This document shows, piece after piece, positions 1-64,000 of a stretch of 64,000 nucleotides of DNA. Each line of letters starts with the position of its first letter. Positions within the stretch are counted from its first letter, which is position 1. Under the pieces are notes generated by a model. The model had not been told where the DNA came from, ran no database searches, and worked only from the letters and a program-made list of their open reading frames with translations. Both the position numbers and the translations under genes were made by a program. This stretch comes from an uncultured Candidatus Saccharibacteria bacterium. Its GTDB lineage: Bacteria; Patescibacteriota; Saccharimonadia; Saccharimonadales; CAIOMD01. The stretch covers positions 192,830-256,829 of the forward strand of contig OY970318.1 in the NCBI GenBank assembly GCA_963716565.1. Reading direction: 5' to 3'.

Positions 1-1188
1 AGCAACGGCTTCTTCGGCGTATTTTTGCTGTGTTAAGTCAAGGGTTGTTATAACTTTAAAGCCGGCCTTCATAATGTTTGTAGCCCCGTATTCTTCTTCT
101 AGTTGAGACTGGACTTCTAGCACGAAATGAGGAGCGATTATAGCGCTATATTTACTTTGGGTGGGCACAACTTTTGCCATGGTATCTACGGCCGCCGCCG
201 CTTCAAACTCTTCTTGGGTAATGTAGCCTTGTTGCCTCATCAGGTCTAAAACGTAGGTGCGCCTAACTACTAACTCTTCAATGTTTCCACCAGTTGGCAG
301 GTAGTATGAGGGCCTCGGGATAATCGCCGCTAGCAGAGCGGATTCGTCTAAGGTTAAATCCTTGGCCGGCTTACCGAAGTAACCGCGGGCAGCAGCTTCG
401 GCACCGTAGTAAACAGAACCAAAGGGGATTTCGTTTAAGTAAGCATTCAAAATGGTGTCTTTTGAGTAGGTACGCTCTAGTTCGATAGATAGAATTAGCT
501 CTTTTAGTTTGCGTTCAATGCTCTGTTCTTGGGTTAACAGGGAATTTTTTACAAACTGTTGGGTAATTGTAGACCCACCCTGGGTACTTCGCCCCCAAAG
601 GTTATTCCAGGCAGCTCGAATAAAGCCGGTCACACTAAAACCGCCATGCTTGTAAAAGTCTTTATCTTCGGCAGCAATTATAGCGTTCCTTAAGTATGGA
701 GAAATTTGGTCTAAGGCGACTGGGGTACACTCAACATCACCGGAGCTAGCCCATAATAAAGTTTGGCCGGTGCGATCGTAGTATAAGGTGCTAGCACCTT
801 CGGAACAGGTCTTTAAATCGGTAATATTTTGGGGTAAATCTTTACGGTAATAAGCAAATATTGCCAGAATAAAAATTACCAAAACAGCAAACATTATACC
901 TATAACTTTTAAAGTAATTAGTATGCCGCGTCGGCTAGTAAAGAAGCCCCAAACTCTTTTCGGGTGCAATCTAAAGAAAAATCTTTTAACTGGATTCTTT
1001 GGTAGGGATGCTAAATACTCGGCACGCTTGCGGGCGCGTACGTCTTTGTGCACCTTCATGCGCTGGAATAGATTGCGGTTACGTTTACCGGAGCTATTAT
1101 AAATTTTGGGTCGGCGCTTGTGTCGTTTTAGCATAGACTTAGCACTTTTCAATTTCTTATCTAAAGTAGTTTTTAAATTGATTTTCAA
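1..1188 (-). CDS. Class A penicillin-binding protein (PBP1-type): N-terminal membrane anchor plus GT51 transglycosylase domain; the 3' part runs off the window start
   Basis: My minus-strand translation gives a TM segment followed by AEDKDFYKHGG, GGSTITQQ and RKLKE, which are GT51 transglycosylase motifs. It is absent from the ORF track because there is no stop inside the window. The start is ambiguous: TTG at 1188 (GAGAGGGA upstream) or ATG at 1134. Confidence 0.8.
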   Translation of the reverse strand, partial: MKINLKTTLDKKLKSAKSMLKRHKRRPKIYNSSGKRNRNLFQRMKVHKDVRARKRAEYLASLPKNPVKRFFFRLHPKRVWGFFTSRRGILITLKVIGIMFAVLVIFILAIFAYYRKDLPQNITDLKTCSEGASTLYYDRTGQTLLWASSGDVECTPVALDQISPYLRNAIIAAEDKDFYKHGGFSVTGFIRAAWNNLWGRSTQGGSTITQQFVKNSLLTQEQSIERKLKELILSIELERTYSKDTILNAYLNEIPFGSVYYGAEAAARGYFGKPAKDLTLDESALLAAIIPRPSYYLPTGGNIEELVVRRTYVLDLMRQQGYITQEEFEAAAAVDTMAKVVPTQSKYSAIIAPHFVLEVQSQLEEEYGATNIMKAGFKVITTLDLTQQKYAEEAVA

Positions 1189-1268
1189 AACTTTTTCCCT
1201 CTCTCAAGTAAGCTTAATGATACCAAATCTGGGCTCCAAAAACCATTAAAAGAATAAACAGCTAAAGG

Positions 1269-3020
1269 TTACCTCTGGTTAAAAATGACAATACTAGAGC
1301 CGACTGTTATGTCTGGCTTTACACCTCGGTAGCAAGCGAACTCTTGCTGGGCACCGCCGTAGATAGCATGGTAGCTTAACACGACATTTAGTGGGTAATC
1401 GCGGTCACAAAGCCCCTCTAGGTACGCCCTATCGGCAAACTGCAGGTTATCTGGAGCCCCTAAAACCGCCATATCAACATTGGTAGATAAATCGTATATG
1501 TAAGTGCTGCCCGAGCTAGCCTTAGCGTAATCAATTAGGCGGTATATATCTTGGCTCCAGTCTATATTGGAATCTGTTAGGCGAATGGTATTTGTTTTGG
1601 TGTCTACTATTGGCAAAAGCTCGTTGCTATAACTTAATGTGTAAGGCCACTGCAGGGCTAAGCTGACCATTAGTAGGGCCAAGGCCACTCCGCTAATCAT
1701 TAACATTTTGAACTCGGGTAGCTTAAAGAAATACCTAGCTCTATAAAAACCGATAGCGATTAGTATAAATACGGCTGGATAAATTGGCATGGTATAGCGC
1801 CAGTCGATGTTGATGGCCGTTAAGGCAGAGATTGCCAAATAGGCCAGCACAAAACCAAAAAGGGTTAGAATGTACCAGCTATTCTTAGACAATTTAGAAA
1901 GCTTCAAGGATTTTTTGGCAAATTTGTACAGCAAGACCAATCCCAAACTAAGACTAAAGACGGCCGCCAAAATAGTAATTAACGGAGTCTTTATTAGAGC
2001 AGCCAGCAAGAAGTAATACCATTTGCTGCCAGAGTAGCTGCCCATTATGTAAACTAGCTGGTCGAAGCTACCATCTTTTACATGTAGGAATACTCGGCCA
2101 AAACCTCTAAGGTAAGAATACATTGGTATATACATATTCTTAGCGGCGTTGAATACGGCGTTGTCGTTAGCTAGGTTACCGGCATAAGCAGCGCTGTTGC
2201 TGCTGGGCTTAATAACCTCGAAACCATAGGTGGCAAACAAAAATAGCCCAGCAACTATAAATATAAAAGCCATCTTTTTAATAAAAGATAATACTTTTTT
2301 GCCGGTCTTAAGCTTTTTATCGTTAAGATAAATGCTTAAAGCCACTAACAAGGCTACAAACAGCAGAATAAATATGGTCGAAAACTTAAAGGCTAAAGCG
2401 GCTCCCAGGCACAAACTAGCCAGTAATAAACGTTTTATGCTGGGTCGGTTAACGTAATAAAACAGCGAAGTCAGTGTTAGTAGCATACCAAAAGCTGACG
2501 CTATATCGGTGGTTACATAGTGGCTATGGGCAATAATATTGGGGTCAAAACAAAATAGGCCCAAAGCCAGTAAGCCAAATGATTTGTTGGTAAAGTAGGT
2601 GGCCAGCAAAAACACTAGTAGACCTAAAAGCACAGCGACTACAATTGGCATTAAGCGAGCTGCAAACATTATGGCCCGTGGTGAGCTGTTACTGTGGTAA
2701 ACAAACTCTTTACCGGCCTTCCATTCACTAGCCGATTCCCAGGCGTCTAAGTCTTTTACATCTTTAACATCTAGTGCTAGCAAGGGCAGGGCGGACAGCT
2801 CTTTTAACAGGGGAGGATGTTCGGGGTTGAGTCTAAAATCTTTAGTTGTTATGTAACTGTAGCCGGCAGTCAAATGTACGGCTTCGTCAATTGTTTGGCT
2901 CTCAAAATAAGCTAGCCATAAATTGGCGCCAATAAACCATCCCAAAAAAATACAAAGCAAACTAACTTGCCACCAACGCCAGCTTTTCTTGTGCAGCAGT
3001 TGTTTTATGAACCCACTCAT
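1269..3020 (-). CDS. Polytopic GT-C fold glycosyltransferase (ArnT/PMT-like, GT39/GT83-type)
   Basis: 583-aa ORF with many hydrophobic helices. The first loop carries a DE motif (TIDEAVHLTAGYSY), as in carrier-lipid-dependent glycosyltransferases. Confidence 0.6.
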   Translation of the reverse strand: MSGFIKQLLHKKSWRWWQVSLLCIFLGWFIGANLWLAYFESQTIDEAVHLTAGYSYITTKDFRLNPEHPPLLKELSALPLLALDVKDVKDLDAWESASEWKAGKEFVYHSNSSPRAIMFAARLMPIVVAVLLGLLVFLLATYFTNKSFGLLALGLFCFDPNIIAHSHYVTTDIASAFGMLLTLTSLFYYVNRPSIKRLLLASLCLGAALAFKFSTIFILLFVALLVALSIYLNDKKLKTGKKVLSFIKKMAFIFIVAGLFLFATYGFEVIKPSSNSAAYAGNLANDNAVFNAAKNMYIPMYSYLRGFGRVFLHVKDGSFDQLVYIMGSYSGSKWYYFLLAALIKTPLITILAAVFSLSLGLVLLYKFAKKSLKLSKLSKNSWYILTLFGFVLAYLAISALTAINIDWRYTMPIYPAVFILIAIGFYRARYFFKLPEFKMLMISGVALALLMVSLALQWPYTLSYSNELLPIVDTKTNTIRLTDSNIDWSQDIYRLIDYAKASSGSTYIYDLSTNVDMAVLGAPDNLQFADRAYLEGLCDRDYPLNVVLSYHAIYGGAQQEFACYRGVKPDITVGSSIVIFNQR

Positions 3021-3079
3021 CTGCCTGTAATTCTATATCAAATTAAACTACTGAGCCATAAAATTGCTAAACTTTAAGT

Positions 3080-5122
3080 ATGTGGTCTATGTTAACGTCA
3101 TTAAAAGAACTCAGCGGTGTAGGTGATAAAGTTGCCGAGCAACTTGGTAGTGCTGGCCTAGAGACAATAAATGATCTAGTCGCCTACTTCCCTCGTAAAT
3201 ACGACGACTATTCTAACGTTAGCCAAGTAAAAGATATTCGCCCCGGGCTGGTTACTATAAAGGTTAAATTCCAAGGTGTTCGCGAAAGGCGTGCTCGTCG
3301 TGGTTTATCTATTACCGAAGCTGACGCTGTTGATTCGAGCGGCGCTGTAAGAGTAATTTGGTTTAACCAGCCCTACAGGGCCAATTCTATTAAAGCCGAT
3401 AAAACTTATTTTTTAAGTGGTGAATTTGTTTTGCAAAGGCAACGATTACAAATTGTTAACCCCGCCGTAGAATTAGACGATACGGCCGAAACGTCACAAA
3501 CGGCTAGGATTTTACCCACCTATCGTGAAACGGCCAATATTAGCTCGGTTTTAATCCGTAAACTAATGGTTCAGGTAGTGCCGGTTATACAAAAGTTGCC
3601 AGAAACTTTGCCTGACTGGGCTATAAAAGAATATGAGCTAATATCGTACGCTGATGCTTTGCGGGCCATCCACTTGCCCAGTAGCTCCCAGGAACTAGAG
3701 GCTGCCAAAAAGCGCCTAGGCTTCGAAGAATTATTCGTGCTAATTATGGCCACCAAACTCTTAAAAGAGCAAAACCTTAAAGTTAAGGCCATACCAATCA
3801 ACTTTGATTTAGCAGTGGCCAAGAAATTCGTTGCCAATTTGCCGTTTAAATTAACTGACGCCCAACGCAAAACCATCTGGCAAATCTATAAAGATATCGA
3901 TTCTGCCGAGCCCATGAACCGCTTGGTAGAAGGTGATGTTGGTTCTGGCAAAACCGTGGTGGCAGCTATGGCTGGTCTAATGGTGGCTAACGCTGATTTA
4001 CAGGTGGCCTTTATTGCGCCCACCCAGTTGTTAGCCCAGCAGCATGCCGATACCATCGCTCAGCTTTTGGCGCACTCACCGCTTAAAAGCAAGGTTGCCT
4101 TGCTATCTGGTGTAGTCAAAACAAAAGGCAAAACCGCCATCAAACAACGCTTGGCTAATAACGAAATCAGCATTTTAATTGGTACCCATGCTTTGTTACA
4201 AGAAAGCCTAGATTGGCACAAGCTTGGGCTAATTATTATTGACGAGCAACATCGCTTTGGCGTAGAACAGCGCCAAAAACTGTTCGCTAAAGCCGGCCAC
4301 ATGCCTCATGTACTTTGTTTAACTGCTACGCCAATTCCGCGCAGCTTAGCTTTAACGGTTTACGGTGAGTTAGATGTAAGCATCTTAGACCAGGCGCCAA
4401 GAATTCGGGCTGGCGTAGAAACCTCAATTGTATCGCCCAATTCTAAGGCCCAGATGTTTGAGGCGGTCCAGGAGCAGCTTAAAAAAGGCCACCAGGTCTA
4501 CGTGGTTTGCCCGTTAATTAGCGAAAGTGAAGTATTGCAAGCCGCTAGCGCCGAAAAGGTTTATGAAGGGTTCAGGAATAAAGAATTCAAGAACTGGCGC
4601 GTTGGTTTATTGCACGGCCGGCTAAAACCAGATGAAAAAGACAAAATAATGGCCGACTTTAAAGATCACAAAATAGATGTTCTAGTTTCTACAACAGTTA
4701 TAGAAGTTGGCGTGGACGTGCCCAATGCTACCGTTATGATAATTGAAGACGCTGATAGGTTCGGCTTAGCTCAATTACATCAGTTGCGGGGCCGAGTTGG
4801 CCGAGCCCAACACAAGGGCCACTGCTACTTAGTCATGAGCGATTCTAAGGGCCCATCTAAGCGCATGCAAGCCATTGCTAGCACTAATAATGGCTTTGAA
4901 TTAGCCGAACTAGATTTAGAAATCCGTGGCCCGGGAGCCATTTATGGCATCTTACAACACGGTGCGTTAGACTTAAGAATTGCTAAATTAACAGATACCC
5001 AACTCATTGGCCAAGTACGCGCAGCCGTAAAGCAATTTATGAGTCGGGGCGAAAAGCTGGTAGAATATAAGCAAATTTACGTCAAAGTAAAAGTAGCTAG
5101 CAAACTAACATATCTTAATTAA
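3080..5122 (+). CDS. recG: ATP-dependent DNA helicase RecG
   Basis: 680-aa intact ORF. It has a wedge-domain N-terminus, Walker A (GDVGSGKT), DEQH box, TATPIPR and QLHQLRGRVGR motifs. Confidence 0.9.
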   Translation: MWSMLTSLKELSGVGDKVAEQLGSAGLETINDLVAYFPRKYDDYSNVSQVKDIRPGLVTIKVKFQGVRERRARRGLSITEADAVDSSGAVRVIWFNQPYRANSIKADKTYFLSGEFVLQRQRLQIVNPAVELDDTAETSQTARILPTYRETANISSVLIRKLMVQVVPVIQKLPETLPDWAIKEYELISYADALRAIHLPSSSQELEAAKKRLGFEELFVLIMATKLLKEQNLKVKAIPINFDLAVAKKFVANLPFKLTDAQRKTIWQIYKDIDSAEPMNRLVEGDVGSGKTVVAAMAGLMVANADLQVAFIAPTQLLAQQHADTIAQLLAHSPLKSKVALLSGVVKTKGKTAIKQRLANNEISILIGTHALLQESLDWHKLGLIIIDEQHRFGVEQRQKLFAKAGHMPHVLCLTATPIPRSLALTVYGELDVSILDQAPRIRAGVETSIVSPNSKAQMFEAVQEQLKKGHQVYVVCPLISESEVLQAASAEKVYEGFRNKEFKNWRVGLLHGRLKPDEKDKIMADFKDHKIDVLVSTTVIEVGVDVPNATVMIIEDADRFGLAQLHQLRGRVGRAQHKGHCYLVMSDSKGPSKRMQAIASTNNGFELAELDLEIRGPGAIYGILQHGALDLRIAKLTDTQLIGQVRAAVKQFMSRGEKLVEYKQIYVKVKVASKLTYLN

Positions 5123-5141
5123 TTTTGGAGTAAAGCAATCG

Positions 5142-5939
5142 ATGTATAGTCGGGTAATTTTAGGTTCGCATCAAAAGATAGACAGGATGAGTCGGCAGGC
5201 TTTAAGTAGCTTTTTGCTAGATCAAACTGCCTTTCCATCAAAAAAGATGATTCTAAAAAACGAGGGCAAAAATGGCCCAGATGGTATGCAGCATAGATTT
5301 GCAGAGGAACTCGATACTTGGCACTACTACGATCCATTCGACCCAGAAGACGGCCGTTTATTAGATATCATTAAGAATCACTATGATGACTTGGTTAAGA
5401 ACTTAAAGTCTGGCAATAAAAAGAAATCAGCTTTTGACGCCGCTTGGTTGGGGCATGCTTTATTGGATGGCATGACGCCGTCGCATCACTATCCGTTAGA
5501 AAAAGAGCTAGAAGAAATCCGCGGCGAAGCCAAAGAAACCAGAACCACTAGGCTAAAAAGGGTCTTAGTAAAGGGTGAAAACAAGCGGCAGACTATAATA
5601 AAGAATTGGCAAATGTGGGGTGTAAAAGGCTTGTTTTCTACCCATTTTGCCTTCGAAGGTGGGCTGGCCACCATTTACGCAACTCTGCCAAAACGCATAG
5701 CCTACCCTAATAAGTACGAGCTAAAAACCATAAAGCTGGTGGGTTTAATTGATTTTTATAAGCGTGTGGCCCGCGAAGTCGCCATGTTAGAAATGTATGA
5801 CGAATTCTATCAAAAGGGTTGGACCAGCCGTTTGGCCAAAGTTGCCAAAACCGAACTGGCCCCAAGGATGGCCGCCATGACAACCCTAGCTTGGTATTTG
5901 GCCGCTTTCGAAGCCGGCATCCCCACCCAAGAGCTATAA
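5142..5939 (+). CDS. Hypothetical protein (weak resemblance to the zinc-dependent phospholipase C / S1-P1 nuclease fold)
   Basis: 265-aa ORF in host-like GC. The only motif-level hint is LGHALLDGMTPSHH. A hairpin at 5947-5970 follows the stop. Confidence 0.45.
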   Translation: MYSRVILGSHQKIDRMSRQALSSFLLDQTAFPSKKMILKNEGKNGPDGMQHRFAEELDTWHYYDPFDPEDGRLLDIIKNHYDDLVKNLKSGNKKKSAFDAAWLGHALLDGMTPSHHYPLEKELEEIRGEAKETRTTRLKRVLVKGENKRQTIIKNWQMWGVKGLFSTHFAFEGGLATIYATLPKRIAYPNKYELKTIKLVGLIDFYKRVAREVAMLEMYDEFYQKGWTSRLAKVAKTELAPRMAAMTTLAWYLAAFEAGIPTQEL

Positions 5940-5975
5940 ACTTTTTCCAACTTTGTTTCGGCAAAGTTGGTCAAA

Positions 5976-6152
5976 CCGACCGGGCGCTGCTCATAAAATT
6001 CTTAAGACCTTGTCAAATGAAACAATGCCTTCAGAACTCCCTTCGGTCGGCTCAAGCTTTTGTTATTTCTTCAAAGAAAAAGCTTGAACAAGCTGAAGGA
6101 CTTTAAATTGTTTATTTGACGGTCTTAAATCAACATATTCGCAGATGCCCGG
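5976..6152. ncRNA. Candidate structured RNA (6S-like rod with central bubble) or MITE-like imperfect palindrome
   Basis: Hand-folded pairing of about 45 bp over 173 nt (details in findings). It lies in a 316-bp non-coding gap. The strand is not determinable from sequence. Confidence 0.3.
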
Positions 6153-6218
6153 ACCCGGTAAACAAGAATTTGTATGAAGTCCCGCCAGTCGGGGGCTTCG
6201 CCATTTTATGGGCATTTC

Positions 6219-6254
6219 TCTAACATCTAACGTCTATCATCTATAATCTAATAT
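6219..6254 (+). repeat. Heptad-array element copy 1 (tctaaca tctaacg tctatca tctataa tctaata)
   Basis: Five consecutive 7-nt units abut the rsmD ATG. The array contains TATAAT at 6242-6247. It is 30/36 identical to copy 2 by my position-by-position count. Confidence 0.7.
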
Positions 6255-6785
6255 ATGAGAATTATTGCTGGTAGATTAGGTGGGTTGCAGTTTGATGCTC
6301 CTAAGGGGCATAAAACGCACCCCATGAGCGAAAAGATGCGTGGAGCATTATTCAACGTGCTTGGCGATATTGATGGCTTAACCGTTTTTGATGCTTACGG
6401 TGGCAGCGGTGCGATGGCTTTTGAGGCAGTCAGCCGTGGTGCTAGTGTCGTGAAAGTTTGTGAAATAGATAAAGATGCTGTTAGGGTTATTGCCCAAAAT
6501 GTGAAACATCTAAACATTTCACAAGGGGTGAGATTAATTAAGCATAGCTCAGCAATATGGGTAGAAGCCAACCCTACTGAGCGGTTTGATCTAGTAATTT
6601 GTGATCCGCCCTACAACGACATTAAAAAATCTCAGCTGCAAACATTAAGTAAGGCTGTTAAACCGCAAGGTTTGCTAATACTTTCTTTGCCACCCCAGTA
6701 TGAGCAGCTAGATTTTGATGGCTTTAAATTAGAATTAAAAAAGAGCTATGGTGATAGCTCCCTTACGATTTATCGAAAAAGTTAG
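6255..6785 (+). CDS. rsmD: 16S rRNA (guanine966-N2)-methyltransferase RsmD
   Basis: 176 aa. It starts MRIIAGRLGG, carries a SAM-binding FDAYGGSGAMAFEAVSRGA segment and a DPPY catalytic motif. Confidence 0.85.
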   Translation: MRIIAGRLGGLQFDAPKGHKTHPMSEKMRGALFNVLGDIDGLTVFDAYGGSGAMAFEAVSRGASVVKVCEIDKDAVRVIAQNVKHLNISQGVRLIKHSSAIWVEANPTERFDLVICDPPYNDIKKSQLQTLSKAVKPQGLLILSLPPQYEQLDFDGFKLELKKSYGDSSLTIYRKS

Positions 6786-6863
6786 TTTTGCGAGGAGGAT
6801 GTTTGCCGCGGGGGCGGGTAAGCAATGTTGCTCACCCGCCACGTGCGTTGAGGATTCTGTTGT

Positions 6864-7208
6864 TTACTCGATCTCGACCTCTTCGGCCGCGGCTACTGCT
6901 TTGACCTCTTCGGCCACTTCCTCATAGATATCGGCAACAAGCAGGGCAAGGCCGGGTTCGAGCGTTCGCCAGGCATTGATGGTGATTTCTAGGCAGTTAT
7001 TCCATCGAGATACCACCGTTGCGTTGGGCAACTCTCTCTTCGTTCGAAGCTCCGTACAAAGACGTCTGTCGAGTCGGGACAGGAGATCGTCCGCCAACTC
7101 TCGCGTTGGCACGTATCCTACGCAGATGGACTTGCGCCGTATAGGCCTGAACATCTTGTTTAGGAACTCGTAAAGACCCCTCCAGTAAACGACCACGAAT
7201 ATGTTCAA
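6864..7208 (-). CDS. Hypothetical protein on a high-GC single-gene cassette (acidic C-terminus)
   Basis: I trimmed the track ORF 6864..7310 to an in-frame TTG at 7208, which lies 9 nt downstream of AGGAGG. An extended -10-like TGTTATTAT lies upstream on the minus strand (within 7280-7293). A GC hairpin at 6813-6840 lies downstream. No family was recognised. Confidence 0.45.
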   Translation of the reverse strand: MNIFVVVYWRGLYEFLNKMFRPIRRKSICVGYVPTRELADDLLSRLDRRLCTELRTKRELPNATVVSRWNNCLEITINAWRTLEPGLALLVADIYEEVAEEVKAVAAAEEVEIE

Positions 7209-7356
7209 AGTCCCTTTCCTCCTCGCATTGTTTTCGCCCACAGGGGCGAGACTACTTCTCAACTGATGAAAAGCTAGCAATATAATAACATATAATGGCA
7301 AAATAGGCAATTGTACATATAATCTGTTTTTGCTATACTCTAGCTGTTCATCACGA

Positions 7357-7440
7357 GCGCGAGTGGTGGAATGGTAGACACGCTAGCCTTAGGAGCTAGT
7401 GCCGCAAGGCGTGAAGGTTCAAGTCCTTTCTCGCGCACCA
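7357..7440 (+). tRNA. tRNA-Leu (anticodon TAG), CCA encoded
   Basis: The acceptor pairs gcgcgag/ctcgcgc. The anticodon arm is ctagc-cttagga-gctag. It has a long variable arm and the T-arm gaagg-ttcaagt-ccttt, and it ends in acca. Confidence 0.9.
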
Positions 7441-7448
7441 AACAAGAG

Positions 7449-7469
7449 CACCCATTTTGGGTGTTTTTG
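7449..7469 (+). terminator. Rho-independent terminator after tRNA-Leu
   Basis: The stem caccca/tgggtg is followed by a T5 run. Confidence 0.6.
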
Positions 7470-7493
7470 TTTGGTCTGTGTGGCAGACTTAAG

Positions 7494-7596
7494 CCTTCAC
7501 GGCGACAGCTTTAGCTGGCGCGGAGTGAAGGTGCATAGAGCGATTAGCGGCAATAGTCGGGCGCGTAGCCCCGACGCTGTCCTTTCTCGCGCACCA
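7494..7596 (+). other. tRNA-Leu 3'-end echo: T-stem and acceptor 3' strand plus CCA, with the T-loop replaced by a 47-nt conserved GC hairpin module
   Basis: gtgaaggt (7525-7532) equals tRNA positions 7411-7418. tcctttctcgcgcacca (7580-7596) equals 7424-7440. The insert at 7533-7579 shares about 37 of about 40 aligned nt with 57875-57920. ccttcac (7494-7500) is complementary to gtgaagg (7525-7531). Confidence 0.6.
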
Positions 7597-7604
7597 AAAT
7601 TATT

Positions 7605-7640
7605 TCTAACAACTAACATCCATCATCTAACATCTAATTT
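7605..7640 (+). repeat. Heptad-array element copy 2 (tctaaca actaaca tccatca tctaaca tctaatt)
   Basis: Five 7-nt units lie directly after the tRNA-Leu echo and just upstream of the tyrS extended -10 (TGTTATTCT, 7642-7650). Confidence 0.7.
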
Positions 7641-7659
7641 GTGTTATTCTAGTTTTAAG

Positions 7660-8916
7660 ATGAAAAATTTAAGTTTGTCCGAAGAATTAAAGTGGCGGGG
7701 GTTTGTTAATCAAACTACCTTTAATGATTTATCGGTACTAGATAAACAAAAATTTACTTTTTATATGGGCTTTGATGCCTCGGCTGATTCACAAGCTGTT
7801 GGCAACCTGGCCGCTATGATGTTTATAAAAACCTTTATTCGCCATGGTAATAAGGCGATTTTAGTAGCCGGTGGCTCCACTAGCTTAGTCGGCGACCCGG
7901 GTGGTAAAGACAGTGAGCGCATTCTGCAAAGCGAAGAAACCATTGCCAGTAATGTTAAAAAGGCCGAAGCTGAGCTTAGAAGAGTTTTTACTGGCTACGA
8001 TTTTAAGCTAGTAAACAATCTAGATTGGACAAAAAACGTTAAGATCCTAGATTTTTTGCGCGACTATGGCAAACATTTTTCTATGACCAATTTGGTACAA
8101 CGGGATTTTATTGCCAAGCGTTTGGGGGCCGAAGGTTCGGGCATCAGTTATGCTGAATTTAGCTATACCATACTACAAGGTTTAGATTATCTATACTTAT
8201 ATGACAATTATGGCTGTACTCTGCAGCTTGGCGGCGCCGACCAATGGGGCAACTGTTTGTCTGGCGTAGAATTAATCCGTCGCTTGCGTAATGCCGAAGC
8301 CAACGTTTTGACCCTGCCGCTAGTTATTAACAAGGCTACCGGTAAAAAGTTTGGCAAAAGCGAAGACGGTGCCGTTTGGCTAAGCGAAGCCAAGACTAGC
8401 GTTTATAAGTTTTACCAATTCTGGCTGAATATCGATGACGAAGGCGTAGAAGGCTATCTAAAAACCTTTACCGAGCTTAATAAAGAGCAAATAAATGACA
8501 TCATGGCTGAGTTTAAGGCCGATCCATCACTAAGAGCAGCCCAAAAGGCCTTAGCCTACGAAGTTACCAAGATGGTACATGGCAAAGACCGAGCCGACAG
8601 TATTAAAAAGATTACAGAAGTACTATTTGGCGGTCGTGAATATGGTGAGCTAACTGCCAAAGACTTTGCCGAGCTTGGTGATGAACTGGGCGTTTACAAT
8701 GCTAAAAAAGGCCAAGAATTGGTTGATGTTTTAGTAGAAGCCAAGTTGGCCAGCAGCAAAGGCGAAGCCAGGCGCTTTTTAGAAAGCAATGCCATTTACG
8801 TTAACGGCTCGCAAATTCCGCTTGGCAAAACGACCCTAGATAAAGGTGATGCCACTCACGGCTTTGTAGTATTACGTCGTGGCAAAAACGCCCAAGCCAT
8901 CGTTAAGCTTGTTTAG
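7660..8916 (+). CDS. tyrS: Tyrosyl-tRNA synthetase
   Basis: The track ORF 7399..8916 runs through the tRNA and is trimmed to the in-frame ATG at 7660 (MKNLSLSEELKWRGF). It has a KFGKS motif and a C-terminal S4-like domain (GEARRFLESNAIYVNG). Confidence 0.9.
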   Translation: MKNLSLSEELKWRGFVNQTTFNDLSVLDKQKFTFYMGFDASADSQAVGNLAAMMFIKTFIRHGNKAILVAGGSTSLVGDPGGKDSERILQSEETIASNVKKAEAELRRVFTGYDFKLVNNLDWTKNVKILDFLRDYGKHFSMTNLVQRDFIAKRLGAEGSGISYAEFSYTILQGLDYLYLYDNYGCTLQLGGADQWGNCLSGVELIRRLRNAEANVLTLPLVINKATGKKFGKSEDGAVWLSEAKTSVYKFYQFWLNIDDEGVEGYLKTFTELNKEQINDIMAEFKADPSLRAAQKALAYEVTKMVHGKDRADSIKKITEVLFGGREYGELTAKDFAELGDELGVYNAKKGQELVDVLVEAKLASSKGEARRFLESNAIYVNGSQIPLGKTTLDKGDATHGFVVLRRGKNAQAIVKLV

Positions 8917-9024
8917 CCAATCTTTGAGAACAACGGGGTGTGTACACTTACGGGCATTTACTCATTAGTGCTATTATGGTATTATATGTTTTGTCTGTGA
9001 CTCTCAACTGGAGTGGAGGAACTC

Positions 9025-9270
9025 TTGAAAAAAGCGATTAGCACCGTCCTATCAAGGTATGGTAAGGACGATGGCGGCTCTTGCTGCCAGTCTCTCGGTG
9101 GGCGAACCGCCTTCATCAACCACGACAACTATGGACGTATCCTGATGTTCGAGATGGAACTTAGGAGCTTTGGCTTTCGCCCAGACGGGCCGATACTGCC
9201 AAGCGGTGCCTCTGGCACCTACAAGTGGGCAGCTACGTTCAGAAGAAGGCGCCTGTTCTGGCGTCGCTGA
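9025..9270 (+). CDS. Hypothetical small protein on a high-GC cassette (coding status uncertain)
   Basis: GGAGG at 9015-9019 lies 5 nt before an in-frame TTG at 9025; the track ORF starts at GTG 9013. TGGTATTAT (extended -10) is at 8977-8985 and a terminator at 9295-9333. Overlapping ORFs on both strands make the call weak. Confidence 0.3.
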   Translation: MKKAISTVLSRYGKDDGGSCCQSLGGRTAFINHDNYGRILMFEMELRSFGFRPDGPILPSGASGTYKWAATFRRRRLFWRR

Positions 9271-9294
9271 ACAGAGCAAGAGATACAGACAAAC

Positions 9295-9333
9295 GCCCCG
9301 GAGCGCAATCGCGCCCGGGGCATCCTCTTTTTT
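9295..9333 (+). terminator. Rho-independent terminator
   Basis: The stem gccccgg (9295-9301) / ccggggc (9315-9321) is followed by a T-rich tail (ctctttttt). Confidence 0.6.
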
Positions 9334-9368
9334 CTATCGTCCAACGTCCAACATCTATCGTCTAATTT
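9333..9368 (+). repeat. Heptad-array element copy 3 (tctatcg tccaacg tccaaca tctatcg tctaatt)
   Basis: Five 7-nt units, 28/36 identical to copy 2 by my count. The array overlaps the last 13 nt of the minus-strand gene 9355..10032. Confidence 0.65.
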
Positions 9369-10032
9369 GCTGATAAATCAGCGCTGGTAGGCAGAAATAA
9401 ACTATCGATATAACAATGTTCACTACTGTGCCAATAACTGGAATCCACCCAGCAATAGATAAAACGAAGTTTACAACGAACATGGCAAAAACCAAGCGCC
9501 AGTTAGCTTTGGTAAGTCGGAAGCTCTGCTTAATGGCGTCTATAGCCCTAGGCTTTTTATCAACGTAAATATAAACCGCTAGGGTCAAAAAGAACATGGC
9601 CACCAGCCCGGGTATTATTAAAAACACAAAGCCAACCACTGTGATTAGGCCAATAAATGCCGATAGACCAAAAAATGGCAAGGCAATTTTGGATGCTCGT
9701 TTGATTAAATCTGTGAATTCAACCTTTTTGCCTCTAATACTGTCTAGCTGGGCAATAATGATAGCCGGCCACAAAAAGACCATGCTTATAAGCAAAAGCA
9801 GACCCAATACAGATATAGAAACAATGTTTATTACATCAAAATTGCCAGAGGTTAGCACCGGTATAGCTACCAGCCCAATTATCAGCAACAAAATTACCAT
9901 AGGTATTAATACAATTGTTAGAAAAACTGTTAGATTAAGTTTTAGGGCTTCCAAGCAAGGGCGCCACAACCTAAAAACGTCGGCCGTGATGGCAAAAAAA
10001 TCATTTTCTTGGCTGATTTTATAGGTTTTCAT
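9355..10032 (-). CDS. Integral membrane protein, function unknown
   Basis: 225-aa ORF with several long hydrophobic segments and host-like composition. Confidence 0.65.
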   Translation of the reverse strand: MKTYKISQENDFFAITADVFRLWRPCLEALKLNLTVFLTIVLIPMVILLLIIGLVAIPVLTSGNFDVINIVSISVLGLLLLISMVFLWPAIIIAQLDSIRGKKVEFTDLIKRASKIALPFFGLSAFIGLITVVGFVFLIIPGLVAMFFLTLAVYIYVDKKPRAIDAIKQSFRLTKANWRLVFAMFVVNFVLSIAGWIPVIGTVVNIVISIVYFCLPALIYQQIRR

Positions 10033-10106
10033 GATTACCGCTTAATTGAAACATTATTACCTAAATATGGTCAAGGTTAAGCTATAAGTTTATAATTACC
10101 TTAACT

Positions 10107-11393
10107 ATGTCATTAAATACACAACCATATAAAGGAACTAGGGATTTTTACCCCGAGCAAAAACGTCAACAAAACTATATTTTTAAGGTGTGGCGCGAAG
10201 TAGCCGAAAGTTTTGGTTACGAAGAATACGACGCTCCAATAATTGAGCCCCTAGAAATTTATCAGGCCAAAACCAGCGACGAAATTGTAAACGAGCAGAC
10301 CTACGCTTTCGAAGATCGCGGTGGCCGTAAAGTAACTTTAAGGCCCGAAATGACTCCAAGCGTTAGCCGTATGGTAGCCGGCCGCCGCCAGGAGCTAGCT
10401 TACCCATTGCGTTGGTACAGCATCCCGAATTTATGGCGTTATGAACGCCCCCAAAAGGGCCGCTTGCGTGAGCACTGGCAGTTAAATGTGGATTTATTCG
10501 GCGAAGCCGGTATAGAGGCCGACAGCGAACTAATATTGCTATCCGATGCCATAATGCAGCGTTTTGGCGCCCAGCGTGACACTTACGACATAAGAATTAA
10601 CAGCCGTAAATTGGTAGATTATCTATTCAAAGACTACCTAGGTTTGGATGCTGAAGAAACCAAAACCATGGTTAGGCTGTTAGATAAAATGGCCAAAATG
10701 CCCGCCGATGATTTTTGGGCAGCCGTTAACGAAGCGGTTGGCGATAAAGTTAACAAATTGCGCGATTTGTTAGAGGTCAAAGACCTAAAAAATCTACCAG
10801 ATGAAATTCAAAAACTAGATTGCACCGAAAACTTGTATAAGTTAATGATGATTCTAGCCCGAAGCGGCGTTACTAACGCTCGGTTCGACATTTCGCTAAT
10901 GCGTGGTTTTGACTATTACACCGACGTCGTGTTCGAAATCTACGACACTAACCCAGAAAACAGCCGCTCTATGTTTGGTGGCGGGCGCTACGATGGCCTA
11001 GTTGGCCTGTTTGGCGTAGAACCGGTGCCCACAGTTGGTTTTGGTATGGGCGATGTAACATTGCAGAACTTTTTAGAATTGCACGGTTTACTACCCAATT
11101 TTAATAGCCCAGTTAATATTTGCGTAATACTAATCGGCGATGTCTACGAAAAGTCTTTGGATTTACTAGGGCAACTGCGCGAAGCTGGCCTAAATGTAGC
11201 GTTAGACGCCTCACAGCGTAAAATTGATGCCAAATTAAAATCGGCCGTTAAGGCTGGCTACCCCTACATTATGGTAATCGGCGAATCCGAACTACAAAGT
11301 GGTGACTTTAGGCTAAAAGAGCTTGCCAGTGGCCAAGAAAACACTCTTAGGATTGATGAAGTCATTGAAGCCGTAAAAACCCCTAGTAATTAA
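10107..11393 (+). CDS. hisS: Histidyl-tRNA synthetase
   Basis: 428 aa. It has the N-terminal KGTRDFYPE motif, class II motifs (LRPEMTP, RYERPQKGR, GGGRYDGL) and a C-terminal anticodon-binding domain. Confidence 0.92.
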   Translation: MSLNTQPYKGTRDFYPEQKRQQNYIFKVWREVAESFGYEEYDAPIIEPLEIYQAKTSDEIVNEQTYAFEDRGGRKVTLRPEMTPSVSRMVAGRRQELAYPLRWYSIPNLWRYERPQKGRLREHWQLNVDLFGEAGIEADSELILLSDAIMQRFGAQRDTYDIRINSRKLVDYLFKDYLGLDAEETKTMVRLLDKMAKMPADDFWAAVNEAVGDKVNKLRDLLEVKDLKNLPDEIQKLDCTENLYKLMMILARSGVTNARFDISLMRGFDYYTDVVFEIYDTNPENSRSMFGGGRYDGLVGLFGVEPVPTVGFGMGDVTLQNFLELHGLLPNFNSPVNICVILIGDVYEKSLDLLGQLREAGLNVALDASQRKIDAKLKSAVKAGYPYIMVIGESELQSGDFRLKELASGQENTLRIDEVIEAVKTPSN

Positions 11394-11422
11394 GATTATT
11401 CTCTGTTAAAGTAAACGCCTGT

Positions 11423-12709
11423 ATGCAAACTACTATTAAAGAATCTTCCGACACCACTGCCGTTTTAACCGTTACGGCTAACGCCGAAGATTTGGCTAAA
11501 TACAAATCATTAGTTGTTAAACGGTTGGCCAAAGATGTAAAAGTGCCCGGTTTTAGGACTGGCAAAGTACCCCAAGCCGTAGCCGAAAAGAACTTAGACC
11601 CTAACTATGTGCAAAGCCAAGTAATAGAAGAGGCTATAAACCGCCTGTATTTGAATGCTCTTAATGAGACTAAATTAAGAGTTATCTCGAACCCTAAAAT
11701 TGCCGTTACTAAGTTTGTGCCTTATACCGATTTAGTCTTTACGGCCGAAGTCGATGTAGTACCTAAAATTAAATTGCCCGATTACAAGAATATTAAGGTT
11801 AAAAAAGAAGAAGTTGCTATTACCGACGCCGATGTAGAAGAAGTTTTAGGCCGGATTCAGCAGCAACAGGCTACATTTACCGAAGTTACCCGGGCCGCCA
11901 GAGATGGCGACAGGGCCATAATTGATTTTGCTGGCAAAGATGCCAAGGGCGAGCCAATTCCTAACGGTTCAGGCAAGGATTACCCTCTAGTTTTAGGCAG
12001 TAAAAGCTTTATTGCCGGTTTTGAAGAGCAAGTTGTTGGCCTTAAAAAAGGCGCCAAGAAGAGATTTACGTTGAGTTTTCCTAAAGATTATTTTGCCCAA
12101 GTTCTAGCCGGCCAAAAAGTAACTTTTGATATAGAAGTAAAAAAGATTGAAGAATCTAAGGCAGAAGAATTAAATGATGCTCTTGCGGCCAAAATTGGCC
12201 CATTCAAAACTGTTGGTGACTTAAGGGCCGATATCAGAAAACAGCTAAACATTGAGCGCGAGCATCATGCCAACCGCGCCTTTGAAGAAGCCGTTATTAA
12301 GGCCATCGCCGACAAAGTAAAAATTGCTTTGCCCGAAGGCTTGCTAGCCGAACAGACCAAAATGATAGATCAAGAATTCCGCCAGAACCTATCCCGCCAA
12401 AACCAAACCTTTGAAGATTACTTAAAGAGTACTGGCAAAACCGAAGACGAATATAAAGAGCAAGAATTAAAGCCACTGGCCCAAGAGCGCCTTAAAGCTG
12501 GTTTAGTACTGGCCGAAATCGCTAAAGCCGAAGATATCACAGTCACGCCCGAAGAACTGCAAATAAGGGTACAGCTTATAAAGAATCAGTATAAAGACGA
12601 GAAGGTTCACGAAGAATTAGACAAGCCCGAGAACCAGCAAGATATTGCCAGTCGCATGGTTACCGAAAAAACCATCACCAAATTAGTAGGTTACGCCCAA
12701 GGAAAATAG
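11423..12709 (+). CDS. tig: Trigger factor
   Basis: 428 aa. It has an N-terminal ribosome-binding region (PGFRTGKVP), a central FKBP-type PPIase segment and a helical C-terminal arm. Confidence 0.92.
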   Translation: MQTTIKESSDTTAVLTVTANAEDLAKYKSLVVKRLAKDVKVPGFRTGKVPQAVAEKNLDPNYVQSQVIEEAINRLYLNALNETKLRVISNPKIAVTKFVPYTDLVFTAEVDVVPKIKLPDYKNIKVKKEEVAITDADVEEVLGRIQQQQATFTEVTRAARDGDRAIIDFAGKDAKGEPIPNGSGKDYPLVLGSKSFIAGFEEQVVGLKKGAKKRFTLSFPKDYFAQVLAGQKVTFDIEVKKIEESKAEELNDALAAKIGPFKTVGDLRADIRKQLNIEREHHANRAFEEAVIKAIADKVKIALPEGLLAEQTKMIDQEFRQNLSRQNQTFEDYLKSTGKTEDEYKEQELKPLAQERLKAGLVLAEIAKAEDITVTPEELQIRVQLIKNQYKDEKVHEELDKPENQQDIASRMVTEKTITKLVGYAQGK

Positions 12710-12710
12710 G

Positions 12711-13100
12711 GTGTCGTTTAGAACCATAAGCCACTACGAGGGTGCGGTGCGGATTGCTCCTAGTGATTGTGAATCATGTGACTTTAGAATGCCGGACAAA
12801 GACGATGATTCAAGCTGTAAGCACGAAGCCGATTTATGTATTGCCACAAGGGTTTGGTACGACGAGCTAACAGAAAGGCATGGAATGGCTACGGCAATGG
12901 GTAGTTTTTGTTTAAGATTGTGTAGCGGATTTAAAGCTAGATACGAGCAACGTTCTTTGGTAGCGGCTACATATACAGAATCTCTTTGCCGTAAGAAAAA
13001 TGATGCAATTATTCTACGAAAATCAAATGTTAGTAGAACCACTATATTGCCTACACCACCTCTGCAGCAAGGGGAATATAGCCTCGACAAGATAGAATAG
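12711..13100 (+). CDS. Possible Cys-rich hypothetical protein (very uncertain; equally long ORF on the opposite strand)
   Basis: GTG lies 2 nt after the tig stop. The 129-aa product has 9 Cys (CESC...C...C). ORF 12734..13090 (-) covers the same DNA, so coding strand and coding status are unresolved. Confidence 0.25.
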   Translation: MSFRTISHYEGAVRIAPSDCESCDFRMPDKDDDSSCKHEADLCIATRVWYDELTERHGMATAMGSFCLRLCSGFKARYEQRSLVAATYTESLCRKKNDAIILRKSNVSRTTILPTPPLQQGEYSLDKIE

Positions 13101-13193
13101 GCATGTTATAACAAATATGCTATTTGGAGTGTCCAAGGAGCATGTAACTCCCTGTAGAGTGTTAGTCAAAAGTCGAGACAGACGGAGGCAGCA

Positions 13194-13643
13194 ATGGATT
13201 CTAAAGACCAGATAGGCGATGGACTGCCCAGCGGCTTGTCTATCGAGAACCCAGACGTGAGTGGCGTGCCAACGTTGGCAGAAGGCATGGAAAAGTGCGG
13301 CATCTGTTGCCGAGATATGAAAGAAGGCGAAGTCCTTCACCACGGTGAGTACAATGGCCAGTGGGTCAACGCTTGTGATGACTGTGAGCCCGCCCTAGAC
13401 AAGACATGTCACTTGTGTGGCAACGGTTTGTATTTGGGCAAGGCGTTGGTCTGGACCGAAGGAGGTGAGCTTACGCACGTTTGTCATCCGTGTTTGAACA
13501 TCAAGACGGAACAGCTTCGGTGCTACAGCTGTAGAGGGTCATTCGATATGCAGCCGGTGCTCAACTATCCCACCCCGGATGACAAAAGGCTGGCCAGAGG
13601 TCTCTGTACCGACTGTGCCGACAAGCTCGGCGACAAGAACTGA
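13194..13643 (+). CDS. Cys-rich protein with six CxxC pairs (three predicted zinc ribbons)
   Basis: GGAGG lies 6 nt before the ATG. The 149-aa product has 13 Cys arranged as CGIC(C)...CDDC, CHLC...CHPC and CYSC...CTDC. TGTTATAAC (extended -10-like) sits about 80 nt upstream. Confidence 0.6.
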   Translation: MDSKDQIGDGLPSGLSIENPDVSGVPTLAEGMEKCGICCRDMKEGEVLHHGEYNGQWVNACDDCEPALDKTCHLCGNGLYLGKALVWTEGGELTHVCHPCLNIKTEQLRCYSCRGSFDMQPVLNYPTPDDKRLARGLCTDCADKLGDKN

Positions 13644-13771
13644 CCACAGGGGGTTTGGGAGGGCTTCGCAGCCCTCCCAATAACCTCTGAGCTAATTAAA
13701 TGTAGTTATCTCAGAAGTTGTAAATTTATTACTTTGCCTTGGTTATTAAGCTTTAATAGTCAGGGTAAAGA

Positions 13772-13786
13772 GCCATAGAAAGTGCC
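13772..13786. repeat. Left copy of a perfect 15-bp inverted repeat (gccatagaaagtgcc)
   Basis: It is the exact reverse complement of 14441-14455. The pair brackets gene 13859..14338. Confidence 0.7.
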
Positions 13787-13790
13787 ACTA

Positions 13791-13825
13791 GGGCCGCCAG
13801 CGCATATAGCACTGGCGGCCCTTTT
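13791..13825 (+). terminator. Rho-independent terminator (plus strand)
   Basis: A 10-bp stem gggccgccag / ctggcggccc is followed by tttt. Confidence 0.5.
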
Positions 13826-13858
13826 GGTTGTTTGTGATGCCCCAAGCTGTCGGACGGG

Positions 13859-14338
13859 TCAGCTGGCCAAGAATGGACAGCTTTGCCGATCACCGATGAT
13901 AGATGCCGACAGCAGCTCACAATGGCCGTCGTCGTACACCTCAACGACTATTGCCTCCACGATGGTGATGCTGCTTGTGGTGAGGTCCTCCAGCTCGACG
14001 CCGATGTAGACGATGCGCGCCCACAAGTCGGAAACGTAGGCCCTAAGGTCTCGAGCTGCGGCCGAAGCGTTATTGTACGCTCGCTTGGCAATCTGACGCT
14101 GGAAGGTGCAGGATCTGCACAGTCCGTGGTCGGCTTTGCCCATGTTGGAACACCTTGCGGTGATCTCGCGGTACTCGATCTCGGCGTTGCGCGCCAGGCT
14201 CTGTTTCTGCGCCCAGTTCATCAGCAGGGCAAAGCCCTTCCTTGTGCAAAAGACGCGATCGAACAACGACCCAATCAGCCGTGCTCTCTCGAACCGAAGT
14301 GCAGCCGCAGACCTATCTGAATGGTTGGCTTGGAACAT
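13859..14338 (-). CDS. Hypothetical protein (high GC), flanked by a 15-bp inverted repeat
   Basis: I trimmed track ORF 13859..14392 to the ATG at 14338, which is preceded by GGGAGAG. A long leader carries a 15-nt IR hairpin. The product contains a C..(9)..C..C cluster (ARCSNMGKADHGLCRSC). No family was recognised. Confidence 0.5.
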   Translation of the reverse strand: MFQANHSDRSAAALRFERARLIGSLFDRVFCTRKGFALLMNWAQKQSLARNAEIEYREITARCSNMGKADHGLCRSCTFQRQIAKRAYNNASAAARDLRAYVSDLWARIVYIGVELEDLTTSSITIVEAIVVEVYDDGHCELLSASIIGDRQSCPFLAS

Positions 14339-14371
14339 GTGCTTGCTCTCCCTCTGGTAGTGTTTGTGGTT

Positions 14372-14422
14372 TCCCCTAAGGGAAGCTAACAACTTTAAAA
14401 GCGGTCAGCTTTCCTTAGGGGA
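14372..14422 (-). promoter_or_regulatory. Leader hairpin / candidate operator: 15-nt inverted repeat with 1 mismatch and a 21-nt spacer
   Basis: tcccctaagggaagc (14372-14386) pairs with gctttccttagggga (14408-14422). It lies about 35 nt upstream of the ATG at 14338 on the minus strand. Confidence 0.4.
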
Positions 14423-14440
14423 TCTAACAGGAAAGAACAA

Positions 14441-14455
14441 GGCACTTTCTATGGC
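14441..14455. repeat. Right copy of the perfect 15-bp inverted repeat (ggcactttctatggc)
   Basis: It is the exact reverse complement of 13772-13786. Confidence 0.7.
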
Positions 14456-14628
14456 TAGTTGTAAATACAAAGGGCCGGGTTTTGCCCCAGCACCTCCGCT
14501 ATCCTAAGGTAATTACTACCTCGAATTAGTGCTATATTAACATAATAATACAAATAAAGCAATTATAAAGTGCTCATGCTTGCAAAAATGGGTTTACATA
14601 AACATACTATCCACAATAAGGAGTTAAA

Positions 14629-14814
14629 ATGGCAGAAACTAGCGTATCCGGCCTACTAGCAAATCGGGAAAGCAAACTTACCATGGCAGCAGCCATACGT
14701 TTAGGTTGCGGAGCGTGTGAGGCTGTATCACCAAGTTGTAGGCCCAAACTTACCGAAACGGTAGTGCATGGCAATGTCATAAAGGAAAAGCGGCTGTTTC
14801 TAACGAGCAGGTAA
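14629..14814 (+). CDS. Small hypothetical protein with a GCGAC..SPSC motif (possibly the 5' part of a frameshifted gene)
   Basis: AAGGAG lies 6 nt before the ATG. A TTGCAA/CATACT promoter-like pair sits upstream (14580-14608). The next frame is open from 14742, so 14629-15167 may be one gene. Confidence 0.35.
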   Translation: MAETSVSGLLANRESKLTMAAAIRLGCGACEAVSPSCRPKLTETVVHGNVIKEKRLFLTSR

Positions 14815-14864
14815 TAGAAACTGCGGCCATAAACTGCGAACTAGTATACGAATTAGCCCAAGCG

Positions 14865-15167
14865 ATGCCATCTACGCCAGAGGAATTCAAAGCAATTACC
14901 GATAAGGTAATAATCAATATGCCTCCACCATCTACCGAGCGGGTTGATACTTCCATGAATATTGACCCAACTTTGTCGCCCCCCAAAAAAGACGAATGGC
15001 CTTGGAACTTCCAGCCAAAGAGTGCGCAAGAGTTAGAAGCAACAGAAAGTACCGTTGCCAGTGGATTAATTGACCTTACTAGGCCAGATATCGGACCAAG
15101 ACACCCTTGGGATCGAATGGCGGAGAGTGTTGCTCAGACCAAGAGAAGAGAAATAATCGCTGAGTAA
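14865..15167 (+). CDS. Hypothetical protein (its frame is open upstream to 14742; possibly the 3' part of 14629..)
   Basis: Track ORF of 100 aa. By my codon walk the same frame has no stop back to 14742 and reads plausibly (AAVSNEQVIETAAINCELVYELAQA). Confidence 0.35.
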   Translation: MPSTPEEFKAITDKVIINMPPPSTERVDTSMNIDPTLSPPKKDEWPWNFQPKSAQELEATESTVASGLIDLTRPDIGPRHPWDRMAESVAQTKRREIIAE

Positions 15168-15299
15168 TCCAGCAAAATCATAATATTGCCGTTAAGGCAC
15201 AAAAGTGGTAAGGTAGCGACAACATACAAAACCCTAAGCTACACGCTAAGGGTTAGGTAATGTGACTGTTCTTTCACTCATATACGCAGGGGGTGTCGG

Positions 15300-15731
15300 T
15301 TGAACGAGCACAAGCAGGCTAAGACGATTCAAGAAGGAGCGTGGCTTGCCGCTGAAGCATGGCGCCAAAAGATCGAGCTACTGCAGGATCCCACGGTGGA
15401 TACCTACAATGAGTTCGTTCGGCGTTGTTCGCAAGTTGCCGGTGATCTGTGTGGGCTTTGCTATGCGGCAGCTCACATACTAAAGGTAGACCCACCGGGC
15501 AATCGCAAGCGGTGCAAGGTTTGTCCGCTACAGCCTAAATGGCACAAGGTTTGCTCGCTGTGGTTACAGAGGCACTATTGCCACCCGGCAGTAGAGAAGT
15601 TCGTTGGTATCTGCCAGGGTATACACAAAGCCAACCAAGGCGACGACCAAGTGCGGTGGGCTCTAGGCCGGCAAGAGCTGTTAAGGCATGCCATGCAAGC
15701 CAAGGCGGCTATCGAAGCCATCCTGCAGTAG
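15300..15731 (+). CDS. Cys-rich hypothetical protein (8 Cys)
   Basis: A TTG start is preceded by GGGGGTG. The 143-aa product carries C-x8-C-x2-C and C-x2-C clusters. The segment is high GC. Confidence 0.45.
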   Translation: MNEHKQAKTIQEGAWLAAEAWRQKIELLQDPTVDTYNEFVRRCSQVAGDLCGLCYAAAHILKVDPPGNRKRCKVCPLQPKWHKVCSLWLQRHYCHPAVEKFVGICQGIHKANQGDDQVRWALGRQELLRHAMQAKAAIEAILQ

Positions 15732-15890
15732 AGTAAAGAGCGTGCCTTCGCGTGAGGCGCCCAAGTTTGTTGTAAAACAGGGGCGCCCACTCGGAGGCGC
15801 TTCTGTTTTAAAGTGTAAAATACTTTATTTATCGTAGTTATTATGGTTTAGTGTTATTGCGTTGAAAATCCCTACCCGTTTGGAGGCAGT

Positions 15891-16319
15891 GTGGATTGCA
15901 AGGCGTTTGCAACCGAGGTGGTAAAGAGGAAGAAAGAGCTTGCGGGCTTGATGCGCGGGCACAGCAAGAACCAGGCGGCGATATGGCTTCAGGTTCGCAA
16001 GGTGCTCCAGGAGCTCGGCGAGGTATACCCAGAGGCCGTCCAGGCGGATTCGTATCGGCATATGGCCGAGCGAGGGTACTGGATGTTGCGCTTTGACACT
16101 CACGGTAACGAACAGCTGATGGTCGATCTGACCACTGGTGACATAGCCGTGATGGGTGCTCTCGAGAAAGACTGGCCAGACTTCATCATCGGGCTGGGCC
16201 CAGACGACCTCAATGCCGGCAAGGAGCTGGAAATCCAGCGGAAGTTGCTTGCCGACTATAAGGGTTGTGCGGCCACCAAGCCCAAGGGCGACGGCCGCCG
16301 GCTTACTACGGCGAGGTAA
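15891..16319 (+). CDS. Hypothetical protein
   Basis: A GTG start lies 4 nt after GGAGG (15882-15886). The double-hairpin terminator at 16352-16414 follows in the same orientation. The antisense ORF 15825..16331 lacks an SD. Confidence 0.5.
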   Translation: MDCKAFATEVVKRKKELAGLMRGHSKNQAAIWLQVRKVLQELGEVYPEAVQADSYRHMAERGYWMLRFDTHGNEQLMVDLTTGDIAVMGALEKDWPDFIIGLGPDDLNAGKELEIQRKLLADYKGCAATKPKGDGRRLTTAR

Positions 16320-16351
16320 GGCTCGCAACACTGGTGCAGACGCTTCAACGT

Positions 16352-16414
16352 GGGGGGCGGGGCTTTAATAGCCCGCCCCCATAGCAGCAGACCCCTAACG
16401 GGTCTTTTTCTTTT
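16352..16414 (+). terminator. Double-hairpin terminator T1 (conserved GC hairpin plus a U-tailed hairpin)
   Basis: The sequence ggggcggggctttaatagcccgcccc is followed by gaccc-ctaac-gggtc-ttttt. The 26-nt first hairpin differs at 1 nt from the one at 18155-18180. Confidence 0.65.
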
Positions 16415-16491
16415 ATAAGCCTTTATTAAATACTACAAATATGTTATTATATGGCCTCCTACGAGAGACTAAACACCCTTGGAGGTGCACC

Positions 16492-17541
16492 TTGCTACCT
16501 ATAAAACTACCTGTAGAAGTCATTATATTGCCTACCGTTCAATGCCATCGTGGCTGTGCTTTCTGCGGAATGGATTCAACCTGTAAAGGTATCCACATGC
16601 GAAAGACATGGATTCCGATGGTCATCGAACAGATCGTCGAGCTCGGCGATGTTTGTAAGAGTGTCTTTGTATCTGGACTCGGGGAGCCACTAGAATATCC
16701 GTGGCTACTTGAACTGATGCAGGGGCTCCTACAAACACAAGCCGGCAACATCTCGTTTATGACGTCCGGCTGTAAGAACCAGAAGGAGATAGGCTACGAC
16801 AACCTTGTCGCCCTGTCACAGCTTCGCGATCCCAGGGTTAACCCCACAATCAGCATTAGCAACGTTCACCCGTGGGTATCCATACAGAGGATGCGCTTTA
16901 GCGTACCGTTCCTTGAGCAGATATCCACGCAGATCAACGTCAAGCTGATCGACGGGAAATACCCAAGGAAGCCAACAAGGCTAGCAATCGCTGCTTTGCT
17001 GTACTGGTCGCTATGCAAGCTGGGCTATAGCGAATACTTGCCGAAAGAAGAGATGGCTAAGTTGCCCGAAGAGCACCAAAAGCGACTGAAGTCGGAGATG
17101 CAAAGGCAAGGCCTCTTGCTCAAGAACGCCAGGATCGAGGCCGACGAAGACGGATTCGCAATCTATCCTAGCCACCTGATGACTTACATGGTCAGGAGCA
17201 TGATCAGGGTTGGAAGGGCCATAGACTATTTGGACCTTCCTCGAGAAGGCGGGACGTTTGGTAAGAATCCGATTTGTTCTGTTTTTGATGGAAGCTGTGA
17301 GCATCGCTTGCTGTACATCCATGCGGACGGCCGGATCTTCCCCTGCGACTGCGTAGGCTGGGACGACAAGATGTCCCTAGGCCACATCAGTGACATATCT
17401 CTTAAGGAAGCACTCGAACTTCGAGAGCCTCTTTTAGAGAAGGCCTTCGGCAACTACATCGCTAGCCCTGCGATTCTGCCCGACAGATTCAGGTGTACTC
17501 GGTGCTGTACGCAGTGGCCCGAGAAGCAGTACAACATATGA
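16492..17541 (+). CDS. Radical SAM enzyme with a SPASM/twitch-type C-terminal Cys domain (peptide/protein-modifying maturase family)
   Basis: I trimmed the ORF to TTG 16492, which lies 6 nt after GGAGG. It has CHRGCAFC (CxxxCxxC) near the N-terminus, a GLGEPL (GGEP-like) motif and a C-terminal C-x10-G-x4-C (CEHRLLYIHADGRIFPC) followed by CTRCC. Confidence 0.75.
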   Translation: MLPIKLPVEVIILPTVQCHRGCAFCGMDSTCKGIHMRKTWIPMVIEQIVELGDVCKSVFVSGLGEPLEYPWLLELMQGLLQTQAGNISFMTSGCKNQKEIGYDNLVALSQLRDPRVNPTISISNVHPWVSIQRMRFSVPFLEQISTQINVKLIDGKYPRKPTRLAIAALLYWSLCKLGYSEYLPKEEMAKLPEEHQKRLKSEMQRQGLLLKNARIEADEDGFAIYPSHLMTYMVRSMIRVGRAIDYLDLPREGGTFGKNPICSVFDGSCEHRLLYIHADGRIFPCDCVGWDDKMSLGHISDISLKEALELREPLLEKAFGNYIASPAILPDRFRCTRCCTQWPEKQYNI

Positions 17542-17626
17542 AGCAAGGTGCTTACGGCCCCCGAAAGCTCGAAAGAGCTCGACGGGGCCGTTTGCCATTT
17601 TATGGGTAAATTTATTGGGCACAGAA

Positions 17627-17654
17627 TTGAATAAAGCGGATATTCTGTTATAAT
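17627..17654 (+). promoter_or_regulatory. Near-consensus sigma70-type promoter with extended -10
   Basis: TTGAAT (17627-17632), a 16-nt spacer ending in TGT, and TATAAT (17649-17654). It lies 37 nt upstream of the ATG at 17691. Confidence 0.5.
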
Positions 17655-17690
17655 ATGCGTAATCTGACAAGATCGAACGCGGAGGTTGTT

Positions 17691-18128
17691 ATGTTCTGGG
17701 GTTGGCGTAAGGTACAAGACCTTGAAGGGCTTGTGCGAGCGGCAAAGAAGAAGGGCGTAACTCTCATCACGGTGCAGGCTGGCTTGGAGTCGCCGGGAGG
17801 GGACGATAACCCCGCAGATCCGTGTGAGGTTCCAGGCGAGTATCGCATCTTCTTGGTGTACTCTCTTGGGTACAAGAAGAGGTGGAAGTTGTACAACGAA
17901 CACATCTTCACCTTCTTCGTGGACGACGAGGCAAATTTCAGCTGCGATGAGTGCCAGCAGTGGAGCATCAAGGCCTTGATGACTGTTAAGGCGCGAGTAG
18001 ATGAGCTCAGCCGTCAGCTGCCGGGAGTCGACATCGAGTTCTGGTACGAGGATGAGCCGGTGACTCCAGAGCTAGTCAAAGAGATGTGCCTCGAGGCCGA
18101 ACGGCTTGAGGTGGTAGCCGACGCCTGA
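17691..18128 (+). CDS. Hypothetical protein
   Basis: I trimmed track ORF 17655..18128 to the ATG at 17691, which lies 6 nt after GGAGG. Terminator T2 follows. Two antisense track ORFs overlap it and are judged spurious. Confidence 0.5.
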   Translation: MFWGWRKVQDLEGLVRAAKKKGVTLITVQAGLESPGGDDNPADPCEVPGEYRIFLVYSLGYKKRWKLYNEHIFTFFVDDEANFSCDECQQWSIKALMTVKARVDELSRQLPGVDIEFWYEDEPVTPELVKEMCLEAERLEVVADA

Positions 18129-18151
18129 CGGCTAAGGATCTGTCAGATCAT

Positions 18152-18209
18152 GGAGGGGCGGGGCTTTAATAGCCTGCCCCTCCGACCGAAGACCTACAAG
18201 GTCTTTTTT
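18152..18209 (+). terminator. Double-hairpin terminator T2 (paralog of T1)
   Basis: The sequence ggaggggcggggctttaatagcctgcccctcc is followed by agacc-tacaa-ggtct-ttttt. Confidence 0.65.
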
Positions 18210-18241
18210 GTTTGTTCAAAGACAAGATGAATAAAAGCTTA

Positions 18242-18275
18242 TAAAAAATCCCGCTTATCGTAGTAGCTAGCGGGA
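18242..18275 (-). terminator. Rho-independent terminator for the minus-strand gene 18323..18697
   Basis: The stem tcccgc/gcggga is followed by a T-run on the minus strand (plus-strand A-run at 18243-18248). Confidence 0.55.
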
Positions 18276-18322
18276 ACGCCGGGTTTGCACCGGAGCGAGT
18301 AATCCTCGCTGGTTGGGGGGCT

Positions 18323-18697
18323 CTAGGCCGGCTGCGGCGGCAGCCATACGGCGTGCTTGCGCAAGCTGATGTCGAAGGCTATATCGCTGTCGTCGCCGCA
18401 GAGTCTGCGGATATGCCAGGCGAAGGCCTCAGACCACTGCTTGAACCGCTTCTTCCTCTTGCGGGTGTGGTGGCCGATCACAGTGATGACCATGTTGTTC
18501 GACAACGAGTCGAGCTTACCGGCCTTCTTGTAGGTCACGGTGACATGGTTGGGATCGAGCAACTCGCCACAGTGCTCTAGAAGCGCCGAATACAGCTGTT
18601 GCTGGATCTTTGGCGTGAGCCACGGGCTGCCGTCATCTGCGTACAGCATCCTTGTGTTCTCCGGGGTGTCCCTGTAAACCACAACGGCCTCGGGCAC
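18323..18697 (-). CDS. Hypothetical protein; speculative tautomerase-superfamily-like (Pro at position 2, two beta-alpha-beta-like halves)
   Basis: I trimmed track ORF 18323..18784 to the in-frame GTG at 18697, which lies 6 nt after GGGAGG. TGTTAAATT (extended -10-like) lies upstream on the minus strand. The fold guess rests only on sequence pattern. Confidence 0.45.
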   Translation of the reverse strand: MPEAVVVYRDTPENTRMLYADDGSPWLTPKIQQQLYSALLEHCGELLDPNHVTVTYKKAGKLDSLSNNMVITVIGHHTRKRKKRFKQWSEAFAWHIRRLCGDDSDIAFDISLRKHAVWLPPQPA

Positions 18698-18896
18698 GAA
18701 GCACCTCCCTGTATAGTCCTCGGCATAACCGAGGTTTTGCCGAAAAACAGAGCATAATTTAACATAAAAAAAGCTAATTAGCAAGACTAAGCAAAGCCAA
18801 TATCTGATGTTGTGTCCTATAAGTTGTAAACCCTTATGCTTGCATTAGCGGTCTTTTATTAGTATGAATATTACATTGCAATAAAAGGAGTATTAT

Positions 18897-19709
18897 ATGG
18901 TCAAGGAGCCCGGTGGACCAAAAAATCCATACGAAGATTACTTTGCCTCAAAAAAAGAGATTACTACTAAAGCTATCGCATCGGGCATAGAAATCCCATC
19001 TGTATATTTAGAGTCAGACGATCCAGACTATTTTCTGGAATTAGACAGTAGTATAGACGAGTTAATGGATGACGATCTCGAAAGGGACGAGGCCTGCGAA
19101 TGCTTAGGTATACCTATCGCAGATATAGATGCGATGGACCTGGTTGAAACTCTAATATTTATAGATGAGTTATGGAAGCTAGATAACAAAGCTAAAGCCA
19201 AAGACGAAATGGAGCTATTGTTCGGCGCTATTTTGCTTTCAGCTAATCTTACAAGTGACGAAAAACTTAAGAGGTTGGCGTTTGTTAACGATTTGCTTAA
19301 AAGCACTGCTGGAGAAATAGAAATTACTCAAGAAAAAGTAGACGAGTTATGTAAAAAGGCCGAGACATCCAAGACTAATAGGATGGCTTTGATGCGTACG
19401 CCTAAAGAGTTAGAACTTTATTTATATAATTCTTTTTCAGAACGTGAGGATGAAGTTGATGATGATGCTATTTGTGAATTAGTAGAAGTTGCTTTAGAAA
19501 TGGTACTAATAAGGATGGCTCAGCAAAAACGCAAAGAGACTACGGGTAGCGATTCTACCGACCCAGACGCTGAGGAACAATACAAGGCCTACCTACAAGA
19601 GGCACAAAAACTTGCCGACTGCATAGGTATGGCCAAACCAGAATTTGAGCATTTTCTTGAAACTGTAGCAAACACCCTGGACAACTACGGATACACAACA
19701 GTTCTTTAA
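18897..19709 (+). CDS. Acidic hypothetical protein
   Basis: AAGGAG lies 7 nt before the ATG. A TTGCAT-17-TATGAA promoter-like pair sits at 18840-18868. The 270-aa product is rich in D and E. No family was recognised. Confidence 0.55.
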   Translation: MVKEPGGPKNPYEDYFASKKEITTKAIASGIEIPSVYLESDDPDYFLELDSSIDELMDDDLERDEACECLGIPIADIDAMDLVETLIFIDELWKLDNKAKAKDEMELLFGAILLSANLTSDEKLKRLAFVNDLLKSTAGEIEITQEKVDELCKKAETSKTNRMALMRTPKELELYLYNSFSEREDEVDDDAICELVEVALEMVLIRMAQQKRKETTGSDSTDPDAEEQYKAYLQEAQKLADCIGMAKPEFEHFLETVANTLDNYGYTTVL

Positions 19710-19807
19710 GCTGTCAGATCGCTACTATTTGCAATTTGTTGTGTTTGGCATCGATTTTTGCCTGAAGACTTTTGTTTCTCTGTTATTCGGTGTAGAATCA
19801 AAAAATT

Positions 19808-20140
19808 ATGAAGGCGTTGAGTTTAAAGCAGCCGTATGCGAGTTTGATTGCCGAAGGCATCAAAACTATCGAAACGCGCAAATGGGCTACAAAATATCGC
19901 GGTGACATCTTAATTTGTGCCTCTAAAAGCGGGCAAGGCGAGCCCAAAGGCGTAGCTTTGTGTATTGTGGAGCTTTACGACATCCGCCCCATGACAAAAG
20001 CCGACGAAGCAGCCGCCTGCATAGAACTCTACCCCAACGCCAAAGCCTGGCTTATCCGCAATTTGCGTGTTCTGCCCAAACCCTTCCCCGTAAAAGGCCA
20101 CCTCAGTTTATTTGATATAGACCTCCCAGGGTGTTGCTAG
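19808..20140 (+). CDS. ASCH domain protein (PUA-like fold)
   Basis: The N-terminus MKALSLKQPYASLIAEGIKTIETRKW..YRGDILI matches the usual ASCH pattern (alS.kqPwa.lI..G.KtiE.R.w...yrG..li). Confidence 0.6.
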   Translation: MKALSLKQPYASLIAEGIKTIETRKWATKYRGDILICASKSGQGEPKGVALCIVELYDIRPMTKADEAAACIELYPNAKAWLIRNLRVLPKPFPVKGHLSLFDIDLPGCC

Positions 20141-20203
20141 CCTTAATTCACGCATAAAAGTGGTATTATATTAGTAGCGATAAATAAACAAAAAAGAATA
20201 GCA

Positions 20204-20554
20204 ATGGATAAAAAAACGCTAGCAGGTATCGACCCTAATAGGCTTGTAATACAAGGCGGAGTTTATCAGGGGTGCGTACTGGAGCGAAGCCTGTCGCAGA
20301 TAGGCGCCGGCGCTGTAAATGACGCTATTGATTGTAAGCGTAAAGACCCCAACAGTGACATTATTCCGGAACGTGAAGGCGAAATAGCCATGGAAAAAGA
20401 AGTAACCAGAAGGGCAGCCGAAGCTAGCAAAGCTCTTTGCGCTGAAGATAGGGCATTCACGGCAGCGGGTGCCGGCTTTGACTTTACCTTAAACCGAATG
20501 ACAAACGAAAGAAAAGGCATAGAACAACAAGAGCGCCCTGCTACACACAAGTAG
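20204..20554 (+). CDS. Hypothetical protein
   Basis: 116-aa ORF. TGGTATTAT (extended -10) lies upstream. No SD is present. Confidence 0.4.
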   Translation: MDKKTLAGIDPNRLVIQGGVYQGCVLERSLSQIGAGAVNDAIDCKRKDPNSDIIPEREGEIAMEKEVTRRAAEASKALCAEDRAFTAAGAGFDFTLNRMTNERKGIEQQERPATHK

Positions 20555-20644
20555 CATGTATGGCACATAAATTACGGTGTGAACTGCTTGTGCTTGCATT
20601 GCTAAAATGACGTAATTGTTATTAAGTATATTATAATCTCTGTT

Positions 20645-22027
20645 ATGTATGAGTGGCAGGATGGAATAACCAAAAAACTTAATCGGTTAGAGGCAGAGTA
20701 CGATGCTCAATTACTTAGAGAAGCCTTTGCTGAAAAAGAGCGACAGTTGCCCGATAGGCTGGCACAGATACAAAGGCAAAACTTTGAAGAATTAACGGCC
20801 GATGAGATAGCCGAAAGATTAGGTATGCCTACTGAGCAGGTAAAAACTACCACTAAAGCGCTTGGTGTGAGATTCATAATCAAAAAAGAAGGTCTAATGA
20901 CCTTTAGCGTTCTACCTGAGTTTACACTTGATTTGCTGATTGATGAACAAAGACGCATGGAGGGGGCGGACGGTGTAGACTGCGCAGAGTCTGTAGAAGA
21001 GCAGGTACCGCCGATAGTAACCGAGGTGCTGGTGCCAGACGATGAACCAGAATGGCAAGGAGTTTATGACTCACTAGAGGAACATATAACCATAGACAAA
21101 ATGTGGAAAGTTGTTGGCAAATCAAGGGGGTGGGTAGAAAGACGAATTGAAGCTTTGGGTATAACACCCGCTATACACCAAACCAGAACGGGGCATCCAG
21201 ATAACCCTTTGTATGCTAAAGAGGTGGCTTTATTTCTAAAAAGAGAAGCTGATGCTAATCCATTAGATAATGGTTGGGTAAATTTACGGCAGCTAGAACA
21301 GATTACTGGGCAAGACCGCGAGTGGATAGCAAATCGTTTACAAGAAGCAAATATCGTCCCAGAATCGAGATGCTCTAGCCTTAGTGGGCATACTTTAGAT
21401 TTTTATCCGCCAGAATCAGCAGAGCTTATTCAAAATGCTGCCGATGAACGACCAGAATTAGCTGCTGATTGGCTTACAGAAGAAGGATTAACAAATGGGC
21501 TGCAAAAATCACTAGCCTGGGTTCGCAACAGGCTCGCACAATACAAAGCTTTGGCCGAAGATAGGCGAGATGAACACGGTGTTACGCGCGTACACTATCC
21601 TCCGCATGTATTCGCCGAACTAGAACAAGTAAAAAATTTTGAACAATCACTTCCTGATGCCGGTGATTATTTAACTTTTTATAATTTAGTATCGGCTATT
21701 GGCAGGTCAGCCCTGTTAGTTGCTAACCGCATAGAAGAATTGGGCATAAAACATGAGTTAAGACGTGGTGGCAGAAACAGGATAACCCCACATTTCCCCC
21801 CAGAGAGCGTTGGTGATATTAAGGGTCTGATAGAAAAACAAGAGTCAAGCGATTTAATTACAACAACGCAGATAGCAGTTAAAACCAAAAAAACTATCGC
21901 CGATGTACGTCAAAGATTAAAAGAACTAGGCATAGAAGCGGTAGAAATAAAAAGAGCCGGCAACGGCTCGTTTAAAGAACACTACTCGCCAGATTGTATT
22001 GAGTTACTTCTTGCAGAAAAAGATTAG
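20645..22027 (+). CDS. Protein with six tandem excisionase/MerR-type (HTH_17-like) winged-helix repeats
   Basis: 460 aa. The repeats fall at aa 50-98, 148-198, 212-262, 277-326, 343-393 and 405-455, and each reads like [LIV]T...[LI]......s...[VI]..R[LI]..LGI........G.....[YF].P[EH]....L. TATAAT at 20632-20637 lies 8 nt before the ATG (leaderless-like). Confidence 0.65.
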   Translation: MYEWQDGITKKLNRLEAEYDAQLLREAFAEKERQLPDRLAQIQRQNFEELTADEIAERLGMPTEQVKTTTKALGVRFIIKKEGLMTFSVLPEFTLDLLIDEQRRMEGADGVDCAESVEEQVPPIVTEVLVPDDEPEWQGVYDSLEEHITIDKMWKVVGKSRGWVERRIEALGITPAIHQTRTGHPDNPLYAKEVALFLKREADANPLDNGWVNLRQLEQITGQDREWIANRLQEANIVPESRCSSLSGHTLDFYPPESAELIQNAADERPELAADWLTEEGLTNGLQKSLAWVRNRLAQYKALAEDRRDEHGVTRVHYPPHVFAELEQVKNFEQSLPDAGDYLTFYNLVSAIGRSALLVANRIEELGIKHELRRGGRNRITPHFPPESVGDIKGLIEKQESSDLITTTQIAVKTKKTIADVRQRLKELGIEAVEIKRAGNGSFKEHYSPDCIELLLAEKD

Positions 22028-22079
22028 TAATAGCTGGCACTCGTTGTTGCCAAGTGCCAATTTATGATAAACTAAAGTT

Positions 22080-22679
22080 ATGAAAAGTTTCTTAGTTCCC
22101 ACAGTTATCGAAAGCGATGGCCGCGGAGAGCGCGCTTATGATATTTATAGCCGGCTACTTAAAAGTCGCATTATCTTTTTAGGCGAAGAAGTTAACCACC
22201 ACACTGCTAACTTAATAGTGGCCCAAATGTTGTTTTTGGAGTCCGAAGACCCTAAGGCCGACATCACTCTTTATATAAATAGTCCGGGAGGTAGTGTTAA
22301 TGATGGCTTGGCCATTTACGACACCATGCAATTTGTGAAGTGCGATGTTCAGACTATTGGTATTGGATTACAAGCCAGCATGGGCGCCTTTTTACTGAGT
22401 AGCGGCACCAAAGGTAAACGCTTTGTTCTGCCCAACAGCAAGGTGTTAATTCACCAACCATCTAGCGGAATGAAGGGTGTAGTTACCGATATGGAAATCA
22501 CCCTAAAAGAAGTGCTTGATTTAAAGAAGCGACTTAACGAGATATTAGCTAAAAACACCTGCCAGAAGCTAGCTAAAATAGAAGCAGACGTAGAGCGTGA
22601 TTTTTGGATGACCGCCGACGAAGCCGTAAAATACGGCCTAGTCGACGAAGTCATTGGCGCCAAAGTAACCAAAAAATAA
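22080..22679 (+). CDS. clpP: ATP-dependent Clp protease proteolytic subunit
   Basis: 199 aa. It reads VPTVIE...[18 protein letters not shown] and has Ser-His-Asp triad contexts ([13 protein letters not shown]). Confidence 0.93.
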
Positions 22680-22695
22680 GTTTTATAAAAGACAA

Positions 22696-22746
22696 AGGGG
22701 CCTAGCGCGCGGGCGCTGGCCCCTGTGAAGCCCATGTGTGGGCTTC
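22696..22746. terminator. Two GC hairpins between convergent clpP and 22749..23102 (bidirectional terminator region)
   Basis: The hairpins are aggggcc/ggcccct (22696-22724) and gaagccca/tgggcttc (22727-22746). On the minus strand the second hairpin of the pair is followed by a T-rich tail. Confidence 0.55.
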
Positions 22747-22748
22747 TG

Positions 22749-23102
22749 TTATGGGAGCGGGTTGACTTCGTGTAGCGCCACGGTAATGCTCCAGCTCTTC
22801 CAGACGTTGGTGAAGGCGCCAGAGTGCGTCTCGGCCGATGCCCATCTGAAACCGGCCTGCTCGATTGCCTTTGTAGCGGCGCTCTGCAAGAGCCCATTCA
22901 AGCCAGTCCGAGACATCATTAGATCAATTCTCCGCCTGGCTCTGGAGGGAACCCTGTAGTCAACCCTGGCATACCCTCTGCCACCGTTATTGTAGTACCG
23001 GATGGCAGTGCTGAGAGCCTGTCGGAACATGTCCTCGAAACGCATGTATTCGAGGATCATCTTCTTATTCTGCTCACGGGCTTCCTGATCGACAGCTATC
23101 AC
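22749..23102 (-). CDS. Hypothetical protein on a high-GC single-gene cassette
   Basis: The GTG start at 23102 lies 7 nt after GGTGG. TGTTATACT (extended -10) is on the minus strand at 23142-23150. Terminator hairpins lie downstream. No family was recognised. Confidence 0.5.
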   Translation of the reverse strand: MIAVDQEAREQNKKMILEYMRFEDMFRQALSTAIRYYNNGGRGYARVDYRVPSRARRRIDLMMSRTGLNGLLQSAATKAIEQAGFRWASAETHSGAFTNVWKSWSITVALHEVNPLP

Positions 23103-23394
23103 CTTATTTCCACCTTTCGGCTAGACTGCGTAATCGCCATTAGTATAACATAATAGGGGCGTATTAGCAAGTCTGGCAGTACGTGCTGTTAACAAAAGTA
23201 TCCACAGGTAGCAAAAAATCTTAAAAAAGATTTGACAAACTGTAAAAAATCCCTCAGACTACTCTTCAAGAAGTAGTATAAGACGGGCAGTGCTTTAGTT
23301 TGCTTAATGTAAAGCGCCAAAAACCGCCAGCTTAGTTAACCTTCGCCCAAAAAATAAATTCAGCATAACTTAACATAAGGATATCAACTGATTT

Positions 23395-26300
23395 ATGGCT
23401 CAAACTAAAGCTCCAGCAAAAGACAGCGTCACCACAAAAAAAGACAGGGTATATTTTACAAAAAGCGAAGGAATAGAGCTCCCCAACCTAGTAGACCACC
23501 AAAATAAGAGTTTTGGTTGGTTTGTTAATGAAGGGCTTGGTGAATTATTAGCCGAAATTAATCCAATAGATGATTACACCGGCACCAAACTAACCCTAAA
23601 TTTTAAGAATTATCATTTTGAAGAACCCAAAACTTCAGAAGCCGAAGCCCGTGAAAACAACATTAGCTACGAAGCCCCGCTAAAGGCCTTAGTAGAACTA
23701 ACCAACAAGGTAACCGGCGAAGTTAAGGAACAAGAAATTTACTTAGGCGACTACCCCTGGATGACCACTAGGGGCACTTTTGTAATTAATGGCGCCGAGC
23801 GCGTGGTAGTTAGCCAGTTAATCCGTAGCCCAGGCGTCTTTTTTAAAGCCACTCAACACGGTGGCACCAACCTGTATGGAGCCAAGGTTATTCCTAACCG
23901 AGGAGCTTGGTTAGAATTCGAAACCGCTGCTAATGGAGCCATGTATGTAAAAATAGACCGACGTCGTAAAATCCCAATCACCACCTTGCTAAAAGCTTTG
24001 GGCATGGGCGAAACGTGCTATTAAAGAAGCTGTAAAGCATGTAGATAGCGGCAAACTAAATTACATCGATGCTACGTTAGAAAAAGATCCTTCTAAAGGT
24101 ACTGGCGAAGCTTTAATTGAAGTTTACCGCCGTTTGCGCCCAGGAGACTTAGCTACTGTAGATAACGCCCGTAGCTTGCTAGAAAACATGTTCTACAACT
24201 ACAAGCGTTTTGACTTTAGCCGAGTTGGCCGCTACAAAATGAACAAGCGCTTGGATATGGATATTCCAAATACTGCCGAAAACCGCGTATTGCGCCTAGA
24301 AGACCTTATTGCCATCGTAGCCGAAATTATTCGTTTGAATAACACCCAAGAACCCGATGACGACATCGATAGCCTAGCTAACCGCCGCGTTAAATTGGTA
24401 GGCGAATTAGTACAAAGGCAGTTCCGTATTGGTTTATTGCGTATGGAACGCAACGCCAAAGATCGCATGAGCATGTGCGAAATCGAAACCGTTACACCTG
24501 GCCAGCTTATTAATGCTCGCCCAGTTGTAGCTGCTGTTCGTGAATTCTTTGCCTCGTCTCAGCTAAGCCAGTTTATGGACCAAATTAACCCGCTAAGCGA
24601 ATTAGCTCACAAGCGTCGCTTAAGTTCTATGGGCCCTGGTGGCTTAAGCCGCGAACGGGCTGGTTTTGAAGTACGTGACGCTCACGCTACTCACTATGGC
24701 CGTATTTGCGTGGTAGAAACTCCCGAAGGTGCCAACATTGGTTTGGTACTTAACATGGCTAGTTTTGCCCGTATTAACGAATACGGTTTTATTGAAACTC
24801 CATATAAAAGGGTTATTAATGCCTTGCCAGCCAAGAAGGCTGTTGGCCACATTGCCGGTGTTGATTTAGAAGATGCCAAGGGTAAGACAATTGTTAAAAA
24901 GGGTCAAAAAATTACTGCTGAGCAGGCTAAAAAGCTAGAGGCCATAAAAGAAAAAGCTACTTGGCCAGTTAAGTCCCAAGTTACTAGCGAAATTGTTTAT
25001 TTAGACGCTAGCGAAGAAGAAAAAGCAGTTATTGCCGGAGCCGGTAACGAAACCGACAAAGACGGCTTATTTTGTACATCCCAGAGTATCTGCTCGTAGC
25101 AATATGACTGCCGGTGAAGTTGACCCGCAAGAAGTCACTTATATTGATGCCGATACCAAACAAATTGTTGGTACCAGCGCTGCTTTAATTCCATTTGTAG
25201 AAAAGAACTATGTATACCGAAGTTTGATGGGTAGTAACCAGCAACGCCAGGCTGTACCTTTAATTAATCCAGAAGCTCCAATTGTTGGTTCTGGTGTAGA
25301 AGGTGTAGCTGCCCGCAACACCGGCCAGGTTGTTTTGGCCGAAGGTAAGGGTAAAGTTGTTAAAGCTACTGCCGAAGAAATTGTTGTTGATTACGGCAAG
25401 GTACGAAAAAACCTACAAGCCAATGCACTTTGTGCGCAGCAACGAAGGCTCTTCGATTAATCAAAAAGTGGCCGTTAACAGCGGTGATACTGTAAAAGAA
25501 GGCGACATTCTAATAGAAGGTATGAGCGTACAGGGCGGCGAATTGGCGCTAGGTAAAGACCTGCTAGTAGCCTTTATGCCTTGGTGCGGTTACAACTTTG
25601 AAGACGCTATTATTATTAGCAACCGCTTAGTGCGCGATGACGTGTTCACCAGCATCCACATTGTGGATTACATGACCGAAGTACGCGAAACCAAGTTAGG
25701 GCCAGAAATTGTTACCAGTGATATTCCAAACGTTTCCGAAGAAGCTCTAAGACACTTAGACGAAGATGGTATTGTACGAATCGGTGCCGAAGTTCACCCT
25801 GGCGACATCTTGGTTGGCAAGATTACTCCTAAGGGCGAGCAAGAATTAAGCAGTGAAGAACGCTTGCTACGTGCTATTTTTGGCGAAAAAGCCAAAGAAG
25901 TCCGTGACACTTCGCAGCGTATGAGCAACGGCAAACATGGCAAGGTTGTGGGCGTAAAGATATTTAGCCGCGCCACTGGCCATGAACTTAAGGCCGGCGT
26001 TATCATGCAAATCCAGGTGTTTGTTGCCCAAATGCGCAAGATTGATGTTGGTGATAAGCTAGGTGGTCGCCATGGTAACAAGGGTGTAATTGCCCGTATT
26101 TTGCCACTAGAAGACATGCCATATACCGAAGACGGTACTCCAGTAGATATTGTTTTGAACCCACTAGGTGTACCAAGTCGTATGAACATTGGCCAGTTGT
26201 TTGAAACTCACTTAGGTATGGCCGCTAAGGCATTAGGCTTTAGAGTTGCTAGCCCGCCATTCAATGGTGTGCCAATTGAGACTATCAAAGACTTACTTAA

Positions 26301-26922
26301 AAAAGCCGGCCTAAACGAAGATGGCAAGCAACAGTTGTTTGATGGCCGGACTGGTGCTCCATTTAAAGACCGTACCACTGTTGGCTGTATGTATATGATT
26401 AAGCTAAACCACATGATTGCCGATAAAATCCACGCTCGTTCTACTGGGCCATACACCATGGTTACTCAGCAGCCATTGGGCGGTAAAGCTCAAAACGGTG
26501 GCCAAAGATTCGGCGAAATGGAAGTTTGGGCATTAGAAGCTTACGGTGCTGCTAACACCTTGCAAGAAATGCTAACTATTAAGTCCGACGATGTTTATGG
26601 CCGTGCCAAAGCTTACGAAGCTATCATAAAAGACACCGAAATTGTTGGGCCAAAAGTACCAGAAAGCTTTAACGTACTTGTTAAAGAGCTACAAGGTTTG
26701 TGCCTAAAAGTTGACCTAGTTGACCTAAGCAAAGGCAAGGCAATTGATGCCGAAGCCTTGCTAGAAACTAACATTAAAGACGAAGCAGCTCACGAAGCTG
26801 AAGTAGAAGCTCCACAATCACCTATTAACGACCTAGATATGTCTAAAGAAATCGATAACGACGAATTCTTAATTATGGATGAATCGGGCGAAGAGATTAC
26901 CGTAACCGAAGAAGCTACCTGA
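23395..26922 (+). CDS. rpoB: DNA-directed RNA polymerase beta subunit, reading frame broken about 3 times
   Basis: Track fragments 23395-24024, 24134-25099, 25032-25460 and 25330-26922 read as consecutive RpoB sequence. Frame changes fall near 24010-24030, 25060-25100 and 25390-25440. Confidence 0.9.
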
Positions 26923-26954
26923 AGCAGACAATAACGAAACGGAGGAAGAATAAG

Positions 26955-30756
<3,802 letters not shown>

Positions 30757-30797
30757 TATTGACTCTAATGCTTAAATCTGTTTAAATAAATATTCAC

Positions 30798-31205
30798 ATG
30801 CCTACAATAAATCAATTAATCCGAAAACCACGCAGCAAATCAAAGTTTAAGAGCAAATCGCCAGCTTTGATGCGTGTTACTAATACCCTAAAAACAAAGA
30901 ACTACGAAAAGCCATCACCATTCAAACGTGGTGTTTGCGTTAAGGTAACTACCAAAACTCCTAAAAAGCCAAACTCAGCCTTACGTAAAGTTGCTCGTGT
31001 TCGCTTAAACAACGGTTACGAAGTTTGGGCTTATATTGGTGGAGAAGGCCATAACCTGCAAGAACATGCCGTTGTTTTAGTTAGAGGTGGTAGAGTACCT
31101 GACTTACCTGGTGTACGTTACCATGTTGTTAGGGGTAGTTTAGATCTTCAAGGTGTTACTAATCGTAAACAGGGCCGTAGCAAGTACGGAGCCAAGAAGA
31201 AGTAA
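30798..31205 (+). CDS. rpsL: 30S ribosomal protein S12
   Basis: The product starts [12 protein letters not shown] and contains [10 protein letters not shown]. It is intact. Confidence 0.95.
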
Positions 31206-31322
31206 TTAGTTAATAAATTAATAGGATAGGGACTTTCGTGAACCCTAACTCGCACCATTCAAAAGCTTCAGTGACCGCTCCTTCGTAGCTTAGGAAGAAG
31301 GAAGAGGAACGGAGTATCAAAA

Positions 31323-31803
31323 ATGCCACGCAAGAAAACTAAGAGTTTAGTGCGCGAAATCGCACCAGATCGTAAATATAACAGTGTAAGAGTTGCTCGG
31401 TTGATTAACCGAGTGATGCTTAATGGCAAAAAACAAATTGCCGAAAAAATAGTTTACGACAGCCATGGATATCGCTGCTGAAAAACTAAAAAGCGAAGAT
31501 GCCCTAGCGGTATTAGATAAAGCTTTAGACAACGTAAAGCCAAGCCTAGAGACTAGATCTAGAAGGGTTGGTGGAGCAAATTACCAGATCCCGTTCGAAG
31601 TCCACGGCCAACGCCAGACTCATTTAACTATGATGTGGTTTGTAGCAGCTGCTAGATCCCGCAAAGGGATGCCAATGGCCGAACGTATGGCTATTGAAAT
31701 TATGGATGCCTATAACAACACTGGTACTGCTGTTAAGAAACGTGAAGATACCCATAAGATGGCCGAAAGCAACCGCGCTTTTGCCCACTTTGCCAGAAAC
31801 TAA
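31323..31803 (+). CDS. rpsG: 30S ribosomal protein S7, one frame break
   Basis: The ATG at 31323 gives [21 protein letters not shown]...KIVYDS. A frame change near 31455-31465 then joins track ORF 31465..31803 (MDIAAEKL...). Confidence 0.85.
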
Positions 31804-31820
31804 AACAGAAAGGGAACATA

Positions 31821-33908
31821 ATGGCTAAAAAATATGCACTAAATCACATCAGAAACATCGGTACTATTGCCCATATTGATGCTGGTAAAACTACCGTAAC
31901 CGAAGGTATTTTGTATCGCACTGGTTTAAAGCACAAAATTGGCGCCGTTCACGAAGGTGAAACTACTACCGACTGGATGGAGCAAGAACGCGAACGTGGT
32001 ATTACCATTGTTTCGGCTGCTGTAACCTGTTTTTGGCGTGATCACCAAGTTAACATTATCGATACTCCCGGCCATATTGACTTTACTGTAGAAGTAGAGC
32101 GCAGCTTACGCGTTTTAGACGGTGCAGTTGTAGTTTTTGACGGCAAAATGGGTGTAGAAAGCCAGAGCGAAACCGTATGGCGCCAAGCCGACAAATACGG
32201 TGTTCCACGTATCTGTTTTATTAACAAAATCAACCAGACTGGTGGTGATTTTTATAAGAGCCTAGACAGTATTCATCATCGCTTAAATAAGCATGCTTTT
32301 CCGGTACATTTGCCAATTGGTTTTGAACAAAGTATTAATGGCCTAGTTGATTTAATTAGCCTAAAAGCCTACCAATATAACCGAATTTGACGATAAAGAA
32401 CTAAAAGAAATCCCCATTCCAGCCGACATGCAAGATAAGGTAAGCAAATATCGTTCGCTATTAATCGAAAACGCCGTAGCTGAAGACGAAACAGATTCTA
32501 GAAAAATACCTAGAAGTTGGCGAAGAAGGCTTAAGCGAAGAAGAAATCAGACAAGCTGTTCGTAGTGCCGTATTAACTGGTAAATTCTTTGCCGTTACTG
32601 GTGGTGATGGCCGTGGCGTTATTGTAGAAAAACTGCTAGACCTAGTTGTTGATTTACTACCCAGCCCAGCCGACAAGCCTAGTACTTGGGGTACTCATCC
32701 CAAAACTGGTGACGAAGTAGAACGCAAAAACACCGAAAACGAACCATTCACAGCCTTAGCTTTTAAGATTGCCACCGACCAATTTGTAGGTAAATTAGCA
32801 TACTTTAGAACTTATGCCGGTAAAGTTATCGCTGGCTCATATATTTTGAATAGCTCTACCGGTGAAAAAGAAAGAGTTGGCCGTATTGTTAGAATGCACG
32901 CCGACAAGCGTGAAGATGTTGACGAAGTATCGGCTGGTGATATTGCCGCTATTGTTGGCCTAAAAGGTACAACTACTGGTAATACCTTATGTGATGCGGC
33001 TCATCCAATCGTGCTAGAAAGCATTACCTTCCCAGAGCCTCCAGTTAGCATTGCTATAGAACCGGCTACCAAAGCCGACCAAGAAAAGATGAGTTTAGCC
33101 TTGCAGCGCCTGGCCGAAGAAGACCCAACCTTTAGAATTAAGGTAGATCACGAAACTGGCCAGACCATTATTAGTGGTATGGGTGAACTTCACCTAGAAA
33201 TCATCGTAGACAGAATGAAGCGCGAGTTTAGCGTGGTAGCCAATGTTGGCGCACCACAGGTAGCGTACCGCGAAACTATCCGCAAGGATGGCATCGAAGT
33301 TCAAGGCAAATATATTCGCCAATCTGGTGGTCGCGGCCAGTACGGTGACGTATGGCTAAGATTGTTCCAGAACGAAGCTGGCAAAGGCTTTGAGTTTATT
33401 AACAGTATTAAGGGCGGCGTAATCCCTAGCGAATACATTCCAGCTGTTAAGGCGGGCGTTGAAGAATCTTTAACCAACGGTGTTATTGCCGGCTACCCAG
33501 TTGTAGACGTCAAAGTAGAGCTTTACTATGGCTCGTACCATGATGTTGACTCCAGCGAATTGGCCTTTAAGATCGCCGGATCGATGGCTATAGCCGAAGG
33601 TGTTAAAAAAGCCAATCCAGTACTGTTAGAACCAATCATGAAACTAGTTGTTGTAACTCCCGAAGAGTACATGGGTGACGTTATTGGCGACTTAAACTCC
33701 AAGCGTGGTCGCATAGAAAAGATGGAAGATTTAGCTAACGGTGTGAAAGAAATTACCGCTTTTGTACCACTTGGTGAAATGTTTGGCTATACCACAACTT
33801 TGCGTTCTAACACTAAAGGCCGTGCCAGCTTCTTCGATGGAACTAGACCACTATGCTGACGTTCCACGTAACGTGGCCGAAGCCATTATTGCCAAAAACG
33901 CTAAATAA
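31821..33908 (+). CDS. fusA: Elongation factor G, reading frame broken about 3 times
   Basis: The G domain ([18 protein letters not shown]-like NKIN) lies in 31821-32390. The gene continues in other frames from about 32390 and about 32500, then through track ORF 32846-33859. The true C-terminus (...[15 protein letters not shown]) ends at 33908. Confidence 0.9.
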
Positions 33909-34016
33909 CTCTTTACAAATTCAGTAATGATTAGCTTTACAAAATACAAGACAGATAATTTGCGCTTACACAAAGATGTTAATCGCGTTTAAATTAGAGT
34001 CTAATAAGGAGAACAC

Positions 34017-35200
34017 ATGGCAGACACATTTGATCGCAGCAAACCGCATATGAACGTTGGCACCATGGGTCACGTTGACCATGGCAAGACCAGCTTAACA
34101 TCGGCTATTACAATGGTATTAGCAAAGCGCATGCCGAGCGCTATTAACAAGCCTATCGCTTTTGACCAAATCGATAACGCCCCAGAAGAAAAAGCTCGTG
34201 GTATTACGATTGCTACCTCTCACCAAGAATACGAGAGCGAAAAGCGTCACTATGCTCATGTTGACATGCCAGGTCACGCCGACTATGTCAAAAACATGAT
34301 TACCGGTGCTGCTCAGATTGATGGTGCTATTTTGGTAGTTTCAGCTGCCGATGGCCCTATGCCTCAAACTCGTGAGCACGTTTTGTTAGCTCGCCAAGTT
34401 GGCGTACCAGCTATTTTGGTCTATTTGAACAAAATGGACTTAGCCGACCCAGAGCTAGTTGAACTAGTAGAAATGGACATTCGTGAACTTCTAGAAAAGC
34501 AAGGCTTTGACAAAGATGCTCCTATTATTAAAGGCAGTGCCACCAAAGCTATCGAAGGCGACAAAGAAGCCGAAGATTCCATTATGGAACTTGTTAAAGC
34601 TATGGACGATTACTTCCAGATCCAAAGCGCGAACTAGAAAAACCATTCAGAATGGCCATAGAAGACGTCTTTAGCATCAAAGGCCGTGGTACAGTTGCTA
34701 CTGGCCGTATCGACCAAGGTATTGTTAAAGTTAACGACGAAGTCGAAATCGTTGGCATCCGACCAACCAAAAAGACTGTTGTAACTGGCGTTGAAATGTT
34801 CAAGAAATCCTTGGATCAAGGCCAAGCTGGCGACAACGTTGGCGTATTACTACGCGGCGTAGAGCGAGACGACATTGAGCGCGGTCAAGTATTGTGCAAG
34901 CCAGGCAGTATTACGCCTCACACCGAATTCGACAGTGAAGTTTATATCTTGACTAAAGAAGAAGGCGGTCGCCACACACCATTCTTTAAGGGCTACAAAC
35001 CACAGTTCTACTTCCAGACCACTGACGTGACCGGTGAAGTTGAATTGCCAGCCGACAAAGAAATGGTTATGCCAGGCGATACAATCACCTTTAAGGTAAA
35101 ATTGTTAGCTCCGATTGCAATGGAACAAGGCACTCACTTTGCTATCCGCGAAGGCGGACGTACTGTTGGCGCCGGTGTTGTAACCAAAGTTATCAAATAG
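34017..35200 (+). CDS. tuf: Elongation factor Tu, one frame break
   Basis: 34017-34637 carries [13 protein letters not shown] and NKMD. 34652-35200 carries domains II and III. Adding one C to the CC at about 34616 restores [23 protein letters not shown]. Confidence 0.92.
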
Positions 35201-35210
35201 GCAGCAATAT

Positions 35211-35552
35211 ATGGCAGACGCACCTTCCACAACTACAAACATTACCCAAAAACAACGTATTCGTATCCGCTTGAAAGCTTATGATCATAAGGTTATCGAT
35301 CAATCTGCCAAGCAAATAGTGGATACTGCTCTTAGAACTGGCGCCCATATTGCCGGCCCAATACCACTACCTACCCGTAAAACGGTTTATACAGTGGTAA
35401 AAAGCCCCCATGTTTATAAGAAAGGTCGCGAACAGTTTGAGATGCGCGTACACAAGCGTTTGATCGACATCACCGAACCAACTGCAAAGACAGTAGACAG
35501 CTTAATGAACTTGTCGCTGCCGGCTGGATGTGATGCCGAGATTAAGATGTAA
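35211..35552 (+). CDS. rpsJ: 30S ribosomal protein S10
   Basis: It contains [21 protein letters not shown] and RLIDI. Confidence 0.9.
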
Positions 35553-35615
35553 CATTCCGGCCTCCTGCAAGGAAGCCGGACGAGAAGCCGCACCCCGAAA
35601 GACGGGGCAAGAAAA

Positions 35616-35641
35616 ACCGCTCCAAAAAAGAGCGGTTTTTT
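35616..35641 (+). terminator. Rho-independent terminator after rpsJ (third of three consecutive hairpins, 35555-35641)
   Basis: The stem accgctc/gagcggt is followed by a T6 run. It is preceded by hairpins tccggc/gccgga and ccccg/cgggg. Confidence 0.7.
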
Positions 35642-35707
35642 GTATAGTTACTGGATAGTTTAAAAATACTCTAAATTATAAGATTGGATATGTTAACATA
35701 AGTATTA

Positions 35708-35986
35708 ATGAACAAAAAAGCCAACAAGAACAACTCAAACAGTAAGGTAGTCGAAAAGGACACCGTGTACGTTTTAAAACTAGTACTATTTTTTATTCTG
35801 GGATGCATGTGGCTACGCCTGGGCGGCGCTAACGGTACACCTATACCAGTCGGCTTAGTATTTGGTATTTTATTCGCTAGTCATGATCATTTTCAGATAG
35901 ATAAAAAGATAGAATTTGCCATATTGTTGGTAGCAGCTATCTTAAGCTTTGTTGCACCTATCGGCTTTGTACTAGACATCCAATAG
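35708..35986 (+). CDS. Small membrane protein
   Basis: 92 aa. A Lys/Asn-rich N-terminus is followed by three hydrophobic segments. Confidence 0.5.
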   Translation: MNKKANKNNSNSKVVEKDTVYVLKLVLFFILGCMWLRLGGANGTPIPVGLVFGILFASHDHFQIDKKIEFAILLVAAILSFVAPIGFVLDIQ

Positions 35987-36045
35987 TGGTCATTGTTGCC
36001 AATATTAATTAGTTGTAGAATTAATTCATAAAAGGAGCAAGTGTT

Positions 36046-37312
36046 ATGGAGGAAAAGATTAAGGTTAATAAGAAGTCTATCAAATCCGATAAAAAACCGG
36101 TTGCACCTGCTACTACCGAGGCAACAGCCGTGCCAGTAGCTACAGAAACAGCTAAAAAACCCAAATCTAAGAAGACCCTGTTTATTGCCATTGTTATAGT
36201 CTTAATTTTGGCTATCGGTGGCGCCGCTGGGGCCTACTTTGGCTATGTCAAACCCAACCAGCCGGCCAATGTAGTAAAATCGGCCATTAACAAAACGCTA
36301 GTTGCTACAGCTGGTAGCCAATCTTCTTTTGATATCTCGGCCGAATTTACACCGATCGGAGAAAGACACAGCAGTAAATATAAGTGAGCTTACTATTAGC
36401 GGCGGCTTTGATGCCGATTCCAATATGCAGGCCAATGTGAGTGTTTCGGTAAGTGGCTTTGACGTAAGCGCCCAAGCGATCTTAAGGCTAGAAGATCAAG
36501 AAGCCTACCTAAAGCTCGAAGGCCTTGATAGTATACTTTCGACTTTTGGCGAACTCTTATCTGATGATGGTATTAGCTACATGGTAAATACTTTGAGCGA
36601 TAACTGGATTAGGCTTAGCGCCTCTGACCTTGAAGATGCTGGCATTATTGCGAGCGAACAGGCTGATAATGCTAATGAGTGCATCGACGCTTTGGCGACC
36701 TTCGTAACCGATTCCAGAAGCAATCTGCAAACCGAGTTTAATAATATCTATGAAAAGGCCGATTTCGCTAAGATGACTAAAGTCGGCAACGATGTTGTGG
36801 ACGGTAAAAAGCTTACTAAATACGCCGTAACCATCGACCAAGCCAAATTAAAAGTTTTCTTTCAGGGGTTAGGCAACACCTTAACTGGTTCAGCTGGCGA
36901 ATTAGCCGATAAGTGCGGTATGGAAATTACCAACAGTGAAAACGAGAGCTCAAATAGCAGTGATAGTGTTTTATCATCTGTTGACATGGATATCCAGGAC
37001 GTCTTCTTATGGATTAATCCCGAAAAGCTCATTAGCAAGATAGAGGCTACTATGGCTAATGATGAAATGAAAACAGTTATTACTGCCACATTGGGCAACG
37101 AAAAAGTAGATACTGATGCTCCCAGTGATTACCTGACGATCCCAGAACTATTGCAAGACTCAACCTTTACTGAATCATTCATTGATATCTTCAGCGGGTT
37201 TAGCGCATCATCAGATAGCGACTACGGTGACTACTCTGATTACTCTGATTACTCCGATTATTCCGACTATACAGACTATACCGATTACTCGGACATCTTA
37301 AATGACTTGTAA
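36046..37312 (+). CDS. Membrane-anchored/secreted protein with a C-terminal DY[S/T] repeat tail, one frame break
   Basis: Track ORF 36046-36387 has a basic N-terminus and one TM helix. It joins 36302-37312 with a frame change near 36350-36370. Confidence 0.5.
37220..37291 (+). repeat. Eight tandem 9-bp units (GAYTAYNSN) encoding D-Y-[G/S/T]
   Basis: The units are gactacggt gactactct gattactct gattactcc gattattcc gactataca gactatacc gattactcg. Confidence 0.85.
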
Positions 37313-37430
37313 AAGTTAGCGTTGCTAAAAATACTATAGATATTTACTGAAATATCGCCATAATAAAAGAAAACCGCTTGGGAAGTCCAGGCCAAAGAGA
37401 CAAATATTAACTTAAAAATAGAGGTGAAAC

Positions 37431-39023
37431 ATGGCGACTAAGTATATCTTTGTTACTGGTGGGGTGTTGAGTGGTTTGGGCAAGGGCATAAGCGCTGCCA
37501 GTATCGGGGCAATCCTTAAGGCCCGTGGCTTCAATGTAAATATCCAAAAATGTGACCCTTATTTTAATGTCGATGCTGGCACCCTAAACCCCGCCGAACA
37601 TGGTGAGGTATTTGTTACTAAAGATGGAGCCGAAGCAGACCTAGACTTAGGCCATTATGAGCGCTTCTTAGATATTGAACTCACCCAAAAAAGCTCCACC
37701 ATGAGCGGTAAGATTATCCGCCAAGTTATTGAAGATGAGCGAGCAGGTAAGTACTTGGGTAAAACCGTCCAAGTTATCCCACATGTTACCGACGCTATGC
37801 AGCAGACCATTATTGATGCTGCCAGGAGCTTCGATATCCACATAGTAGAAGTAGGTGGTACGGTTGGCGACTACGAAAGCACCGCTTTTATTGAAGCCAT
37901 AAGACAAATAAAAAACAAGGTTGGGCCTAAAAATGTTTTATACGTACAAGTTGTTTACTTGCCCTATCTAGAGGCTAGCCAAGAAATAAAATCTAAACCA
38001 GCTCAAAATGCCGTAAGAGATTTAAGAGAAGCTGGCATTAACCCAGACATATTAGTTGCTCGGGCCGATCATATAGTACCGGCTGGGGTTGTCAAAAAAC
38101 TCAGCTTATTTACAGACGTACCAGTTGAAGCTGTTATACCTATGCCTACCGCCGATTCGGTTTACCAAGTGCCTTTGCTGTTAGAACAATTAGGCATTGG
38201 TGATTTAATCACTAAAAGGTTTCACCTAAAGAACCAAAAGCCCAACTTGAAACAGTGGTTAGTGCTAAACGATTTATTAGCCAAGAAATACTCAAAGCCT
38301 GTTCAAATAGGTATAGTCGCAAAATATTTAGACCATCAAGATACTTATATGAGCGTTATTGAAGCCTTAAAGAGCGCCTGTTGGCATAATAAATGTTCTT
38401 TAAGCTATCAATGGATAGACGCCGAAAGTCTTAATGACAGCAACGCCAAGGCTACTCTAGGCAAGCTAGATGGAGTTATAGTGCCAGGCGGATTTGGCCC
38501 CAGAGGCATCGAGGGTAAAATCTCGGCCGCTAAATACTGCTTAAAAAATAATGTTCCGTACTTGGGCCTATGCTTGGGTTTGCAAGTAGCGGCAATCGCT
38601 GCTGCTCGTTTGAGTGGCCTAAAAGACGCTAACTCTACTGAGTTTGATCCCAAAACTAAAAACCCAGTAATAGATTTAATGGAATCCCAAAAGCAAGTTA
38701 TTACTAAGGGTGGCACTATGAGATTGGGCAACTACGAGTGTTGTTTGGCTAAAAAGTCGCTGGCCTACAAGATATACAAAGAAGAAGTCATCTTAGAAAG
38801 GCATCGCCACCGGTACGAGTTTAACCCCGAATACACCGATTGCCTTAAAGAGCAGGGCGTTAACATTGTAGGCACTAACCCAGCAAGCGGGCTGGCCGAA
38901 GTCTTAGAATCTGGAAAAAACCGGTTCTTTGTAGCGTCGCAGTTCCACCCAGAATTTAAAAGCCGCCCATCAAAACCGCACCCGCTTTTTTATGCTTTTG
39001 TAAAAGCCGCTATTAAAAGCTAA
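37431..39023 (+). CDS. pyrG: CTP synthase
   Basis: 530 aa and intact. It starts KYIFVTGGVLSGLGKG and has a C-terminal glutamine amidotransferase domain (GLCLG, HRHRYEFN). Confidence 0.93.
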   Translation: MATKYIFVTGGVLSGLGKGISAASIGAILKARGFNVNIQKCDPYFNVDAGTLNPAEHGEVFVTKDGAEADLDLGHYERFLDIELTQKSSTMSGKIIRQVIEDERAGKYLGKTVQVIPHVTDAMQQTIIDAARSFDIHIVEVGGTVGDYESTAFIEAIRQIKNKVGPKNVLYVQVVYLPYLEASQEIKSKPAQNAVRDLREAGINPDILVARADHIVPAGVVKKLSLFTDVPVEAVIPMPTADSVYQVPLLLEQLGIGDLITKRFHLKNQKPNLKQWLVLNDLLAKKYSKPVQIGIVAKYLDHQDTYMSVIEALKSACWHNKCSLSYQWIDAESLNDSNAKATLGKLDGVIVPGGFGPRGIEGKISAAKYCLKNNVPYLGLCLGLQVAAIAAARLSGLKDANSTEFDPKTKNPVIDLMESQKQVITKGGTMRLGNYECCLAKKSLAYKIYKEEVILERHRHRYEFNPEYTDCLKEQGVNIVGTNPASGLAEVLESGKNRFFVASQFHPEFKSRPSKPHPLFYAFVKAAIKS

Positions 39024-39030
39024 TAAGAAG

Positions 39031-39060
39031 TTGACTTTACTCTTATACTACTGGTATAAT
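39031..39060 (+). promoter_or_regulatory. Near-consensus promoter upstream of rplC, followed by a ~110-nt structured leader
   Basis: TTGACT (39031-39036), an 18-nt spacer ending in TGG, and TATAAT (39055-39060). The leader contains cttggtg...caccaag (7-bp stem) and gcatttttatgc hairpins. Confidence 0.5.
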
Positions 39061-39173
39061 CTGCCGGTACATAAAGAATCCCTTGGTGAGTCGATAAGTC
39101 CGGGTTTAAAACGGAAACTGCCGCGCCACCAAGCATTTTTATGCTCAAAAAGCAGTAATAACACCTACAAAGT

Positions 39174-39785
39174 ATGAAAGCATTAATTACCAGAAAAATC
39201 GGTATGACCAGCATCATTGCTGATAATGGCGACATGCAAGCTGTAACTTTGTTATCGGCTGTGCCATGCGTTGTTACCAGAATTAAAACTGATGACACAG
39301 ACGGTTATCAGGCTATTCAACTTGGATTTGAAGAGTCAAAAAAGCTGTCTAAGCCCGTACTTGGCCAATTTAAGGCATTAAAGACAACCCCAAAGATTTT
39401 GCATGAATTTAGAGTTGATGCAGTAGATGAAAACATGAAGGTCGGCGACGAATTAGGCGCCGATACTTTTGAAGTTGGCGAAAACGTAACCGTGACCGGT
39501 GTAACAAAAGGCAAGGGTTTTGCTGGTACCATTAGGCGCCATAACTTCCATAGAGGCCGTAAGACTCACGGTGGCGGCAGCTACCGTCGTCCAGGTTCAA
39601 TTGGGTCTATGTTCCCTCAAAAAGTGTTTAAAGGCAAACGGATGGCTGGCAGAATGGGCCACGACCAAAAGACCATCAAGAACCTAAAAGTTGCCCTTAT
39701 CGATAACGAAAATCACCTGATTGGTATTGTCGGCGCCGTACCAGGCCCTAAAAAAGGCATTATCTTTTTGAAAGGGATGCTTTAA
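39174..39785 (+). CDS. rplC: 50S ribosomal protein L3
   Basis: Recognisable uL3 sequence (KALITRKIGMT...GKGFAG) at the operon position. Confidence 0.93.
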   Translation: MKALITRKIGMTSIIADNGDMQAVTLLSAVPCVVTRIKTDDTDGYQAIQLGFEESKKLSKPVLGQFKALKTTPKILHEFRVDAVDENMKVGDELGADTFEVGENVTVTGVTKGKGFAGTIRRHNFHRGRKTHGGGSYRRPGSIGSMFPQKVFKGKRMAGRMGHDQKTIKNLKVALIDNENHLIGIVGAVPGPKKGIIFLKGML

Positions 39786-40424
39786 ATGAAAGCTACCATA
39801 TTTAGCCCAACCGGTTCCAAAACAGAGAGCACCATTGATTTGGTAGCTGGTATTTATAACGTAGAAATCAAGAACCATGAATTGCTAAAAGATACTTACT
39901 TGGCATACCTAAGTAATGGCCGCCAGAACTTGGCCAAAACTTTGAGCAGAGGCGAAGTTAGTGGTGGCGGTAAAAAACCGTGGCGCCAAAAAGGTACTGG
40001 CCGAGCCCGTTTTGGCTCTAGCCGTAACCCAATCTGGCGTGGTGGTGGTGTAGCTTTTGGCCCACAAGGCAACGAAAACTATCACAAAAAAGTTAACTCC
40101 AAAGCCAAGCTGGTAGCTCTTAAGCAGGCGCTTACTCTACAGAACAAAGATAGTAAACTTATAGTAATCGAGACATTTAAGACTGAAGGCAAGGTAAAAG
40201 ATACCTTAAAGCTTTTGAACAAGCTCGAAGCCACAAAGAACGTCTTAATTATTGTTAGCTTATACGATGACCTAGTTGCCAGGGCAACCAATAATTTACC
40301 TAATGTTAAAGCGATGCAGGCCGATAGGCTTAACGTATTCGACTTATTGAATGCCGATACCGTTATAGTTTCTAAAAAAGCTGTTGAATTTATTAACGGC
40401 TGGTTACTAGGGGAGAAGAAATAA
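39786..40424 (+). CDS. rplD: 50S ribosomal protein L4
   Basis: uL4 motifs (GGGKKPWRQKGTGRAR) and operon order. Confidence 0.93.
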   Translation: MKATIFSPTGSKTESTIDLVAGIYNVEIKNHELLKDTYLAYLSNGRQNLAKTLSRGEVSGGGKKPWRQKGTGRARFGSSRNPIWRGGGVAFGPQGNENYHKKVNSKAKLVALKQALTLQNKDSKLIVIETFKTEGKVKDTLKLLNKLEATKNVLIIVSLYDDLVARATNNLPNVKAMQADRLNVFDLLNADTVIVSKKAVEFINGWLLGEKK

Positions 40425-40759
40425 TGAGAGATGTTATAACTCCACGAATCAGCGAAAAAGGCTACGCCTTAGCTACCAAGAACAACGTCTATGTGTTTAA
40501 TGTACCCAAGATTACTAACAAGATCGCCGTTAAAAAGACGATTGAAAAGCTATATAGCGTCAGCGTTATTGATGTAAATATCTTGAACGTCGCCGGCAAA
40601 GTTAAAAGAAGTGTTAAAAAAGGCGGCCGTCAATCTTTAGGCAAAAGAAGTGATTATAAAAAAGCCTACGTTACCTTGAAGGCTGGCCAAAGTATCCCTG
40701 TATATGCCGCCGAAGAAACCGAAAAGGCTGAGAAAACTGACAAGAAGGGTAAAAAATAA
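40424..40759 (+). CDS. rplW: 50S ribosomal protein L23
   Basis: uL23-like sequence and operon order, with a Lys-rich C-terminal tail. Confidence 0.88.
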   Translation: MRDVITPRISEKGYALATKNNVYVFNVPKITNKIAVKKTIEKLYSVSVIDVNILNVAGKVKRSVKKGGRQSLGKRSDYKKAYVTLKAGQSIPVYAAEETEKAEKTDKKGKK

Positions 40760-41600
40760 TGGCCATAAAAACCCTTAACCCCACCACTCCTGGTCAACGC
40801 CAGATGACTACTCAAGACTTTTCGGGTATTACTACCAATAAACCCCTAAAGAGCTTATCGGTCATTAAAAAAGCCCGCAGCGGCCGCAACAACCAAGGCC
40901 GTATTACAACTCGTCATCGCGGCGGTGGTGTTAAACGTTATTATCGTACCGTTAACTTTAAGCTGGCCCCTGGTCTTACCGCCAAGATTGAGGCTATCGA
41001 ATACGATCCTAACCGCAGTGCTAGAATCGCCCGCATACTAGATAACAACAACGAACATCACTATATTATCGCTTCCAGCAGTATGGTTGTTGGCCAAACT
41101 ATTTCTTGCAAAGAAGATGCTGTTATAGATAACGGCAATCGTTTAGCAGTCAAAAATATCCCTGTTGGTACAACTATTTATGCCATCGAACTACAACCTG
41201 GCCGTGGCGCTCAGTTAGCCAGAAGTGCCGGCAGCGGTGCCCAATTGCTAGCTAAAGAAGCGGAGTGGGCCCAAATTAAGTTGCCTAGCGGCGAAGTTAG
41301 AATGATTAGCCTAGAATGCTACGCCAGTATTGGCAATGTTGGTAATGTTCAGCATCAGAATATTAAGATAGGTAAAGCTGGCCGTAAACGCAAAATGGGT
41401 ATTAGGCCTACAGTTAGAGGTGTTGTTATGAACGCCGTAGATCACCCACACGGTGGTGGTGATGGTGGCCGACACCGCATGGCCAAAGCTCCACGCACAC
41501 CATGGGGCCAGAAACACTTGGCTTTAAGACCAGGCACAAGCGTAAGCCTTCTAGCCGTTTTATTGTAAAAGACCGTCACCAAGTAAAGAAGAGAGGTTAA
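40759..41600 (+). CDS. rplB: 50S ribosomal protein L2, one frame break near the 3' end
   Basis: The track ORF ends at 41568 in the wrong frame. Adding one G to the GG at about 41520 restores ...[33 protein letters not shown] with a stop at 41598-41600. Confidence 0.92.
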
Positions 41601-41601
41601 G

Positions 41602-41880
41602 ATGAGTCGTTCTCTAAAAAAAGGACCATTTATAGACTTTAAGCTGGCTAAAAAAGTAGCTGCTCTTAAAGCCGAAGACCGAACTATTATTAAGACTTGG
41701 GCCAGAGCATGTACTATTCCGCCCGATTTTGTTGGCAAAACCATTGCTGTTCATAATGGCAAGGTTCATGTACCGGTTTATATTACCGAAAATATGGTAG
41801 GCCATAAGCTTGGTGAATTTTCGCCAACCCGAAAATTCCGTGGCCATGGCGGCAAATTAGCTAAAGGCAAGGATAAATAA
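41602..41880 (+). CDS. rpsS: 30S ribosomal protein S19
   Basis: It reads [11 protein letters not shown]...VHNGK..V.V.I...MVGHKLGEF. Confidence 0.95.
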
Positions 41881-41891
41881 GGGCTTAAAAG

Positions 41892-42290
41892 ATGATAGTT
41901 AAATCAACCACCAGAGGTGTACGAATTAGCCCACGCAAGATGTCTGTGGTAGCTGCCTTAGTACGTGGCCGAACTGTCGCTGATGCGCTAGTTATTCTAA
42001 GCCATACCGAGCGCCGCAGCGCACTACCTATTTCTAAAGCCATTAAAAGCGTTAAGGCTAACGCCGAATATAATCACAATCTAAAACCAAATACTCTTAC
42101 GATTAAGACTATCACTATTAATCACGGCCAAAGCTTGAAGCGCTATAATCCAGCCGCTCACGGCCGAGCTTTGCCATTCTTGCGTCGATCCAGCCATATC
42201 TTTATAGAACTCGAAGGCGAAGAAAGAGTTGCCAAGAAACCGATTGAAAAAGCCGAAGATGACGATAATTCCAATAAGGAGACCAAGTAA
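41892..42290 (+). CDS. rplV: 50S ribosomal protein L22
   Basis: uL22-like core and operon order. Confidence 0.9.
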   Translation: MIVKSTTRGVRISPRKMSVVAALVRGRTVADALVILSHTERRSALPISKAIKSVKANAEYNHNLKPNTLTIKTITINHGQSLKRYNPAAHGRALPFLRRSSHIFIELEGEERVAKKPIEKAEDDDNSNKETK

Positions 42291-42916
42291 TGGGCCAAAA
42301 AGTTAATCCTATTAGCATGCGCTTGCAGGTAAACAAAGACTGGCGCAGTAAGTGGTTTGCTCCTAAAAAAGATTATGTTAACTTTTTAAAGCAAGACCTT
42401 AGCGTTCGCCGTTTAATAGAAACTAAAATTGGCTCTCGCGGCGCTATCAACAGAGTTATCATCGAAAGGTCGCCTAATCTGGTAACTATAACTATTAACA
42501 CTGCCAAAGCTGGTGTTGTTATAGGCCGCGGTGGTAGCGGTGCCCAAGAGTTAAAAGCAGCTGTTGAAAAGATATATATGATACCCGTTAGAGTTAATAT
42601 TGAAGAAGTTAAAAAGCCCGAAATGCAAGCCAAGCTAGTGGCCGAGAATATTGCTAACCAAATTGAACGCCGTATTGCTTACCGCAGGGCCATTAAGAGC
42701 ACCTCAGCAGCTACCATGCGTGCTGGCGCTAAAGGCGTCCGCATAGAAGTTTCTGGCCGTTTAGGCGGTGCCGAAATGTCTCGTCGTGAAAAATCTATTG
42801 AAGGCTCAGTTCCACTTCATACCATTAGGGCCGACATCGATTATGGCTACGTTCGAGCCAAAACTTCATCCGGTATTATTGGTGTTAAGGTCTGGATTTA
42901 TAAGGGAGAGGCTTAA
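42290..42916 (+). CDS. rpsC: 30S ribosomal protein S3
   Basis: It starts MGQKVNPI and has a KH domain GRGG motif. Confidence 0.95.
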
Positions 42917-42920
42917 AGAG

Positions 42921-43334
42921 ATGTTGTTACCTAAGAAGCAAAAGCACCGCAAGGTCTTTAAAGGCCGCGTTAAGGGCCATGCTAGCAAGGGCGAAAAGAT
43001 TGCCTATGGCGACTTTGCTTTGCAATCTATGAGGAACGAACGCATCACTAGCCGCCAAATCGAATCTGCTAGGCAGGCTATGAGCCGCTATACCAAGCGC
43101 GGTGGCAAGATTTGGATTAGAATTTTCCCGCATACTCCCGTTACTAAAAAACCTCTAGACGTAAAAATGGGTGGCGGCAAAGGTTCACCGGAATATTTTG
43201 TAGCCAAAGTTAAGCCAGGCACTATTTTATTCGAAATGAAAGAGGTTACCGAAGAAACCGCCCGTGAAGCTATGCGACTGGCTTCGCACAAACTGCCTGT
43301 TAAAACTAAGTTTATAACCAGAGAGGACGTCTAA
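42921..43334 (+). CDS. rplP: 50S ribosomal protein L16
   Basis: I trimmed track ORF 42768..43334 to the in-frame ATG at 42921 ([16 protein letters not shown]). Confidence 0.93.
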
Positions 43335-43335
43335 C

Positions 43336-43581
43336 ATGACTGCCAAGACCAAAGAAGTCCCCAAAGAAGTTAAAGTAGCTAAAGATGACAAGGCCGATAA
43401 AAAGATCAGCGTTACTGATGAGATTAAGCAGATGAGATTAGACCTGAGCACTCTAAAGCGCAATACGCTAAACGGCGATGTCCAAAATGTCCGTGCCTAT
43501 AAGTATAAAAGACGCGAGTTGGCTAGATTGCTAACTAGTGTCAATATGGCTAATAAAGAAGCCACCAAGGAGAAAGCATAA
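43336..43581 (+). CDS. rpmC: 50S ribosomal protein L29 (with N-terminal extension)
   Basis: uL29-like core (LSTLKRNTLNGDVQNVRAYKYKRRELARLLT) and operon order. Confidence 0.85.
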   Translation: MTAKTKEVPKEVKVAKDDKADKKISVTDEIKQMRLDLSTLKRNTLNGDVQNVRAYKYKRRELARLLTSVNMANKEATKEKA

Positions 43582-43907
43582 TGGCCCAAAGACTTACCGG
43601 TGAAGTAGTATCCGATAAAGGCGACAAGACAATTGTAGTAGCCATTCATAATCGTAAAACTCACCCCATTTATAAAAAGCAGTATTCCCAAACCAAGAGG
43701 ATTATGGCTCATGATGCCAAAAACGAAGCTAAGCTTGGCGATAAAGTTATAATTGAAGGTTGCCGCCCAATATCTGCTAAAAAGCGCTGGGCATTAGTTA
43801 AAATTGTTGAAACTGCCAAGATTAAACATGTTGAGCCAGAAACCTCTGACGCCAAGGCCTCAGAAGGCAAGCCCAAAGCCACCGTTAAAGAAAACGAGAA
43901 AGACTAG
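43581..43907 (+). CDS. rpsQ: 30S ribosomal protein S17
   Basis: It reads [16 protein letters not shown]...HPIYKK and has a C-terminal extension. Confidence 0.9.
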
Positions 43908-43909
43908 CC

Positions 43910-44278
43910 ATGATTCAAAAAGAGACCCGTTTAATTGCTTGCGATAACAGCGGCGCCAAAGACTTGCTTTGTATTAACGTTTTAGGCGGTAGCCGAAGGC
44001 GTTATGCTCGCGTTGGTGACATTATTGTAGCTAGCGTTAAAACGGCTAATCCAGCTGGCAACACCAAGCGCAAACAGGTTGTTAAGGCCGTTATAGTACG
44101 CACCAAGAGCACTATCCGCCGCAAAGATGGCTCTACTATTAGATTCGACGATAACGCTGCTGTAATAATTGATGACGACAAACAGCCTAAGGCTACTAGA
44201 ATCTTTGGCCCTGTACCACGCGAATTACGCGAACTGGGTTATGCCAAGATTATCAGCTTAGCTCCGGAGGTACTATAA
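43910..44278 (+). CDS. rplN: 50S ribosomal protein L14
   Basis: It reads [17 protein letters not shown]. Confidence 0.95.
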
Positions 44279-44279
44279 A

Positions 44280-44615
44280 GTGAAGGCTGCTAAACTATTT
44301 AAAATTCGCTTGCGAAAAGGCGACCAAGTGATTGTTCTGGGCGGCAAAGACAAGGGCCGAACTGGTGTTATTACAGTAGTGCACCCAGCCTTAAACAAGG
44401 TTACCGTAGAGGGTATCAATGTTTTTAAAAAGCATCTTAAGCCTAACAAGAAGTACCCCCAAGGCGGCATCATTGATATTACCAAGCCAATCTGGGTATC
44501 CAAGGTGGCTATTTATGAACCTACTACCAAAAAAGCCAGCCGTATTGCTTATAAATTCGACAAAGAAGGCAAGAAGGTCCGCGTATATGCCAAAACTAAG
44601 CAGGAGGTTAAGTAA
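44280..44615 (+). CDS. rplX: 50S ribosomal protein L24
   Basis: GTG start, a KOW motif (KGDQVIVLGGKDKGRTG) and operon order. Confidence 0.9.
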   Translation: MKAAKLFKIRLRKGDQVIVLGGKDKGRTGVITVVHPALNKVTVEGINVFKKHLKPNKKYPQGGIIDITKPIWVSKVAIYEPTTKKASRIAYKFDKEGKKVRVYAKTKQEVK

Positions 44616-45199
44616 TGGACAAAGTTGCTAACAAACCCGCTACTACCGCTAGATTGAAAGAGTTGTACTTTAAGCAGTACCGCCAAGAATTGCAAAAAGA
44701 ACTTGGCATTGATAACTTATATGCCGTACCTAAAATCGAAAAAATCGTTCTAAATATTGGCACTGGTAAGTTTAGTGACGATAAAAAGTCTGTAGAGACT
44801 GCCATTAATACCCTAAGGAAAATCACTGGCCAACAGCCCATAAAGACTATTGCCAAAAAGAGCATCGCCGCCTTTAAGTTGCGCGAGGGTAGCGAAATAG
44901 GGCTAAAAGTTACTTTGCGTGACCAAATTATGTATGAGTTCTTAGACAGATTTATTAACATCATCTTACCTCGCTTCAGAGACTTCCATGGTGTATCAAT
45001 GAAGGCTTTCGACAAGCAAGGCAACTACAGTGTTGGCCTAAAAGACCAATCTGTTTTCCCGGAACTAAGTTTTGAAGAAACTACCTTTTTACACGGTTTA
45101 CAAGTGATTATTGTTATAAAGAATTCAAATGATGTTAATAAAAGTTATGCATTGCTAAGTAAATTTAGCATGCCATTTGAACCAAGAAAGGACGCATAG
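44615..45199 (+). CDS. rplE: 50S ribosomal protein L5
   Basis: uL5-like sequence ([16 protein letters not shown]) and operon order. Confidence 0.93.
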
Positions 45200-45201
45200 T
45201 T

Positions 45202-45471
45202 ATGGCTAAGAAATCTATACTTGCTCGGGACTTAAAACGCCAAAAACTATATTTAAAATACGCCACCAAACGGGCTGAATTAAAGCGACTAGGCGATAGT
45301 GAAGGCTTAGCTGCGTTACCAAGGAATTCTAGCCCCACCAGATTAAAAAACCGCTGCAGTGAAACTGGTCGACCCCGCGGTTATATGCGTACTTTCGGTT
45401 TAAGCCGTATCAGCTTTAGAGAACACGCTTCCAAGGGTGAAATCCCTGGAATCCATAAGTCAAGTTGGTAA
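45202..45471 (+). CDS. rpsN: 30S ribosomal protein S14 (long, non-zinc form)
   Basis: The 89-aa product lacks CxxC pairs. It carries the RLKNRC..TGRPRGY..FGLSRI.FRE motif. Confidence 0.92.
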
Positions 45472-45474
45472 TAA

Positions 45475-45888
45475 TTGGAGAATATGAATATGATGACATC
45501 AACAGATCCCATCGCCGATATGCTAACCCGAATCCGTAACGCCATTGCTATTAATCGTTCTACCGTTGCGATGCCGCATAGCAATACCAAGCAAAGAGTT
45601 GCTGAAGTACTCAAAGACAGCCGCTTTGTTAGTGATTTTAGTGTTAGCGGCGAAAAAGGTTTTAAAACCTTAACGATTACCATCAACAGCGAAGAAACCA
45701 ATGCCAAAATTACCGAAATTGAGCGAATCAGCAAGCCAGGCCGTAGAGTATACAGCCAAGCTAAGAACATCCCTAAAGTCAAAAGCGGCCGTGGTATGGT
45801 AGTTATTTCTACCAGCCAAGGCATTATGTCTGGCAATGCAGCCAAGCAAGCAGGCCTAGGCGGCGAATTAATATGCAAGGTTTATTAA
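45475..45888 (+). CDS. rpsH: 30S ribosomal protein S8
   Basis: It contains DPIADMLTRIRNA. The start may instead be ATG 45484. Confidence 0.93.
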   Translation: MENMNMMTSTDPIADMLTRIRNAIAINRSTVAMPHSNTKQRVAEVLKDSRFVSDFSVSGEKGFKTLTITINSEETNAKITEIERISKPGRRVYSQAKNIPKVKSGRGMVVISTSQGIMSGNAAKQAGLGGELICKVY

Positions 45889-45889
45889 T

Positions 45890-46435
45890 ATGAGTCGTAT
45901 CGGAAGATCACCAATTACTGTGCCGTCTAACGTGACTATCACGGTAGATGATGAGTTTATTACCGTTAATGGCCCCAAAGGCTCCTTAAAGCAGTTTACT
46001 ATGGAAGGTATCCAAGTCGTACAAGAAGCCGATAGCTACGTTGTTAAACGGGATAGCGAAGATCGCTATGTTCGTTCTAAGCACGGTTTAATGCGCACCT
46101 TGGTTGATAATATGGTTACTGGTGTTAGCCAAGGCTTTGTTAAGAAACTAGAAATTAATGGTGTTGGTTACCGCGCCGCTGTTGAAGGTAGCAAGCTTAA
46201 ATTAACAGTTGGCTTTAGCCATCCGGTCAATTACGAAATTCCCCAAGGCATTACTATTGCTGTAGAACAGAACATCATTACTGTTAGTGGCGTTTCTAAG
46301 CAACAAGTTGGTCAGGTCGCTGCCGAAATCCGAGCCATTAAGAAACCTGAACCTTATAAGGGCAAGGGTATAAAATATACTACCGAAAGAGTCATTCGTA
46401 AAAGCGGTAAGTCAGGGAAGGATAAGACGGCTTAA
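45890..46435 (+). CDS. rplF: 50S ribosomal protein L6
   Basis: It starts MSRIGRSPI and contains GVGYRA. Confidence 0.94.
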   Translation: MSRIGRSPITVPSNVTITVDDEFITVNGPKGSLKQFTMEGIQVVQEADSYVVKRDSEDRYVRSKHGLMRTLVDNMVTGVSQGFVKKLEINGVGYRAAVEGSKLKLTVGFSHPVNYEIPQGITIAVEQNIITVSGVSKQQVGQVAAEIRAIKKPEPYKGKGIKYTTERVIRKSGKSGKDKTA

Positions 46436-46437
46436 TT

Positions 46438-46788
46438 ATGAGTAAAATTGATACCAAATCACGCAGAGCTTTAAGAAAAACCCGCGTAAGAGCAACTGTA
46501 AGCGGCACTACTGAAAGACCTAGGTTATGCGTTAACATCAGCCTTAAGCACATCAGTGCCCAGATTATTGATGATACAAAGTCTGTTTCTATTGTATCGG
46601 CTACCACTGTTGGCAAGGCGCTGCCTGGTACTATGACCGAAAAGGCAACCCTAGTAGGCCAAGAAATTGCCAAGAAAGCTTTAAAGCATAAGATTAAGAA
46701 AGTAGTTTTAGACCGCAGCCACCGGCTTTACCACGGTCGTATTAAGGCATTAGCTGATGCAGCCCGCCAGGAAGGTTTGGAGTTTTAA
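46438..46788 (+). CDS. rplR: 50S ribosomal protein L18
   Basis: uL18-like sequence (RPRL.V..S.KHI.AQIIDD) and operon order. Confidence 0.92.
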   Translation: MSKIDTKSRRALRKTRVRATVSGTTERPRLCVNISLKHISAQIIDDTKSVSIVSATTVGKALPGTMTEKATLVGQEIAKKALKHKIKKVVLDRSHRLYHGRIKALADAARQEGLEF

Positions 46789-46789
46789 T

Positions 46790-47332
46790 ATGGTACAACA
46801 AGGCCAAGATAGATCCCGTAACCCGCGCAACAACCGAGGCGAAGAAGAAGAGAAAATGTTTGACGAGCGAGTAGTAAGCGTTGATCGCGTAGCTCGAGTC
46901 GTTAAAGGTGGACGCCGTTTTAGATTCCGCGCTTTAGTATTAGTTGGTGATAAAAAGAACCGCGTTGGCGTTGGAATCGCCAAGGGCGCTGACGTCACCT
47001 CTGCCGTAACTAAGGCTGTAGAAATTGCTAAAAAACGCCTAGTAACCGTTCATTTGTATAAACAAACTATCCCCCACGAAACCGAGGCCTCTTTGGCTGG
47101 CGCTCATGTGATTATTAAGCCGGCTAGTTCCGGTACCGGTATTATCGCTGGCGGTGTAGTTAGAATGGTTTTAGAGTTAGCCGGCGTTAGAAATGCTTTG
47201 AGTAAATCATTGGGTTCGTCTAACAAGATTAATATCGCCTATGCCACTATTGATGCTTTACAAAAGTTAGTACCCGCCAAAGACTGGGTGACTAACAGCG
47301 ATGCTAAACCAAAGGCGCTCAAGAAAGATTAA
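46790..47332 (+). CDS. rpsE: 30S ribosomal protein S5
   Basis: I trimmed track ORF 46757..47332 to the ATG at 46790. It contains VDRVARVVKGGRRFRFRALVLVGD. Confidence 0.92.
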   Translation: MVQQGQDRSRNPRNNRGEEEEKMFDERVVSVDRVARVVKGGRRFRFRALVLVGDKKNRVGVGIAKGADVTSAVTKAVEIAKKRLVTVHLYKQTIPHETEASLAGAHVIIKPASSGTGIIAGGVVRMVLELAGVRNALSKSLGSSNKINIAYATIDALQKLVPAKDWVTNSDAKPKALKKD

Positions 47333-47334
47333 TT

Positions 47335-47817
47335 ATGAAATACCACGAACTTGAAGTAAAAAGATTTAAGAATAAGAAACGCGTTGGCCGAGGCATCAGC
47401 GCTGGCCAAGGTATGACAGCTGGCCGTGGTACAAAAGGCCAGAATTCTCGTAAGAGCGGTCCGCCACGACCTGGTTTCGAAGGCGGCCAAACTCCGTTAT
47501 CGCAGCGTTTGCCTAAATTGCGCTCAGTCGCTAAGGGTAGCTTGGCTCGTTCTGCTAAAAAAGCTAAAGCCCAAAACGTATATACTGGCGACTTGAATCA
47601 ATTTGCCAACAAAACCGTCGATAATTTTAGTCTAGCCGATGCCGGAATAATTACCACTCCATATTGTCGCGTAAAATTGATCGTTAAAGGTGAACTAAAA
47701 AATAAAGTTACAGTTAATTTAGAAGCTGCCAGCAAATCAGCCATTGAAGTTGTTAAAAAGGCTGGTGGAGCTTATACCAAGACCAAGCCGGTCTTTAAAA
47801 CTGCTAAGCAAAAATAG
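47335..47817 (+). CDS. rplO: 50S ribosomal protein L15
   Basis: It contains RVGRGISAGQG.T.GRG.KGQ. It starts 2 nt after the rpsE stop, so no L30 gene lies between them. Confidence 0.93.
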   Translation: MKYHELEVKRFKNKKRVGRGISAGQGMTAGRGTKGQNSRKSGPPRPGFEGGQTPLSQRLPKLRSVAKGSLARSAKKAKAQNVYTGDLNQFANKTVDNFSLADAGIITTPYCRVKLIVKGELKNKVTVNLEAASKSAIEVVKKAGGAYTKTKPVFKTAKQK

Positions 47818-47929
47818 TTTAGTTCTATTGTTAATTTGACTGCTGCTTGTTGTACAAGTGGTCACTCCCTTGTGTTACAATAATCAAAGTCTTGTTTTAT
47901 AAAAACTTAGTTGAGGGTAAAAATCACTA

Positions 47930-49447
47930 ATGAATTGGCGAATTATTCTAAAGTCTTTTGCTAGCCCCGATATGCGCAAGAGGATATTGGCCGTGCTGGG
48001 CATGTTGATTGTCTTTAGATTTTTAGCTCATATACCCATACCACTAGCCGAGCCTACCCAGTTAAAACAAGTTTTAGACAACGTCTTTAATCAAACTAAC
48101 TCTACCCAGTTGCTCAGCTTCTTAAACATAATGGGTGGCGGTGCGTTAGCTAATTTTTCGATTATGCTGGTTGGGCTGGGGCCATACATCAATGCCTCCA
48201 TTATCATGCAGCTGTTAACTAAAGCCATACCTAAACTAGAATTACTCAATAAAGAGGGCGAATACGGCCGCAAAAAAATACAGCAGTGGACTCGTATGAT
48301 TACATTCCCGCTAGCTGCTATTCAATCTGTTGGTATGATCTTCTTGGTTCGTCAATCAGCGGCAGCCTATGGCGGATTAGGAGACCTAATGGCCAGCCCG
48401 TCAATGAGCCAGTGGATTCTAATGATATCCGCTCTAACGGGCGGGGCAATGCTACTAATGTGGTTTGGCGAATTAATCACCGAACGGGGTATCGGTAACG
48501 GTATTTCGCTACTAATCACCGTTGGTATAGTTTCTAGCTTGCCTCAAATAATTGCCGGTTTAGTAGGCTCCGTGGCCAATAGTGAAGCGCATTTTAAAAT
48601 ATTCGGTCATTTTGACTTGCCAATTAATGGTAAGGCCCTATTAACATCTTTGATAATACTACTTGCCGGTTTAATAGTAACGATATTCGTAGTTTACATA
48701 AATGAAGCTCAGCGGCGTATTGTGATTAGCTACGCTAAACGATTGCAGGGTAACCGCGTTTATGGCGGGATCACCACTACTTTGCCAATCCGCCTAGTAA
48801 CGGCCGGGGTTATACCTATTATCTTTGCATTGGCTTTTCTTTCTATACCGGCCTTTGTTGGCCAACTGCTCAGCCAAAGCGGTAGCGCTGGCTGGCAGGC
48901 CTTTGGCACTAATCTAGTAAAATGGTTTCAGAGCCCAACCTCTACAAGCTTAGCCGAAGGCGGTTGGCAGATATTACTATACCCAGTAGCCTACTTTTTA
49001 TTGGTATTCATCTTTACCTTTTTCTATACCGGTATTGTGTTTAACTCTAAAGAGATAGCCGAGAACCTTCAAAAGCAGGGCGGTTTTATTGACGGAGTTC
49101 GCCCTGGCCAACAAACAGCCACTCATTTGATGAAAGTAGTTAACAGATTAACTCTGTTTGGTGCTTTAGCTTTGGCCCTTCTAGCTGTCTTACCAATTAT
49201 TGGCCAAGCTATTCTGCACAATAACCAGATATCCATAGGCGGCACCAGTATATTAATTCTTGTATCGGTGGCACTAGAAACTATGCGTCAGCTCGAATCT
49301 AGAGCTTTAATGATTACTTACGACGATTACACCATAGACATATCCGAAAATAATCGTAAAAAGTCTGGCCGCCTTAAAAAGCTGTTTTTGAAAAATAAGG
49401 AAAAACCCAATAAAACTCTTTACATCTCAGGCAATAGTGTTGTATAA
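47930..49447 (+). CDS. secY: Preprotein translocase subunit SecY
   Basis: 505 aa, 10-TM-like profile, SecY motifs (LGPYINASIIMQLL, GIGNGISL). A C-terminal basic tail extends it. Confidence 0.93.
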   Translation: MNWRIILKSFASPDMRKRILAVLGMLIVFRFLAHIPIPLAEPTQLKQVLDNVFNQTNSTQLLSFLNIMGGGALANFSIMLVGLGPYINASIIMQLLTKAIPKLELLNKEGEYGRKKIQQWTRMITFPLAAIQSVGMIFLVRQSAAAYGGLGDLMASPSMSQWILMISALTGGAMLLMWFGELITERGIGNGISLLITVGIVSSLPQIIAGLVGSVANSEAHFKIFGHFDLPINGKALLTSLIILLAGLIVTIFVVYINEAQRRIVISYAKRLQGNRVYGGITTTLPIRLVTAGVIPIIFALAFLSIPAFVGQLLSQSGSAGWQAFGTNLVKWFQSPTSTSLAEGGWQILLYPVAYFLLVFIFTFFYTGIVFNSKEIAENLQKQGGFIDGVRPGQQTATHLMKVVNRLTLFGALALALLAVLPIIGQAILHNNQISIGGTSILILVSVALETMRQLESRALMITYDDYTIDISENNRKKSGRLKKLFLKNKEKPNKTLYISGNSVV

Positions 49448-49469
49448 TCGAGCGACGCTTTAAGGATTT

Positions 49470-49691
49470 ATGGTTAACAACAAGGAAGTTATAGAACTCA
49501 ACGGTATAATTGTCGAAACCCTTCCGGGGACGCAGTTTAAGGTTGAGCTCGAAAACGGCCATAGAATCATAGCTCACGTCGCCGGCAAGATGCGCAAGCA
49601 TTTTATCCGTATCGTACCGGGCGACAGCGTGACGGTAGAATTGACACCTTACGATCTTACTAAGGGTCGGATAACCTATCGCAAGTCATAA
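49470..49691 (+). CDS. infA: Translation initiation factor IF-1
   Basis: 73 aa with an S1-like fold sequence ([28 protein letters not shown]...GRI.YR). Confidence 0.93.
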
Positions 49692-49789
49692 TATTAAGTG
49701 CAGTGTGTCCTTGGCTCTTGTAGCTACAAGGATCCGCATTAACGGCAATTTAAGCCGAAATACCAGAGTAAAGGAGAACTTATAAAGGT

Positions 49790-49906
49790 ATGAAAGTGCG
49801 TGCCAGTGTTAAAAAAATCAGCCCCGACGACAAGATTGTACGTCGTAAGGGTCGTTTGTATGTTATTAATAAATTACGCCCCAAGCACAAGCAGAGGCAA
49901 GGTTAA
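49790..49906 (+). CDS. rpmJ: 50S ribosomal protein L36
   Basis: Not in the ORF track because it is too short. My translation is [38 protein letters not shown] (38 aa), preceded by AAGGAG. Confidence 0.85.
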
Positions 49907-49908
49907 AA

Positions 49909-50295
49909 ATGGCCAGAATTAGCGGAGTAACAATTCCTTCCGAAAAACAAGTCTGGGTAGCTTTAACTTATGTCTATGGTATTGGCCGTAAAACTTCTTA
50001 TTCTATTTTAGAAGTCGCCAAAGTTGACCCGACTACCAGGGTTAAAACTCTTACCGATGCCGAAATTAGCAAAATTCAAGACGAAATTAACGCTCGCTAC
50101 GAAGTAGAAGGCGATTTGCACCGTAAAGTAACTGCTAATATTAAGCGCCTAAAAGATATCAAAGCTTACCGCGGTTTACGTCACACTGCCAATTTACCGA
50201 GCCGTGGCCAACGTACTAGAACTAATGCTAGAACCCGCCGTGGTAAAAAAGTTACCGTTGGTGGCACAGCTAAAAAAGTAGCCGAGAAAACATAG
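49909..50295 (+). CDS. rpsM: 30S ribosomal protein S13
   Basis: It starts MARISGV and contains YRG.RH...LP.RGQRT.TNART. Confidence 0.95.
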   Translation: MARISGVTIPSEKQVWVALTYVYGIGRKTSYSILEVAKVDPTTRVKTLTDAEISKIQDEINARYEVEGDLHRKVTANIKRLKDIKAYRGLRHTANLPSRGQRTRTNARTRRGKKVTVGGTAKKVAEKT

Positions 50296-50303
50296 GATTA
50301 AAC

Positions 50304-50807
50304 ATGACTAAAGATACCCCTACAACCAAAGCAAAAGAAGAAGTTGTTGCCCAAGAAGAGCAGCTAGTTAAAGGCGAAGCTGTTGTTGAGACAGCCGAAA
50401 AAGCTCCAGAGACTACCGTAGCTACCGCTAAAGTTACTAAGAAGAAGAAAGTCAAAAAGCACGTTCCGGTTGGCCAAGTCCATATTCAGGCAACTTTTAA
50501 TAACACCATCATTACCGTAACCGATACTACTGGCAACGTAATCGCCACGGCTAGCGCCGGAAACTGCGGTTTTAGAGGCAGCAAAAAAGGCACCGCCTAT
50601 GCTGCTCAAATTGCTGTAGATAAAGCCATTACCATTGCCAAACAATTTGGCCTTGCCAAAGCTGATGTATACGTTAAAGGTATCGGGCTAGGACGAGATT
50701 CAGCCATCAGAGCCGTATCTAACAATGGCGTTACCGTTGACTCAATAAAAGATGTTACAGGCATTCCACACGGCGGTTGCCGGCCTAAGAAAGCTCGAAG
50801 GGTATAA
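50304..50807 (+). CDS. rpsK: 30S ribosomal protein S11 (with ~40-aa N-terminal extension)
   Basis: The uS11 core reads GQVHIQATFNNTIITVTD..GN....SAG..GF.GS.K. The start is uncertain. Confidence 0.9.
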   Translation: MTKDTPTTKAKEEVVAQEEQLVKGEAVVETAEKAPETTVATAKVTKKKKVKKHVPVGQVHIQATFNNTIITVTDTTGNVIATASAGNCGFRGSKKGTAYAAQIAVDKAITIAKQFGLAKADVYVKGIGLGRDSAIRAVSNNGVTVDSIKDVTGIPHGGCRPKKARRV

Positions 50808-50812
50808 GAATC

Positions 50813-51430
50813 ATGGCAAGAGATACACGTTCTATAACAAAGATGAGCCGTCGCGAAGGCTATGCTTTGCATCCTAAAGCTTTGAAGTATATGGTTAAGC
50901 GCTCTACTATTCCTGGCCAGCACGGCCGTAGCAATAGAAGGGTTACTAACAGCCAGTACTCCCTGCAATTACGAGAAAAACAGAAGGTAAAGCGCATCTA
51001 TGGCCTGCTAGAGAAACAATTTAGCAATCTTATGTCTGAAGCCAACCGCCAAAAAGACCAGTCTGGTACAGTTTTGCTACAAATGCTAGAAAGGCGCCTA
51101 GATAACGCCGTATACCGAGCCAACTTTGCCACTAGCCGTCGCGCTTCCCGCCAATTAGTTACTCACGGACACTTCTTGTTAAATGGCCGCCGCGTAGACA
51201 TCCCTTCAATTAGATTAAGCGTTGGCGACGTTTTAACGGTACGAGATCATAGCAAGAACACCGAATACTTTAAGCGACTCGACGACATCACCGGTGGTTC
51301 AGACGCGATAATTAGTTGGCTCAAGGTTGATCGTAAAAAGCTAAGTTTTACCGTTACGGGTATGCCTAGCCGAGACGACGCCGAGCCAGAAATTAATGAA
51401 CAATTAATCGTTGAGTACTACTCACGATAA
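50813..51430 (+). CDS. rpsD: 30S ribosomal protein S4
   Basis: uS4 sequence with an S4 RNA-binding domain (RLDNAVYR...SR..ARQLV.HGH). Confidence 0.93.
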   Translation: MARDTRSITKMSRREGYALHPKALKYMVKRSTIPGQHGRSNRRVTNSQYSLQLREKQKVKRIYGLLEKQFSNLMSEANRQKDQSGTVLLQMLERRLDNAVYRANFATSRRASRQLVTHGHFLLNGRRVDIPSIRLSVGDVLTVRDHSKNTEYFKRLDDITGGSDAIISWLKVDRKKLSFTVTGMPSRDDAEPEINEQLIVEYYSR

Positions 51431-51447
51431 AGGAGAAGAGACGAAAT

Positions 51448-52389
51448 ATGTCAAAAGTTATTCACACCCCGCTATTGGCGCAGATTGACGAACACAGCGA
51501 TTCGAGTGCAACTTTTGTTATTGAACCTTTGCATACCGGCTATGGTATGACTCTTGGCAATAGCATGCGCCGAGTGTTGCTATCCAGCATTGGTGGCGCC
51601 GCTATCACTTCGTTTAAAGTCGAAGGTGCCAGCCATGAATTCACAACTATTAAGGGCGTAAAAGAAGATATCGTTGATATCATGCTTGCTCTTAAAAAGA
51701 TTCGTTTTCGTGTTTTCTCCGACGAACCCCAGAACCTAAGGATTGTTCATGATGGCAAGGGCGTTGTAACTGCTAAAAGCATCCAGGTTAATGCCGACGT
51801 AGAAGTTGTTAACAAAGACCAAGTTATCGCTACCATCGACGACGCCAAAGCTAAATTAGTTATCGATATTGTTGTCGAAACTGGCCGCGGTTACCGCACC
51901 ATAGAAGAAAGCTCGGCTAAAAAAGCCAGCGACACAATTGCCTTAGACGCTATATTCAGCCCAGTCTTAAGAGTCCGCTACAAAGTAGAACACACCCGTG
52001 TTGGCCAAATTACCGACCTAGACAAGCTAATCATCACCATCGACACTGATGGTAGCATTACCGCTAAAGACGCTTTTGAAGAGTCCGCTGCCATATTAAT
52101 TAACCAATATACTGCGCTAGCTGGCCAAACCAGAGTTGAAGCCATCCCGGCCAACAAGGCTATTGCTTCTGACTACGGCATGGACGACAACGAAGATCCA
52201 GCCGAATTAATGGTTTCTATTGAAGACCTTAATTTAAGCGCCAGAACTACCAACGCCTTAATTAATAACGAAATTCACACTCTTAAAGACTTGTTCAGCT
52301 TGAGTGATGCCGAATTGCGCGACCTTAAAGGTTTTGGCCAAAAAGCCCTAGATGAAGTAAAAGATAAGCTCGCTGAGCTGGAATTGTAG
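51448..52389 (+). CDS. rpoA: DNA-directed RNA polymerase alpha subunit
   Basis: 313 aa. The N-terminal domain reads G.TLGNSMRRVLLSS and the C-terminal domain carries a helix-hairpin-helix (LNLSARTTNAL...I.TL.DL). Confidence 0.93.
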   Translation: MSKVIHTPLLAQIDEHSDSSATFVIEPLHTGYGMTLGNSMRRVLLSSIGGAAITSFKVEGASHEFTTIKGVKEDIVDIMLALKKIRFRVFSDEPQNLRIVHDGKGVVTAKSIQVNADVEVVNKDQVIATIDDAKAKLVIDIVVETGRGYRTIEESSAKKASDTIALDAIFSPVLRVRYKVEHTRVGQITDLDKLIITIDTDGSITAKDAFEESAAILINQYTALAGQTRVEAIPANKAIASDYGMDDNEDPAELMVSIEDLNLSARTTNALINNEIHTLKDLFSLSDAELRDLKGFGQKALDEVKDKLAELEL

Positions 52390-52400
52390 GAAGATTTAAT

Positions 52401-52898
52401 ATGCATCGTCACGGTTTTAAAGGTCGTAAATTCGGTCGCGAGCGCGACCAGCGCCGAGCTTTAATGAAAGGCTTAGCTAGTAATTTAGTGCTTAACGGCA
52501 GTATTGAAACTACCGAAGCCAAGGCTAAAGAAATTGTGCCTTATTTAGAAAAGTTAATTACCACTGCTAAAAAGGGTGATCTAGCTGCTAGACGCCGCGT
52601 TATTTCTAAGCTGGCTAACGTTCAAAGCGGTCACAAGCTAGTAGACGAAATTGCTCCTAAATTATCAGGGCGAACCAGTGGCCATTTACGCATTAAGCCG
52701 ACTGCTACTAGACGAGGCGATAACGCTCAAATGTACAAAGTTAGCTTTGTTGATGATTTAAAAGCCAAGGCTAAGCCAGCCGAAGCCGATGTTAAAGAAG
52801 AATCCACCAATGCTAAAGTTAAGATAGCAAAGACTGCCAAACCTAAAGCCGTAGCCAAGCCCAAGGCTAAGCCGGCTGCTAAAAAAGAGGTTAAATAA
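52401..52898 (+). CDS. rplQ: 50S ribosomal protein L17 (Lys/Ala-rich C-terminal extension)
   Basis: It starts MHRHGFKGRKFGRERDQRRALMKGLA and contains GH.RI. Confidence 0.92.
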   Translation: MHRHGFKGRKFGRERDQRRALMKGLASNLVLNGSIETTEAKAKEIVPYLEKLITTAKKGDLAARRRVISKLANVQSGHKLVDEIAPKLSGRTSGHLRIKPTATRRGDNAQMYKVSFVDDLKAKAKPAEADVKEESTNAKVKIAKTAKPKAVAKPKAKPAAKKEVK

Positions 52899-53410
52899 TG
52901 AGCGAAGTTAAGAAACCCACTACCAAGAAAACTGCCGTTAAAGAAGTTGCTACGCCAGCCGCAACTAAACCTAAAGCCTACAGATCTTTTAGCGCTAAGC
53001 CTAGCAATGTAACTCGCCAGTGGTACCTAATAGATGCTTCTGAGGCCCCGCTAGGCCGTTTGGCTACTAAAGTGGCTACTTTGTTAACTGGCAAGGGCAA
53101 GCCAATCTATACGCATCATATCGACTGTGGCGACTACGTTGTTATAGTTAACGCCGATAACCTAGTAATTACCGGTAATAAGTTGGCCGATAAGAAATAT
53201 TACCGCCATAGCGAATATCCAGGCAACCTTAAAACCGCTACTTTGACCGAAAAAATGGCCAAAGACAGCCGTGAGGTTTTGCGCCTAGCTATTAGGGGCA
53301 TGCTGCCAAAGAATAAATTGATGGACGGACGCTTGCAAAGACTGAAGATTTATAAAGGCTTAGAGCACAGTAACACCGCTCAAAGACCCCAGAAAGTGAG
53401 CATTAAATAA
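52898..53410 (+). CDS. rplM: 50S ribosomal protein L13 (N-terminal extension)
   Basis: The uL13 core reads WYLIDASEAPLGRLA...L.GK.KP.YT.H.D.GD.V.V.NA. Confidence 0.92.
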   Translation: MSEVKKPTTKKTAVKEVATPAATKPKAYRSFSAKPSNVTRQWYLIDASEAPLGRLATKVATLLTGKGKPIYTHHIDCGDYVVIVNADNLVITGNKLADKKYYRHSEYPGNLKTATLTEKMAKDSREVLRLAIRGMLPKNKLMDGRLQRLKIYKGLEHSNTAQRPQKVSIK

Positions 53411-53811
53411 TGACTACCAAAAGAGAATACACCTACGCCCTAGGGCGTCGTAAGAGTTCTACCGCCAGAGTAAGACTATATAAAGGCAAGGGCGCAATTG
53501 TGATTAACGCCAAAGACTACACCAGTTATTTTGGCAACAGCCAAGATCTTCTAAATCGTATTATGAAGCCTTTCGTTCTGTTAGATAAAGTTGGCCAGTA
53601 CGACGTGTCTGTTGTGGTTGCCGGTGGGGGCCATGGCGGCCAAGCCGACGCCATAAGCCTAGGCATTGCCAAAGCTTTGGTAATTATTAACGAAGAATTC
53701 AAAGCCACCCTTAAAAAGGCTGATTTACTGGGCCGCGACCCACGCGAAAAAGAACGCAAGAAGTTTGGCCTAAAAGGCGCTCGCAAACAACGCCAGTTCA
53801 CCAAACGTTAA
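53410..53811 (+). CDS. rpsI: 30S ribosomal protein S9
   Basis: It contains GRRK.S.ARV and the C-terminal ...RK.FGLKGARKQRQFTKR. Confidence 0.94.
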   Translation: MTTKREYTYALGRRKSSTARVRLYKGKGAIVINAKDYTSYFGNSQDLLNRIMKPFVLLDKVGQYDVSVVVAGGGHGGQADAISLGIAKALVIINEEFKATLKKADLLGRDPREKERKKFGLKGARKQRQFTKR

Positions 53812-53834
53812 CCATTGTTCATTTTTTGCATCAA

Positions 53835-53860
53835 AACCCGCTTACAGTAGCGGGTTTTTT
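53835..53860 (+). terminator. Rho-independent terminator ending the ribosomal superoperon
   Basis: The stem aacccgct/agcgggtt is followed by a T6 run. Confidence 0.75.
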
Positions 53861-53903
53861 GGTTCTTTCAAGGATTTGTTTAAGCTAGGGTATAATTGAG
53901 GCT

Positions 53904-54947
53904 ATGAATAAAGAGATTGTTTTAACGGGTCTTAGAACTAATGCCGAATATCATTTAGGTAACTACCTGGGCGCTATTCTGCCAATGGTAGAACGAGCCA
54001 ACAATTTGGCTGGTAAATACCAAGTTAATCTGTTTGCGCCGGATTTACATAGCTTTACAACGCCAATCGACCATAGCAAGCTATATGCTCAAACAATGCA
54101 CAACCTAAGGCTGTTTGCAGCCGCTGGAATGCCCCTAAATAACCCAGACGTCTTTATATATCGCCAAAGCTTTGTGCCCGCCGTGAGCGAGTTGGCAATC
54201 ATTCTTAATAACTTCACTTATTTTGGCGAGCTTAGCCGGATGATTCAATTCAAAGAAAAGAGTACCCAAAACGGTGATAACGTCACCGCTGGCCTGTTAG
54301 ACTACCCAGTTTTAATGGCTGCCGACATTTTAGCCTACGGCGCTAAGTGGGTGCCGGTTGGCGACGACCAAACCCAGCACCTAGAATTTGCCCGTGATAT
54401 TGCTCAAAGAATCAATAATAAATTTGGCAATATCTTCGTTGTACCAGAACCAGTTGCCAAACAGCACGAATTTGTTGGCAAAAGCCAAGGTACACGCATT
54501 ATGAGCTTGCGTAGCCCAGAAAATAAAATGAGTAAGAGTGTTGATGACCCAGCTGGTACCATCCAACTAAGCGACACCCCCGAAGAAGCCGCCAAAAAGG
54601 TTATGAGCGCTACTACCGACTCAGTCGGTAAAATTCTATTCGATTGTAAAAAACAACCTGGCATATCAAATCTGTTACAAATACTAGCCTTATTGACTTG
54701 CAAATCCGAAGACGAAATGAAGGTTGAGTGGCAGGGCAAAACCAGTTACGGCGATCTAAAAAGCGCTGTAGCTAAAGAAGTTGGTAATTTATTAACAAAA
54801 CTGCAATCCAGCCTTAATACAGTTAGCGAAGAAGCCATCCTAGCTAAATTAACAGCTTCTGAAGCTGAAATGAATAAAATAGCCGGCGTACAGCTATCCA
54901 AAGTTCAGCAGGCTATTGGCTTAAGACCTGCCCAAAATGCCAACTAA
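53904..54947 (+). CDS. trpS: Tryptophanyl-tRNA synthetase
   Basis: 347 aa. It has a HIGH-like YHLGNY motif, a KMSKS motif and GDDQTQH. Confidence 0.88.
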   Translation: MNKEIVLTGLRTNAEYHLGNYLGAILPMVERANNLAGKYQVNLFAPDLHSFTTPIDHSKLYAQTMHNLRLFAAAGMPLNNPDVFIYRQSFVPAVSELAIILNNFTYFGELSRMIQFKEKSTQNGDNVTAGLLDYPVLMAADILAYGAKWVPVGDDQTQHLEFARDIAQRINNKFGNIFVVPEPVAKQHEFVGKSQGTRIMSLRSPENKMSKSVDDPAGTIQLSDTPEEAAKKVMSATTDSVGKILFDCKKQPGISNLLQILALLTCKSEDEMKVEWQGKTSYGDLKSAVAKEVGNLLTKLQSSLNTVSEEAILAKLTASEAEMNKIAGVQLSKVQQAIGLRPAQNAN

Positions 54948-55830
54948 AAACATCGTTAACGATAGCAAGAAACCAGTACGAGCAGATACGCTTTTGACTT
55001 TGGCATATCCTGATTATTCTCGCTCAGCTTTAGTTAAGTTATTCGATCTAGGAGTTATTACTAAAACTAAACGCCCCCTGAGGCCTGGTGACAAAATCCA
55101 GCCCAACGATAAAATCGTGGCCGATATTAGCGCCCTGCAAAAACCAGCTGAAGCTATAGAGCTGCCTATTTTATACGAAGATGAAAACGTAATTGTAATT
55201 GATAAGCCAGTTGGCGTTATTAGCCACGCTAGGGGCAGATATTGGGACGAAGCCTCAGTTGCCAGCTTCGTCCGCAGTAAAGTTACCAGTGACCTTAACA
55301 ACAAAGGGGCTGGCCTGCCTGGCTGGTCGCCAGAACGGCCAGGGATAGTGCATAGATTAGACCGCGCTACCAGTGGCGTAATGATTTGCGCCAAAAACCC
55401 TAAAACAATGAGCTTGCTACAGAAACAGTTTGCCCAGCGCAAAACCAAAAAGAGTTATTTGGCGATAATTGAAGGCACATTAGAGCCAAAGTCGGCCTTA
55501 ATTGACGTACCAATCGATCGTAACCCCAAAAAACCACAAACTTTTGAACCTAGCGCAAAAGGCAAGCCATCCCAAACCCAGTATGAAGTTATCAATACCA
55601 CCAATAAATACTCACTGGTTAAACTAACGCCAGCCACCGGTCGCACTCACCAGCTAAGAGTTCATTTAAAGTATTTAAATCATCCCATAGTGGGCGACGA
55701 ATTATACGGTGGCCAACCGGCCGAACGGCTTTATTTACACGCTAACACATTAGAAATTACTCTGCCAGGCGGGCACAGAAAAGTTTTTGAAAGCCCAATG
55801 CCAACTAGTTTTGATAAGCTATTATCATGA
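54937..55830 (+). CDS. RluA-family 23S rRNA pseudouridine synthase (RluD-like, with S4 domain)
   Basis: It has the HRLDRATSGVM catalytic motif and GRTHQLRVH. Confidence 0.85.
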   Translation: MPTKNIVNDSKKPVRADTLLTLAYPDYSRSALVKLFDLGVITKTKRPLRPGDKIQPNDKIVADISALQKPAEAIELPILYEDENVIVIDKPVGVISHARGRYWDEASVASFVRSKVTSDLNNKGAGLPGWSPERPGIVHRLDRATSGVMICAKNPKTMSLLQKQFAQRKTKKSYLAIIEGTLEPKSALIDVPIDRNPKKPQTFEPSAKGKPSQTQYEVINTTNKYSLVKLTPATGRTHQLRVHLKYLNHPIVGDELYGGQPAERLYLHANTLEITLPGGHRKVFESPMPTSFDKLLS

Positions 55831-56665
55831 ATTTGCTGTTTAACCCTATCGCTGCTAAGCACTACCAGTCTTTTAAAGATGATGCGCCCCAGTGTTTGGT
55901 ACTAGTTGCCCCAGCCGGCAGTGGCAAAGAAACAGTCTTAAAACAGCTAGCTCAAGATATAATGGGCGAAAAATCACTCGGCCGACTATTCGAAATACTC
56001 CCCGAAGCCGATAAAGATTCTATTGGCATAGATGCCATCAGGGAACTTAAGCTGTCTTTACGTTTAAAGTCTAACGACCAACGCGTAGTTTTAATAAACC
56101 AGGCCGAAAAACTTACCCAAGAAGCCCAAAACAGCATTTTAAAACTCTTAGAAAACACCCCAAAAATACTCACTTTTTAATGGGTGCCAACGACTTGAAC
56201 GGCTTGCTAGAAACTATTCTGTCTAGATCTGTTATATGGAACTTTGTAAACCCCACAACTAAGCAAATAAAAGAGTACTTCGGTTCGTTCGATGGGCCTA
56301 AATTAGATAAAGCTATTGCCATTAGCGGCAACAGAGTCGGCTTAATACAGGCTATTTTGAACCAAGACACCGAGCACCCGTTAATCCAGGCTATCGATTC
56401 CGCCAAATCAATACTTAGCAGTAACCACTTCGATAGATTGCTTAAGATCGAGACTCTACATAAAGACCCCAAACAAGTTCTTTTAATACTCGAAGCCCTT
56501 GGATTAATTAGCAAGAGTGCCCTAGAATATTCGGCGGCCAAGAATGATATTAAACAGGTAAAGCAATGGCACAGACGATTAAATGTTGTTATTGAGGCCA
56601 CTCAGCTGATTAGATCAAATATTAATACCAAATTAGTGCTTTCTAAAACTTTCTTAGTGATATAA
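55827..56665 (+). CDS. holB: DNA polymerase III delta' subunit-like clamp-loader protein, one frame break
   Basis: 55827-56180 carries a P-loop (APAGSGKE) and ...LKLLENTPK. 56180-56665 continues with ...LLETILSRS (T.LSR motif). The frame changes near 56165-56180. Confidence 0.6.
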
Positions 56666-56678
56666 TTAAAATCACCTA

Positions 56679-57332
56679 ATGATAGAAACTATTATCGTAG
56701 TTGCGGTTGGTGCTTTGCTTTTAAGAGCCACCTACAAGAGTGAAAACACTCCTGAAATTTCTGAAGTTTTGGGCGATAAACTGGGCCGTTTGTGGCAAAT
56801 AGCTTTTCAGGGAATGCGCGAAAATAAACTGTTAAGAGCCGAGAAGGCCCTGCTAACAATTTTAAAGATAGACGAAAAAAACGCCGCTGCCTATAACCGC
56901 CTAGGCATCCTTTATGCCAAGCAAAAAGAATTTAAAGATGCCATCGATTGCTTTGAGATTGCCTCTAGTATAGAAAAGAGTGCCTCTAGCCTGCATAACT
57001 TAGGCCTGATTTATTACGAGACCGGCGATTACAATAAAGCTAGTACCGCCTTTGAGCAGGCGATTGATTTAGAAGATAACATGGCCGCCAGGCATATTGC
57101 CTTAGCCAAAGTTCAAGAGAAGCTTGGTAATGATAAGAGAATGATTGCTGAACTGATTAAGGCCTCCCAGTTAGAGCCTAACCGCGAAACTTATTCGCTA
57201 CTGCTAAAAGCCTACGAAATCCATAATATGAAACCCGAGGCTGACTTATTGCGTCGCCGCATATCTCGCCTAAGCACCCGCCCTCTTGCTAGGCCACAAC
57301 GCGTCACCCGCGCCCCCCGCGTAGTAGTTTAG
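56679..57332 (+). CDS. TPR repeat protein with an N-terminal TM helix
   Basis: It has repeated A..Y..LG..Y......A...F..A TPR-like units, a hydrophobic N-terminus and a basic C-terminus. Confidence 0.65.
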   Translation: MIETIIVVAVGALLLRATYKSENTPEISEVLGDKLGRLWQIAFQGMRENKLLRAEKALLTILKIDEKNAAAYNRLGILYAKQKEFKDAIDCFEIASSIEKSASSLHNLGLIYYETGDYNKASTAFEQAIDLEDNMAARHIALAKVQEKLGNDKRMIAELIKASQLEPNRETYSLLLKAYEIHNMKPEADLLRRRISRLSTRPLARPQRVTRAPRVVV

Positions 57333-57510
57333 CTTTCTGAGGTGGAATCTTTGTCTATTTTTTGCTAGTATAACCCCTGGTGTTTAAACCAAGTTTAATA
57401 AACCAACCTGCGATTAGCAGATGTTTGTTAAACTTAAGAGGAAGAAATGCGAAAGGCGAAAGTAAACATATCTTCAATTGTTTACGGCAGCCGACAGCAA
57501 TTTCTGACGT

Positions 57511-57587
57511 GCCGACATAGCTCAGCTGGCCAGAGCGGCTGTTTTGTAAACAGCGGGTCGTGGGTTCGAATCCCTCTGTCGGCTCCA
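57511..57587 (+). tRNA. tRNA-Thr (anticodon TGT), CCA encoded
   Basis: Hand-folded cloverleaf: acceptor gccgaca/tgtcggc, anticodon arm gctgt-tttgtaa-acagc, T-arm gtggg-ttcgaat-ccctc (one U-U mismatch). Confidence 0.85.
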
Positions 57588-57694
57588 TTTAGGCATAACT
57601 ATTGCGAGAATGCCTAAAAGACTATCCGTGAGGGAGAGTCCAGGGAGGTGTTAATGGGTACGTATCTGTAGTAAAATACGGTTACGCACCGTAT

Positions 57695-57780
57695 GCAGGG
57701 TTAGTGAAGCGGTCAAACACGGCAGACTGTAAATCTGTTGGCTTTCGCCTTCGTAGGTTCGAATCCTACACCCTGCACCA
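57695..57780 (+). tRNA. tRNA-Tyr (anticodon GTA), long variable arm, CCA encoded
   Basis: Acceptor gcagggt/accctgc, anticodon arm gcaga-ctgtaaa-tctgt, T-arm gtagg-ttcgaat-cctac. Confidence 0.88.
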
Positions 57781-57788
57781 AGCATAGA

Positions 57789-57810
57789 CCCCGCTTAATG
57801 CGGGGTTTTT
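57789..57810 (+). terminator. Rho-independent terminator after tRNA-Tyr
   Basis: The stem ccccgc/gcgggg is followed by a T5 run. Confidence 0.65.
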
Positions 57811-57836
57811 GCTTGGTTTGGTTATATGGTTTTGTA

Positions 57837-57937
57837 CTACGAAGCAGTTTGCGAAGCAAGCCTTCGTAGGTTCGTGTAGCGATTAGCGAAAATAGTCGGG
57901 CGCTTTAGCCCCGACGCTACTTCTACACCCTGCACCA
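57837..57937 (+). other. tRNA-Tyr 3'-end echo: variable/T-stem copy and acceptor 3' strand plus CCA, with the T-loop replaced by the 46-nt conserved GC hairpin module
   Basis: gccttcgtaggttcg (57860-57874) equals 57747-57761. ctacaccctgcacca (57923-57937) equals 57766-57780. The insert at 57875-57920 is homologous to 7533-7579. ctacgaag (57837-57844) is complementary to cttcgtag (57862-57869). Confidence 0.6.
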
Positions 57938-57973
57938 AATAAATGAGCCCACTTTATGTGGGTTTATTTATTT

Positions 57974-58002
57974 GGTTCGAGATCCAGTACTATTCCTACA
58001 CC
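57974..58002 (+). other. Second, more degraded echo of the tRNA-Tyr T-arm
   Basis: ggttcgagatcc, then agtactat, then tcctacacc (the tRNA reads ggttcgaatcctacacc). A T6 run follows. Confidence 0.45.
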
Positions 58003-58048
58003 TTTTTTCATTGGCCATAACTGCATCCTCTGTTAAAATTGTAGATGC

Positions 58049-58123
58049 GCCGACATAGCTCAGTGGTAGAGCACCTCCATGGTAAGGAGGGGGTCCCGAG
58101 TTCAAGTCTCGGTGTCGGCTCCA
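58049..58123 (+). tRNA. tRNA-Thr (anticodon GGT), CCA encoded
   Basis: Acceptor gccgaca/tgtcggc, anticodon arm cctcc-atggtaa-ggagg, T-arm ccgag-ttcaagt-ctcgg. TGTTAAAAT (extended -10) sits about 10 nt upstream. Confidence 0.88.
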
Positions 58124-58187
58124 TTTTAAGCATTGAATATTATCTTAAAATAAGATAGAATGTAGCAAACCTGAAAGGTTATTTTTT

Positions 58188-58394
58188 ATGGCTAAGAAAT
58201 CACTAAAGCGAAAAACTATTGGACTCGTCTGCGAAAGCTGCGGACAGAGGCATTATTACACGACCAAAAATACCCAGAATACACCAGACAAGTTAATCCT
58301 TAAAAAATATTGCCCAACAAGCCGAACCATTGCCAAGCATACCGAAACTACTAAAAACCTTGGCCGCAACGTCGTAAAAGCTAAAAAGTCTTAA
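58188..58394 (+). CDS. rpmG: 50S ribosomal protein L33
   Basis: It reads C.SCG.R.YYTTKN..NTPDKL.LKKYCP and has a basic C-terminal extension. Confidence 0.85.
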   Translation: MAKKSLKRKTIGLVCESCGQRHYYTTKNTQNTPDKLILKKYCPTSRTIAKHTETTKNLGRNVVKAKKS

Positions 58395-58416
58395 TTTATC
58401 TTTACTAATTAGAATT

Positions 58417-58439
58417 ACGCCCTTTAGAGGGCGTTTTTT
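58417..58439 (+). terminator. Rho-independent terminator after rpmG
   Basis: The stem acgccct/agggcgt is followed by a T6 run. Confidence 0.7.
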
Positions 58440-58443
58440 ATTT

Positions 58444-60391
58444 TTAGTTATTCGTCGCGTCGGCTAAATCCAAAATCGTGTTTATAAACTCAACGTGGCT
58501 CCATACTAATGGCGCTACACCAACAGCATAACCAGTACTCGGGTCAATCTGTTCGCTGAATACACCACTTGGCAAAGCATGCCTTAGGCACCACATGGTA
58601 AGATCATTAGCTTTTTGGATATCCCCAGCTTGAATATAATACTGTGCCATCCACATAGTGCACACATACCACGGATTAGGCTGCTGTTGATTGGTGTTGT
58701 TCATATACCAATCGTTTTCATGCCTAACAACGCCCCCAGCCGGCAACTTATTAATTAGCTTTTCTTCTACAGCCTTAATGGTCGCCAGCAGCCGTTTGTT
58801 ATTCAGGGGTTCTTTGCCATAAATGAACGGGCCGTACAGGCTAGATATATCAAGCGTGTTGTCGTACTCTACTTTTCCGTCGGCTTGTCGGTGTATGCCT
58901 TTTATATATGTGCCAGATTCTTCGTTGAATAACTTATCGAATGAACCCTCTATTGTGTCAGCGGCGCTTCGCCACCTATCAACGTCTTCGTCTTTATCGC
59001 CTAGCGCAATTGCCATTTCGGCGGCCTTATTTAAGGCATAAATCACAATTGAGGTCGTATATGTAGTAGTTAAAAACTTTTCTTCCCACAAGTCATAACT
59101 GGCATGAGGCAGGCCAGTGGTTTCGTCTATAAATCGCGCCATAAAGTCGGCCATGGGTTTTATCATTGGGCAATACAGCTTTTCTATAAATTCTTTGTCT
59201 TTGAATTTGTTGTAATACTCGCTAAGCATAACTATAACTACTGCTGTTTCGTTCTTCTTGTATAGCCAGCTCGCGACGCTTATCGTTAACTAGCGGATGC
59301 CAGGTGCTGCCAATGGCTTTGTCGGGTTGATATTTGTGCATCATGTAACCGTTCTTGTCCATCGTGTCACGACAAAATTCAAAAAAGTTTTTAGCTTCTT
59401 CTTGGTAACCAAGCCTAATTAACGGCCATAAAGTGTAGGCGCCATCCCTAGGCCAACAATAACAATAATAATCACGTCCGTAATTAAAAATGCTACTGTC
59501 TCCACTAGCTAAGATGCTGCCACGCTTATCTATGTGAGCCTTTATTACCATTAATGATTTCTTAGTGATATCTTTGTAATCTTCGCTAACAAGTTTTAAC
59601 ACTTCGGAACTTTGATTTAGCCAGCCGTGCCACGATAGCCGAGTAGCTTCCTCGCGAGCATCTATGCCATCGCGTAAGTAAATATCATGGATTGCTTCAC
59701 AGTCGTACTGAGAAGGGGCAGCAATTACCCAATAGTCTACTTTTTTGATTTCGTTCGGGTGCAAGTTCATCTTGAACCGGATAACCGAGTCAACGCCGCC
59801 GTGCTCTATGGCGTTGCCAGACAATTCTCCGTCTTCGGCATCCATGAACGTACCTTGCTTACCCTCCACGTGATAGCTACCTACAGCGTATTGATCAAAT
59901 AATTGGTAGTCGCTTGTCATTCCATAAATCAGCAGGGCACAGGCACCTTTGTAGTCCAGAATATAGTTAGCGTCTGGTACATATAAGGCCGTATCAGCTC
60001 TGCCAGCACGAGAGATTTGGAATATCTGGTGCATGAATAACCGAATGTCACTAATCCTGCTATTCTTGTTTGTAATAGAAATACGCCTAACAAAAACATT
60101 ATATTTAACGTCTAAAAAGTCATTTATTTCTAGGCTTACGCCAAGTTTTTTGGATGACATTTTTATAATGCTCACCAGCGCATCACTATCGAAATCAACG
60201 CCAATCTCCCAAGTGTTGTCGTCTACCCAAGAAAATTGGCCATCTACCCAAACGCCAATTCGGTGATGTTGGCTTCGAGCATTAGTTAGGTTATCTAGCC
60301 CAACGTAGGGGTAATAGAAGTCATTTACCAAGCCTTTTTCATCTAGGCCAACCATTATTTCGCCGTTGCTTAGCATTACCGGGCGGCTCAT
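58444..60391 (-). CDS. GH15 glucoamylase/glucodextranase-like glycoside hydrolase, one frame break
   Basis: Track ORFs 59222-60391 (N-terminal beta-sandwich plus WPRDGAY) and 58444-59229 (the C-terminal part of the (alpha/alpha)6-barrel catalytic domain) join. Shifting frame near 59235-59260 reads ...ETAVVIVMLSEYYNKF. Confidence 0.7.
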
Positions 60392-61605
60392 AAATCAAAG
60401 CCTTTTGTAATTAAACGATATTTTAAATCGTGCCAAGCGTTCATATAACTAATAAAGGCCTCGTACGGCGTTGCATACGGGTTAAAGTAGGCGTGAATGT
60501 CACCATCGTTAAACCATTTAGTGCACATATAGTAAAAATGGTCGCTGGTTTGCATTTTTCGCCAGTCATCTATCAGTTGTTGATCATTACTTTGCATAAC
60601 TGGCTCTTGCAGGCTATAAATAGCCTTTATGGCTTGTTGTTGCATGCTATTGCCAACCCAAGCCGATAAATCACGTTCAGTATCGGCCCAAGTTAAGGTG
60701 TTGGGTACGTCAATAACATCTTTGGGCTCAAAGGTATCTATAGCCTCAGAAATGTTCATAAAACAATTGTTATCGTTATCTTGTAGCCATTGGTTCACAA
60801 AGGCTCTAAAGAAATCAAATATGCCCGATTCGGCCCATTGGTGTTCGCCAAAAGTTTCGTAATCCATAAATAAGTTACACACTTGGTCGCTATCGCCGCC
60901 AGCTTCTACCCAACTTACAAACTTATCGGCAGTTAATGGCCATTCCTTCCAATTGCGATCGCCAAACCTAAAGGCAATGTCGTCGCTAAGCCGATAGTTT
61001 TTTAACATCAACTTAATATTCTGAGTACCCACCGGCCTATAAACGAAGTTGGGGCTGCGCCAATTTAGAATCGGGTCCCAGCCTTCGGCCATAATGCCCT
61101 TATAGCCAGCCGAATCCGCCCACTTAGCTAGGTCATTGTTATAGCTAAGTTCGGTATTTCTTATAACTTTCGGTGATTGCCCAAATAGCTCACCGATTTT
61201 TTGGCGATGTAAGGCCACCTGCTTCTCGAATTCTGGCAACGAATAAAAGAAGGCTAGGGAATGGTGATAGGTTTCGGTAACAATTTCGACCCTTTTGGTA
61301 TCTATTAATTCCTTAAAACTATCCAGAACCTGCGGGGCCCATAGCTCAAACTGCTCTAAGGCCATACCCGAAATTGAAAGATTTAAATTAAAATTTGGGT
61401 ACTTGCTAATTAGGTCCATTAGCATCTTATTGGTGGGTAAATAAGTTTTTTTGGCAACCTTATTAATTATTCTTTGGTTGTTAGTTCGGCCTTCTGGATC
61501 AAAATCGTTAAAATACTCATGGTCTTTGCTAACATCAAAAATCGAATACTGCTTTACTCGAAACGGCTGGTGAACGTGAAGATACAAACAAATAGCCTTT
61601 TTCAT
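60388..61605 (-). CDS. GH57 family alpha-glucan-active enzyme (alpha-amylase/4-alpha-glucanotransferase-like)
   Basis: 405 aa with the GH57-type N-terminus (CLYLHVHQPFR). It overlaps both neighbours by 4 nt, so it is operonic. Confidence 0.7.
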   Translation of the reverse strand: MKKAICLYLHVHQPFRVKQYSIFDVSKDHEYFNDFDPEGRTNNQRIINKVAKKTYLPTNKMLMDLISKYPNFNLNLSISGMALEQFELWAPQVLDSFKELIDTKRVEIVTETYHHSLAFFYSLPEFEKQVALHRQKIGELFGQSPKVIRNTELSYNNDLAKWADSAGYKGIMAEGWDPILNWRSPNFVYRPVGTQNIKLMLKNYRLSDDIAFRFGDRNWKEWPLTADKFVSWVEAGGDSDQVCNLFMDYETFGEHQWAESGIFDFFRAFVNQWLQDNDNNCFMNISEAIDTFEPKDVIDVPNTLTWADTERDLSAWVGNSMQQQAIKAIYSLQEPVMQSNDQQLIDDWRKMQTSDHFYYMCTKWFNDGDIHAYFNPYATPYEAFISYMNAWHDLKYRLITKGFDL

Positions 61606-62810
61606 GTCTTGCCCCCGCTCAAGGCATACTTGTTATAAGATTTAATCATTTTATTAGCCGCATCGCTCCAAGACAGCTTTATATATTCTTTATAGCCCTG
61701 CAGAATAAGTTCATCCCTTAAGCCATCATTTTGCACGACCGCCGTAATCTTATTAGCCATCCCGTCGATATCCCAAAAATCTACTTTTAAAGCATTCCTA
61801 ATTACTTCAGAAACCCCTGATTGCTTACTAATTAAAACTGGCGTTCCATAACCGATTGCCTCTAGTGGTGTTAGGCCAAACGGTTCCGAAACACTTGGCA
61901 TCACAAACAAATCTCCTATAGCAAACGAATCGCGCCATTTTTTACCCCTTAAAAAATCAGTAAATATAACGTTTTTGGATATGCCCAAATCGGCCGCCAT
62001 AGTAATAAGTTCTCTAAATTGCTCACCGTTGCCAACTATCAAAAAGATAGTTTTTGGCGCTCTTTTGATTACTTCTTTAGCGGCTATTAACAGATTAGTT
62101 AAGCCTTTTTGCACAGTTAAGCGGCCAATATAAACTACTACCCGGTAGCCATTTTGTTTCATTTTTTCCAAATACTGATAGGTATTCGTTTTTTCGAGTC
62201 GCTCGTAGCTTTCGGCGTCTATGCTGTTTCTAACTACCTCAACTTTTTCAGCGGGTATCTCATATTCTTTAACGATTAAGTCTTTGGTAAACTTGCTAAT
62301 GGTGATTATACGATCGGCTAACATGAGCCCTGTGTGTTCAATTTCGTGTATTAAAGAGTTGCCATATTTACCACCGGCTCTGTCAAACTCTGTGGCATGC
62401 ACGTGTACTATCAACGGCCGGCCACTCATTTCTTTTGCCCTAATAGCCGCCCTAAAGGTTAGCCAATCGTGAGCATGGATAACATCAAAACTACTATCTT
62501 GAACAATATCGGCAACCCCATCGGCGTAGCTTTCTATTTGGTGGAATAGATCTGTGCCATTATTCGGCTGAAGCGAGCCTTCGTAATACAAGCTGTCGTA
62601 TGCACCCCACAGCGTACTGGCCTGAATACTACCCGACAAAGCCGGCGTAACAGTCATAAAGTTTATATTTTTATGTTCGTCAGAATAGGGCACCACAAAT
62701 TCTACATCAACACCTTTTTTAGACAACTCCTTACACATCTGGAAGCATGCAACGCCCAGTCCGCCGCTGTTATATGGTGGGAGTTCCCACCCTAGCATTA
62801 ATACCTTCAT
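61602..62810 (-). CDS. Glycogen/alpha-glucan synthase-like glycosyltransferase (GT4/GT5, GT-B fold)
   Basis: 402 aa. It reads MKVLMLGWELPPYNSGGLG and has an E-x7-E motif (SEPFGLTPLEA). Confidence 0.75.
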   Translation of the reverse strand: MKVLMLGWELPPYNSGGLGVACFQMCKELSKKGVDVEFVVPYSDEHKNINFMTVTPALSGSIQASTLWGAYDSLYYEGSLQPNNGTDLFHQIESYADGVADIVQDSSFDVIHAHDWLTFRAAIRAKEMSGRPLIVHVHATEFDRAGGKYGNSLIHEIEHTGLMLADRIITISKFTKDLIVKEYEIPAEKVEVVRNSIDAESYERLEKTNTYQYLEKMKQNGYRVVVYIGRLTVQKGLTNLLIAAKEVIKRAPKTIFLIVGNGEQFRELITMAADLGISKNVIFTDFLRGKKWRDSFAIGDLFVMPSVSEPFGLTPLEAIGYGTPVLISKQSGVSEVIRNALKVDFWDIDGMANKITAVVQNDGLRDELILQGYKEYIKLSWSDAANKMIKSYNKYALSGGKT

Positions 62811-62940
62811 TGGTTGCTTGTCTGTTTATTCCACCCTAAGTTACTTGTGTTTTTATTATAGGTGTCACCAATCTAAAGCACAACCTTTATGGCAACATTA
62901 TGTTGGCCAATATTTCGCTAATGAGTTAATCTGTTAATGT

Positions 62941-63747
62941 ATGTACACTCGGAAGCAAAACATGTTGCTGCGGAGGCTCCCTAAATATTTCTTACCAGTT
63001 TTTGGTTTGATATTAGTATTGGGAGCAGGAGTCTTTGCATATTTGGAAAGGGACTTGTGGCGGGGCGACCTTGTATTCACCGAATATGTTCTTAGCTACC
63101 CAACCCCAGCTATTCGCGAAACATCTACCTCTAATAGCATATCGCCAACTGGTACTTTTATAACTCAAACCTGGCCGATAGAACTAACCGCCGACCAAGC
63201 TTCGTCTATTACGGTAGTAGTTAATAAAAAACACAAGCTGCCCAGCGATTACGTACCAGCCGGCCTAACACCTATAGACGGCGGCTATTTGCGCTTAGCA
63301 GCCGCAGAGGCTATGCAATCGCTAATGAATGACGGCGCCAATAATGGCTTTAACTTCTTTTTAGCCAGTGATTATCGCTCTTACAGCACTCAAGAGGCTT
63401 TATACAACGGCTACGTAGCTAGTGATGGCCAAGCCCAGGCCGATACTTATAGCGCTCGCCCCGGTTTTAGCGAGCATCAAACCGGCCTAACCGCCGATGT
63501 TGGCGATAGAAACTCAGGTTGCATAATTATGACTTGCTTTGGTACCACCAGAGCAGGGCAATGGATTGCTGCTAATGCCGCTAATTATGGTTTTATTGTT
63601 AGATACCCAGAGGGCAAAGACGCCATAACTGGCTATCAATACGAGCCTTGGCATTTAAGATTCGTTGGCATTTCGGCAGCCCAAGGAATAGTAAAATCCG
63701 GCCTAACTATGGACGAATACTTTGGCATGACCGCCGGTGGGTATTAA
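62941..63747 (+). CDS. D-alanyl-D-alanine carboxypeptidase (peptidase M15B, VanY-like) with an N-terminal TM anchor
   Basis: It has the SEHQTG and EPWHLRF metal-ligand motifs and a hydrophobic N-terminus. Confidence 0.8.
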   Translation: MYTRKQNMLLRRLPKYFLPVFGLILVLGAGVFAYLERDLWRGDLVFTEYVLSYPTPAIRETSTSNSISPTGTFITQTWPIELTADQASSITVVVNKKHKLPSDYVPAGLTPIDGGYLRLAAAEAMQSLMNDGANNGFNFFLASDYRSYSTQEALYNGYVASDGQAQADTYSARPGFSEHQTGLTADVGDRNSGCIIMTCFGTTRAGQWIAANAANYGFIVRYPEGKDAITGYQYEPWHLRFVGISAAQGIVKSGLTMDEYFGMTAGGY

Positions 63748-63881
63748 CACTTACTTTTCGGCCTTTTGGCCTCGTCAGAATGAACACACATTCATCTAAG
63801 TAAGTGACAAAACTAGAGAGATTGTAGCGCGACTGGGCTACGTTGCCGGGCATTCTTGCGCCCGGCAACGCCTTGCGGTAG

Positions 63882-64000
63882 TTATTGCTGCTGTGTCGCG
63901 AAGCTGCTGTTGAGTTCGTAGGTGAACTCTGCGATCGCAGGAACATCCTTGCCGAACGCTTTCTTGTCGCCTTCGGCGACCATGCCGATATTCAGCACGG
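63882..64000 (-). CDS. 3' end of a high-GC hypothetical gene that continues beyond the window end
   Basis: My minus-strand translation reads ...VLNIGMVAEGDKKAFGKDVPAIAEFTYELNSSFATQQQ with a stop at 63882-63884. An 11-bp-stem hairpin at 63841-63870 follows. Confidence 0.45.
   Translation of the reverse strand, partial: VLNIGMVAEGDKKAFGKDVPAIAEFTYELNSSFATQQQ

Follow-up and report, generated by a model that had tools for sequence, protein, structure and literature searches.

Three short arrays of TCTAACA-like heptads adjoin core genes in the stretch of DNA that we analysed (64 kb, here called the window), and they raise the question of whether such an element belongs to the inserted DNA on one side of it or to the core gene on the other, and of what may read it. 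The host of the window is a member of the Saccharibacteria (TM7). The initial annotation had placed each array at the 3' edge of a non-core insert, and had considered a protein-binding site, an insertion target and a promoter-proximal module as its possible roles.

Sequence and constraint of the arrays

The letters of the three copies (Table 1) are exactly those first described, as are the identities of 30/36 between copies 1 and 2 and of 28/36 between copies 2 and 3; a pairwise comparison of copies 1 and 3 also gives 28/36. Tandem Repeats Finder assigns to each copy a period of 7 and 4.7 copies, with a unit match of 73-80% that makes them imperfect repeats, and it returns no further array of the unit, in agreement with the remark that nothing similar occurs elsewhere in the window; independent period-7 scans of the window recovered copies 1-3 only. 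The pattern of four TCYAN3 units followed by TCTAAT, with at most one mismatch, has exactly three sites in the 64 kb, all of them on the plus strand, and no match in 100 dinucleotide-preserving shuffles. When runs of TC.A heptads were counted on both strands of the window and its congeners (122 kb), there were 3233 single units, 36 runs of two, three of three, none of four and six of five, a bimodal distribution that marks the arrays as discrete five-unit elements and not the tail of a chance distribution. Five units are present in seven of the nine arrays of the TCYANCR family, one array has six, and a decayed one has four. The reading of the element as reiterated, non-random and promoter-proximal is thereby supported on its first two points, and on the third by the promoters described below.

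Table 1. Features around the three arrays, with positions counted from the first letter of the window.
Feature	Position	Strand	Remarks
Remnant of conserved 3' hairpin module of family A cassettes	6175..6210	+	GGGGCTTCGCCATTT; identified by alignment to four such cassette ends (L081 and L082)
Copy 1 (site 1)	6219..6254	+	TCTAACA TCTAACG TCTATCA TCTATAA TCTAATA (+T); five heptads; specific to the window genome
Predicted sigma-70-like promoter	6220..6247	+	CTAACA (6220-6225), 16-nt spacer, TATAAT (6242-6247); wholly within copy 1
rsmD (16S rRNA methyltransferase, Cons_hypoth95)	6255..6785	+	Core gene downstream of copy 1
tRNA-Leu(TAG)	7357..7440	+	
Insert between tRNA-Leu and copy 2	7441..7598	+	Conserved in L205
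Copy 2 (site 2)	7605..7640	+	TCTAACA ACTAACA TCCATCA TCTAACA TCTAATT (+T)
Conserved extended -10 of tyrS	7640..7650	+	TGTGTTATTCT; from alignment across relatives; putative promoter
tyrS	7660..8916	+	Core gene downstream of copy 2; ATG at 7660
Family B cassette	8950..9332	+	Own promoter, ORF and terminator hairpin; directly 5' of copy 3
85-aa orphan ORF of family B cassette	9013-9270	+	High GC
Terminator hairpin of family B cassette	9295-9320	+	
Copy 3 (site 3)	9333..9368	+	TCTATCG TCCAACG TCCAACA TCTATCG TCTAATT (+T)
UPF0259-family membrane protein gene	9355..10032	-	Convergent with tyrS; 3' end inside copy 3

Among 44 units compared, C2, Y3 and A4 are present in all 44 and T1 in 42; in the inner units C6 is found in 31/35 and R7 in 33/35, and heptad position 5 is free. 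The terminal heptad is distinct and reads TCTAATT in six of the nine arrays. As read from these units, the element is a tract of ~35 bp made of four inner heptads T-C-Y-A-N-C-R and a terminal TCTAATT. Orthologous arrays are 66-86% identical, compared with 41-59% at the fourfold-degenerate sites of tyrS in the same genome pairs. In the non-coding orthologous units, to which the count is confined, parsimony infers 23 substitution events; positions 2 and 4 escape all of them (binomial P = 4e-4), and positions 1, 2 and 4 together take only two (P = 4e-4). Copies 2 and 3 look functional, as they occupy the same places in related species despite heavily diverged neutral sites.

The arrays in related species

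Congeners retain copies 2 and 3, which disposes of the idea of a local segmental duplication without conservation. At site 2, three congeners (L205, L291 and L084) have a five-unit-type array, with the TCTAATT end, ahead of the tyrS promoter, and a decayed array is seen in L081. At site 3, where the convergent UPF0259 gene has its 3' end, arrays are found in three or four congeners (L081 and L082/L083, and degenerate in L084); in L205 there are only two "units" (TTACCG TTTGATT), which encode the UPF0259 C-terminus, and in the window units 4-5 of copy 3 share sequence with the final codons of this gene and with its TAG stop. Judged by this distribution, copies 2 and 3 are ancestral. Copy 1 is specific to the window genome, where it forms a predicted complete leaderless rsmD promoter; a counterpart upstream of rsmD is absent from L081, L082 and L084. 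The TCTAATT end points towards the core gene at 4/4 independent sites, that of the reverse-oriented array in L081 included. At equivalent places the genus also has heptad families of other sequence (AATTTTC/TTGAAAA, AAGTWAT and AWATACR), and yet more are found in further lineages of the Saccharibacteria.

In the window each copy directly follows an insert, as had been stated: the 5' neighbour is the remnant 3' hairpin module of a family A cassette at copy 1, a 20-nt echo of the tRNA-Leu 3' end (7579-7598 repeats 7423-7442), in which the insert ends, at copy 2, and the terminator of the family B cassette at copy 3. That the arrays are a part or a marker of the insert 3' edge is, however, not supported. 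The site-3 array is kept in L082 without any cassette; the site-2 array follows the tRNA echo in the window and in L205, an unrelated plus-strand cassette in L291 and a minus-strand cassette in L084; and arrays are absent after four family A cassette ends in L081 and L082 and at four other high-GC blocks of the window (six orphan ORFs). A cassette-free array, varied 5' neighbours and arrayless cassette ends together indicate that it is the core genes which the arrays accompany, with inserts landing beside them.

At site 2 the array adjoins the 5' side of the tyrS promoter as a precise addition. The adjacency of copy 2 to the tyrS -10 had been noted at the outset, and this -10 turns out to be of a conserved extended type, with the consensus TTGTGnTATnCT followed by 8-9 nt and the ATG, that is kept in relatives with and without an array. 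The element apparently is part of the conserved gene scaffold of the genus, placed exactly where a core gene meets the variable intergenic zone next to it. It is discrete, polar, conserved in position across species, under base-specific constraint and independent of the inserts.

Possible protein binding and repeat slippage

Our preference, a tentative one held at less than even confidence, is that the arrays are a platform for side-by-side protein binding, omega-repressor-like, that serves as an operator or boundary element. The element would act as double-stranded DNA, and several copies of one sequence-specific protein would bind adjacent heptads, one per heptad. Protein bound at copy 2 would cover -17 to -52 of the tyrS promoter and at copy 1 the whole rsmD core promoter, in both cases as on an operator; at copy 3 it would block the 3' end of UPF0259 as a boundary or roadblock. 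We infer a protein as the reader, duplex DNA as the target and repression or insulation as the outcome.

A 7-bp period had been regarded as unusual for an operator, which misses the precedent of omega, the ParB of pSM19035, a ribbon-helix-helix protein that binds contiguous heptads with one dimer per 7-bp WATCACW repeat, in direct and inverted orientation (PMC9499535). Its binding needs at least two contiguous heptads and its full function at least four, and its arrays overlap promoters (PMC9499535). Our arrays share with the omega sites contiguous, non-palindromic 7-bp repeats with no spacer, but they differ in unit (TCYANCR vs WATCACW), in number (five vs 7-10) and in setting, as omega sites are found on Firmicutes plasmids upstream of the gene of the binding protein itself, whereas rsmD and tyrS lie downstream here. 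Neither an RHH gene nor a partition ATPase was found here, and no candidate for the binding protein emerged: within the 64 kb of the window, out of a genome of 799 kb, Pfam gave the cassette ORFs and the small ORFs no DNA-binding domain, ribbon-helix-helix or other. Against a binding platform stand the three copies only in 64 kb, the TCTAAYN heptamer arrays that are common simple repeats in unrelated metagenome and viral contigs, the decay of the array at L081 site 2 and at L084 site 3, and the unequal placement relative to the promoter, with the -10 inside the array at site 1, the array 5' of the -10 at site 2 and a gene 3' end at site 3. One dedicated protein per heptad family would also be unparsimonious, given the several families in the genus and the others in further lineages.

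It is rather unlikely that the arrays are slippage-born simple sequence repeats, heptanucleotide "long SSRs" with no dedicated reader whose intergenic arrays persist as filler. Slippage is favoured by the enrichment of period-7 arrays of many different units in Saccharibacteria loci (26 vs 0 in shuffles), where periods 8, 9 and 10 yield just 1, 2 and 0 arrays, and by the TCTAAYN arrays in unrelated contigs, with copy numbers that fall steadily (104 with five units, 33 with six, 16 with seven and 23 with eight or more) and no orientation bias towards start codons; the two units at site 3 of L205 could be the seed of array growth. Cyanobacterial STRRs and prokaryotic long SSRs are reportedly tandem intergenic heptanucleotides, heptamers being the favoured long-SSR period, and their copy number is said to vary between arrays, many having more than five units. 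Many metagenome matches to the TCYA pattern resemble this class, unlike our arrays, whose length is fixed and in which selection acts position by position. The 7-bp repeats of the hmw1A/hmw2A promoters of Haemophilus influenzae are likewise said to be perfect and to change in number by slippage, with phase variation as the result. Ours share with them the 7-bp tandem unit and a promoter setting from which expression could be affected, but have imperfect units, the number of which is constant between species. Orthologues have 5/5/5 units at site 3 and 5/5/6 at site 2, and this near-constancy argues against ongoing slippage, as do the absence of substitutions at positions 2 and 4, where neutral decay should strike all seven positions, the unit variants mixed in each array, with no within-array homogenisation seen, and the distinct and conserved terminal unit.

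Short heptanucleotide arrays are an already known class with no function assigned. Passages of MacGregor (2015; PMC4679880) present heptanucleotides as the most abundant class among 5-11-nt prokaryotic long SSRs (Mrazek 2007, summarised there), attributed to slippage, and describe intergenic TAACTGA direct repeats in marine Beggiatoaceae, Cyanobacteria and Bacteroidetes, in sets of 2-6 exact copies of variable number. As pictured in those passages, the TAACTGA repeats resemble ours as short intergenic arrays of one heptamer with a sporadic phylogenetic distribution, often a few nucleotides from a start codon without a Shine-Dalgarno sequence; they differ in unit, phylum and abundance (169 sets per genome vs three arrays in 64 kb), and ours have degenerate units, an invariant core, fixed five units and a distinct end unit. 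The same passages contain no report of conservation at orthologous positions between species.

Promoter, RNA and insertion readings

Distinctly unlikely, in our estimate, is a promoter building block with which the array supplies or reinforces the promoters of leaderless core genes severed from their operon by inserts. Copy 1 alone gives the joint best sigma-70-like match (10/12) in 4.4 kb (5800-10200), and the TATAAT that had been noticed ahead of rsmD is present, although 7 nt and not 8 before the ATG, a start codon backed by a Pfam match from residue 1 and by the MRIIAG conserved in relatives. This geometry, which also suggests the TSS, is that of a leaderless promoter; in L084, without an insert, rsmD lies 22 bp after the upstream gene. 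Across its unit junctions the array gives TANNNT-C, so that minimal -10-like hexamers follow one another, and CTAACA resembles a -35; TTTG and a TATAAT-like hexamer follow the array at sites 2 and 3, other-unit heptad arrays in L059 and L051 end in or beside a -10 just before the ATG, and many Saccharibacteria tyrS genes have TAtAcT, then 6-8 nt, then ATG. However, the tyrS promoter is complete and conserved in the arrayless L208 and L082, and in L081 with only a decayed remnant, the site-2 units give no usable -35 spacing (12, 19 or 26 nt), antisense transcription into the core gene would be implied at site 3 and at L081 4844-4878, and a -10 element has no use for the invariant C2.

About as improbable is a polar insulator at the RNA level, in which a transcribed, unstructured (UCYANCR)5 tract would load a factor for termination or processing, Rho-like or a protein with a 7-nt register, and stop read-through before a leaderless gene or an antisense run into a convergent one. 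An RNA polymerase that runs out of the variable zone towards a core gene reads the array in one sense only, that of the C-rich and G-poor strand (35 nt with 8-11 C, 0-3 G), which is predicted to be unpaired and lies just 3' of a stable hairpin; in L082, tyrS and UPF0259 are parted by two heptad arrays alone, and no hairpin terminator was seen on reading their 75-bp spacer. The common polarity of the four sites fits as well, though its chance probability is 1/8. A 7-nt register has precedents among RNA and ssDNA readers: cold-shock proteins bind heptanucleotides, and HutP of Bacillus reportedly binds UAG-N4 repeats, its (UAG-N4)3 sites being said to overlap a terminator within a 5' leader. The reverse complement of our arrays has UAG (or UGG) every 7 nt with 4-nt spacers, but transcripts of this strand would not be expected from sites 1 and 2, and no HutP-family match was found among the ORFs scanned. 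A rut site needs no ~9 bits per heptad, 35 nt are short for Rho, which occupies ~70-80 nt per hexamer, and intrinsic terminators already stand 5' of the arrays in the window; tblastn with E. coli Rho gave no match in the fragments compared, an uninformative result.

Very improbable is an attI-like target at whose 5' edge a recombinase inserts cassettes, since cassette orientation varies (plus in the window and L084, minus in L081), most cassettes and high-GC inserts are not beside an array, neither the window region nor the relatives' loci yielded an integrase or transposase, and the empty site has only those 75 bp, so that junctions near the array are expected anyway. Inserts do stop 0-2 nt from the first heptad in three site-3 alleles (window, L084 and L081), with a varying left junction, and sharply against three kinds of neighbour at site 2, which adjoins a tRNA-Leu integration scar; selection against array disruption would explain this equally well. 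As in integrons, unrelated small gene cassettes accumulate beside a fixed site, but an integrase and an imperfect-palindrome attC structure are lacking here, and the cassettes, which lie in either orientation, bring promoters and terminators of their own and in most cases have no array. Orphan cassettes with conserved ends nonetheless make the region a hot spot, and the ends of the family B cassette are common to an L084 cassette with a different ORF.

Three heptad arrays in a hypervariable zone

The initial annotation had described three arrays of TCTAACA-like heptads, each at the 3' edge of a non-core insert. Reading of the sequence confirmed the arrays at their positions (copies 1 to 3 in the table) and the pairwise identities of 30/36 and 28/36 claimed for them; the remaining pair shares 28/36. 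Every copy has five contiguous heptads without gaps, seen by Tandem Repeats Finder as period 7 with 4.7 copies and a unit-to-unit match of 73-80%, i.e., the units are imperfect, and the same program found no further array of the TCYANCR unit in the 64 kb, as had been noted. The heptads run head-to-tail in intergenic DNA beyond chance expectation: the degenerate pattern TCYAN3 x4 + TCTAAT, with at most one mismatch, occurs at three sites in the window, which are the three copies and all lie on the plus strand, and had no match in 100 shuffles.

The window comes from a genome of the Saccharibacteria (TM7). The arrays are found in a stretch ordered recG, a PLC-like hypothetical gene, an insert, rsmD, a high-GC orphan gene on the minus strand, tRNA-Leu, an insert, tyrS, a cassette, the UPF0259 membrane protein gene and hisS. 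A search with the TyrS of the window gave 80 species loci of Saccharibacteria, the best at 67% identity; the congeners, with TyrS identities of 79-85%, provided the comparison loci L081, L082/L083, L084, L205 and L291. These are syntenic with the window, and small orphan genes differ in every intergenic space, such that the stretch is a hypervariable zone among conserved genes. An identical RecG protein is encoded in two other assemblies (ERR12035938 and ERR15459710), whose contigs both stop 46 nt past recG, a hint of variation between strains or of a repeat immediately after the gene (window ~5120-5170).

Between the compared genomes, fourfold-degenerate sites of tyrS are 41-59% identical, i.e., heavily diverged, and orthologous arrays are 66-86% identical. 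Each of the three window sites has five units, as have the orthologues from L081, L082 and L205, and L291 has six; the clade shows a bimodal distribution of TC.A run lengths (two units, 36; three, 3; four, 0; five, 6). Among 44 units, C2, A4 and Y3 (base and position in the heptad) are each kept in 44 and T1 in 42, inner units keep C6 in 31/35 and R7 in 33/35 with position 5 free, and the terminal unit is TCTAATT in six of nine arrays; the conserved information amounts to ~9 bits per heptad. By parsimony, the non-coding orthologous units have undergone 23 substitution events, none of them at positions 2 and 4 (P = 4e-4); they fall at positions 3, 5, 6 and 7, plus two at position 1. Because of the bimodal run lengths and the position-specific constraint, we infer that the array is a discrete ~35-bp element under base-specific selection. 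Ascertainment is a caveat: the arrays at site 2 (before tyrS) of L081 and site 3 (the UPF0259 3' end) of L084 have decayed, so that the constraint is not universal.

Coordinates and units of the features discussed, in the window or in the locus named
Feature	Position	Strand	Units or remark
Copy 1, before rsmD	6219-6254	+	TCTAACA TCTAACG TCTATCA TCTATAA TCTAATA
Copy 2, before tyrS	7605-7640	+	TCTAACA ACTAACA TCCATCA TCTAACA TCTAATT
Copy 3, UPF0259 3' end	9333-9368	+	TCTATCG TCCAACG TCCAACA TCTATCG TCTAATT
Site 2, L205			TCTAACG TCCACCG TCTACCA TCTATCG TCTAATT
Site 2, L291			six units
Site 2, L084			four units
Site 2, L081			decayed remnant
Site 3, L081			TCTACCA TCTAACG TCTATCA TCTATCG TCTAATT
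Site 3, L082/L083			TCCAACG TCTAATG TCTATCG TCTAACG TCTAATT
Site 3, L084			degenerate array
Extra array, L081	4844-4878	reverse-oriented	last unit gives TAG stop of PLC-like gene
Heptad arrays, other units, L037	51-85, 1259-1293, 5285-5319, 21054-21129
Heptad arrays, other units, L059	347-381, 9960-9994, 13321-13423
Heptad arrays, other units, L051	1073-1107, 6974-7008, 9795-9829
Heptad arrays, other units, L082	1839-1917, 7827-7861
Heptad arrays, other units, L291	1515-1549
recG	3080-5122
PLC-like hypothetical gene	5142-5939
rsmD	6255-6785
tRNA-Leu	7357-7440
tyrS	7660-8916
UPF0259 membrane protein gene	9355-10032	-
Orphan-gene cassettes, window	6175-6210, 8950-9332		conserved non-coding ends, unrelated ORFs
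Orphan-gene cassettes, L081	4900-6620		conserved non-coding ends, unrelated ORFs
Further cassettes, L082	1920-3500		conserved ends
Further cassettes, L084	11240-11680		conserved ends
High-GC blocks, window	13172-14390, 15273-16443, 17285-18764, 22631-23055		orphan ORFs, no Pfam matches

Arrays, cassettes and other inserts

The proposal that the arrays are tied to insert edges did not hold as a property of the inserts. In L082, an allele without a cassette between tyrS and site 3 retains the array, in a tyrS-UPF0259 spacer of 75 bp composed of two heptad arrays, AATTTTC first and TCYANCR second. The cassette at site 3 lies on the plus strand in the window and L084 and on the minus strand in L081, and the three inserts all end 0-2 nt from the first heptad. 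At site 2, the 5' neighbour varies from a repeated tRNA-Leu 3' end (window, L205) to a plus-strand cassette terminator (L291) or a minus-strand cassette (L084), and the 3' side is constant, with the promoter TTGTGnTATnCT followed after 8-9 nt by ATG. The array before rsmD was found in the window only; the hairpin module preceding it is shared by four cassette ends of family A in L081 and L082, and in none of the four does an array follow. The empty L082 site with its array, the family-A ends without one and the varied neighbours of site 2 rule out the array as a part of the cassettes. Since arrays sit with core genes and cassette ends occur without arrays, the association with insert edges is a consequence of where inserts accumulate, and the arrays are part of the core scaffold rather than of the inserts. 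A recent local segmental duplication was likewise discarded, copies 2 and 3 being ancestral to genomes diverged to the extent seen in tyrS.

The cassettes belong to two families of small orphan-gene inserts. Family A is recognised by a promoter with 5' UTR (..CCAGACTAGCAA..GGAGG) and, on the 3' side, by a hairpin module (GGGGCTTCGCCATTT). In family B, the 5' end reads ATTATATGTTTTGTCTGTG and the 3' end ATACAGACAAA, with an additional GCCCCGGAG..GCGCCCGGGGC hairpin, and the ends show partial mutual complementarity. No cassette ORF had a Pfam match. Four blocks of high GC (at least 55%, in a window of 44%) are probably more non-core inserts; they hold six orphan ORFs and no array, and this absence at 13.2-14.4, 15.3-16.4, 17.3-18.8 and 22.6-23.1 kb rules out the array as a general insert marker. 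The insert before copy 1 contains an imperfect hairpin of ~128 nt (6002-6129; -42.8 kcal/mol, z = -5.2 against shuffles) that could be a MITE-like element or a small RNA. A 20-nt stretch at the 3' end of tRNA-Leu (7423-7442) is repeated at 7579-7598, ~140 bp past the tRNA; the intervening sequence is kept in L205 (1-200), and L082 has two such echoes (5870-6115). The region looks like an old integration site, repeatedly used and now reduced to scars.

Placement of the arrays and possible functions

Copy 1 ends 1 nt from the ATG of rsmD and holds CTAACA-16-TATAAT, a 10/12 promoter match that is joint best in 4.4 kb; it does supply the TATAAT upstream of rsmD, as the initial annotation proposed, at a distance of 7 nt rather than 8. 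Many tyrS genes of Saccharibacteria have a leaderless geometry like that of rsmD in the window, and in L084, without an insert, rsmD starts 22 bp after the upstream gene; in the window, the array is therefore a plausible source of the promoter required by rsmD once the insert had cut it off. Copy 2 lies 19 nt upstream of the tyrS start codon and spans about -17 to -52 of an extended -10 promoter, in agreement with its suggested position at the tyrS -10. Copy 3 shares 14 nt with the end of the UPF0259 gene, which is convergent, and both the copy and the extra L081 array are antisense at the 3' ends of genes. At 4/4 independent sites, the TCTAATT end points toward the core gene and the first heptad toward the variable zone, an arrangement with a chance expectation of 1/8. 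The element is real and conserved.

We tentatively propose that the arrays are a putative duplex-DNA platform on which molecules of a protein would bind next to each other with a register of 7 bp, a reading somewhat less than an even bet. At the promoters of rsmD and tyrS, such a platform would serve as an operator, and at gene ends as a boundary or roadblock. The information content per heptad, the fixed length, the polarity and the precise presence or absence of the arrays argue for it, as does the precedent of omega, the ribbon-helix-helix ParB of pSM19035, of which one dimer binds each WATCACW heptad, at least four contiguous heptads being needed for full activity in arrays that overlap promoters (PMC9499535). 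Like the omega operator, the window arrays are gapless 7-bp repeats, five in a row; their unit differs, and the genes downstream are rsmD and tyrS, whereas omega operators are set in the promoter of the binding protein itself. Against the platform stand the lack of a candidate protein, the other heptad families in the same genomes and the variable placement at promoters. No Omega_Repress or RHH match was found in window or cassette ORFs (64 kb of a 799-kb genome), and in Pfam neither the cassette ORFs nor the small ORFs or the neighbours matched RHH, HutP or any other DNA- or RNA-binding family.

An inert repeat produced by slippage seems unlikely; it is contradicted by the position-specific constraint and by a copy number that, unlike that of slippage repeats, is mostly stable among loci and relatives. 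Simple-sequence repeats have near-identical units that decay evenly, in contrast to the imperfectly matched units of the window arrays with their restricted substitutions.

A role as a promoter building block suits copy 1 well and copies 2 and 3 poorly, and as a general account of the arrays we regard it as improbable. Forward placement within a few nucleotides of a start codon that has no Shine-Dalgarno (SD) sequence, as in the TAACTGA repeats of other bacteria, fits copy 1, and copies 2 and 3 are elsewhere; the promoter TTGTGnTATnCT of tyrS is also kept in relatives without the array. TATAAT or TATACT followed after 6-8 nt by ATG, without an SD sequence, was seen at many genes, at 6242-6257 and 10068-10109 in the window and upstream of tyrS in five other Saccharibacteria loci (L003, L007, L013, L015 and L037), such that leaderless mRNAs appear common in these bacteria; cassette genes, in contrast, have strong GGAGG sites.

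Equally improbable, in our estimate, is a polar insulator acting in the RNA, with Rho or a factor of 7-nt register as its reader. The polarity and composition of the arrays fit it: their plus-strand RNA is predicted to be unpaired directly 3' of a stable hairpin, with 8-11 C and 0-3 G per 35 nt. A rut site is likewise C-rich, G-poor and unstructured, but extends over ~70-80 nt as opposed to 35. The polarity statistics are weak (the 1/8). Among the Saccharibacteria genome fragments compared, tblastn with E. coli Rho gave no matches, which says little about the presence of rho, and the limited literature covered held nothing on heptad arrays or Rho in Saccharibacteria, which is weak evidence. 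An Rfam covariance scan of 5000-11000 (E <= 1) found tRNA-Leu alone above noise and no T-box before tyrS.

An attI-like insertion target, into which the cassettes would have been recruited, is very improbable given that neither the window region nor L081-L084 yielded a recombinase or integrase, that cassettes occur in both orientations, unlike those of integrons, with terminator hairpins and not the array as their conserved ends, and that the array is missing beside most cassettes.

Heptad arrays beyond this family

For decades, short heptanucleotide arrays without an assigned function have been known from cyanobacteria, Beggiatoaceae and other bacteria, and cyanobacterial STRRs are another example of heptanucleotide tandem repeats. 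Like the long simple-sequence repeats, STRRs and TAACTGA arrays, the window arrays are head-to-tail intergenic 7-nt repeats; they are, as far as we found, a fixed-length, selected variant of this class that is new for Saccharibacteria. Among the long simple-sequence repeats of prokaryotes, heptanucleotides are described as the most abundant (Mrazek 2007, as cited in PMC4679880). TAACTGA arrays of 2-6 copies are located just before start codons in Beggiatoaceae, Cyanobacteria and Bacteroidetes and are assigned no function (PMC4679880).

In 1.5 Mb of Saccharibacteria loci, we counted 26 period-7 arrays of about five units (none in shuffles), against 1, 2 and 0 arrays for the control periods 8, 9 and 10. 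They cluster in a small set of genomes (L037, L059, L082, L051, the window and L081), have at most six units, count as four or five depending on the criterion, and differ in unit: TCYAAAA, CATGTTG, GGAGTGA/TTCTCCT, GCTATTG, AAGTAAT and TTGAAAA. Some terminate in the -10 of a leaderless gene, and L059 and L037 carry inverted array pairs of unrelated sequence at one shared position, the space from recG to the PLC-like gene. The TCYA-type pattern was too generic for finding relatives within the clade: it matched at least 120 metagenome and 81 viral stretches, mostly of unrelated organisms (GC 0.27 to 0.67), and local tblastn assigned none of them to Saccharibacteria. In this broad set, copy number falls steadily from five upward, arrays are mostly intergenic, no association with start codons was found, and arrays within 10 nt of a start codon show no orientation bias (19 vs 17).

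It is conceivable, though doubtful, that ~35-bp arrays of about five heptads form a general border or promoter code in Saccharibacteria and perhaps other CPR, with lineage- or locus-specific units read, in a register of 7 bp or 7 nt, by a putative, undescribed family of small proteins; the TCYANCR set would then mark and shield core genes beside hypervariable cassette zones. The comparative evidence points to one heptad family under base-specific purifying selection, with fixed length and polarity at gene borders, in a phylum with very small genomes, of whose regulation little is known and for which genetics has recently become available, with natural transformation and nanoluciferase cassettes in tractable members (PMC10633639). 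A reader protein, if it exists, would open a way into the gene regulation or transcriptional insulation of Saccharibacteria and supply a testable model of heptamer repeats at large; should the arrays prove inert, they would be a minor curiosity.

Elsewhere in the window, rpoB and rpoC (23395-30756) appear broken into ~9 ORFs and are intact in L082 (1064 and 1272 aa), which suggests frameshift errors of the assembly or pseudogenes; L084 has a similar fragmentation. A 9-bp tandem repeat, TGATTACTC / GATTATTCC, of up to 5.6 copies at 37228-37287 is located in the 3' part of an ORF (36302-37312) and presumably encodes a tripeptide repeat.

Follow-up and report, generated by a model that had tools for sequence, protein, structure and literature searches.

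Partial tRNA copies interrupted at the T-loop by hairpin modules in Saccharibacteria

Partial tRNA genes arising from integration events are common (PMC9897764), and those left by integrative elements as attL or attR sites with a T-loop sublocation share several properties with the cassettes described here, namely a direct repeat from the T-loop to CCA, presence or absence between genomes, and decayed arrays. The cassettes differ from them in having no element body or integrase, in the module that splits the T-stem copy, and in containing an inverted copy and a duplicated hairpin. Tandem inversion duplications (DUP-TRP/INV-DUP) likewise comprise three copies, the middle one inverted, with one junction at a palindrome, but they extend over kilobases, whereas the cassettes are built from tens of bases and always carry a T-loop filler in one copy. 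The fillers themselves resemble REP/BIME, Correia, RPE and MITE-like elements, which are likewise short, imperfectly palindromic sequences flanked by conserved bases, are found downstream of genes in intergenic DNA, occur in nested or mosaic arrangements and are homogenised within genomes. In contrast to these, the modules are present in very few copies, nearly all of them in the T-loop of a tRNA copy, and neither terminal inverted repeats nor a RAYT or other transposase was found for them.

Small RNAs that resemble tRNAs and lie beside tRNAs include the tRNA-like domain of tmRNA, the YrlA/Y RNA module, and the stable species 1 and 2 RNAs from the tRNA cluster of phage T4, all of which are conserved genes with a canonical T-loop. 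The cassettes similarly offer acceptor/T-arm-like helices and CCA from tRNA-like sequence beside tRNA genes; however, their T-loop is replaced, their CCA is often decayed, and their occurrence is sporadic. Introns of tRNAs, including those that encode archaeal sRNAs, also place a structured insert inside tRNA sequence, as does one cassette with a full-length tRNA-Trp copy (L095). Unlike the fillers, which sit in the T-loop, they occupy the anticodon loop or a bulge-helix-bulge, and the interrupted tRNA copies of the cassettes have no intact acceptor ends, always lie alongside an intact gene, and contain no recognised splicing signal.

The window (the whole 64-kb stretch of DNA that was analysed) was placed in the Saccharibacteria (TM7) by its TyrRS and GH57 homologues. 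It carries housekeeping DNA (rpoBC, fusA, tuf, a ribosomal protein operon, secY and rpoA), as well as tyrS, hisS, tig and genes of glycogen-type enzymes, and encodes four tRNAs detected by ARAGORN; no integrase, transposase or reverse transcriptase was found among the 44/54 window ORFs of at least 150 aa. As rpoB, rpoC, tuf, fusA and a GH15 gene, several of them essential, are split into adjacent ORFs, the assembly probably carries indel errors, and single-base details of the echoes, as we call the partial tRNA copies, are therefore uncertain. The cassette itself is no assembly artefact, since orthologous cassettes occur in independent assemblies (L085 and L093).

Downstream of tRNA-Leu(TAG), the order of parts is tRNA (the first direct copy), hairpin, inverted copy, small hairpin, and a direct copy interrupted at the T-loop (Table 1). 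The original prediction that a T-stem strand and the 3' end of this tRNA recur downstream was borne out by two direct repeats, here called X and the tail, the latter lying 156 nt from its original. It also held that a module takes the place of the T-loop in this echo and in that of tRNA-Tyr, and indeed the two fillers (7533-7579 and 57875-57919), which we designate type A, are alike to the extent given in Table 1. The parts of the module follow one another as AGCGATTAGCG, AATAGT, the 6-bp hairpin GTCGGG/CCCGAC, and GCT, and predicted folds agree with the proposed pairing of the hairpin and of the flanking AGC/GCT.

Table 1. Features of the tRNA-Leu and tRNA-Tyr loci in the window
Feature	Positions	Strand	Basis
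tRNA-Leu(TAG), intact, source of the copied segments	7357-7440	+	ARAGORN; Rfam tRNA 59.5 bits
Trailing hairpin, intrinsic-terminator-like stem whose 5' arm begins at the tRNA ACCA	7437-7475	+	inverted repeat, 18-nt arms
Inverted (antisense) copy of the 3' part of tRNA-Leu	7468-7505	+	16-nt inverted repeat, 88%
Spacer hairpin GCG-a-CAGC-ttta-GCTG-g-CGC, within the ccttcac/gtgaagg stem	7502-7521	+	predicted fold
X, direct copy of variable-arm end, T-stem 5' strand and T-loop start	7522-7535	+	12/14 to 7408-7421
Type A module at the T-loop position, 47 nt	7533-7579	+	sequence; 0.89 identity to the L085 orthologue
Tail, from T-loop position 59 through T-stem 3' strand, acceptor 3' strand and CCA, plus two more A	7579-7598	+	20/20 to 7423-7442
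tRNA-Tyr(GTA), intact	57695-57780	+	ARAGORN; Rfam
Terminator hairpin after tRNA-Tyr, part of the inserted DNA	57777-57817	+	inverted repeat; absent in L094-L105
ctacgaag (complement of the copied cttcgtag), then spacer hairpin ttgc-gaa-gcaa	57837-57859	+	predicted fold
Direct copy of variable-arm end, T-stem 5' strand and T-loop TTCG	57860-57874	+	15/15 to 57747-57761
Type A module, second copy	57875-57920	+	sequence, 37/41 nt to the Leu module
tRNA-Tyr tail copy with CCA	57921-57938	+	57923-57938 = 57766-57781, 16/16
Second terminator hairpin, 3' of the echo	57934-57976	+	inverted repeat
Third, decayed direct copy of Tyr T-arm and tail (ggttcgagatcc ... ttcctacacc)	57974-58002	+	read from sequence

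The upstream complement ccttcac (7494-7500), already pointed out in the original prediction, proved to be the end of a longer inverted tRNA copy. When 7468-7505 was compared with the reverse complement of 7400-7445, a 35-nt alignment was obtained that was equalled in none of 2000 shuffles; the T arm of this copy (7486-7501) is well kept, and its acceptor part is decayed. Inverted tRNA copies are present also in L001, L002, L067 and L093. The inverted copy as such, the inserted nature of the cassette, and the related cassettes at other tRNAs had been overlooked before. Pairing of gcgcgg with the duplicated acceptor strand, which had also been proposed, is possible in the window and in part in L085, but is absent from the other cassettes.

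The Tyr locus follows the same plan. Its upstream inverted copy was backed by a shuffle test (46/2000) and is better preserved in the orthologue in L093. In the third Tyr copy, the shuffle test (8/2000) backs the TCCTACACC part only, and the ggttcgagatcc part was recognised by eye. In the window, 268 nt lie between tRNA-Tyr and tRNA-Thr(GGT); they comprise the echo, both terminators and, ahead of tRNA-Thr, a promoter-like site. Neither ARAGORN nor the Rfam tRNA model recognised the echoes: on the window, they reported only the four true tRNAs.

Several other identities of these parts were considered and rejected. The echo is not a leader or T-box-like element of tyrS, which has its own extended -10-like sequence (TGTGTTATTCT, read by eye and not reported by the promoter scan) just before its ATG, and the Tyr echo is followed instead by a terminator and a tRNA. 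The spacer hairpin is not recognisable as an anticodon-arm relic; neither the anticodon arm nor the variable arm reached significance as its source (945/2000 and 380/2000 shuffles). Equally, descent of the 5' flank of the module from an inverted tail copy was not significant for Leu and was marginal for Tyr in shuffles, and a supposed enrichment of the stable GCGAAGC mini-hairpin was dismissed, as this heptamer is common throughout the window. The strings AAUAGUC and GGCCGGAAGC were compared with known RNAs (tmRNA, SRP RNA and RNase P RNA), and Rfam scans returned no such family.

The module pattern had no chance match in 100 shuffles and has only two copies in the 64-kb window. The exact pattern was not matched in the species-representative genome set and was matched once in JGI metagenomes, in L090. 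Five type A copies are known in total: the two in the window and those in L085, L093 and L090. In L085, at the orthologous Leu site, an echo of another type with a perfect tail and a terminator come first, and the type A echo, with a 4-nt deletion in its tail, comes after them. The module at the orthologous Tyr site of L093 has an extra 35-nt hairpin nested inside, a decayed tail without CCA, and the stem GTAAGG/CCTTAC instead of GTCGGG/CCCGAC, so that pairing is kept via two double changes. L090 has an orphan copy, which lies on a 13.9-kb contig with no tRNA, and no integrase was found beside any copy. The AATAGT motif, the 6-bp stem and GCT are conserved in all five copies. In an alignment of the five sequences, 95.6% of cells pair, one sequence breaks one pair, and two stem pairs are changed on both sides.

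Type A is one of at least four different T-loop fillers among the Saccharibacteria cassettes, which we assigned to families A, B, C and D. Cassettes in other Saccharibacteria occur at tRNA-Leu(TAG), Leu(CAG), Tyr, Thr and Trp, and those at tRNA-Thr and tRNA-Trp in L093 and L095 refuted the idea of a restriction to tRNAs with a long variable arm (Leu and Tyr). In every cassette a module of 45-150 nt separates X from the tail, and all fillers lie between T-loop positions 54-57 and 57-60. As read from the sequences, no target-site duplication is present at these T-loop junctions; about one base is lost instead.

The type B filler is about 100 nt long and consists of TGAGAA, P1, TTCGCAAGG, P2, GGGG and P3 (GGTCG...CGTGACC). 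Its five known copies represent three different tRNAs and four independent loci: it follows tRNA-Leu(TAG) in L001 and in L002/L003 and tRNA-Leu(CAG) in L067, whose TyrRS is 49% identical to that of the window; it forms the proximal echo in L085; and in L095 it lies within a tRNA-Trp copy that is full-length apart from this insert and immediately precedes an intact tRNA-Trp. That copy retains its D arm and a compensated anticodon stem, and matches the Rfam tRNA model partially (25.9 bits). P1 shows compensatory changes at two positions, P2 is exchangeable, its closing stem being wholly different between copies, and P3 varies in length and conserves a G.U pair. The joiners are near-identical between genomes whose TyrRS are about 50% identical, and the cores at different tRNAs contain no target-specific segments. 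A type B covariance model found no further copies in 0.82 Mb of Saccharibacteria sequence.

The remaining cassettes add to this diversity. In L093, the tRNA-Thr(TGT) cassette combines a filler of 55 nt with a tail that is exact over 20 nt and a copy of the trailing hairpin, and the filler of the tRNA-Trp cassette shares a 23-nt hairpin with the Tyr filler of the same genome. In this Thr cassette (43 nt) and in L067 (59 nt), the tail identity runs on into the trailing hairpin. In L081, tRNA-Tyr is accompanied by a plain short duplicate of its T arm and tail, in which the loop is mutated and a filler is absent. L067 and L081 were obtained in a TyrRS-based scan, and their cassettes lie elsewhere in the flanks concerned. 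Clearly, the cassette is built from sense and antisense copies of the 3' part of the local tRNA and a T-loop filler, and the fillers form discrete families that occur at different tRNAs, keep their helices by compensatory changes, and have sub-modules in common within a genome.

A decayed tandem duplication with unrelated filler and no defined module would account for L081. It cannot readily account for the presence of one module at two unrelated tRNAs in the window, at the orthologous sites of two relatives and at an orphan locus, for type B at three different tRNAs in four independent loci, or for a module conservation above that of the flanks. The recurrence of the module at two tRNAs and in relatives bears out the original notion of a defined module and rules out the duplication with unrelated filler, by which that notion was to stand or fall; as an explanation of the whole set, we consider it scarcely credible.

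The comparison with related genomes demonstrated that the cassette is inserted DNA, absent from some of them. In L094-L105, tRNA-Thr(GGT) begins 0-1 nt after tRNA-Tyr, with no cassette between the two. In L084, L088 and L035, the tRNA and the hairpin are present and the echo is absent. In L004, the only one of 80 tyrS loci from the TyrRS-based scan of the species-representative set that keeps tRNA-Leu before tyrS, the distance between the two genes is 55 nt. Arrays with decayed distal copies occur in L085 (type B, then A), in L002 (two tails) and in the window (the third Tyr copy), and the direct-inverted-direct layout is shared by the window, L001, L002, L067, L093 and L095. Thus, the cassettes come and go in related genomes, and as a set they are previously undescribed.

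These presence/absence patterns bear on the first hypothesis of the original prediction, an attR-type scar of an element that recombines in T-loops. Part of it stands: the cassettes are inserted DNA tied to the T-loop, at several tRNAs, with empty sites and arrays. A classical att scar would imply an integrase element targeting the T-loop, which supplied a new tRNA 3' end and displaced the original, with the module as the conserved element end beside attR, and with the element body lost or mobilised in trans. The direct repeat from the T-loop through CCA, continued into the trailing hairpin in L067 and in the Thr cassette of L093, is in line with it, as are the empty sites in relatives, the resemblance of the arrays to att-site accretion, the known frequency of tRNA fragments from integration, and serine-recombinase elements that adjoin tRNA-Trp in the related genomes L098 and L100. 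However, only 85-210 nt separate the repeats in every case, with no recombinase ORF, and no recombinase is linked to the cassettes: in the window and in the relatives, the genes neighbouring any of them include no recombinase, transposase, reverse transcriptase or other effector gene. Moreover, the module separates the T-stem 5' copy from the identity block, which an att crossover does not yield, and as read from the sequences, there is no inverted core-type site beside the junction. Neither the inverted tRNA copy nor the copied trailing hairpin is predicted by an att crossover; the first terminator of the window looks native rather than supplied by an element, because it resembles the hairpins after tRNA-Leu in the echo-free L084 and L088; and in L095 the tRNA copy that holds the module is complete and precedes the intact gene. 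A phage or plasmid origin was rejected as well: pattern scans of viral contigs and BLAST gave nothing or chance matches in coding DNA, and there were no matches in viral contigs, phages or plasmids. On this evidence the classical integrase picture fails, and we regard an att scar as improbable.

The boundaries of the tails, at T-loop positions 57-59, together with a hairpin after which 17-20 nt match the tRNA 3' end exactly and with arms that always match the local tRNA, could also suggest an RNA-guided system, in which the tRNA-matching arms would serve as guides, as in crRNA, omega RNA or bridge RNA, and the module as a scaffold, or a retro-mobile system, in which a reverse transcriptase stopping near position 58 would have copied the tRNA 3' end into cDNA to give the arms. 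A scaffold common to the copies does exist for types A and B, but it has no linked protein, and no effector, transposase or reverse transcriptase gene is near any copy. Both arms are sense copies, and the type B cores have no target-specific segments at different tRNAs. As the identity passes CCA into the trailer in L067 and L093, the source was not mature tRNA. The missing effector gene, the sense orientation of both arms and the lack of target-specific segments in type B led us to reject CAST-type homing crRNA, TnpB/IscB omega RNA and IS110 bridge RNA, and both variants of this explanation taken together appear very improbable.

Clues to the forces acting on the cassettes come from the orthologous Leu cassettes of the window and L085. 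Between them, identity was 0.61 in the terminator, 0.62 in the inverted copy, 0.85 in the spacer hairpin, 0.82 in X, 0.89 in the module, 0.71 in the tail, 0.54 in the downstream intergenic DNA, and 0.76 in tyrS coding DNA. The module and the spacer thus exceed both the coding DNA and the flanks (0.54-0.62). The spacer hairpin shows one compensatory change (caGc/gCtg to caAc/gTtg). The X/tail pair, gaagg/ccttt in the window and ggagg/cctct in L085, is compensatory too, but this change may just track tRNA alleles, because the tRNA in L086, L088 and L004 carries ggagg/cctct. A different pattern was seen within genomes: the Tyr module of the window is 0.89 identical to the Leu module of the window and 0.71 identical to its positional orthologue in L093, which points to exchange or homogenisation of the module within genomes.

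Each unit is predicted to fold into two domains. In one, the inverted copy pairs with X to make a long hairpin that bears the small hairpin at its tip; in the other, the tail pairs with the 5' flank of the module and so closes the module hairpin. For L067, pairing between the inverted copy and the tail is predicted. Fold z-scores range from -1.4 to -4.2 across units. A rival explanation is an expressed small RNA on a tRNA scaffold, transcribed by read-through from the tRNA promoter, in which the antisense copy, X and the tail would provide closing helices and a tRNA-like frame, with a CCA 3' end in some copies, and in which the module, as an expanded T-loop, would be the functional part, for example a protein-binding hairpin. 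Several observations are consistent with this: the spacer, X and core are conserved above tyrS coding DNA between the window and L085; compensatory changes occur in the type A hairpin, the spacer hairpin, the X/tail T-stem pair, and P1 and P2 of type B; wobble pairs are mostly G.U on the tRNA strand (P3 of all type B copies, X'/X of L085 and the closing stem of L067); the units of L067 and window Tyr fold better than shuffles (z -3.9 and -4.2); and the type B joiners hardly differ between genomes with such divergent TyrRS.

On the other hand, promoter prediction gave no sigma-70-like site ahead of the window echoes, each of which is preceded by a terminator-like hairpin, and a good terminator separates the tRNA from the echo. 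The units of L085, L093 and the window Leu locus have weak fold z-scores (-1.4 to -2.2), the cassettes are sporadic and are missing at the same tRNA in close relatives, and covariation is thin, its statistics being weak because each filler family has only 4-5 sequences. Rfam 15 gave no relevant match, either at the gathering threshold or at E<=10, in the window, L001, L002, L090 and L095. Nor are acceptor pairing and CCA conserved among cassettes: they are decayed in L093-Tyr and L001 and partly, by the 4-nt deletion, in L085, and the L090 copy is an orphan. This speaks against the second hypothesis of the original prediction as it was worded, a minihelix RNA with an encoded CCA, while the conservation of module and spacer and the G.U pairs still allow an expressed RNA of another kind. 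We consider such an RNA a serious but doubtful possibility; it is not mutually exclusive with a reading at the DNA level. Rather unlikely, in our opinion, is the broader idea that the type A-D fillers are small structured RNAs, or mobile modules that code for RNA, of a new class that specifically occupies the T-loop of spare tRNA copies, with sense and antisense arms as scaffold or homing arms; they would then be a tRNA-scaffolded or tRNA-targeting system with no described bacterial counterpart.

The best reading of the echo is that of a non-functional partial duplicate of the neighbouring tRNA gene, which is not a classical attR scar, and the cassettes are best read as a lineage-specific set of tRNA-tail cassettes in Saccharibacteria. 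Specifically, we favour, though tentatively and at somewhat less than even odds, a spare, rearranged partial tRNA duplicate that hosts a hairpin module, itself either mobile or propagated through gene conversion. It is well established that templates can be switched at inverted repeats and that copy-number structures of the direct-inverted-direct kind arise (PMC8604942, PMC10766186). By analogy, the direct-inverted-direct layout may have arisen when replication folded back or switched template at the tRNA 3' end, which is rich in hairpins (the T arm and the trailing hairpin), as in tandem inversion duplications; the first junction of the layout is the trailing hairpin, a palindrome. The modules would be small, non-autonomous hairpin elements that reach new T-loop-like sites through insertion or gene conversion and, because tRNA genes are single-copy in these genomes, would persist only in the spare copy. 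Conservation above the neutral level could then mean that homogenisation is still going on, or that the folded transcript or DNA has a role for the host, possibly in termination or in insulating the next gene from the tRNA.

Several observations sit uneasily with the duplicate-plus-module reading. No enzyme or mechanism was identified for T-loop-specific insertion, and the template-switch origin is one that we infer from the layout. The five type A and five type B copies, with only two of type A in the 64-kb window, are far sparser than typical REP or MITE families. In the window, X and the tail match the present tRNA perfectly over 15-20 nt, which is hard to obtain via gene conversion across 47 nt of heterology. 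Orthologues conserved above coding DNA are unexpected for an inert selfish insertion, and a functional RNA would fit them better. Several steps would be needed as well, because the trailing hairpin of the Thr cassette in L093 is itself absent from empty sites.

As Saccharibacteria genomes are tiny and their tRNA genes single-copy, recurring DNA inside tRNA-derived sequence is unexpected. If the modules are mobile, they would represent a new T-loop-specific insertion behaviour without a linked recombinase, which would imply an enzyme acting in trans. If they are expressed, they would add a new family, tRNA-framed small RNAs, to a phylum in which hardly any non-coding RNA has been characterised. 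The cassettes can mislead tRNA annotation and att-site prediction. They also reshape tRNA operons: in the window, the Tyr-Thr dicistron is split, and terminators and a promoter are brought in.

In the hairpins that trail several tRNA genes, the stem begins right with the discriminator and CCA, ACCAAA... being paired to ...TTTGGT; the trailer stem thus sequesters the encoded CCA end. A repeated motif, C-rich and devoid of G (TTCTAACA.C.AACATC..CATCTAA.ATCTAAT), lies 3' of the Leu echo, the rearranged partial copy of the tRNA-Leu(TAG) 3' end. In relatives, it was found again 3' of tRNA-Trp and between convergent genes, and it may serve as a signal for 3' ends, of a Rho-utilisation-like or another kind.

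The window and its relatives share a conserved spacer of about 110 nt between tRNA-Thr(TGT) and tRNA-Tyr, which had no match in Rfam. Its hairpins appear to covary (ttaggcat...atgcctaa; gactatcc-gtgag-ggagagtc versus ctaccc-gtga-ggggtag), and the spacer possibly encodes a small RNA of this tRNA operon that has escaped annotation.

Coordinates of features at and near tRNA genes in the window and in related loci
Feature	Window	Related loci	Strand or occurrence
Hairpins starting at CCA	7437-7475, 57777-57817, 57934-57976	tRNA trailers in L001, L002, L067, L085	
G-free C-rich motif	7603-7640	L095 720-755, 6093-6131; L094 103-138, 5476-5514	
tRNA-Thr(TGT)-tRNA-Tyr spacer	57588-57694	L094 6900-6995, L096 11715-11850, L093 12540-12650	minus in L094, L096, L093
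HNH gene overlapping tRNA-Thr(TGT)		L094 7050-7484, L095 7667-8101	minus
PDDEXK_5 gene		L093 12123-12503	minus
Serine-recombinase element adjoining tRNA-Trp		L096, L098, L100-L102 (e.g. L098 759-4893)	absent from L097, L099
5' piece of tRNA-Thr(GGT)		L093 11618-11640	minus

Elsewhere in the window, two to four adjacent ORFs stand in place of each of rpoB, rpoC, fusA, tuf and a GH15 gene (23395-30527, 31821-35200, 58444-60391), and each of these is a single unsplit gene in relatives; most likely, the splits are indel errors of the long-read assembly and not real pseudogenes. Amid housekeeping genes, positions 13859-22027 hold seven successive ORFs of 153-460 aa, a block of lineage-specific hypothetical proteins, none of which had a Pfam match at E<=1e-8.

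Two kinds of nuclease gene adjoin tRNA genes in relatives. One, in L094 and L095, is a free-standing HNH gene that runs over the 5' end of a divergent allele of tRNA-Thr(TGT); the other, in L093, is a PD-(D/E)XK gene flanked by tRNA-Tyr on one side and, on the other, by the cassette (a tRNA tail copy with a T-loop filler) that follows tRNA-Thr(TGT). Their products are candidate homing nucleases at tRNA genes. In L093, a 22-nt 5' piece of the window-type tRNA-Thr(GGT), GCCGACATAGCTCAGTGGTAGA, lies directly upstream of a complete gene of another tRNA-Thr(GGT) allele, which is evidence that one allele has replaced another here.

The element adjoining tRNA-Trp encodes a large serine recombinase, an HTH_17 protein and a faintly Phage_CRI-like protein; its presence in some strains and absence from others shows that this group does have integrative elements beside tRNA genes. 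Close relatives also differ in how tRNA-Leu(TAG) is oriented with respect to tyrS, L001, L086 and L088 being unlike the window, L002, L004 and L084, and this variation implies repeated inversion or re-insertion of tRNA-Leu(TAG).

Follow-up and report, generated by a model that had tools for sequence, protein, structure and literature searches.

T1 and T2, two double hairpins located downstream of PF and PH, which are orphan genes from a variable island in a Saccharimonadales genome, are probably two copies of an RNA 3′-end module of ~60 nt that closes these two unrelated units. The analysis was carried out on a 64-kb stretch of DNA, hereafter the window, and the features discussed are listed in Table 1. 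This RNA-level reading gains support because the sole substitution in the conserved hairpin keeps the pairing only in RNA (G-U), because the other changes in the module are either unpaired or compensatory, and because a GC hairpin followed by a 3′-end-forming element recurs at other high-GC cassettes. An RNA-level role for the GC hairpin, one of the possibilities raised in an earlier note on this DNA, is therefore favoured by the substitution, by the preservation of structure and by the recurrence of the design.

Results

Sequence and folding of the two modules

The core of hairpin 1 is the 26-mer GGGGCGGGGCTTTAATAGCCYGCCCC, in which Y is C in T1 and T in T2. When both strands of the 64 kb were scanned allowing up to three mismatches, these two matches were the only ones detected, and no match appeared in any of 100 shuffled sequences (0/100), thus confirming that a 26-nt repeat with a single difference is present and that such near-identity is beyond chance in 64 kb, as had been claimed. 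The two copies of hairpin 1 are identical at 25 of 26 positions, including the whole of the 5-7-nt loop and the bulge, and the only change within the 26-mer turns a G-C pair of T1 into a G-U pair in T2. Beyond the core, the base of stem 1 is extended in each copy by different complementary bases (G-C in T1; A-U, G-C and G-C in T2).

In both modules, the second hairpin has the stem AGACC/GGTCT, placed 35 nt from the beginning of the 26-mer; judged by sequence and register, the two are homologous to each other. The stem is longer by one C-G pair in T1; loop and spacer account for the remaining differences between the two second hairpins. Their U-tails, described previously, were corroborated by the terminator scan and by the folds, whereas the statement that their sequences were different did not hold, given the common stem and offset. 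Likewise, the spacer between both hairpins, previously given as about 8-10 nt, is of 8 nt in T1 but of about 4 nt in T2.

The whole 55-nt module of T1 can be aligned in register with that of T2 (73%). The divergence is uneven, with 1/26 positions changed in hairpin 1 versus about half of the positions in the remaining module, and changes have saturated the spacer and loop 2 but not the loop of hairpin 1. Such a pattern may point to sequence-specific recognition of hairpin 1, to gene conversion or to a spread of this hairpin by itself at a later time. The covariation score, calculated from two copies only, was reached by 226 of 500 shuffles and has no statistical weight.

Both second hairpins and their T-runs were marked by the terminator scan, and the U-trails that follow, TTTTCTTTTA in T1 and TTTGTTTGTT in T2, pass the threshold of more than three U in 10 nt. 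A U-tract or T-run associated with hairpin 1 was sought on either strand and none was found; a bidirectional-terminator reading was rejected, as the minus strand has no T-run after hairpin 1. The distance from the stop codon to hairpin 1 is 33 nt for PF and T1, and 23 nt for PH and T2. When T1 and T2 were compared with the Rfam 15 covariance models, no match reached the gathering score, only chance-level overlaps were obtained at E<=10, and no ribozyme was detected within either module.

Table 1. Features of the window referred to in the text (positions in the window; GC3, GC content at third codon positions; folding energies in kcal/mol).
Feature	Position	Strand	Description
Lineage-specific island	12711..22027	.	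9.3 kb, between tig (11423-12709) and clpP (22080-22679)
PF	15891..16319	+	142-aa orphan gene; ORF with GGAGG ribosome-binding site; GC3 0.74; T1 at its 3′ end
T1 hairpin 1	16353..16380	+	Strong GC stem-loop with bulged G and UUAAU loop; -23.9; core 16354-16379
T1 hairpin 2 and U-tract	16389..16416	+	AGACCC-CUAAC-GGGUCU at 16389-16405; -8.8; predicted canonical intrinsic terminator
17-nt tail	16411..16427	+	TTTTATAAGCCTTTATT; overlaps the T1 U-tract and leads into the rSAM promoter region
PG	16492..17541	+	349-aa radical-SAM/SPASM orphan gene; TTG start, GGAGG ribosome-binding site; between T1 and T2
PG terminator	17554..17603	+	GC hairpin 17554-17591 (-24.9), then T-rich tail; unrelated to T1/T2
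PH	17691..18128	+	145-aa orphan gene; GC3 0.71; T2 at its 3′ end
T2 hairpin 1	18152..18183	+	Core 18155-18180; stem extended by GGA/UCC; -26.5
T2 hairpin 2 and U-tract	18188..18216	+	GAAGACCU-ACA-AGGUCUUU at 18188-18206; -8.5; predicted canonical intrinsic terminator; faces the PI terminator
PI	18323-18697	-	Convergent orphan gene; terminator hairpin 18250..18274 (-), then ATTTTTTATAAGCTTTTATT
GC hairpin and hammerhead	63750..63871	-	Hairpin 63840-63871, 3′ of a high-GC gene running off the window end; candidate type III hammerhead 63750-63804, 35 nt downstream

GTDB genomes, JGI metagenomes and IMG/VR were scanned for the motif in exact and degenerate form, with no true match. The single degenerate match, in L009, falls inside a rsmD-like coding region and was discarded as a chance match. 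With a covariance model of hairpin 1, the window and 12 related loci yielded no additional copy, and counts of k-mers from the hairpin arms showed neither enrichment nor half-sites or enriched sub-motifs. Thus, neither the window nor the 12 related loci nor the three public collections yielded a homologue of the motif, which is one half of what the earlier note had named as speaking against a separate role for hairpin 1. The hairpin of T1 and T2 appears to represent a sequence family not seen before.

The island and its genes

The host is a Saccharimonadales bacterium of the candidate phyla radiation (CPR) with a tiny genome of 799 kb. The tig-clpP interval is a hot spot of variable genes, occupied in relatives by 0-2 small ORFs or a trehalase gene and, in L012, by at least five genes. 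In the window, it holds the lineage-specific island, made up of high-GC3 orphan genes, every one with a putative promoter of its own and a 3′ hairpin. The GC3 values of the island genes range from 0.61 to 0.83, compared to 0.41-0.46 in core genes, and the high-GC3 core of the island covers positions 13194-18697. An AT-rich, promoter-like stretch lies upstream of each island gene, and upstream of PH the promoter scan detected one site (TTGAAT-16-TATAAT with TG, score 10/12).

The pair formed by T1 and T2 brackets the radical-SAM (rSAM)/SPASM gene PG and the 145-aa gene PH, as had been reported. In contrast, the two modules do not end strictly consecutive units, since PG, located between them, has its own, different terminator.

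PF retrieved only itself among 1.84 billion representative proteins and had no match in Pfam, PHROG or PADLOC; PG retrieved only itself among 5.8 billion proteins, and the homology search with PH returned the query alone. Both Pfam matches of PG, to Radical_SAM and SPASM, were weak, and nothing beyond them was found when the island proteins were compared with Pfam, PHROGs and PADLOC. A tblastn search with all ten island proteins concatenated gave no match in phages and plasmids. PF and PH were rejected as paralogues (BLASTP E=20) and, because the genes upstream of T1 and T2 are unrelated, gene duplication does not account for the repeat. Single-sequence AlphaFold models of PF and PH reached pLDDT values of 48 and 42, too poor for comparison. 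Look-ups of PF, PG and PI led to the same two Logan contigs (without DNA), with gene order unchanged. The order of the island genes was identical in all three assemblies holding PF, PG and PI, among which neither presence/absence polymorphism of these genes nor strain-to-strain replacement of island units was observed.

Recurrence of the design in the window and in relatives

Almost all the high-GC3 ORFs in the window are followed by a 3′ hairpin of -23 to -33 kcal/mol, with the exception of PI, which has weaker hairpins only. The double hairpin of the PA unit is kept in the relative L010 despite a protein identity of 31%, and in L015 a GC hairpin of -26.7 kcal/mol is followed 17 nt downstream by a U-tailed hairpin of -10.3 kcal/mol. 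In three cases, one in the window and two in L015, a candidate type III hammerhead lies 3′ of the GC hairpin, including one at 13320-13375 of L015. The hammerhead of the window matched RF00008 with 34.6 bits (E 8.8e-6), under the gathering score of 48.5, and the two copies of L015 show compensatory changes between them in stems I and II.

Near-identical hairpins after unrelated ORFs were also detected in relatives, over 48 nt with 98% identity in L011, 28 nt with 100% in L012, and 36 nt with 100% in L015/L016. The 28-nt hairpin of L012 is also present 3′ of tig in L010. In these two relatives, which are different species, TTTCCAGGGTTAGACCCTGGAAA is located behind three unrelated genes. In L011, two cassettes are inserted between a 265-aa gene and rsmD, each of them ending in the 98%-identical 48-nt hairpin, and the window has one related hairpin (6176-6213) at the syntenic spot. 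These two cassettes have 113 nt of promoter and 5′UTR in common (79%) and unrelated coding bodies. Common 5′ ends of this type were sought among the PF, PG and PH cassettes, revealing generic promoter words only. In L015 and L012, sequence identity drops sharply at the edges of the hairpins. The repeated hairpins of the relatives were absent from viral contigs.

Discussion

We infer termination, stabilisation and the mode of copying from the sequence alone. According to the RNA 3′-end module proposed here, RNA polymerase would stop at the weak hairpin 2 and its U-tract, a predicted canonical intrinsic terminator, and the very stable hairpin 1 (-24 to -26 kcal/mol, no U-tract) would remain on the transcript. 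Both hairpins together probably form a tandem ('U-shaped') terminator, which would insulate the next promoter in the case of T1 or the convergent gene in that of T2. In addition, hairpin 1 would probably stop 3′-to-5′ exonucleases once the weak terminal hairpin had been trimmed, in the manner of REP elements and 'retroregulator' stem-loops, with a putative stabilising effect. T1 and T2 would thus be an instance of a design of the lineage, consisting of a stop codon, a strong GC hairpin and then either a U-tailed hairpin or a hammerhead ribozyme. Variable arrays would reuse such 3′ modules as cassettes are added, placing a near-identical hairpin after unrelated genes; the copying may have occurred by insertion of a cassette beside a resident hairpin or by gene conversion, both routes being possible.

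Tandem-hairpin terminators are a common, catalogued class (WebGeSTer DB, PMC3013805; Gupta & Pal 2021, PMC8355165). T1 and T2 resemble the U-shaped terminators in having two hairpins less than 50 nt apart and no farther than 80 nt from the stop codon, of which one is 'I-shaped' (the first, no U-trail) and the other 'L-shaped' (the second, canonical U-trail), and by the sequence criteria of this class (up to ~80 nt from the stop, second hairpin within <50 nt, U-trail) they are candidate terminators. They differ in that hairpin 1 is reused nearly verbatim after an unrelated gene and in that it is far stronger than the hairpin predicted to terminate (-24 to -26 vs. -8.5 to -8.8 kcal/mol). Self-cleaving ribozymes between the genes of variable arrays and synthetic ribozyme insulators are further known comparators. 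The likeness to them is found in the sister modules (63750-63871 and those of L015), where a hammerhead takes the place of the U-tailed hairpin and the GC hairpin would form the new 3′ terminus after cleavage, whereas T1 and T2 have no ribozyme. Phage 'morons' and the minimal mobile elements of competent bacteria are self-contained promoter-gene-terminator units of deviant GC content. The island resembles them in its deviant-GC units between the conserved flanks tig and clpP, but differs in that none of its proteins has a phage or plasmid homologue.

The two direct repeats flanking the 1.8-kb rSAM-PH segment could also be explained at the DNA level, with hairpin 1 as a recombination or cassette-capture site and the segment having entered beside a resident hairpin to leave attL/attR-like copies on each side. 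The stretch of high identity does not exceed a 26-bp imperfect palindrome whose centre is AT-rich (10-6-10), and we take this geometry to be compatible with tyrosine-recombinase core sites; a capture would also fit the tig-clpP hot spot, the sharp edges of identity in L015 and L012, and the L011 cassettes, with their repeated hairpin ends where the window has a single one, their common promoter/5′UTR and their unrelated bodies. We nevertheless regard such a capture as unlikely; its agent would be either a site-specific or hairpin-recognising recombinase or the homologous exchange of end-sharing cassettes after natural transformation. No recombinase, integrase (Phage_integrase) or transposase domain was detected in the island or in the other scanned ORFs of the window; the homology goes on past the palindrome to include hairpin 2, something not foreseen by a core-site model; the G-U change preserves pairing in RNA but not in DNA; the hairpin is present in just two of about eight island units; and PF, PG and PI were found on three contigs only, in constant order. 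By eye, the 26-mer, with its 10-6-10 layout and GC-only arms, has no likeness to the dif consensus of Xer/dif-type sites, which are of 28 bp (11-6-11) with a conserved XerD arm, as in IMEX elements and pdif modules. Integron attC sites measure 57-141 nt and have an inverse core (RYYYAAC) and a core (GTTRRRY) at the two ends of the palindrome, their arrays adjoin an integrase gene with attI, and the Vibrio cholerae repeats (VCRs) are the homogeneous repeats of chromosomal super-integrons. An array of small orphan genes with imperfect palindromes at their 3′ borders, some of them near-identical, recalls these systems, but the element of T1 and T2 is of 26-32 nt, the R''/R' core motifs are absent (neither RYYYAAC nor GTTRRRY closer than 80 nt to T1 or T2, nor such a pair in 12500-22500), and, unlike the mostly promoterless cassettes of integrons, the island genes have each their own promoter and terminator, most units with different hairpins. 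Consequently, the attC-like site suggested in the earlier note was not sustained, although a looser idea of a cassette boundary keeps indirect support from the relatives, whose inserted cassettes each end with a copy of a resident hairpin.

REP/BIME elements of enterobacteria, of which a genome has many dispersed copies, and 3′ 'retroregulator' stem-loops block 3′-5′ exonucleases. Hairpin 1 is likewise a GC-rich imperfect palindrome of the 20-40-nt type, placed outside genes in the 3′ UTR, between stop codon and terminator, with its sequence conserved between unrelated transcripts; it could thus be a dispersed palindrome with a preference for 3′ UTRs, spread by a RAYT or homogenised by gene conversion, whose effect on the mRNA would be incidental. 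The presence of TTTCCAGGGTTAGACCCTGGAAA behind unrelated genes in two species is the behaviour expected from a dispersed element, and gene conversion is an established proposal for the conservation of REP sequences (Higgins, McLaren & Newbury 1988, as cited in PMC4681348). Against this stand the two copies in the 64-kb window, with none in the 12 related loci, the absence of a RAYT (Y1 transposase) gene among the scanned window ORFs, flanking tetranucleotides that are unlike (GTGG in T1 vs. ATGG in T2) rather than of a conserved GTAG type, and the co-duplication of the adjoining hairpin 2, so that we would give this origin a slim chance. The full conservation of loop and bulge next to unpaired bases that diverged would suit a sequence-specific RNA or DNA site at which a regulator, possibly an island product, controls PF and PH together. 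However, the high-GC island proteins gave no match to a nucleic-acid-binding domain, there is no promoter downstream of T2 on which a regulator could act and, with two copies, the conservation of the loop may reflect a recent copy or gene conversion, making a regulator site highly improbable. It is also very unlikely that T1 and T2 are remnants, devoid of function, of an ordinary terminator that was duplicated locally, their near-identity being a matter of recency: this would account for the two copies and the lack of homologues in the related loci and collections searched, but not for the uneven divergence, the preservation of structure or the independent recurrence of the architecture in relatives.

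As regards the RNA 3′-end module, some observations run counter to it. Conservation of the loop in hairpin 1 is not what a purely structural role would predict, a U-tailed hairpin is by itself normally enough for termination, and other island units carry different hairpins, so this particular sequence is not required.

Taken alone, T1 and T2 would be of an ordinary kind, a tandem intrinsic terminator plus a REP-like protective stem-loop, from a new sequence family, and their context is more useful than the pair itself. Self-contained high-GC orphan cassettes occupy variable regions near tig, clpP, rpoB and rsmD in ultra-small Saccharimonadales genomes, apparently with a common rule for their 3′ ends, in which a strong GC hairpin precedes either a terminator or a hammerhead ribozyme, and with hairpins reused across unrelated genes. 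If this rule were genome-wide, it would help to annotate where transcripts end in CPR bacteria, supply portable 3′ parts for genetic work on Saccharibacteria, which has recently become available, and provide a marker to trace the gain of accessory genes in these episymbionts. A bolder proposal, to which we attach a low probability, is that Saccharimonadales have an integron-independent cassette system in which high-GC orphans are captured beside terminator-like GC hairpins, each insertion generating a second copy of the hairpin. In this scenario, the most recent capture would be that of the rSAM gene and PH, with T1 and T2 as its junction repeats, with the hairpin acting both as the DNA or ssDNA target of a recombinase or of transformation-driven exchange and as the protector of the RNA 3′ end, and with the hammerhead or the U-tailed hairpin setting the end of the transcript.

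As a minor observation, the tail TTTTATAAGCCTTTATT is repeated in inverted orientation (16/17) at 18230-18246, just past the minus-strand terminator of PI.

Structure of T1 and T2

The 26-mer contained in hairpin 1 of the double-hairpin modules T1 and T2 matched no other site in the window when both strands were scanned with 3 mismatches allowed, and shuffled sequences gave no match at all, confirming the near-identical 26-nt hairpin with 1 difference described in an earlier note. In both copies, hairpin 1 is a long GC stem with a single bulged G and a UUAAU loop (-23.9 kcal/mol in T1 and -26.5 kcal/mol in T2), in which 25 of 26 positions are identical, loop included, whereas the adjoining unpaired bases have diverged. 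At the sole position that differs within the 26-mer, a G-C pair is replaced by G-U, and outside the 26-mer the stem is extended by G-C in T1 and by A-U, G-C and G-C in T2, with different bases but complementarity kept. Hairpin 1 is not followed by a T-run on either strand.

The terminator scan flagged the second hairpin of each module; their U-tails were pointed out in the same note. These second hairpins had been described as different in sequence, but they are in fact homologous, with a stem AGACC/GGTCT common to both at equal offset from the 26-mer. Hairpin 2 of T1 has one additional C-G pair, and the differences are confined to the loop and the spacer from hairpin 1 (8 nt in T1, about 4 nt in T2). 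The whole 55-nt modules align in register at 73%, and no alignment was found outside them. With two copies available, the contrast between the near-identical hairpin 1 and its diverged neighbours could be due to gene conversion, to hairpin 1 having spread separately at a later time, or to recognition of its sequence.

The 17-nt sequence TTTTATAAGCYTTTATT is found directly 3′ of the T1 terminator (+, 16411-16427) and of the terminator of the orphan gene PI (-, 18230-18246), with 16/17 matches, and is a terminator tail or junction sequence common to both ends.

Positions of the main features in the window
Feature	Position	Strand	Remarks
Trigger factor gene (tig)	11423-12709		
PA	13194-13643		Cys-rich gene
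PB	13859-14338	-	orphan gene
PF	15891-16319		142 aa; followed by T1
26-mer of T1	16354-16379	+	GGGGCGGGGCTTTAATAGCCYGCCCC
Hairpin 2 of T1	16389-16405	+	-8.8 kcal/mol; U-run
PG	16492-17541		radical-SAM/SPASM gene between T1 and T2; own promoter region
PG terminator	17554-17591		differs from T1/T2 modules
PH	17691-18128		145 aa; followed by T2
26-mer of T2	18155-18180	+	GGGGCGGGGCTTTAATAGCCYGCCCC
Hairpin 2 of T2	18188-18206	+	-8.5 kcal/mol; U-run
clpP	22080-22679		
GC hairpin	63840-63871	-	after high-GC gene running off window end
Hammerhead candidate	63750-63804	-	type III; starts 35 nt 3′ of GC hairpin

Genomic setting

The window is chromosomal DNA of Saccharimonadales (CPR) on a contig of 799 kb, and both modules lie within a 9.3-kb insertion from tig to clpP. 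At this spot relatives carry 0-2 small ORFs or a trehalase gene, and at least 5 genes in locus L012. Compared to the housekeeping genes (GC3 0.41-0.46), seven genes of the island core (13194-18697) have GC3 values of 0.61-0.83, and the frameshifted PC/PD gene 0.42. The island genes are separated by AT-rich promoter-like stretches and 3′ hairpins. PF and PH encode proteins unrelated to each other, and in searches of 1.8 to 5.8 billion proteins these two and PG matched nothing but themselves. Phage and plasmid collections and the PADLOC defence-system models gave no match to any of the ten island proteins; the PG product matches (E 6.5e-5) an Fe-S oxidoreductase family of PHROGs, and for PI there is a marginal PHROGs match of unknown function.

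Between 12747 and 18128, the radical-SAM/SPASM orphan enzyme lies amid several orphan proteins that are small and rich in Cys (P0, PA, PE, PH), and together they might conceivably form a peptide-modification cluster. PB, its 3′ hairpin and a 25-bp 5′UTR hairpin (14372-14422) are enclosed by AGCCATAGAAAGTGCC, a perfect inverted repeat of 16 nt (13771-13786 and 14441-14456; chance expectation about 0.005 per 6.4 kb); the segment could be invertible or bounded by terminal inverted repeats. High-GC ORFs occur at four places (6864-7310(-), 13194-18697, 22749-23102(-) and 63883-64000(-), the last a truncated gene judged from GC alone), with GC3 of 0.58-0.83 where measured vs. 0.32-0.49 in core genes. 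Nearly all carry a strong GC 3′ hairpin, and those scanned had no Pfam domain except for a weak rSAM/SPASM match.

Searches for further copies

The motif was sought, as its 20-nt core and as a degenerate 26-mer, in 185,579 species genomes and in the JGI metagenome and IMG/VR collections, which do not include the source genome; the single match, a degenerate one within an rsmD-like coding region, was discarded as chance. With a covariance model of hairpin 1, neither the window nor 12 related loci yielded an additional copy, the hairpin arms as separate words were not enriched, and no Rfam family matched T1/T2. The search in related genomes proposed in the earlier note yielded no further 26-mer in these loci or in the three public DNA collections. 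T1/T2 is a new sequence family of an already known element type.

Reuse of 3′ hairpins in related loci

The tig regions used for comparison come from genomes encoding a trigger factor with 60-74% identity to that of the window. Near-identical hairpins recur there after consecutive, unrelated small ORFs. In L011, a 48-nt 3′ hairpin (98% identity) ends two adjacent cassettes (1900-3470) that have 113 nt of promoter, 5′UTR and first codons in common (79%) and unrelated coding bodies. The window has a single syntenic counterpart of this hairpin at 6176-6213, between a 265-aa gene and rsmD (5940-6255 compared). In L012, a 28-nt hairpin (100%) follows both a 413-aa gene and a HAD hydrolase gene, and is also present 3′ of tig in a different species (L010). 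A 36-nt hairpin (100%) recurs in L015 and L016, and one L015 copy reproduces the exact T1/T2 layout, with a GC hairpin of -26.7 kcal/mol and, 17 nt on, a U-tailed one of -10.3 kcal/mol.

A PA homologue with 31% amino acid identity is encoded at the same locus in L010, and here the non-coding ends are conserved better than the protein (13085-13830 vs. 2296-2900). These ends comprise a 5′UTR motif, TAACTCCCTGT, and a 3′ double hairpin with GGGAGG/CCTCCC as first stem and a second stem that differs in sequence but keeps its pairing around the conserved apex AATTAAATRTAGTT.

At 13732-13770 in the window, a 39-nt hairpin containing four G-U pairs shares its apex 10-mer, GCTTTAATAG, with hairpin 1 of T1/T2. 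In L011, a 36-nt palindrome, GTACAGTAGCTATGCTATAGCA..., is directly repeated on either side of a PaaX-like gene (3505-3540 and 4098-4133; gene at 3558-4106).

In a variant of the layout, a candidate type III hammerhead ribozyme follows the GC hairpin near the window end. It has the full-length core CUGACGA...GAAA and stems I-III, and matches RF00008 with 34.6 bits (E 8.8e-6), under the gathering score of 48.5. The same order, GC hairpin and then type III hammerhead, is found in a 97-nt repeat (82% identical) of L015 (13285-13381 and 15208-15304) and L016 (4512-4608 and 6435-6531). The L015 hammerheads score 42.6 and 25.4 bits, with compensatory changes in stems I and II between the copies, and the L015 repeats lie on both sides of an ORF array for small membrane proteins, located between clpP and rpoB.

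Role of the modules

Nearly all high-GC3 ORFs in the window have a 3′ hairpin with a free energy between -23 and -33 kcal/mol, with the exception of PI, which has weaker hairpins only; hairpins this strong are rare beside core genes. The recurring design is a strong GC hairpin just past the stop codon, followed by a 3′-end-forming element. Hammerhead cleavage would place the GC hairpin near the new 3′ end, the layout expected of protection from 3′ exonucleases. By analogy, T1 and T2 probably act at RNA 3′ ends, where the weak U-tailed hairpin would terminate transcription and the strong one would reinforce termination and protect the message. Tandem ('U-shaped') terminators and hairpin clusters have been catalogued (PMC3013805; PMC8355165) and agree with this reading, as does the behaviour of REP elements (Higgins et al. 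1988, cited in PMC4681348).

The earlier note had offered both an RNA stability element and an attC-like cassette boundary, and is partly supported: the former is favoured as part of the RNA 3′-end role, whereas attC membership was rejected, as the island lacks attC core motifs, no domain of an integrase, transposase or any other recombinase was found in the island or other scanned window ORFs, the island genes have their own promoters, and PF, PG and PI, recorded only on three contigs (the source genome and two assemblies from independent runs), keep identical order and spacing in all of them. A wider cassette-capture role, in which cassettes are inserted beside a resident hairpin that is copied, fits the comparison of L011 with the window and the sharp identity edges in L012 and L015, and is therefore possible but unlikely, as neither an enzyme nor a polymorphism supports it here. 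Of more interest than the element itself is the pattern around it in Saccharimonadales, where high-GC orphan cassettes reuse 3′ modules with a hairpin or a ribozyme.

Other features of the window

The exact 3′ ends of tRNA-Leu(TAG) (20 nt) and tRNA-Tyr(GTA) (16 nt) are repeated about 140-160 nt downstream (7423-7598 and 57766-57938, respectively). Both intervening segments have a common 36-nt core, AGGTKCRTRKAGCGATTAGCG..AATAGTCGGGCGC (83%), and a GTCGGGCGC/CCCCGAC hairpin, and resemble a tRNA 3′ half that has an insertion in the T-loop; they may be att-site remnants from an integrative element or may represent a small RNA of tRNA-like type.

Relative to intact orthologues, rpoB (at least 3 frame changes) and rpoC (at least 5) are broken (23395-30735), about 10 kb of genes upstream of them being intact, and a 1-nt deletion, by comparison with two Logan contigs, splits a 179-aa gene (14629-15167). 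These breaks are likely long-read assembly indel errors, oddly concentrated in rpoBC.

Follow-up and report, generated by a model that had tools for sequence, protein, structure and literature searches.

The region behind the tRNA-Tyr gene at 57781-58010 of the window, by which we mean the whole stretch of Saccharimonadales DNA that was analysed (64 kb), may well consist of two stacked non-coding units, the proximal one intact and carrying a structured module that we call type A, the distal one being the decayed end of an older unit. Such units are widespread in Saccharimonadales, and comparison with related genomes suggests, at about even confidence, that they behave as small non-autonomous recombining or mobile elements aimed at the T-arm and 3′ end of tRNA genes. 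The unit family appears undescribed and matches no described RNA or mobile element.

Results

Units behind tRNA-Tyr and tRNA-Leu

ARAGORN and Rfam placed four tRNA genes in the window: Leu(TAG) at 7357-7440, Thr(UGU) at 57511-57587, Tyr(GTA) at 57695-57780, and Thr(GGU) at 58049-58123. The tRNA-Tyr(GTA) gene, which like all unit features given below lies on the plus strand, is a functional gene (ARAGORN; Rfam RF00005, 62.6 bits) and the source of the copies downstream of it. A 5′ echo, GCCTTCGTAGGTTCG at 57860-57874, repeats positions 57747-57761 of the gene with 100% identity (repeat family D6), covering the end of the variable arm, the T-stem 5′ strand, and the TTCG of the T-loop; the repeat search thereby recovered the exact 15-nt recurrence claimed in a preliminary description of this DNA. 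The 3′ echo claimed there was also recovered, at a length of 16 nt: CTACACCCTGCACCAA at 57923-57938 equals 57766-57781 (100% identity, repeat family D3) and covers the T-stem 3′ strand, the acceptor 3′ strand, and the CCA plus one extra A. By a rough estimate, an exact 15-mer pair within ~700 nt is expected ~2e-4 times. The two copies are separated by a 48-nt insert at 57875-57922, the type A module, which occupies the T-loop position, scores 59.7 bits with covariance model R2 (at 57866-57926), and has a pattern found at only two loci in the window.

The module is closed by a stem of GTAGC (57876-57880) and GCTAC (57916-57920), contains the conserved single-stranded stretch GATTAGCGAAAATA, and folds hairpin P3 from GTCGGG (57895-57900) and CCCGAC (57910-57915), and the copied T-stem pairs via one G-U (GTAGG with TCTAC). 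Upstream of it, hairpin H1 (57837-57869) joins a left arm, CTACGAAG at 57837-57844, to the copied strand complementary to it, CTTCGTAG at 57862-57869. H1 encloses an inner hairpin (GTTTGC-GAA-GCAAGC) and is part of the minimum-energy fold, and its perfect 8-nt complement was matched by 0 of 2000 shuffles. The pairings that the preliminary description had named, namely the closing stem and H1 at this locus, the T-stem with its G-U, and ccttcac/gtgaagg at tRNA-Leu, are all present. Two long hairpins of the same build flank these features. Hairpin 1 (57777-57817; ACCAAGCATAGACCCCGC/GCGGGGTTTTTGCTTGGT; inverted repeat I2, arms of 18 nt, 89% complementary) has a terminator-like look, with the ACCA end of tRNA-Tyr pairing in its stem with a downstream TTGGT, and hairpin 2 (ACCAAATAAATGAGCCCAC/GTGGGTTTATTTATTTGGT; inverted repeat I1) spans 57934-57976. 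Both run from ACCAA to TTGGT, a layout also found 3′ of unit-bearing tRNAs in relatives, and the stems and T-runs of both are visible by eye. A consensus terminator scan left hairpin 1 uncalled and called the inner stem of hairpin 2 (57948-57962) on the minus strand only.

A sister unit lies 3′ of tRNA-Leu(TAG) at 7437-7598 (R2, 62.6 bits at 7527-7586). From 5′ to 3′ it comprises a hairpin (7437-7475), the H1 arms CCTTCAC (7494-7500) and GTGAAGG (7525-7531) paired around the inner hairpin GACAGC-N4-GCTGGCG, the type A module (7533-7578), and an exact copy of the tRNA-Leu 3′ end (7579-7598), with the tRNA-Leu T-stem also copied at the module flank. The module core GCGATTAGCGNNAATAGTCGGGCGC has two sites in the 64-kb window, at 57879 and 7540, a result reached in 0 of 100 shuffles, and the Leu and Tyr modules are 90% identical over 41 nt while their flanks match Leu and Tyr, respectively.

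The more distal, second echo behind tRNA-Tyr had been described as a further, degraded copy of the tRNA 3′ end, and this account stood in part. Its match to the tRNA is weak (57987-58002, 81% identity, repeat family D7), and a tRNA origin applies to TCCTACACC (57994-58002) only; its 'GGTTCG' is made up of the TTGGT end of hairpin 2 plus unrelated bases and is not an independent copy of the T-arm. The remnant of the older unit extends over 57977-58002 and consists of TCGAGATCCAGTACTA followed by TTCCTACACC, the shortened T-stem 3′ strand without CCA. In the related locus L003, which carries a single unit, the final bases of the module align to TCGAGATCCAGTACTA, and the end of that unit aligns with the TCCTACACC stretch and its flank up to tRNA-Thr(GGU), the window and L003 being identical in the alignment from ATTCCTACACC to the tRNA-Thr(GGU) promoter. 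Judged by this alignment, the second echo is most probably what decay has left of the 3′ end of an older unit, of which L003 retains an intact version. Since the distal remnant and, in the proximal unit, the first half both match this one L003 unit and the middle differs, the window arrangement probably arose by insertion or exchange inside the older unit. Many essential genes are split in the window assembly, rpoB, rpoC, fusA, and tuf among them, which makes indel errors probable; single-base differences such as TTCTACA vs. TCCTACA may therefore be unreal.

Distribution and anatomy of the units

By its neighbouring proteins, the window belongs to Saccharimonadales (Saccharibacteria/TM7). The comparative set comprised 89 related loci and the window, together 739 kb of Saccharimonadales DNA in a sample centred on two loci. 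Among its first 169 tRNA genes, 22 were followed within 700 nt by a same-strand copy of their final 14 nt, as compared with 2 of 169 with such a copy upstream and 0 of 169 with one on the opposite strand. Looking for echoes at other tRNAs, as the preliminary description had suggested, was thus productive, and the bias towards downstream, same-strand copies indicates a directional trait of the whole lineage. Once real paralogous tRNAs were removed, ~24 echo-bearing tRNAs remained (Tyr, Thr(UGU), Thr(GGU), Trp, Leu, and Glu), some of them from near-identical contigs, and about 14% of the tRNA genes in the 739 kb have a same-strand unit behind them. With the addition of a His unit in L006, which was recognised by reading its sequence, ~20 independent units behind Tyr, Thr(UGU), Thr(GGU), Trp, Leu, Glu, and His have a common layout. 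Given that units are present in independent ENA, JGI, and NCBI assemblies, they are not artefacts; the possibility that the echoes are assembly duplications, raised in the preliminary description, is contradicted by the orthologous units in these assemblies. An echo far from its tRNA and bounding a larger island was a single case (L035, at 2.6 kb).

Units are only ~100-180 nt long. Past the tRNA hairpin and a short spacer, they begin with an arm complementary to the variable-region/T-stem 5′ strand, followed by a loop or small hairpin and by a copy of the variable-region/T-stem 5′ strand itself, which ends in GGT or GGTTCG. A structured module of about 45-100 nt then takes the place of the T-loop, and the unit closes with the remainder of the T-loop, the 3′ strands of first the T-stem and then the acceptor, and, in many cases, CCA. 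The H1-forming complementary arm differs in sequence from one tRNA identity to the next and reached significance in 12 of 14 units, and the inner hairpin GACAGC-N4-GCTGGCG is common to three (window Leu, L006 His, and L003 Trp). The duplicated tRNA segment varies in length from 9 to >21 nt, and many copies are truncated, lack the CCA end, or carry the end of another tRNA. We also considered a decayed full-length tRNA copy as the origin of every unit and dropped this idea: in local alignments, the 5′ regions of 14 units resembled the 5′ halves of their cognate tRNAs no better than shuffles did, which leaves whole-gene duplication and decay unproven for most units. Two clear cases of such a decayed copy are a tRNA-Trp copy in L003 and a tRNA-Tyr-like copy in L035.

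Module types, fold, and constraint

The view that a specific element holds the T-loop position in different tRNA contexts, advanced in the preliminary description, was upheld by model R2, which found six strong type A copies: the two in the window (Tyr and Leu), Tyr in L002, Glu in L005, His in L006, and one at the contig end of L004. All lie just behind a tRNA on its strand or at a contig end, and weaker relatives occur in L003, L030, and L035. Type A is thus found in Tyr, Leu, Glu, and His contexts, type C in Tyr, Trp, and Leu contexts, and further module types hold the T-loop position behind Tyr, Thr, Trp, and Leu. Across the type A copies, the P3 stem reads GTCGGG/CCCGAC, GTAAGG/CCTTAC, or GTCAGG/CCTGAC, and covariation support in this six-copy alignment is confined to P3 (2 covarying pairs). 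Other type A copies have an extra variable hairpin that neither window copy has. The type A core of 36-41 nt is 100% identical in two different MAGs at different tRNAs, and among GTDB species representatives the strict type A pattern has 3 copies only, a low copy number that counts against a mobile element.

For type C, the covariance model gave 7 matches at E<1e-7, and in the alignment, fitted like that of type A to its own model, 96.3% of cells are paired and 20 of 35 pairs have changes on both sides. None of 500 shuffles equalled this, and slid controls reached 32-43%. The structure is closed by the T-stem and includes 15 G-U pairs vs. 2 A-C pairs, an excess indicating that the folding strand is the tRNA strand. 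A different module, 66 nt long and part of the Thr(UGU) unit, shows 95.5-98.5% identity across three species whose neighbouring gene has 72-77% DNA identity and whose other spacers have 62-87%. The modules are folded on the tRNA strand and are under constraint. As regards the tRNA-derived minihelix RNAs that had also been proposed, the Tyr unit is without the acceptor 5′ strand, and the Leu unit adopts a minihelix fold only if isolated from its upstream hairpin, with z = -1.0, no better than shuffled sequence.

Gain, loss, and exchange of units

Units differ between close relatives. The Thr(UGU) unit is present in L001, L002, and L003 and absent in the window, the difference being exactly one unit, cleanly bounded by the tRNA 3′ end; L001 is without a Tyr unit. 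At the Leu locus, the window has type A, L087 has type C and then the 3′ half of a type A unit, L088 has type C and then the end of another type C, and L089 has none. Serial stacking at one tRNA, as had been described for tRNA-Tyr, was seen elsewhere too, with two complete tandem units in L026 and a newer unit plus an older remnant in each of L087, L088, and L083. Newer units adjoin the tRNA, and older ones are displaced outward and erode. Some units have ends of foreign type: in L030, the unit beside a Ser-like tRNA carries a Tyr 3′ end, the His unit in L006 ends, after the His T-stem, in the Tyr sequence cctgcaccaa, and the unit in L083 has a foreign (other-type) Tyr T-stem, behind which lies an older remnant of local type. 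The tRNA-Trp copy in L003 lies just upstream of the working gene, is complete in its 5′ part, carries a type C module in the T-loop, and lacks the acceptor 3′ strand.

Searches for enzymes, mobile elements, and known RNAs

The preliminary description had interpreted the serial echoes as repeated integration and excision at a hot spot and had pointed to an intact element, with an integrase and an attP bearing the module, as something to look for. Pfam searches found no integrase or transposase domains in the 40 ORFs of the window, and neither enzyme was seen among those called genes of L001-L003 and L087-L089 that lie within 3-10 kb of units; near the examined units, including the ORFs beside L004-L006, no recombinase, transposase, or reverse transcriptase was matched in Pfam. 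Viral contigs gave 0 matches to the two type A patterns, the tRNA-Tyr core, and the type C core, and phage and plasmid collections gave no blastn match. Integrase-type integration and excision were therefore not borne out, as neither such an enzyme near the units nor a copy of the module or the tRNA-Tyr core in viral, phage, or plasmid DNA was found, and the surroundings of the units in relatives and the viral contigs yielded no intact element. Of the hallmarks of an att scar, the exact 3′-end repeat of 16 nt is present, and the 48-nt module interrupts the T-arm portion of the core; of those of a MITE, neither terminal inverted repeats shared between unit types nor a target duplication of fixed length was found.

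Only tRNAs were matched in Rfam, at gathering and permissive thresholds for the window and at the gathering threshold for 10 unit-bearing loci, and the group I intron families had no match in either. Scoring for tRNAs returned nothing at 57781-58010 and 7441-7600, even at E<=10, and found the four real tRNAs only. Promoter-like sites inside the units were not found. A full-text literature search turned up no account of either tRNA-tail units or inserts in the T-loop from Patescibacteria. The sole nuclease beside units is a PD-(D/E)XK homing-type endonuclease gene next to tRNA-Tyr in L002. Cargo between tRNA and echo is occasional (a 789-aa ORF in L035 and a weak MazG-like ORF in L039). An ORF in L001 that by eye looked LAGLIDADG-like had weak helix-turn-helix matches only and was set aside.

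Discussion

In our study, non-coding units composed of tRNA-tail copies and a folded module lay behind tRNA genes of several identities. We find it plausible, with belief and doubt in balance, that they are small elements that recombine at the tRNA T-arm and 3′ end and accumulate downstream, the newest being nearest to the tRNA. Entry would occur by a crossover within the T-arm/3′-end sequence common to unit and tRNA gene, which would keep the tRNA intact and leave the unit downstream of it. The agent may be a recombinase, supplied by the host or acting in trans, or else homologous recombination that follows the uptake of DNA, and the conserved fold may serve the unit's own spread or a small-RNA role. 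However, module conservation at orthologous sites suits a host function at least as well, and the tRNA-specific H1 arm is unaccounted for by any simple insertion mechanism. The readings as mobile unit and as host small RNA are compatible rather than exclusive. Tentatively, the units could also be envisaged as a gene-less, RNA-structured mobile element that homes to the tRNA T-loop/T-arm and gains tRNA-matched arms, possibly acting as its own targeting RNA for a recombinase encoded elsewhere; given that one arm is complementary to the left of the site and one is identical to its right, the element may guide its own targeting.

Strong constraint on the modules keeps a host small-RNA role alive, although we regard it as rather doubtful that the units are host-beneficial small RNAs on a tRNA-tail scaffold, produced by read-through from the tRNA promoter and processing to the CCA end, with the module as the protein-binding or regulatory working part. 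Strong covariation with G-U exceeding A-C on the tRNA strand speaks for such RNAs, as does a Thr-unit module conserved at ~97% where the species are otherwise ~75% identical, a type A core without a single difference over 36-41 nt in two MAGs at different tRNAs, and the units' own hairpin and T-run at the 3′ side; the lack of an internal promoter-like site also fits, as the units would then rely on the tRNA promoter. However, the units are dispensable (the window lacks the Thr unit, L089 the Leu unit, and L001 the Tyr unit), unrelated module types swap at one locus, many copies are truncated, CCA-less, or equipped with a foreign tRNA end, the Tyr unit has no acceptor 5′ strand, folding energies are unexceptional, and no Rfam family is matched. 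It is unlikely that the units are att scars, left where tyrosine-integrase elements repeatedly entered the tRNA T-loop/3′ end, each bringing a replacement 3′ end, and deletions spared the attR-side arms. Consistent with such scars, the 3′ segment of the tRNA recurs as direct repeats strictly downstream on its own strand, the newest unit of a stack adjoins the tRNA, and cargo is occasionally present (the ORFs in L035 and L039 and the PD-(D/E)XK gene in L002), but no integrase lies within 3-10 kb of any examined unit and no attP-bearing element occurs in the viral, phage, and plasmid collections, and this absence of a nearby recombinase and of a free copy weakens the classical integrase reading. 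In addition, the repeated core is not continuous but interrupted by the module, the arms of dead elements should show neither compensatory changes nor ~97% conservation across species, and a displaced 3′ end should be of the local type, whereas L030, L006, and L083 carry foreign ones.

Splicing of the module from a functional tRNA interrupted in its T-loop is very improbable. The insert does sit exactly in the T-loop and is closed by the T-stem, the L003 copy keeps the complete 5′ part of tRNA-Trp, and Patescibacteria are rich in tRNA introns (PMC13011429); however, the window units lack the acceptor 5′ strand, the D arm, and the anticodon arm, the unit is always accompanied by an adjacent intact tRNA gene of matching identity, and the L003 copy lacks the acceptor 3′ strand. 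Moreover, the known tRNA introns of Patescibacteria belong to group I and sit in the anticodon loop (PMC13011429), models of group I gave no match, and the modules are far too short. The probability that chance similarity or assembly duplication produced the units is negligible: the window assembly has signs of indel errors, but the repeats of 15 and 16 nt are exact, the 41-nt module recurs at a locus 50 kb off, and homologous units occupy orthologous sites in independent Illumina and long-read assemblies. Both the spliced T-loop intron and the artefact are effectively excluded.

Returning to the units as small recombining elements, integrative elements that target tRNA genes are known for repeating the 3′ part of the tRNA as attL/attR, for accreting in tandem, and for leaving gene-less 'cis-mobilizable' remnants, and the att scar of such elements would be the nearest bacterial analogue. 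Mycobacteriophage Ms6, for example, has its attB in the T-loop (PMC1762012). The units resemble these elements in the T-loop-to-3′-end repeat downstream of an intact tRNA, in stacking, and in their differences between close relatives. In contrast, they were found without integrase or attP, are ~100-180 nt in size, have a core interrupted by a covarying folded module, and possess a tRNA-matched inverted arm, and some distal copies come from a different tRNA. In behaviour, the nearest analogue would be found in archaea, where short inserts have spread among tRNAs and tRNA fragments lie scattered (PMC3293823, PMC4090602). Disrupted tRNA genes of archaea have similar short introns at non-canonical positions, and in Caldiarchaeum tRNA fragments were scattered by a mobile element (PMC3293823; reviewed in PMC4090602 and PMC4390854). 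Like our units, these genes have related short inserts that recur at one structural position in different tRNAs, fragments near and away from the gene, and population heterogeneity. The archaeal system, however, has a protein splicing endonuclease and functional intron-containing genes, while the units occur in a bacterial host as non-functional partial tRNAs beside an intact gene, and no insertion sequence bearing a recombinase was seen.

The group I introns that Patescibacteria have in their tRNA genes are self-splicing, a few hundred nucleotides long, and located in the anticodon loop of functional genes (PMC13011429). They share with the units the phylum and the use of tRNA genes as landing sites for structured RNA, whereas the modules measure about 45-100 nt, hold the T-loop position in partial copies, and have no Rfam intron match. 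Non-tRNA RNAs on tRNA transcripts or with tRNA-like ends include the 3′ETS-leuZ sponge of E. coli, tmRNA, and the tRNA-like Y RNAs. The units may be likened to these tRNA trailers and tRNA-scaffolded RNAs in riding on a tRNA transcript or having tRNA-like ends, and they differ in being dispensable, in turning over, and in matching none of them by sequence or model. In the guide RNAs of IS110/IS1111 elements (bridge RNA or seekRNA), a conserved scaffold is interleaved with short target-matching segments. The likeness is one of layout only, with one segment complementary to the left of the site and the other identical to its right; unlike in IS110/IS1111, no DEDD-type recombinase is near the units, and their segments follow the natural order of the T-arm.

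Saccharibacteria have genomes of <1 Mb with mostly single-copy tRNA genes, and a sizeable share of these tRNA genes trail structured, constrained, and rapidly exchanged non-coding units. Under either reading, as mobile units or as small RNAs, the units explain contig breaks and annotation noise at tRNA loci and provide natural markers of recombination between strains, and the two covariance models (R1 and R2) are applicable to all candidate-phyla genomes. If the units are mobile, they represent a route by which an element that carries no gene can colonise essential tRNA genes and leave them undestroyed; should they be small RNAs, they would constitute a new class of RNA in a phylum for which hardly any regulatory RNA is known.

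tRNA gene copies and possible replacement in relatives

Among the related Saccharimonadales loci that we compared with the window, L003 carries a second copy of tRNA-Trp (9830-9975, minus strand), in which the acceptor 5' strand, the D arm, and the CCA anticodon arm are all intact, while the acceptor 3' strand has been lost and the T-loop holds a 90-nt type C module, the type of folded insert found at the Tyr, Trp, and Leu units. The working tRNA-Trp of L003 lies 33 nt downstream of this module-bearing copy, and the two differ at several positions. Two close relatives also had strongly divergent tRNA-Trp sequences, L001 at 17841-17915 (aggggcatagtacaacgg...) and L003 at 9719-9794 (aggggagtagctcagctgg...), and this divergence at the sequence level suggests that tRNA genes have been replaced via transfer. 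At L002 11980-12225, a 143-nt insert interrupts the resident tRNA-Thr(GGU), identical to that of the window, just past the D arm, and contains a complete, different tRNA-Thr(GGU). Either an invading tRNA has been replacing the resident gene here, or the assembly is chimeric.

Hairpins adjoining the window tRNAs

In the extended hairpins that follow tRNAs and units, the ACCA end itself was regularly paired with a TTGGT further downstream, with stems reaching 18-19 bp after tRNA-Leu (window 7437-7475), after tRNA-Tyr (57777-57817), and after the first tRNA-Tyr echo, or unit (57934-57976), as well as in relatives. This pairing could be relevant to 3'-end processing, for example through cleavage of double-stranded RNA. 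The spacer between tRNA-Thr(UGU) and tRNA-Tyr (window 57588-57694) is conserved in relatives, with 76-87% identity to L001 and L003, and forms a hairpin whose stem reads AGGCAT...ATGCCT in one version and AGGGTAT...ATACCTT in the other, both sides being altered around an invariant loop (CTATTGCGAGA). The spacer had no family match in Rfam, and could represent a small RNA or a leader.

Gene calls and a block with few Pfam matches in the window

Essential genes were broken into multiple ORFs at window 23395-35200, 55827-56665, and 58444-60391: rpoB into three pieces, rpoC into at least four, and fusA and tuf into two each, with the genes for the DNA polymerase III delta' subunit and a GH15 protein also split. 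These splits look like frameshifts introduced by errors in a long-read assembly and not like genuine biology. For two ORFs close to the window end, no called gene was on record. In a run of 12 consecutive ORFs between trigger factor and ClpP (12711-22027), 11 had no Pfam match (E<=1e-5), the remaining one carrying an ASCH domain, and several lie on the opposite strand; the block may be lineage-specific or acquired.

Neighboring genes, a possible island, and inversions

In L002, a PD-(D/E)XK_5 homing-type endonuclease gene (11149-11529) ends 10 nt before tRNA-Tyr, and in L001 the end of a helix-turn-helix ORF of unassigned function (11223-11807) overlaps the start of tRNA-Thr(GGU); the window has no counterpart of either. 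L035 3700-6464 includes a decayed, module-bearing tRNA-Tyr-like copy 2.6 kb away from tRNA-Tyr. The interval between the two contains just one ORF, of 789 aa, which matched no family, so this region may be a unit-bounded island. Segments comprising one or more tRNAs with their units had flipped orientation with respect to the genes on either side in L001 (10700-11140) and L087 (1320-1640), and also in L010, L023, L026, and L040, which makes these tRNA loci hot spots for inversion as well.
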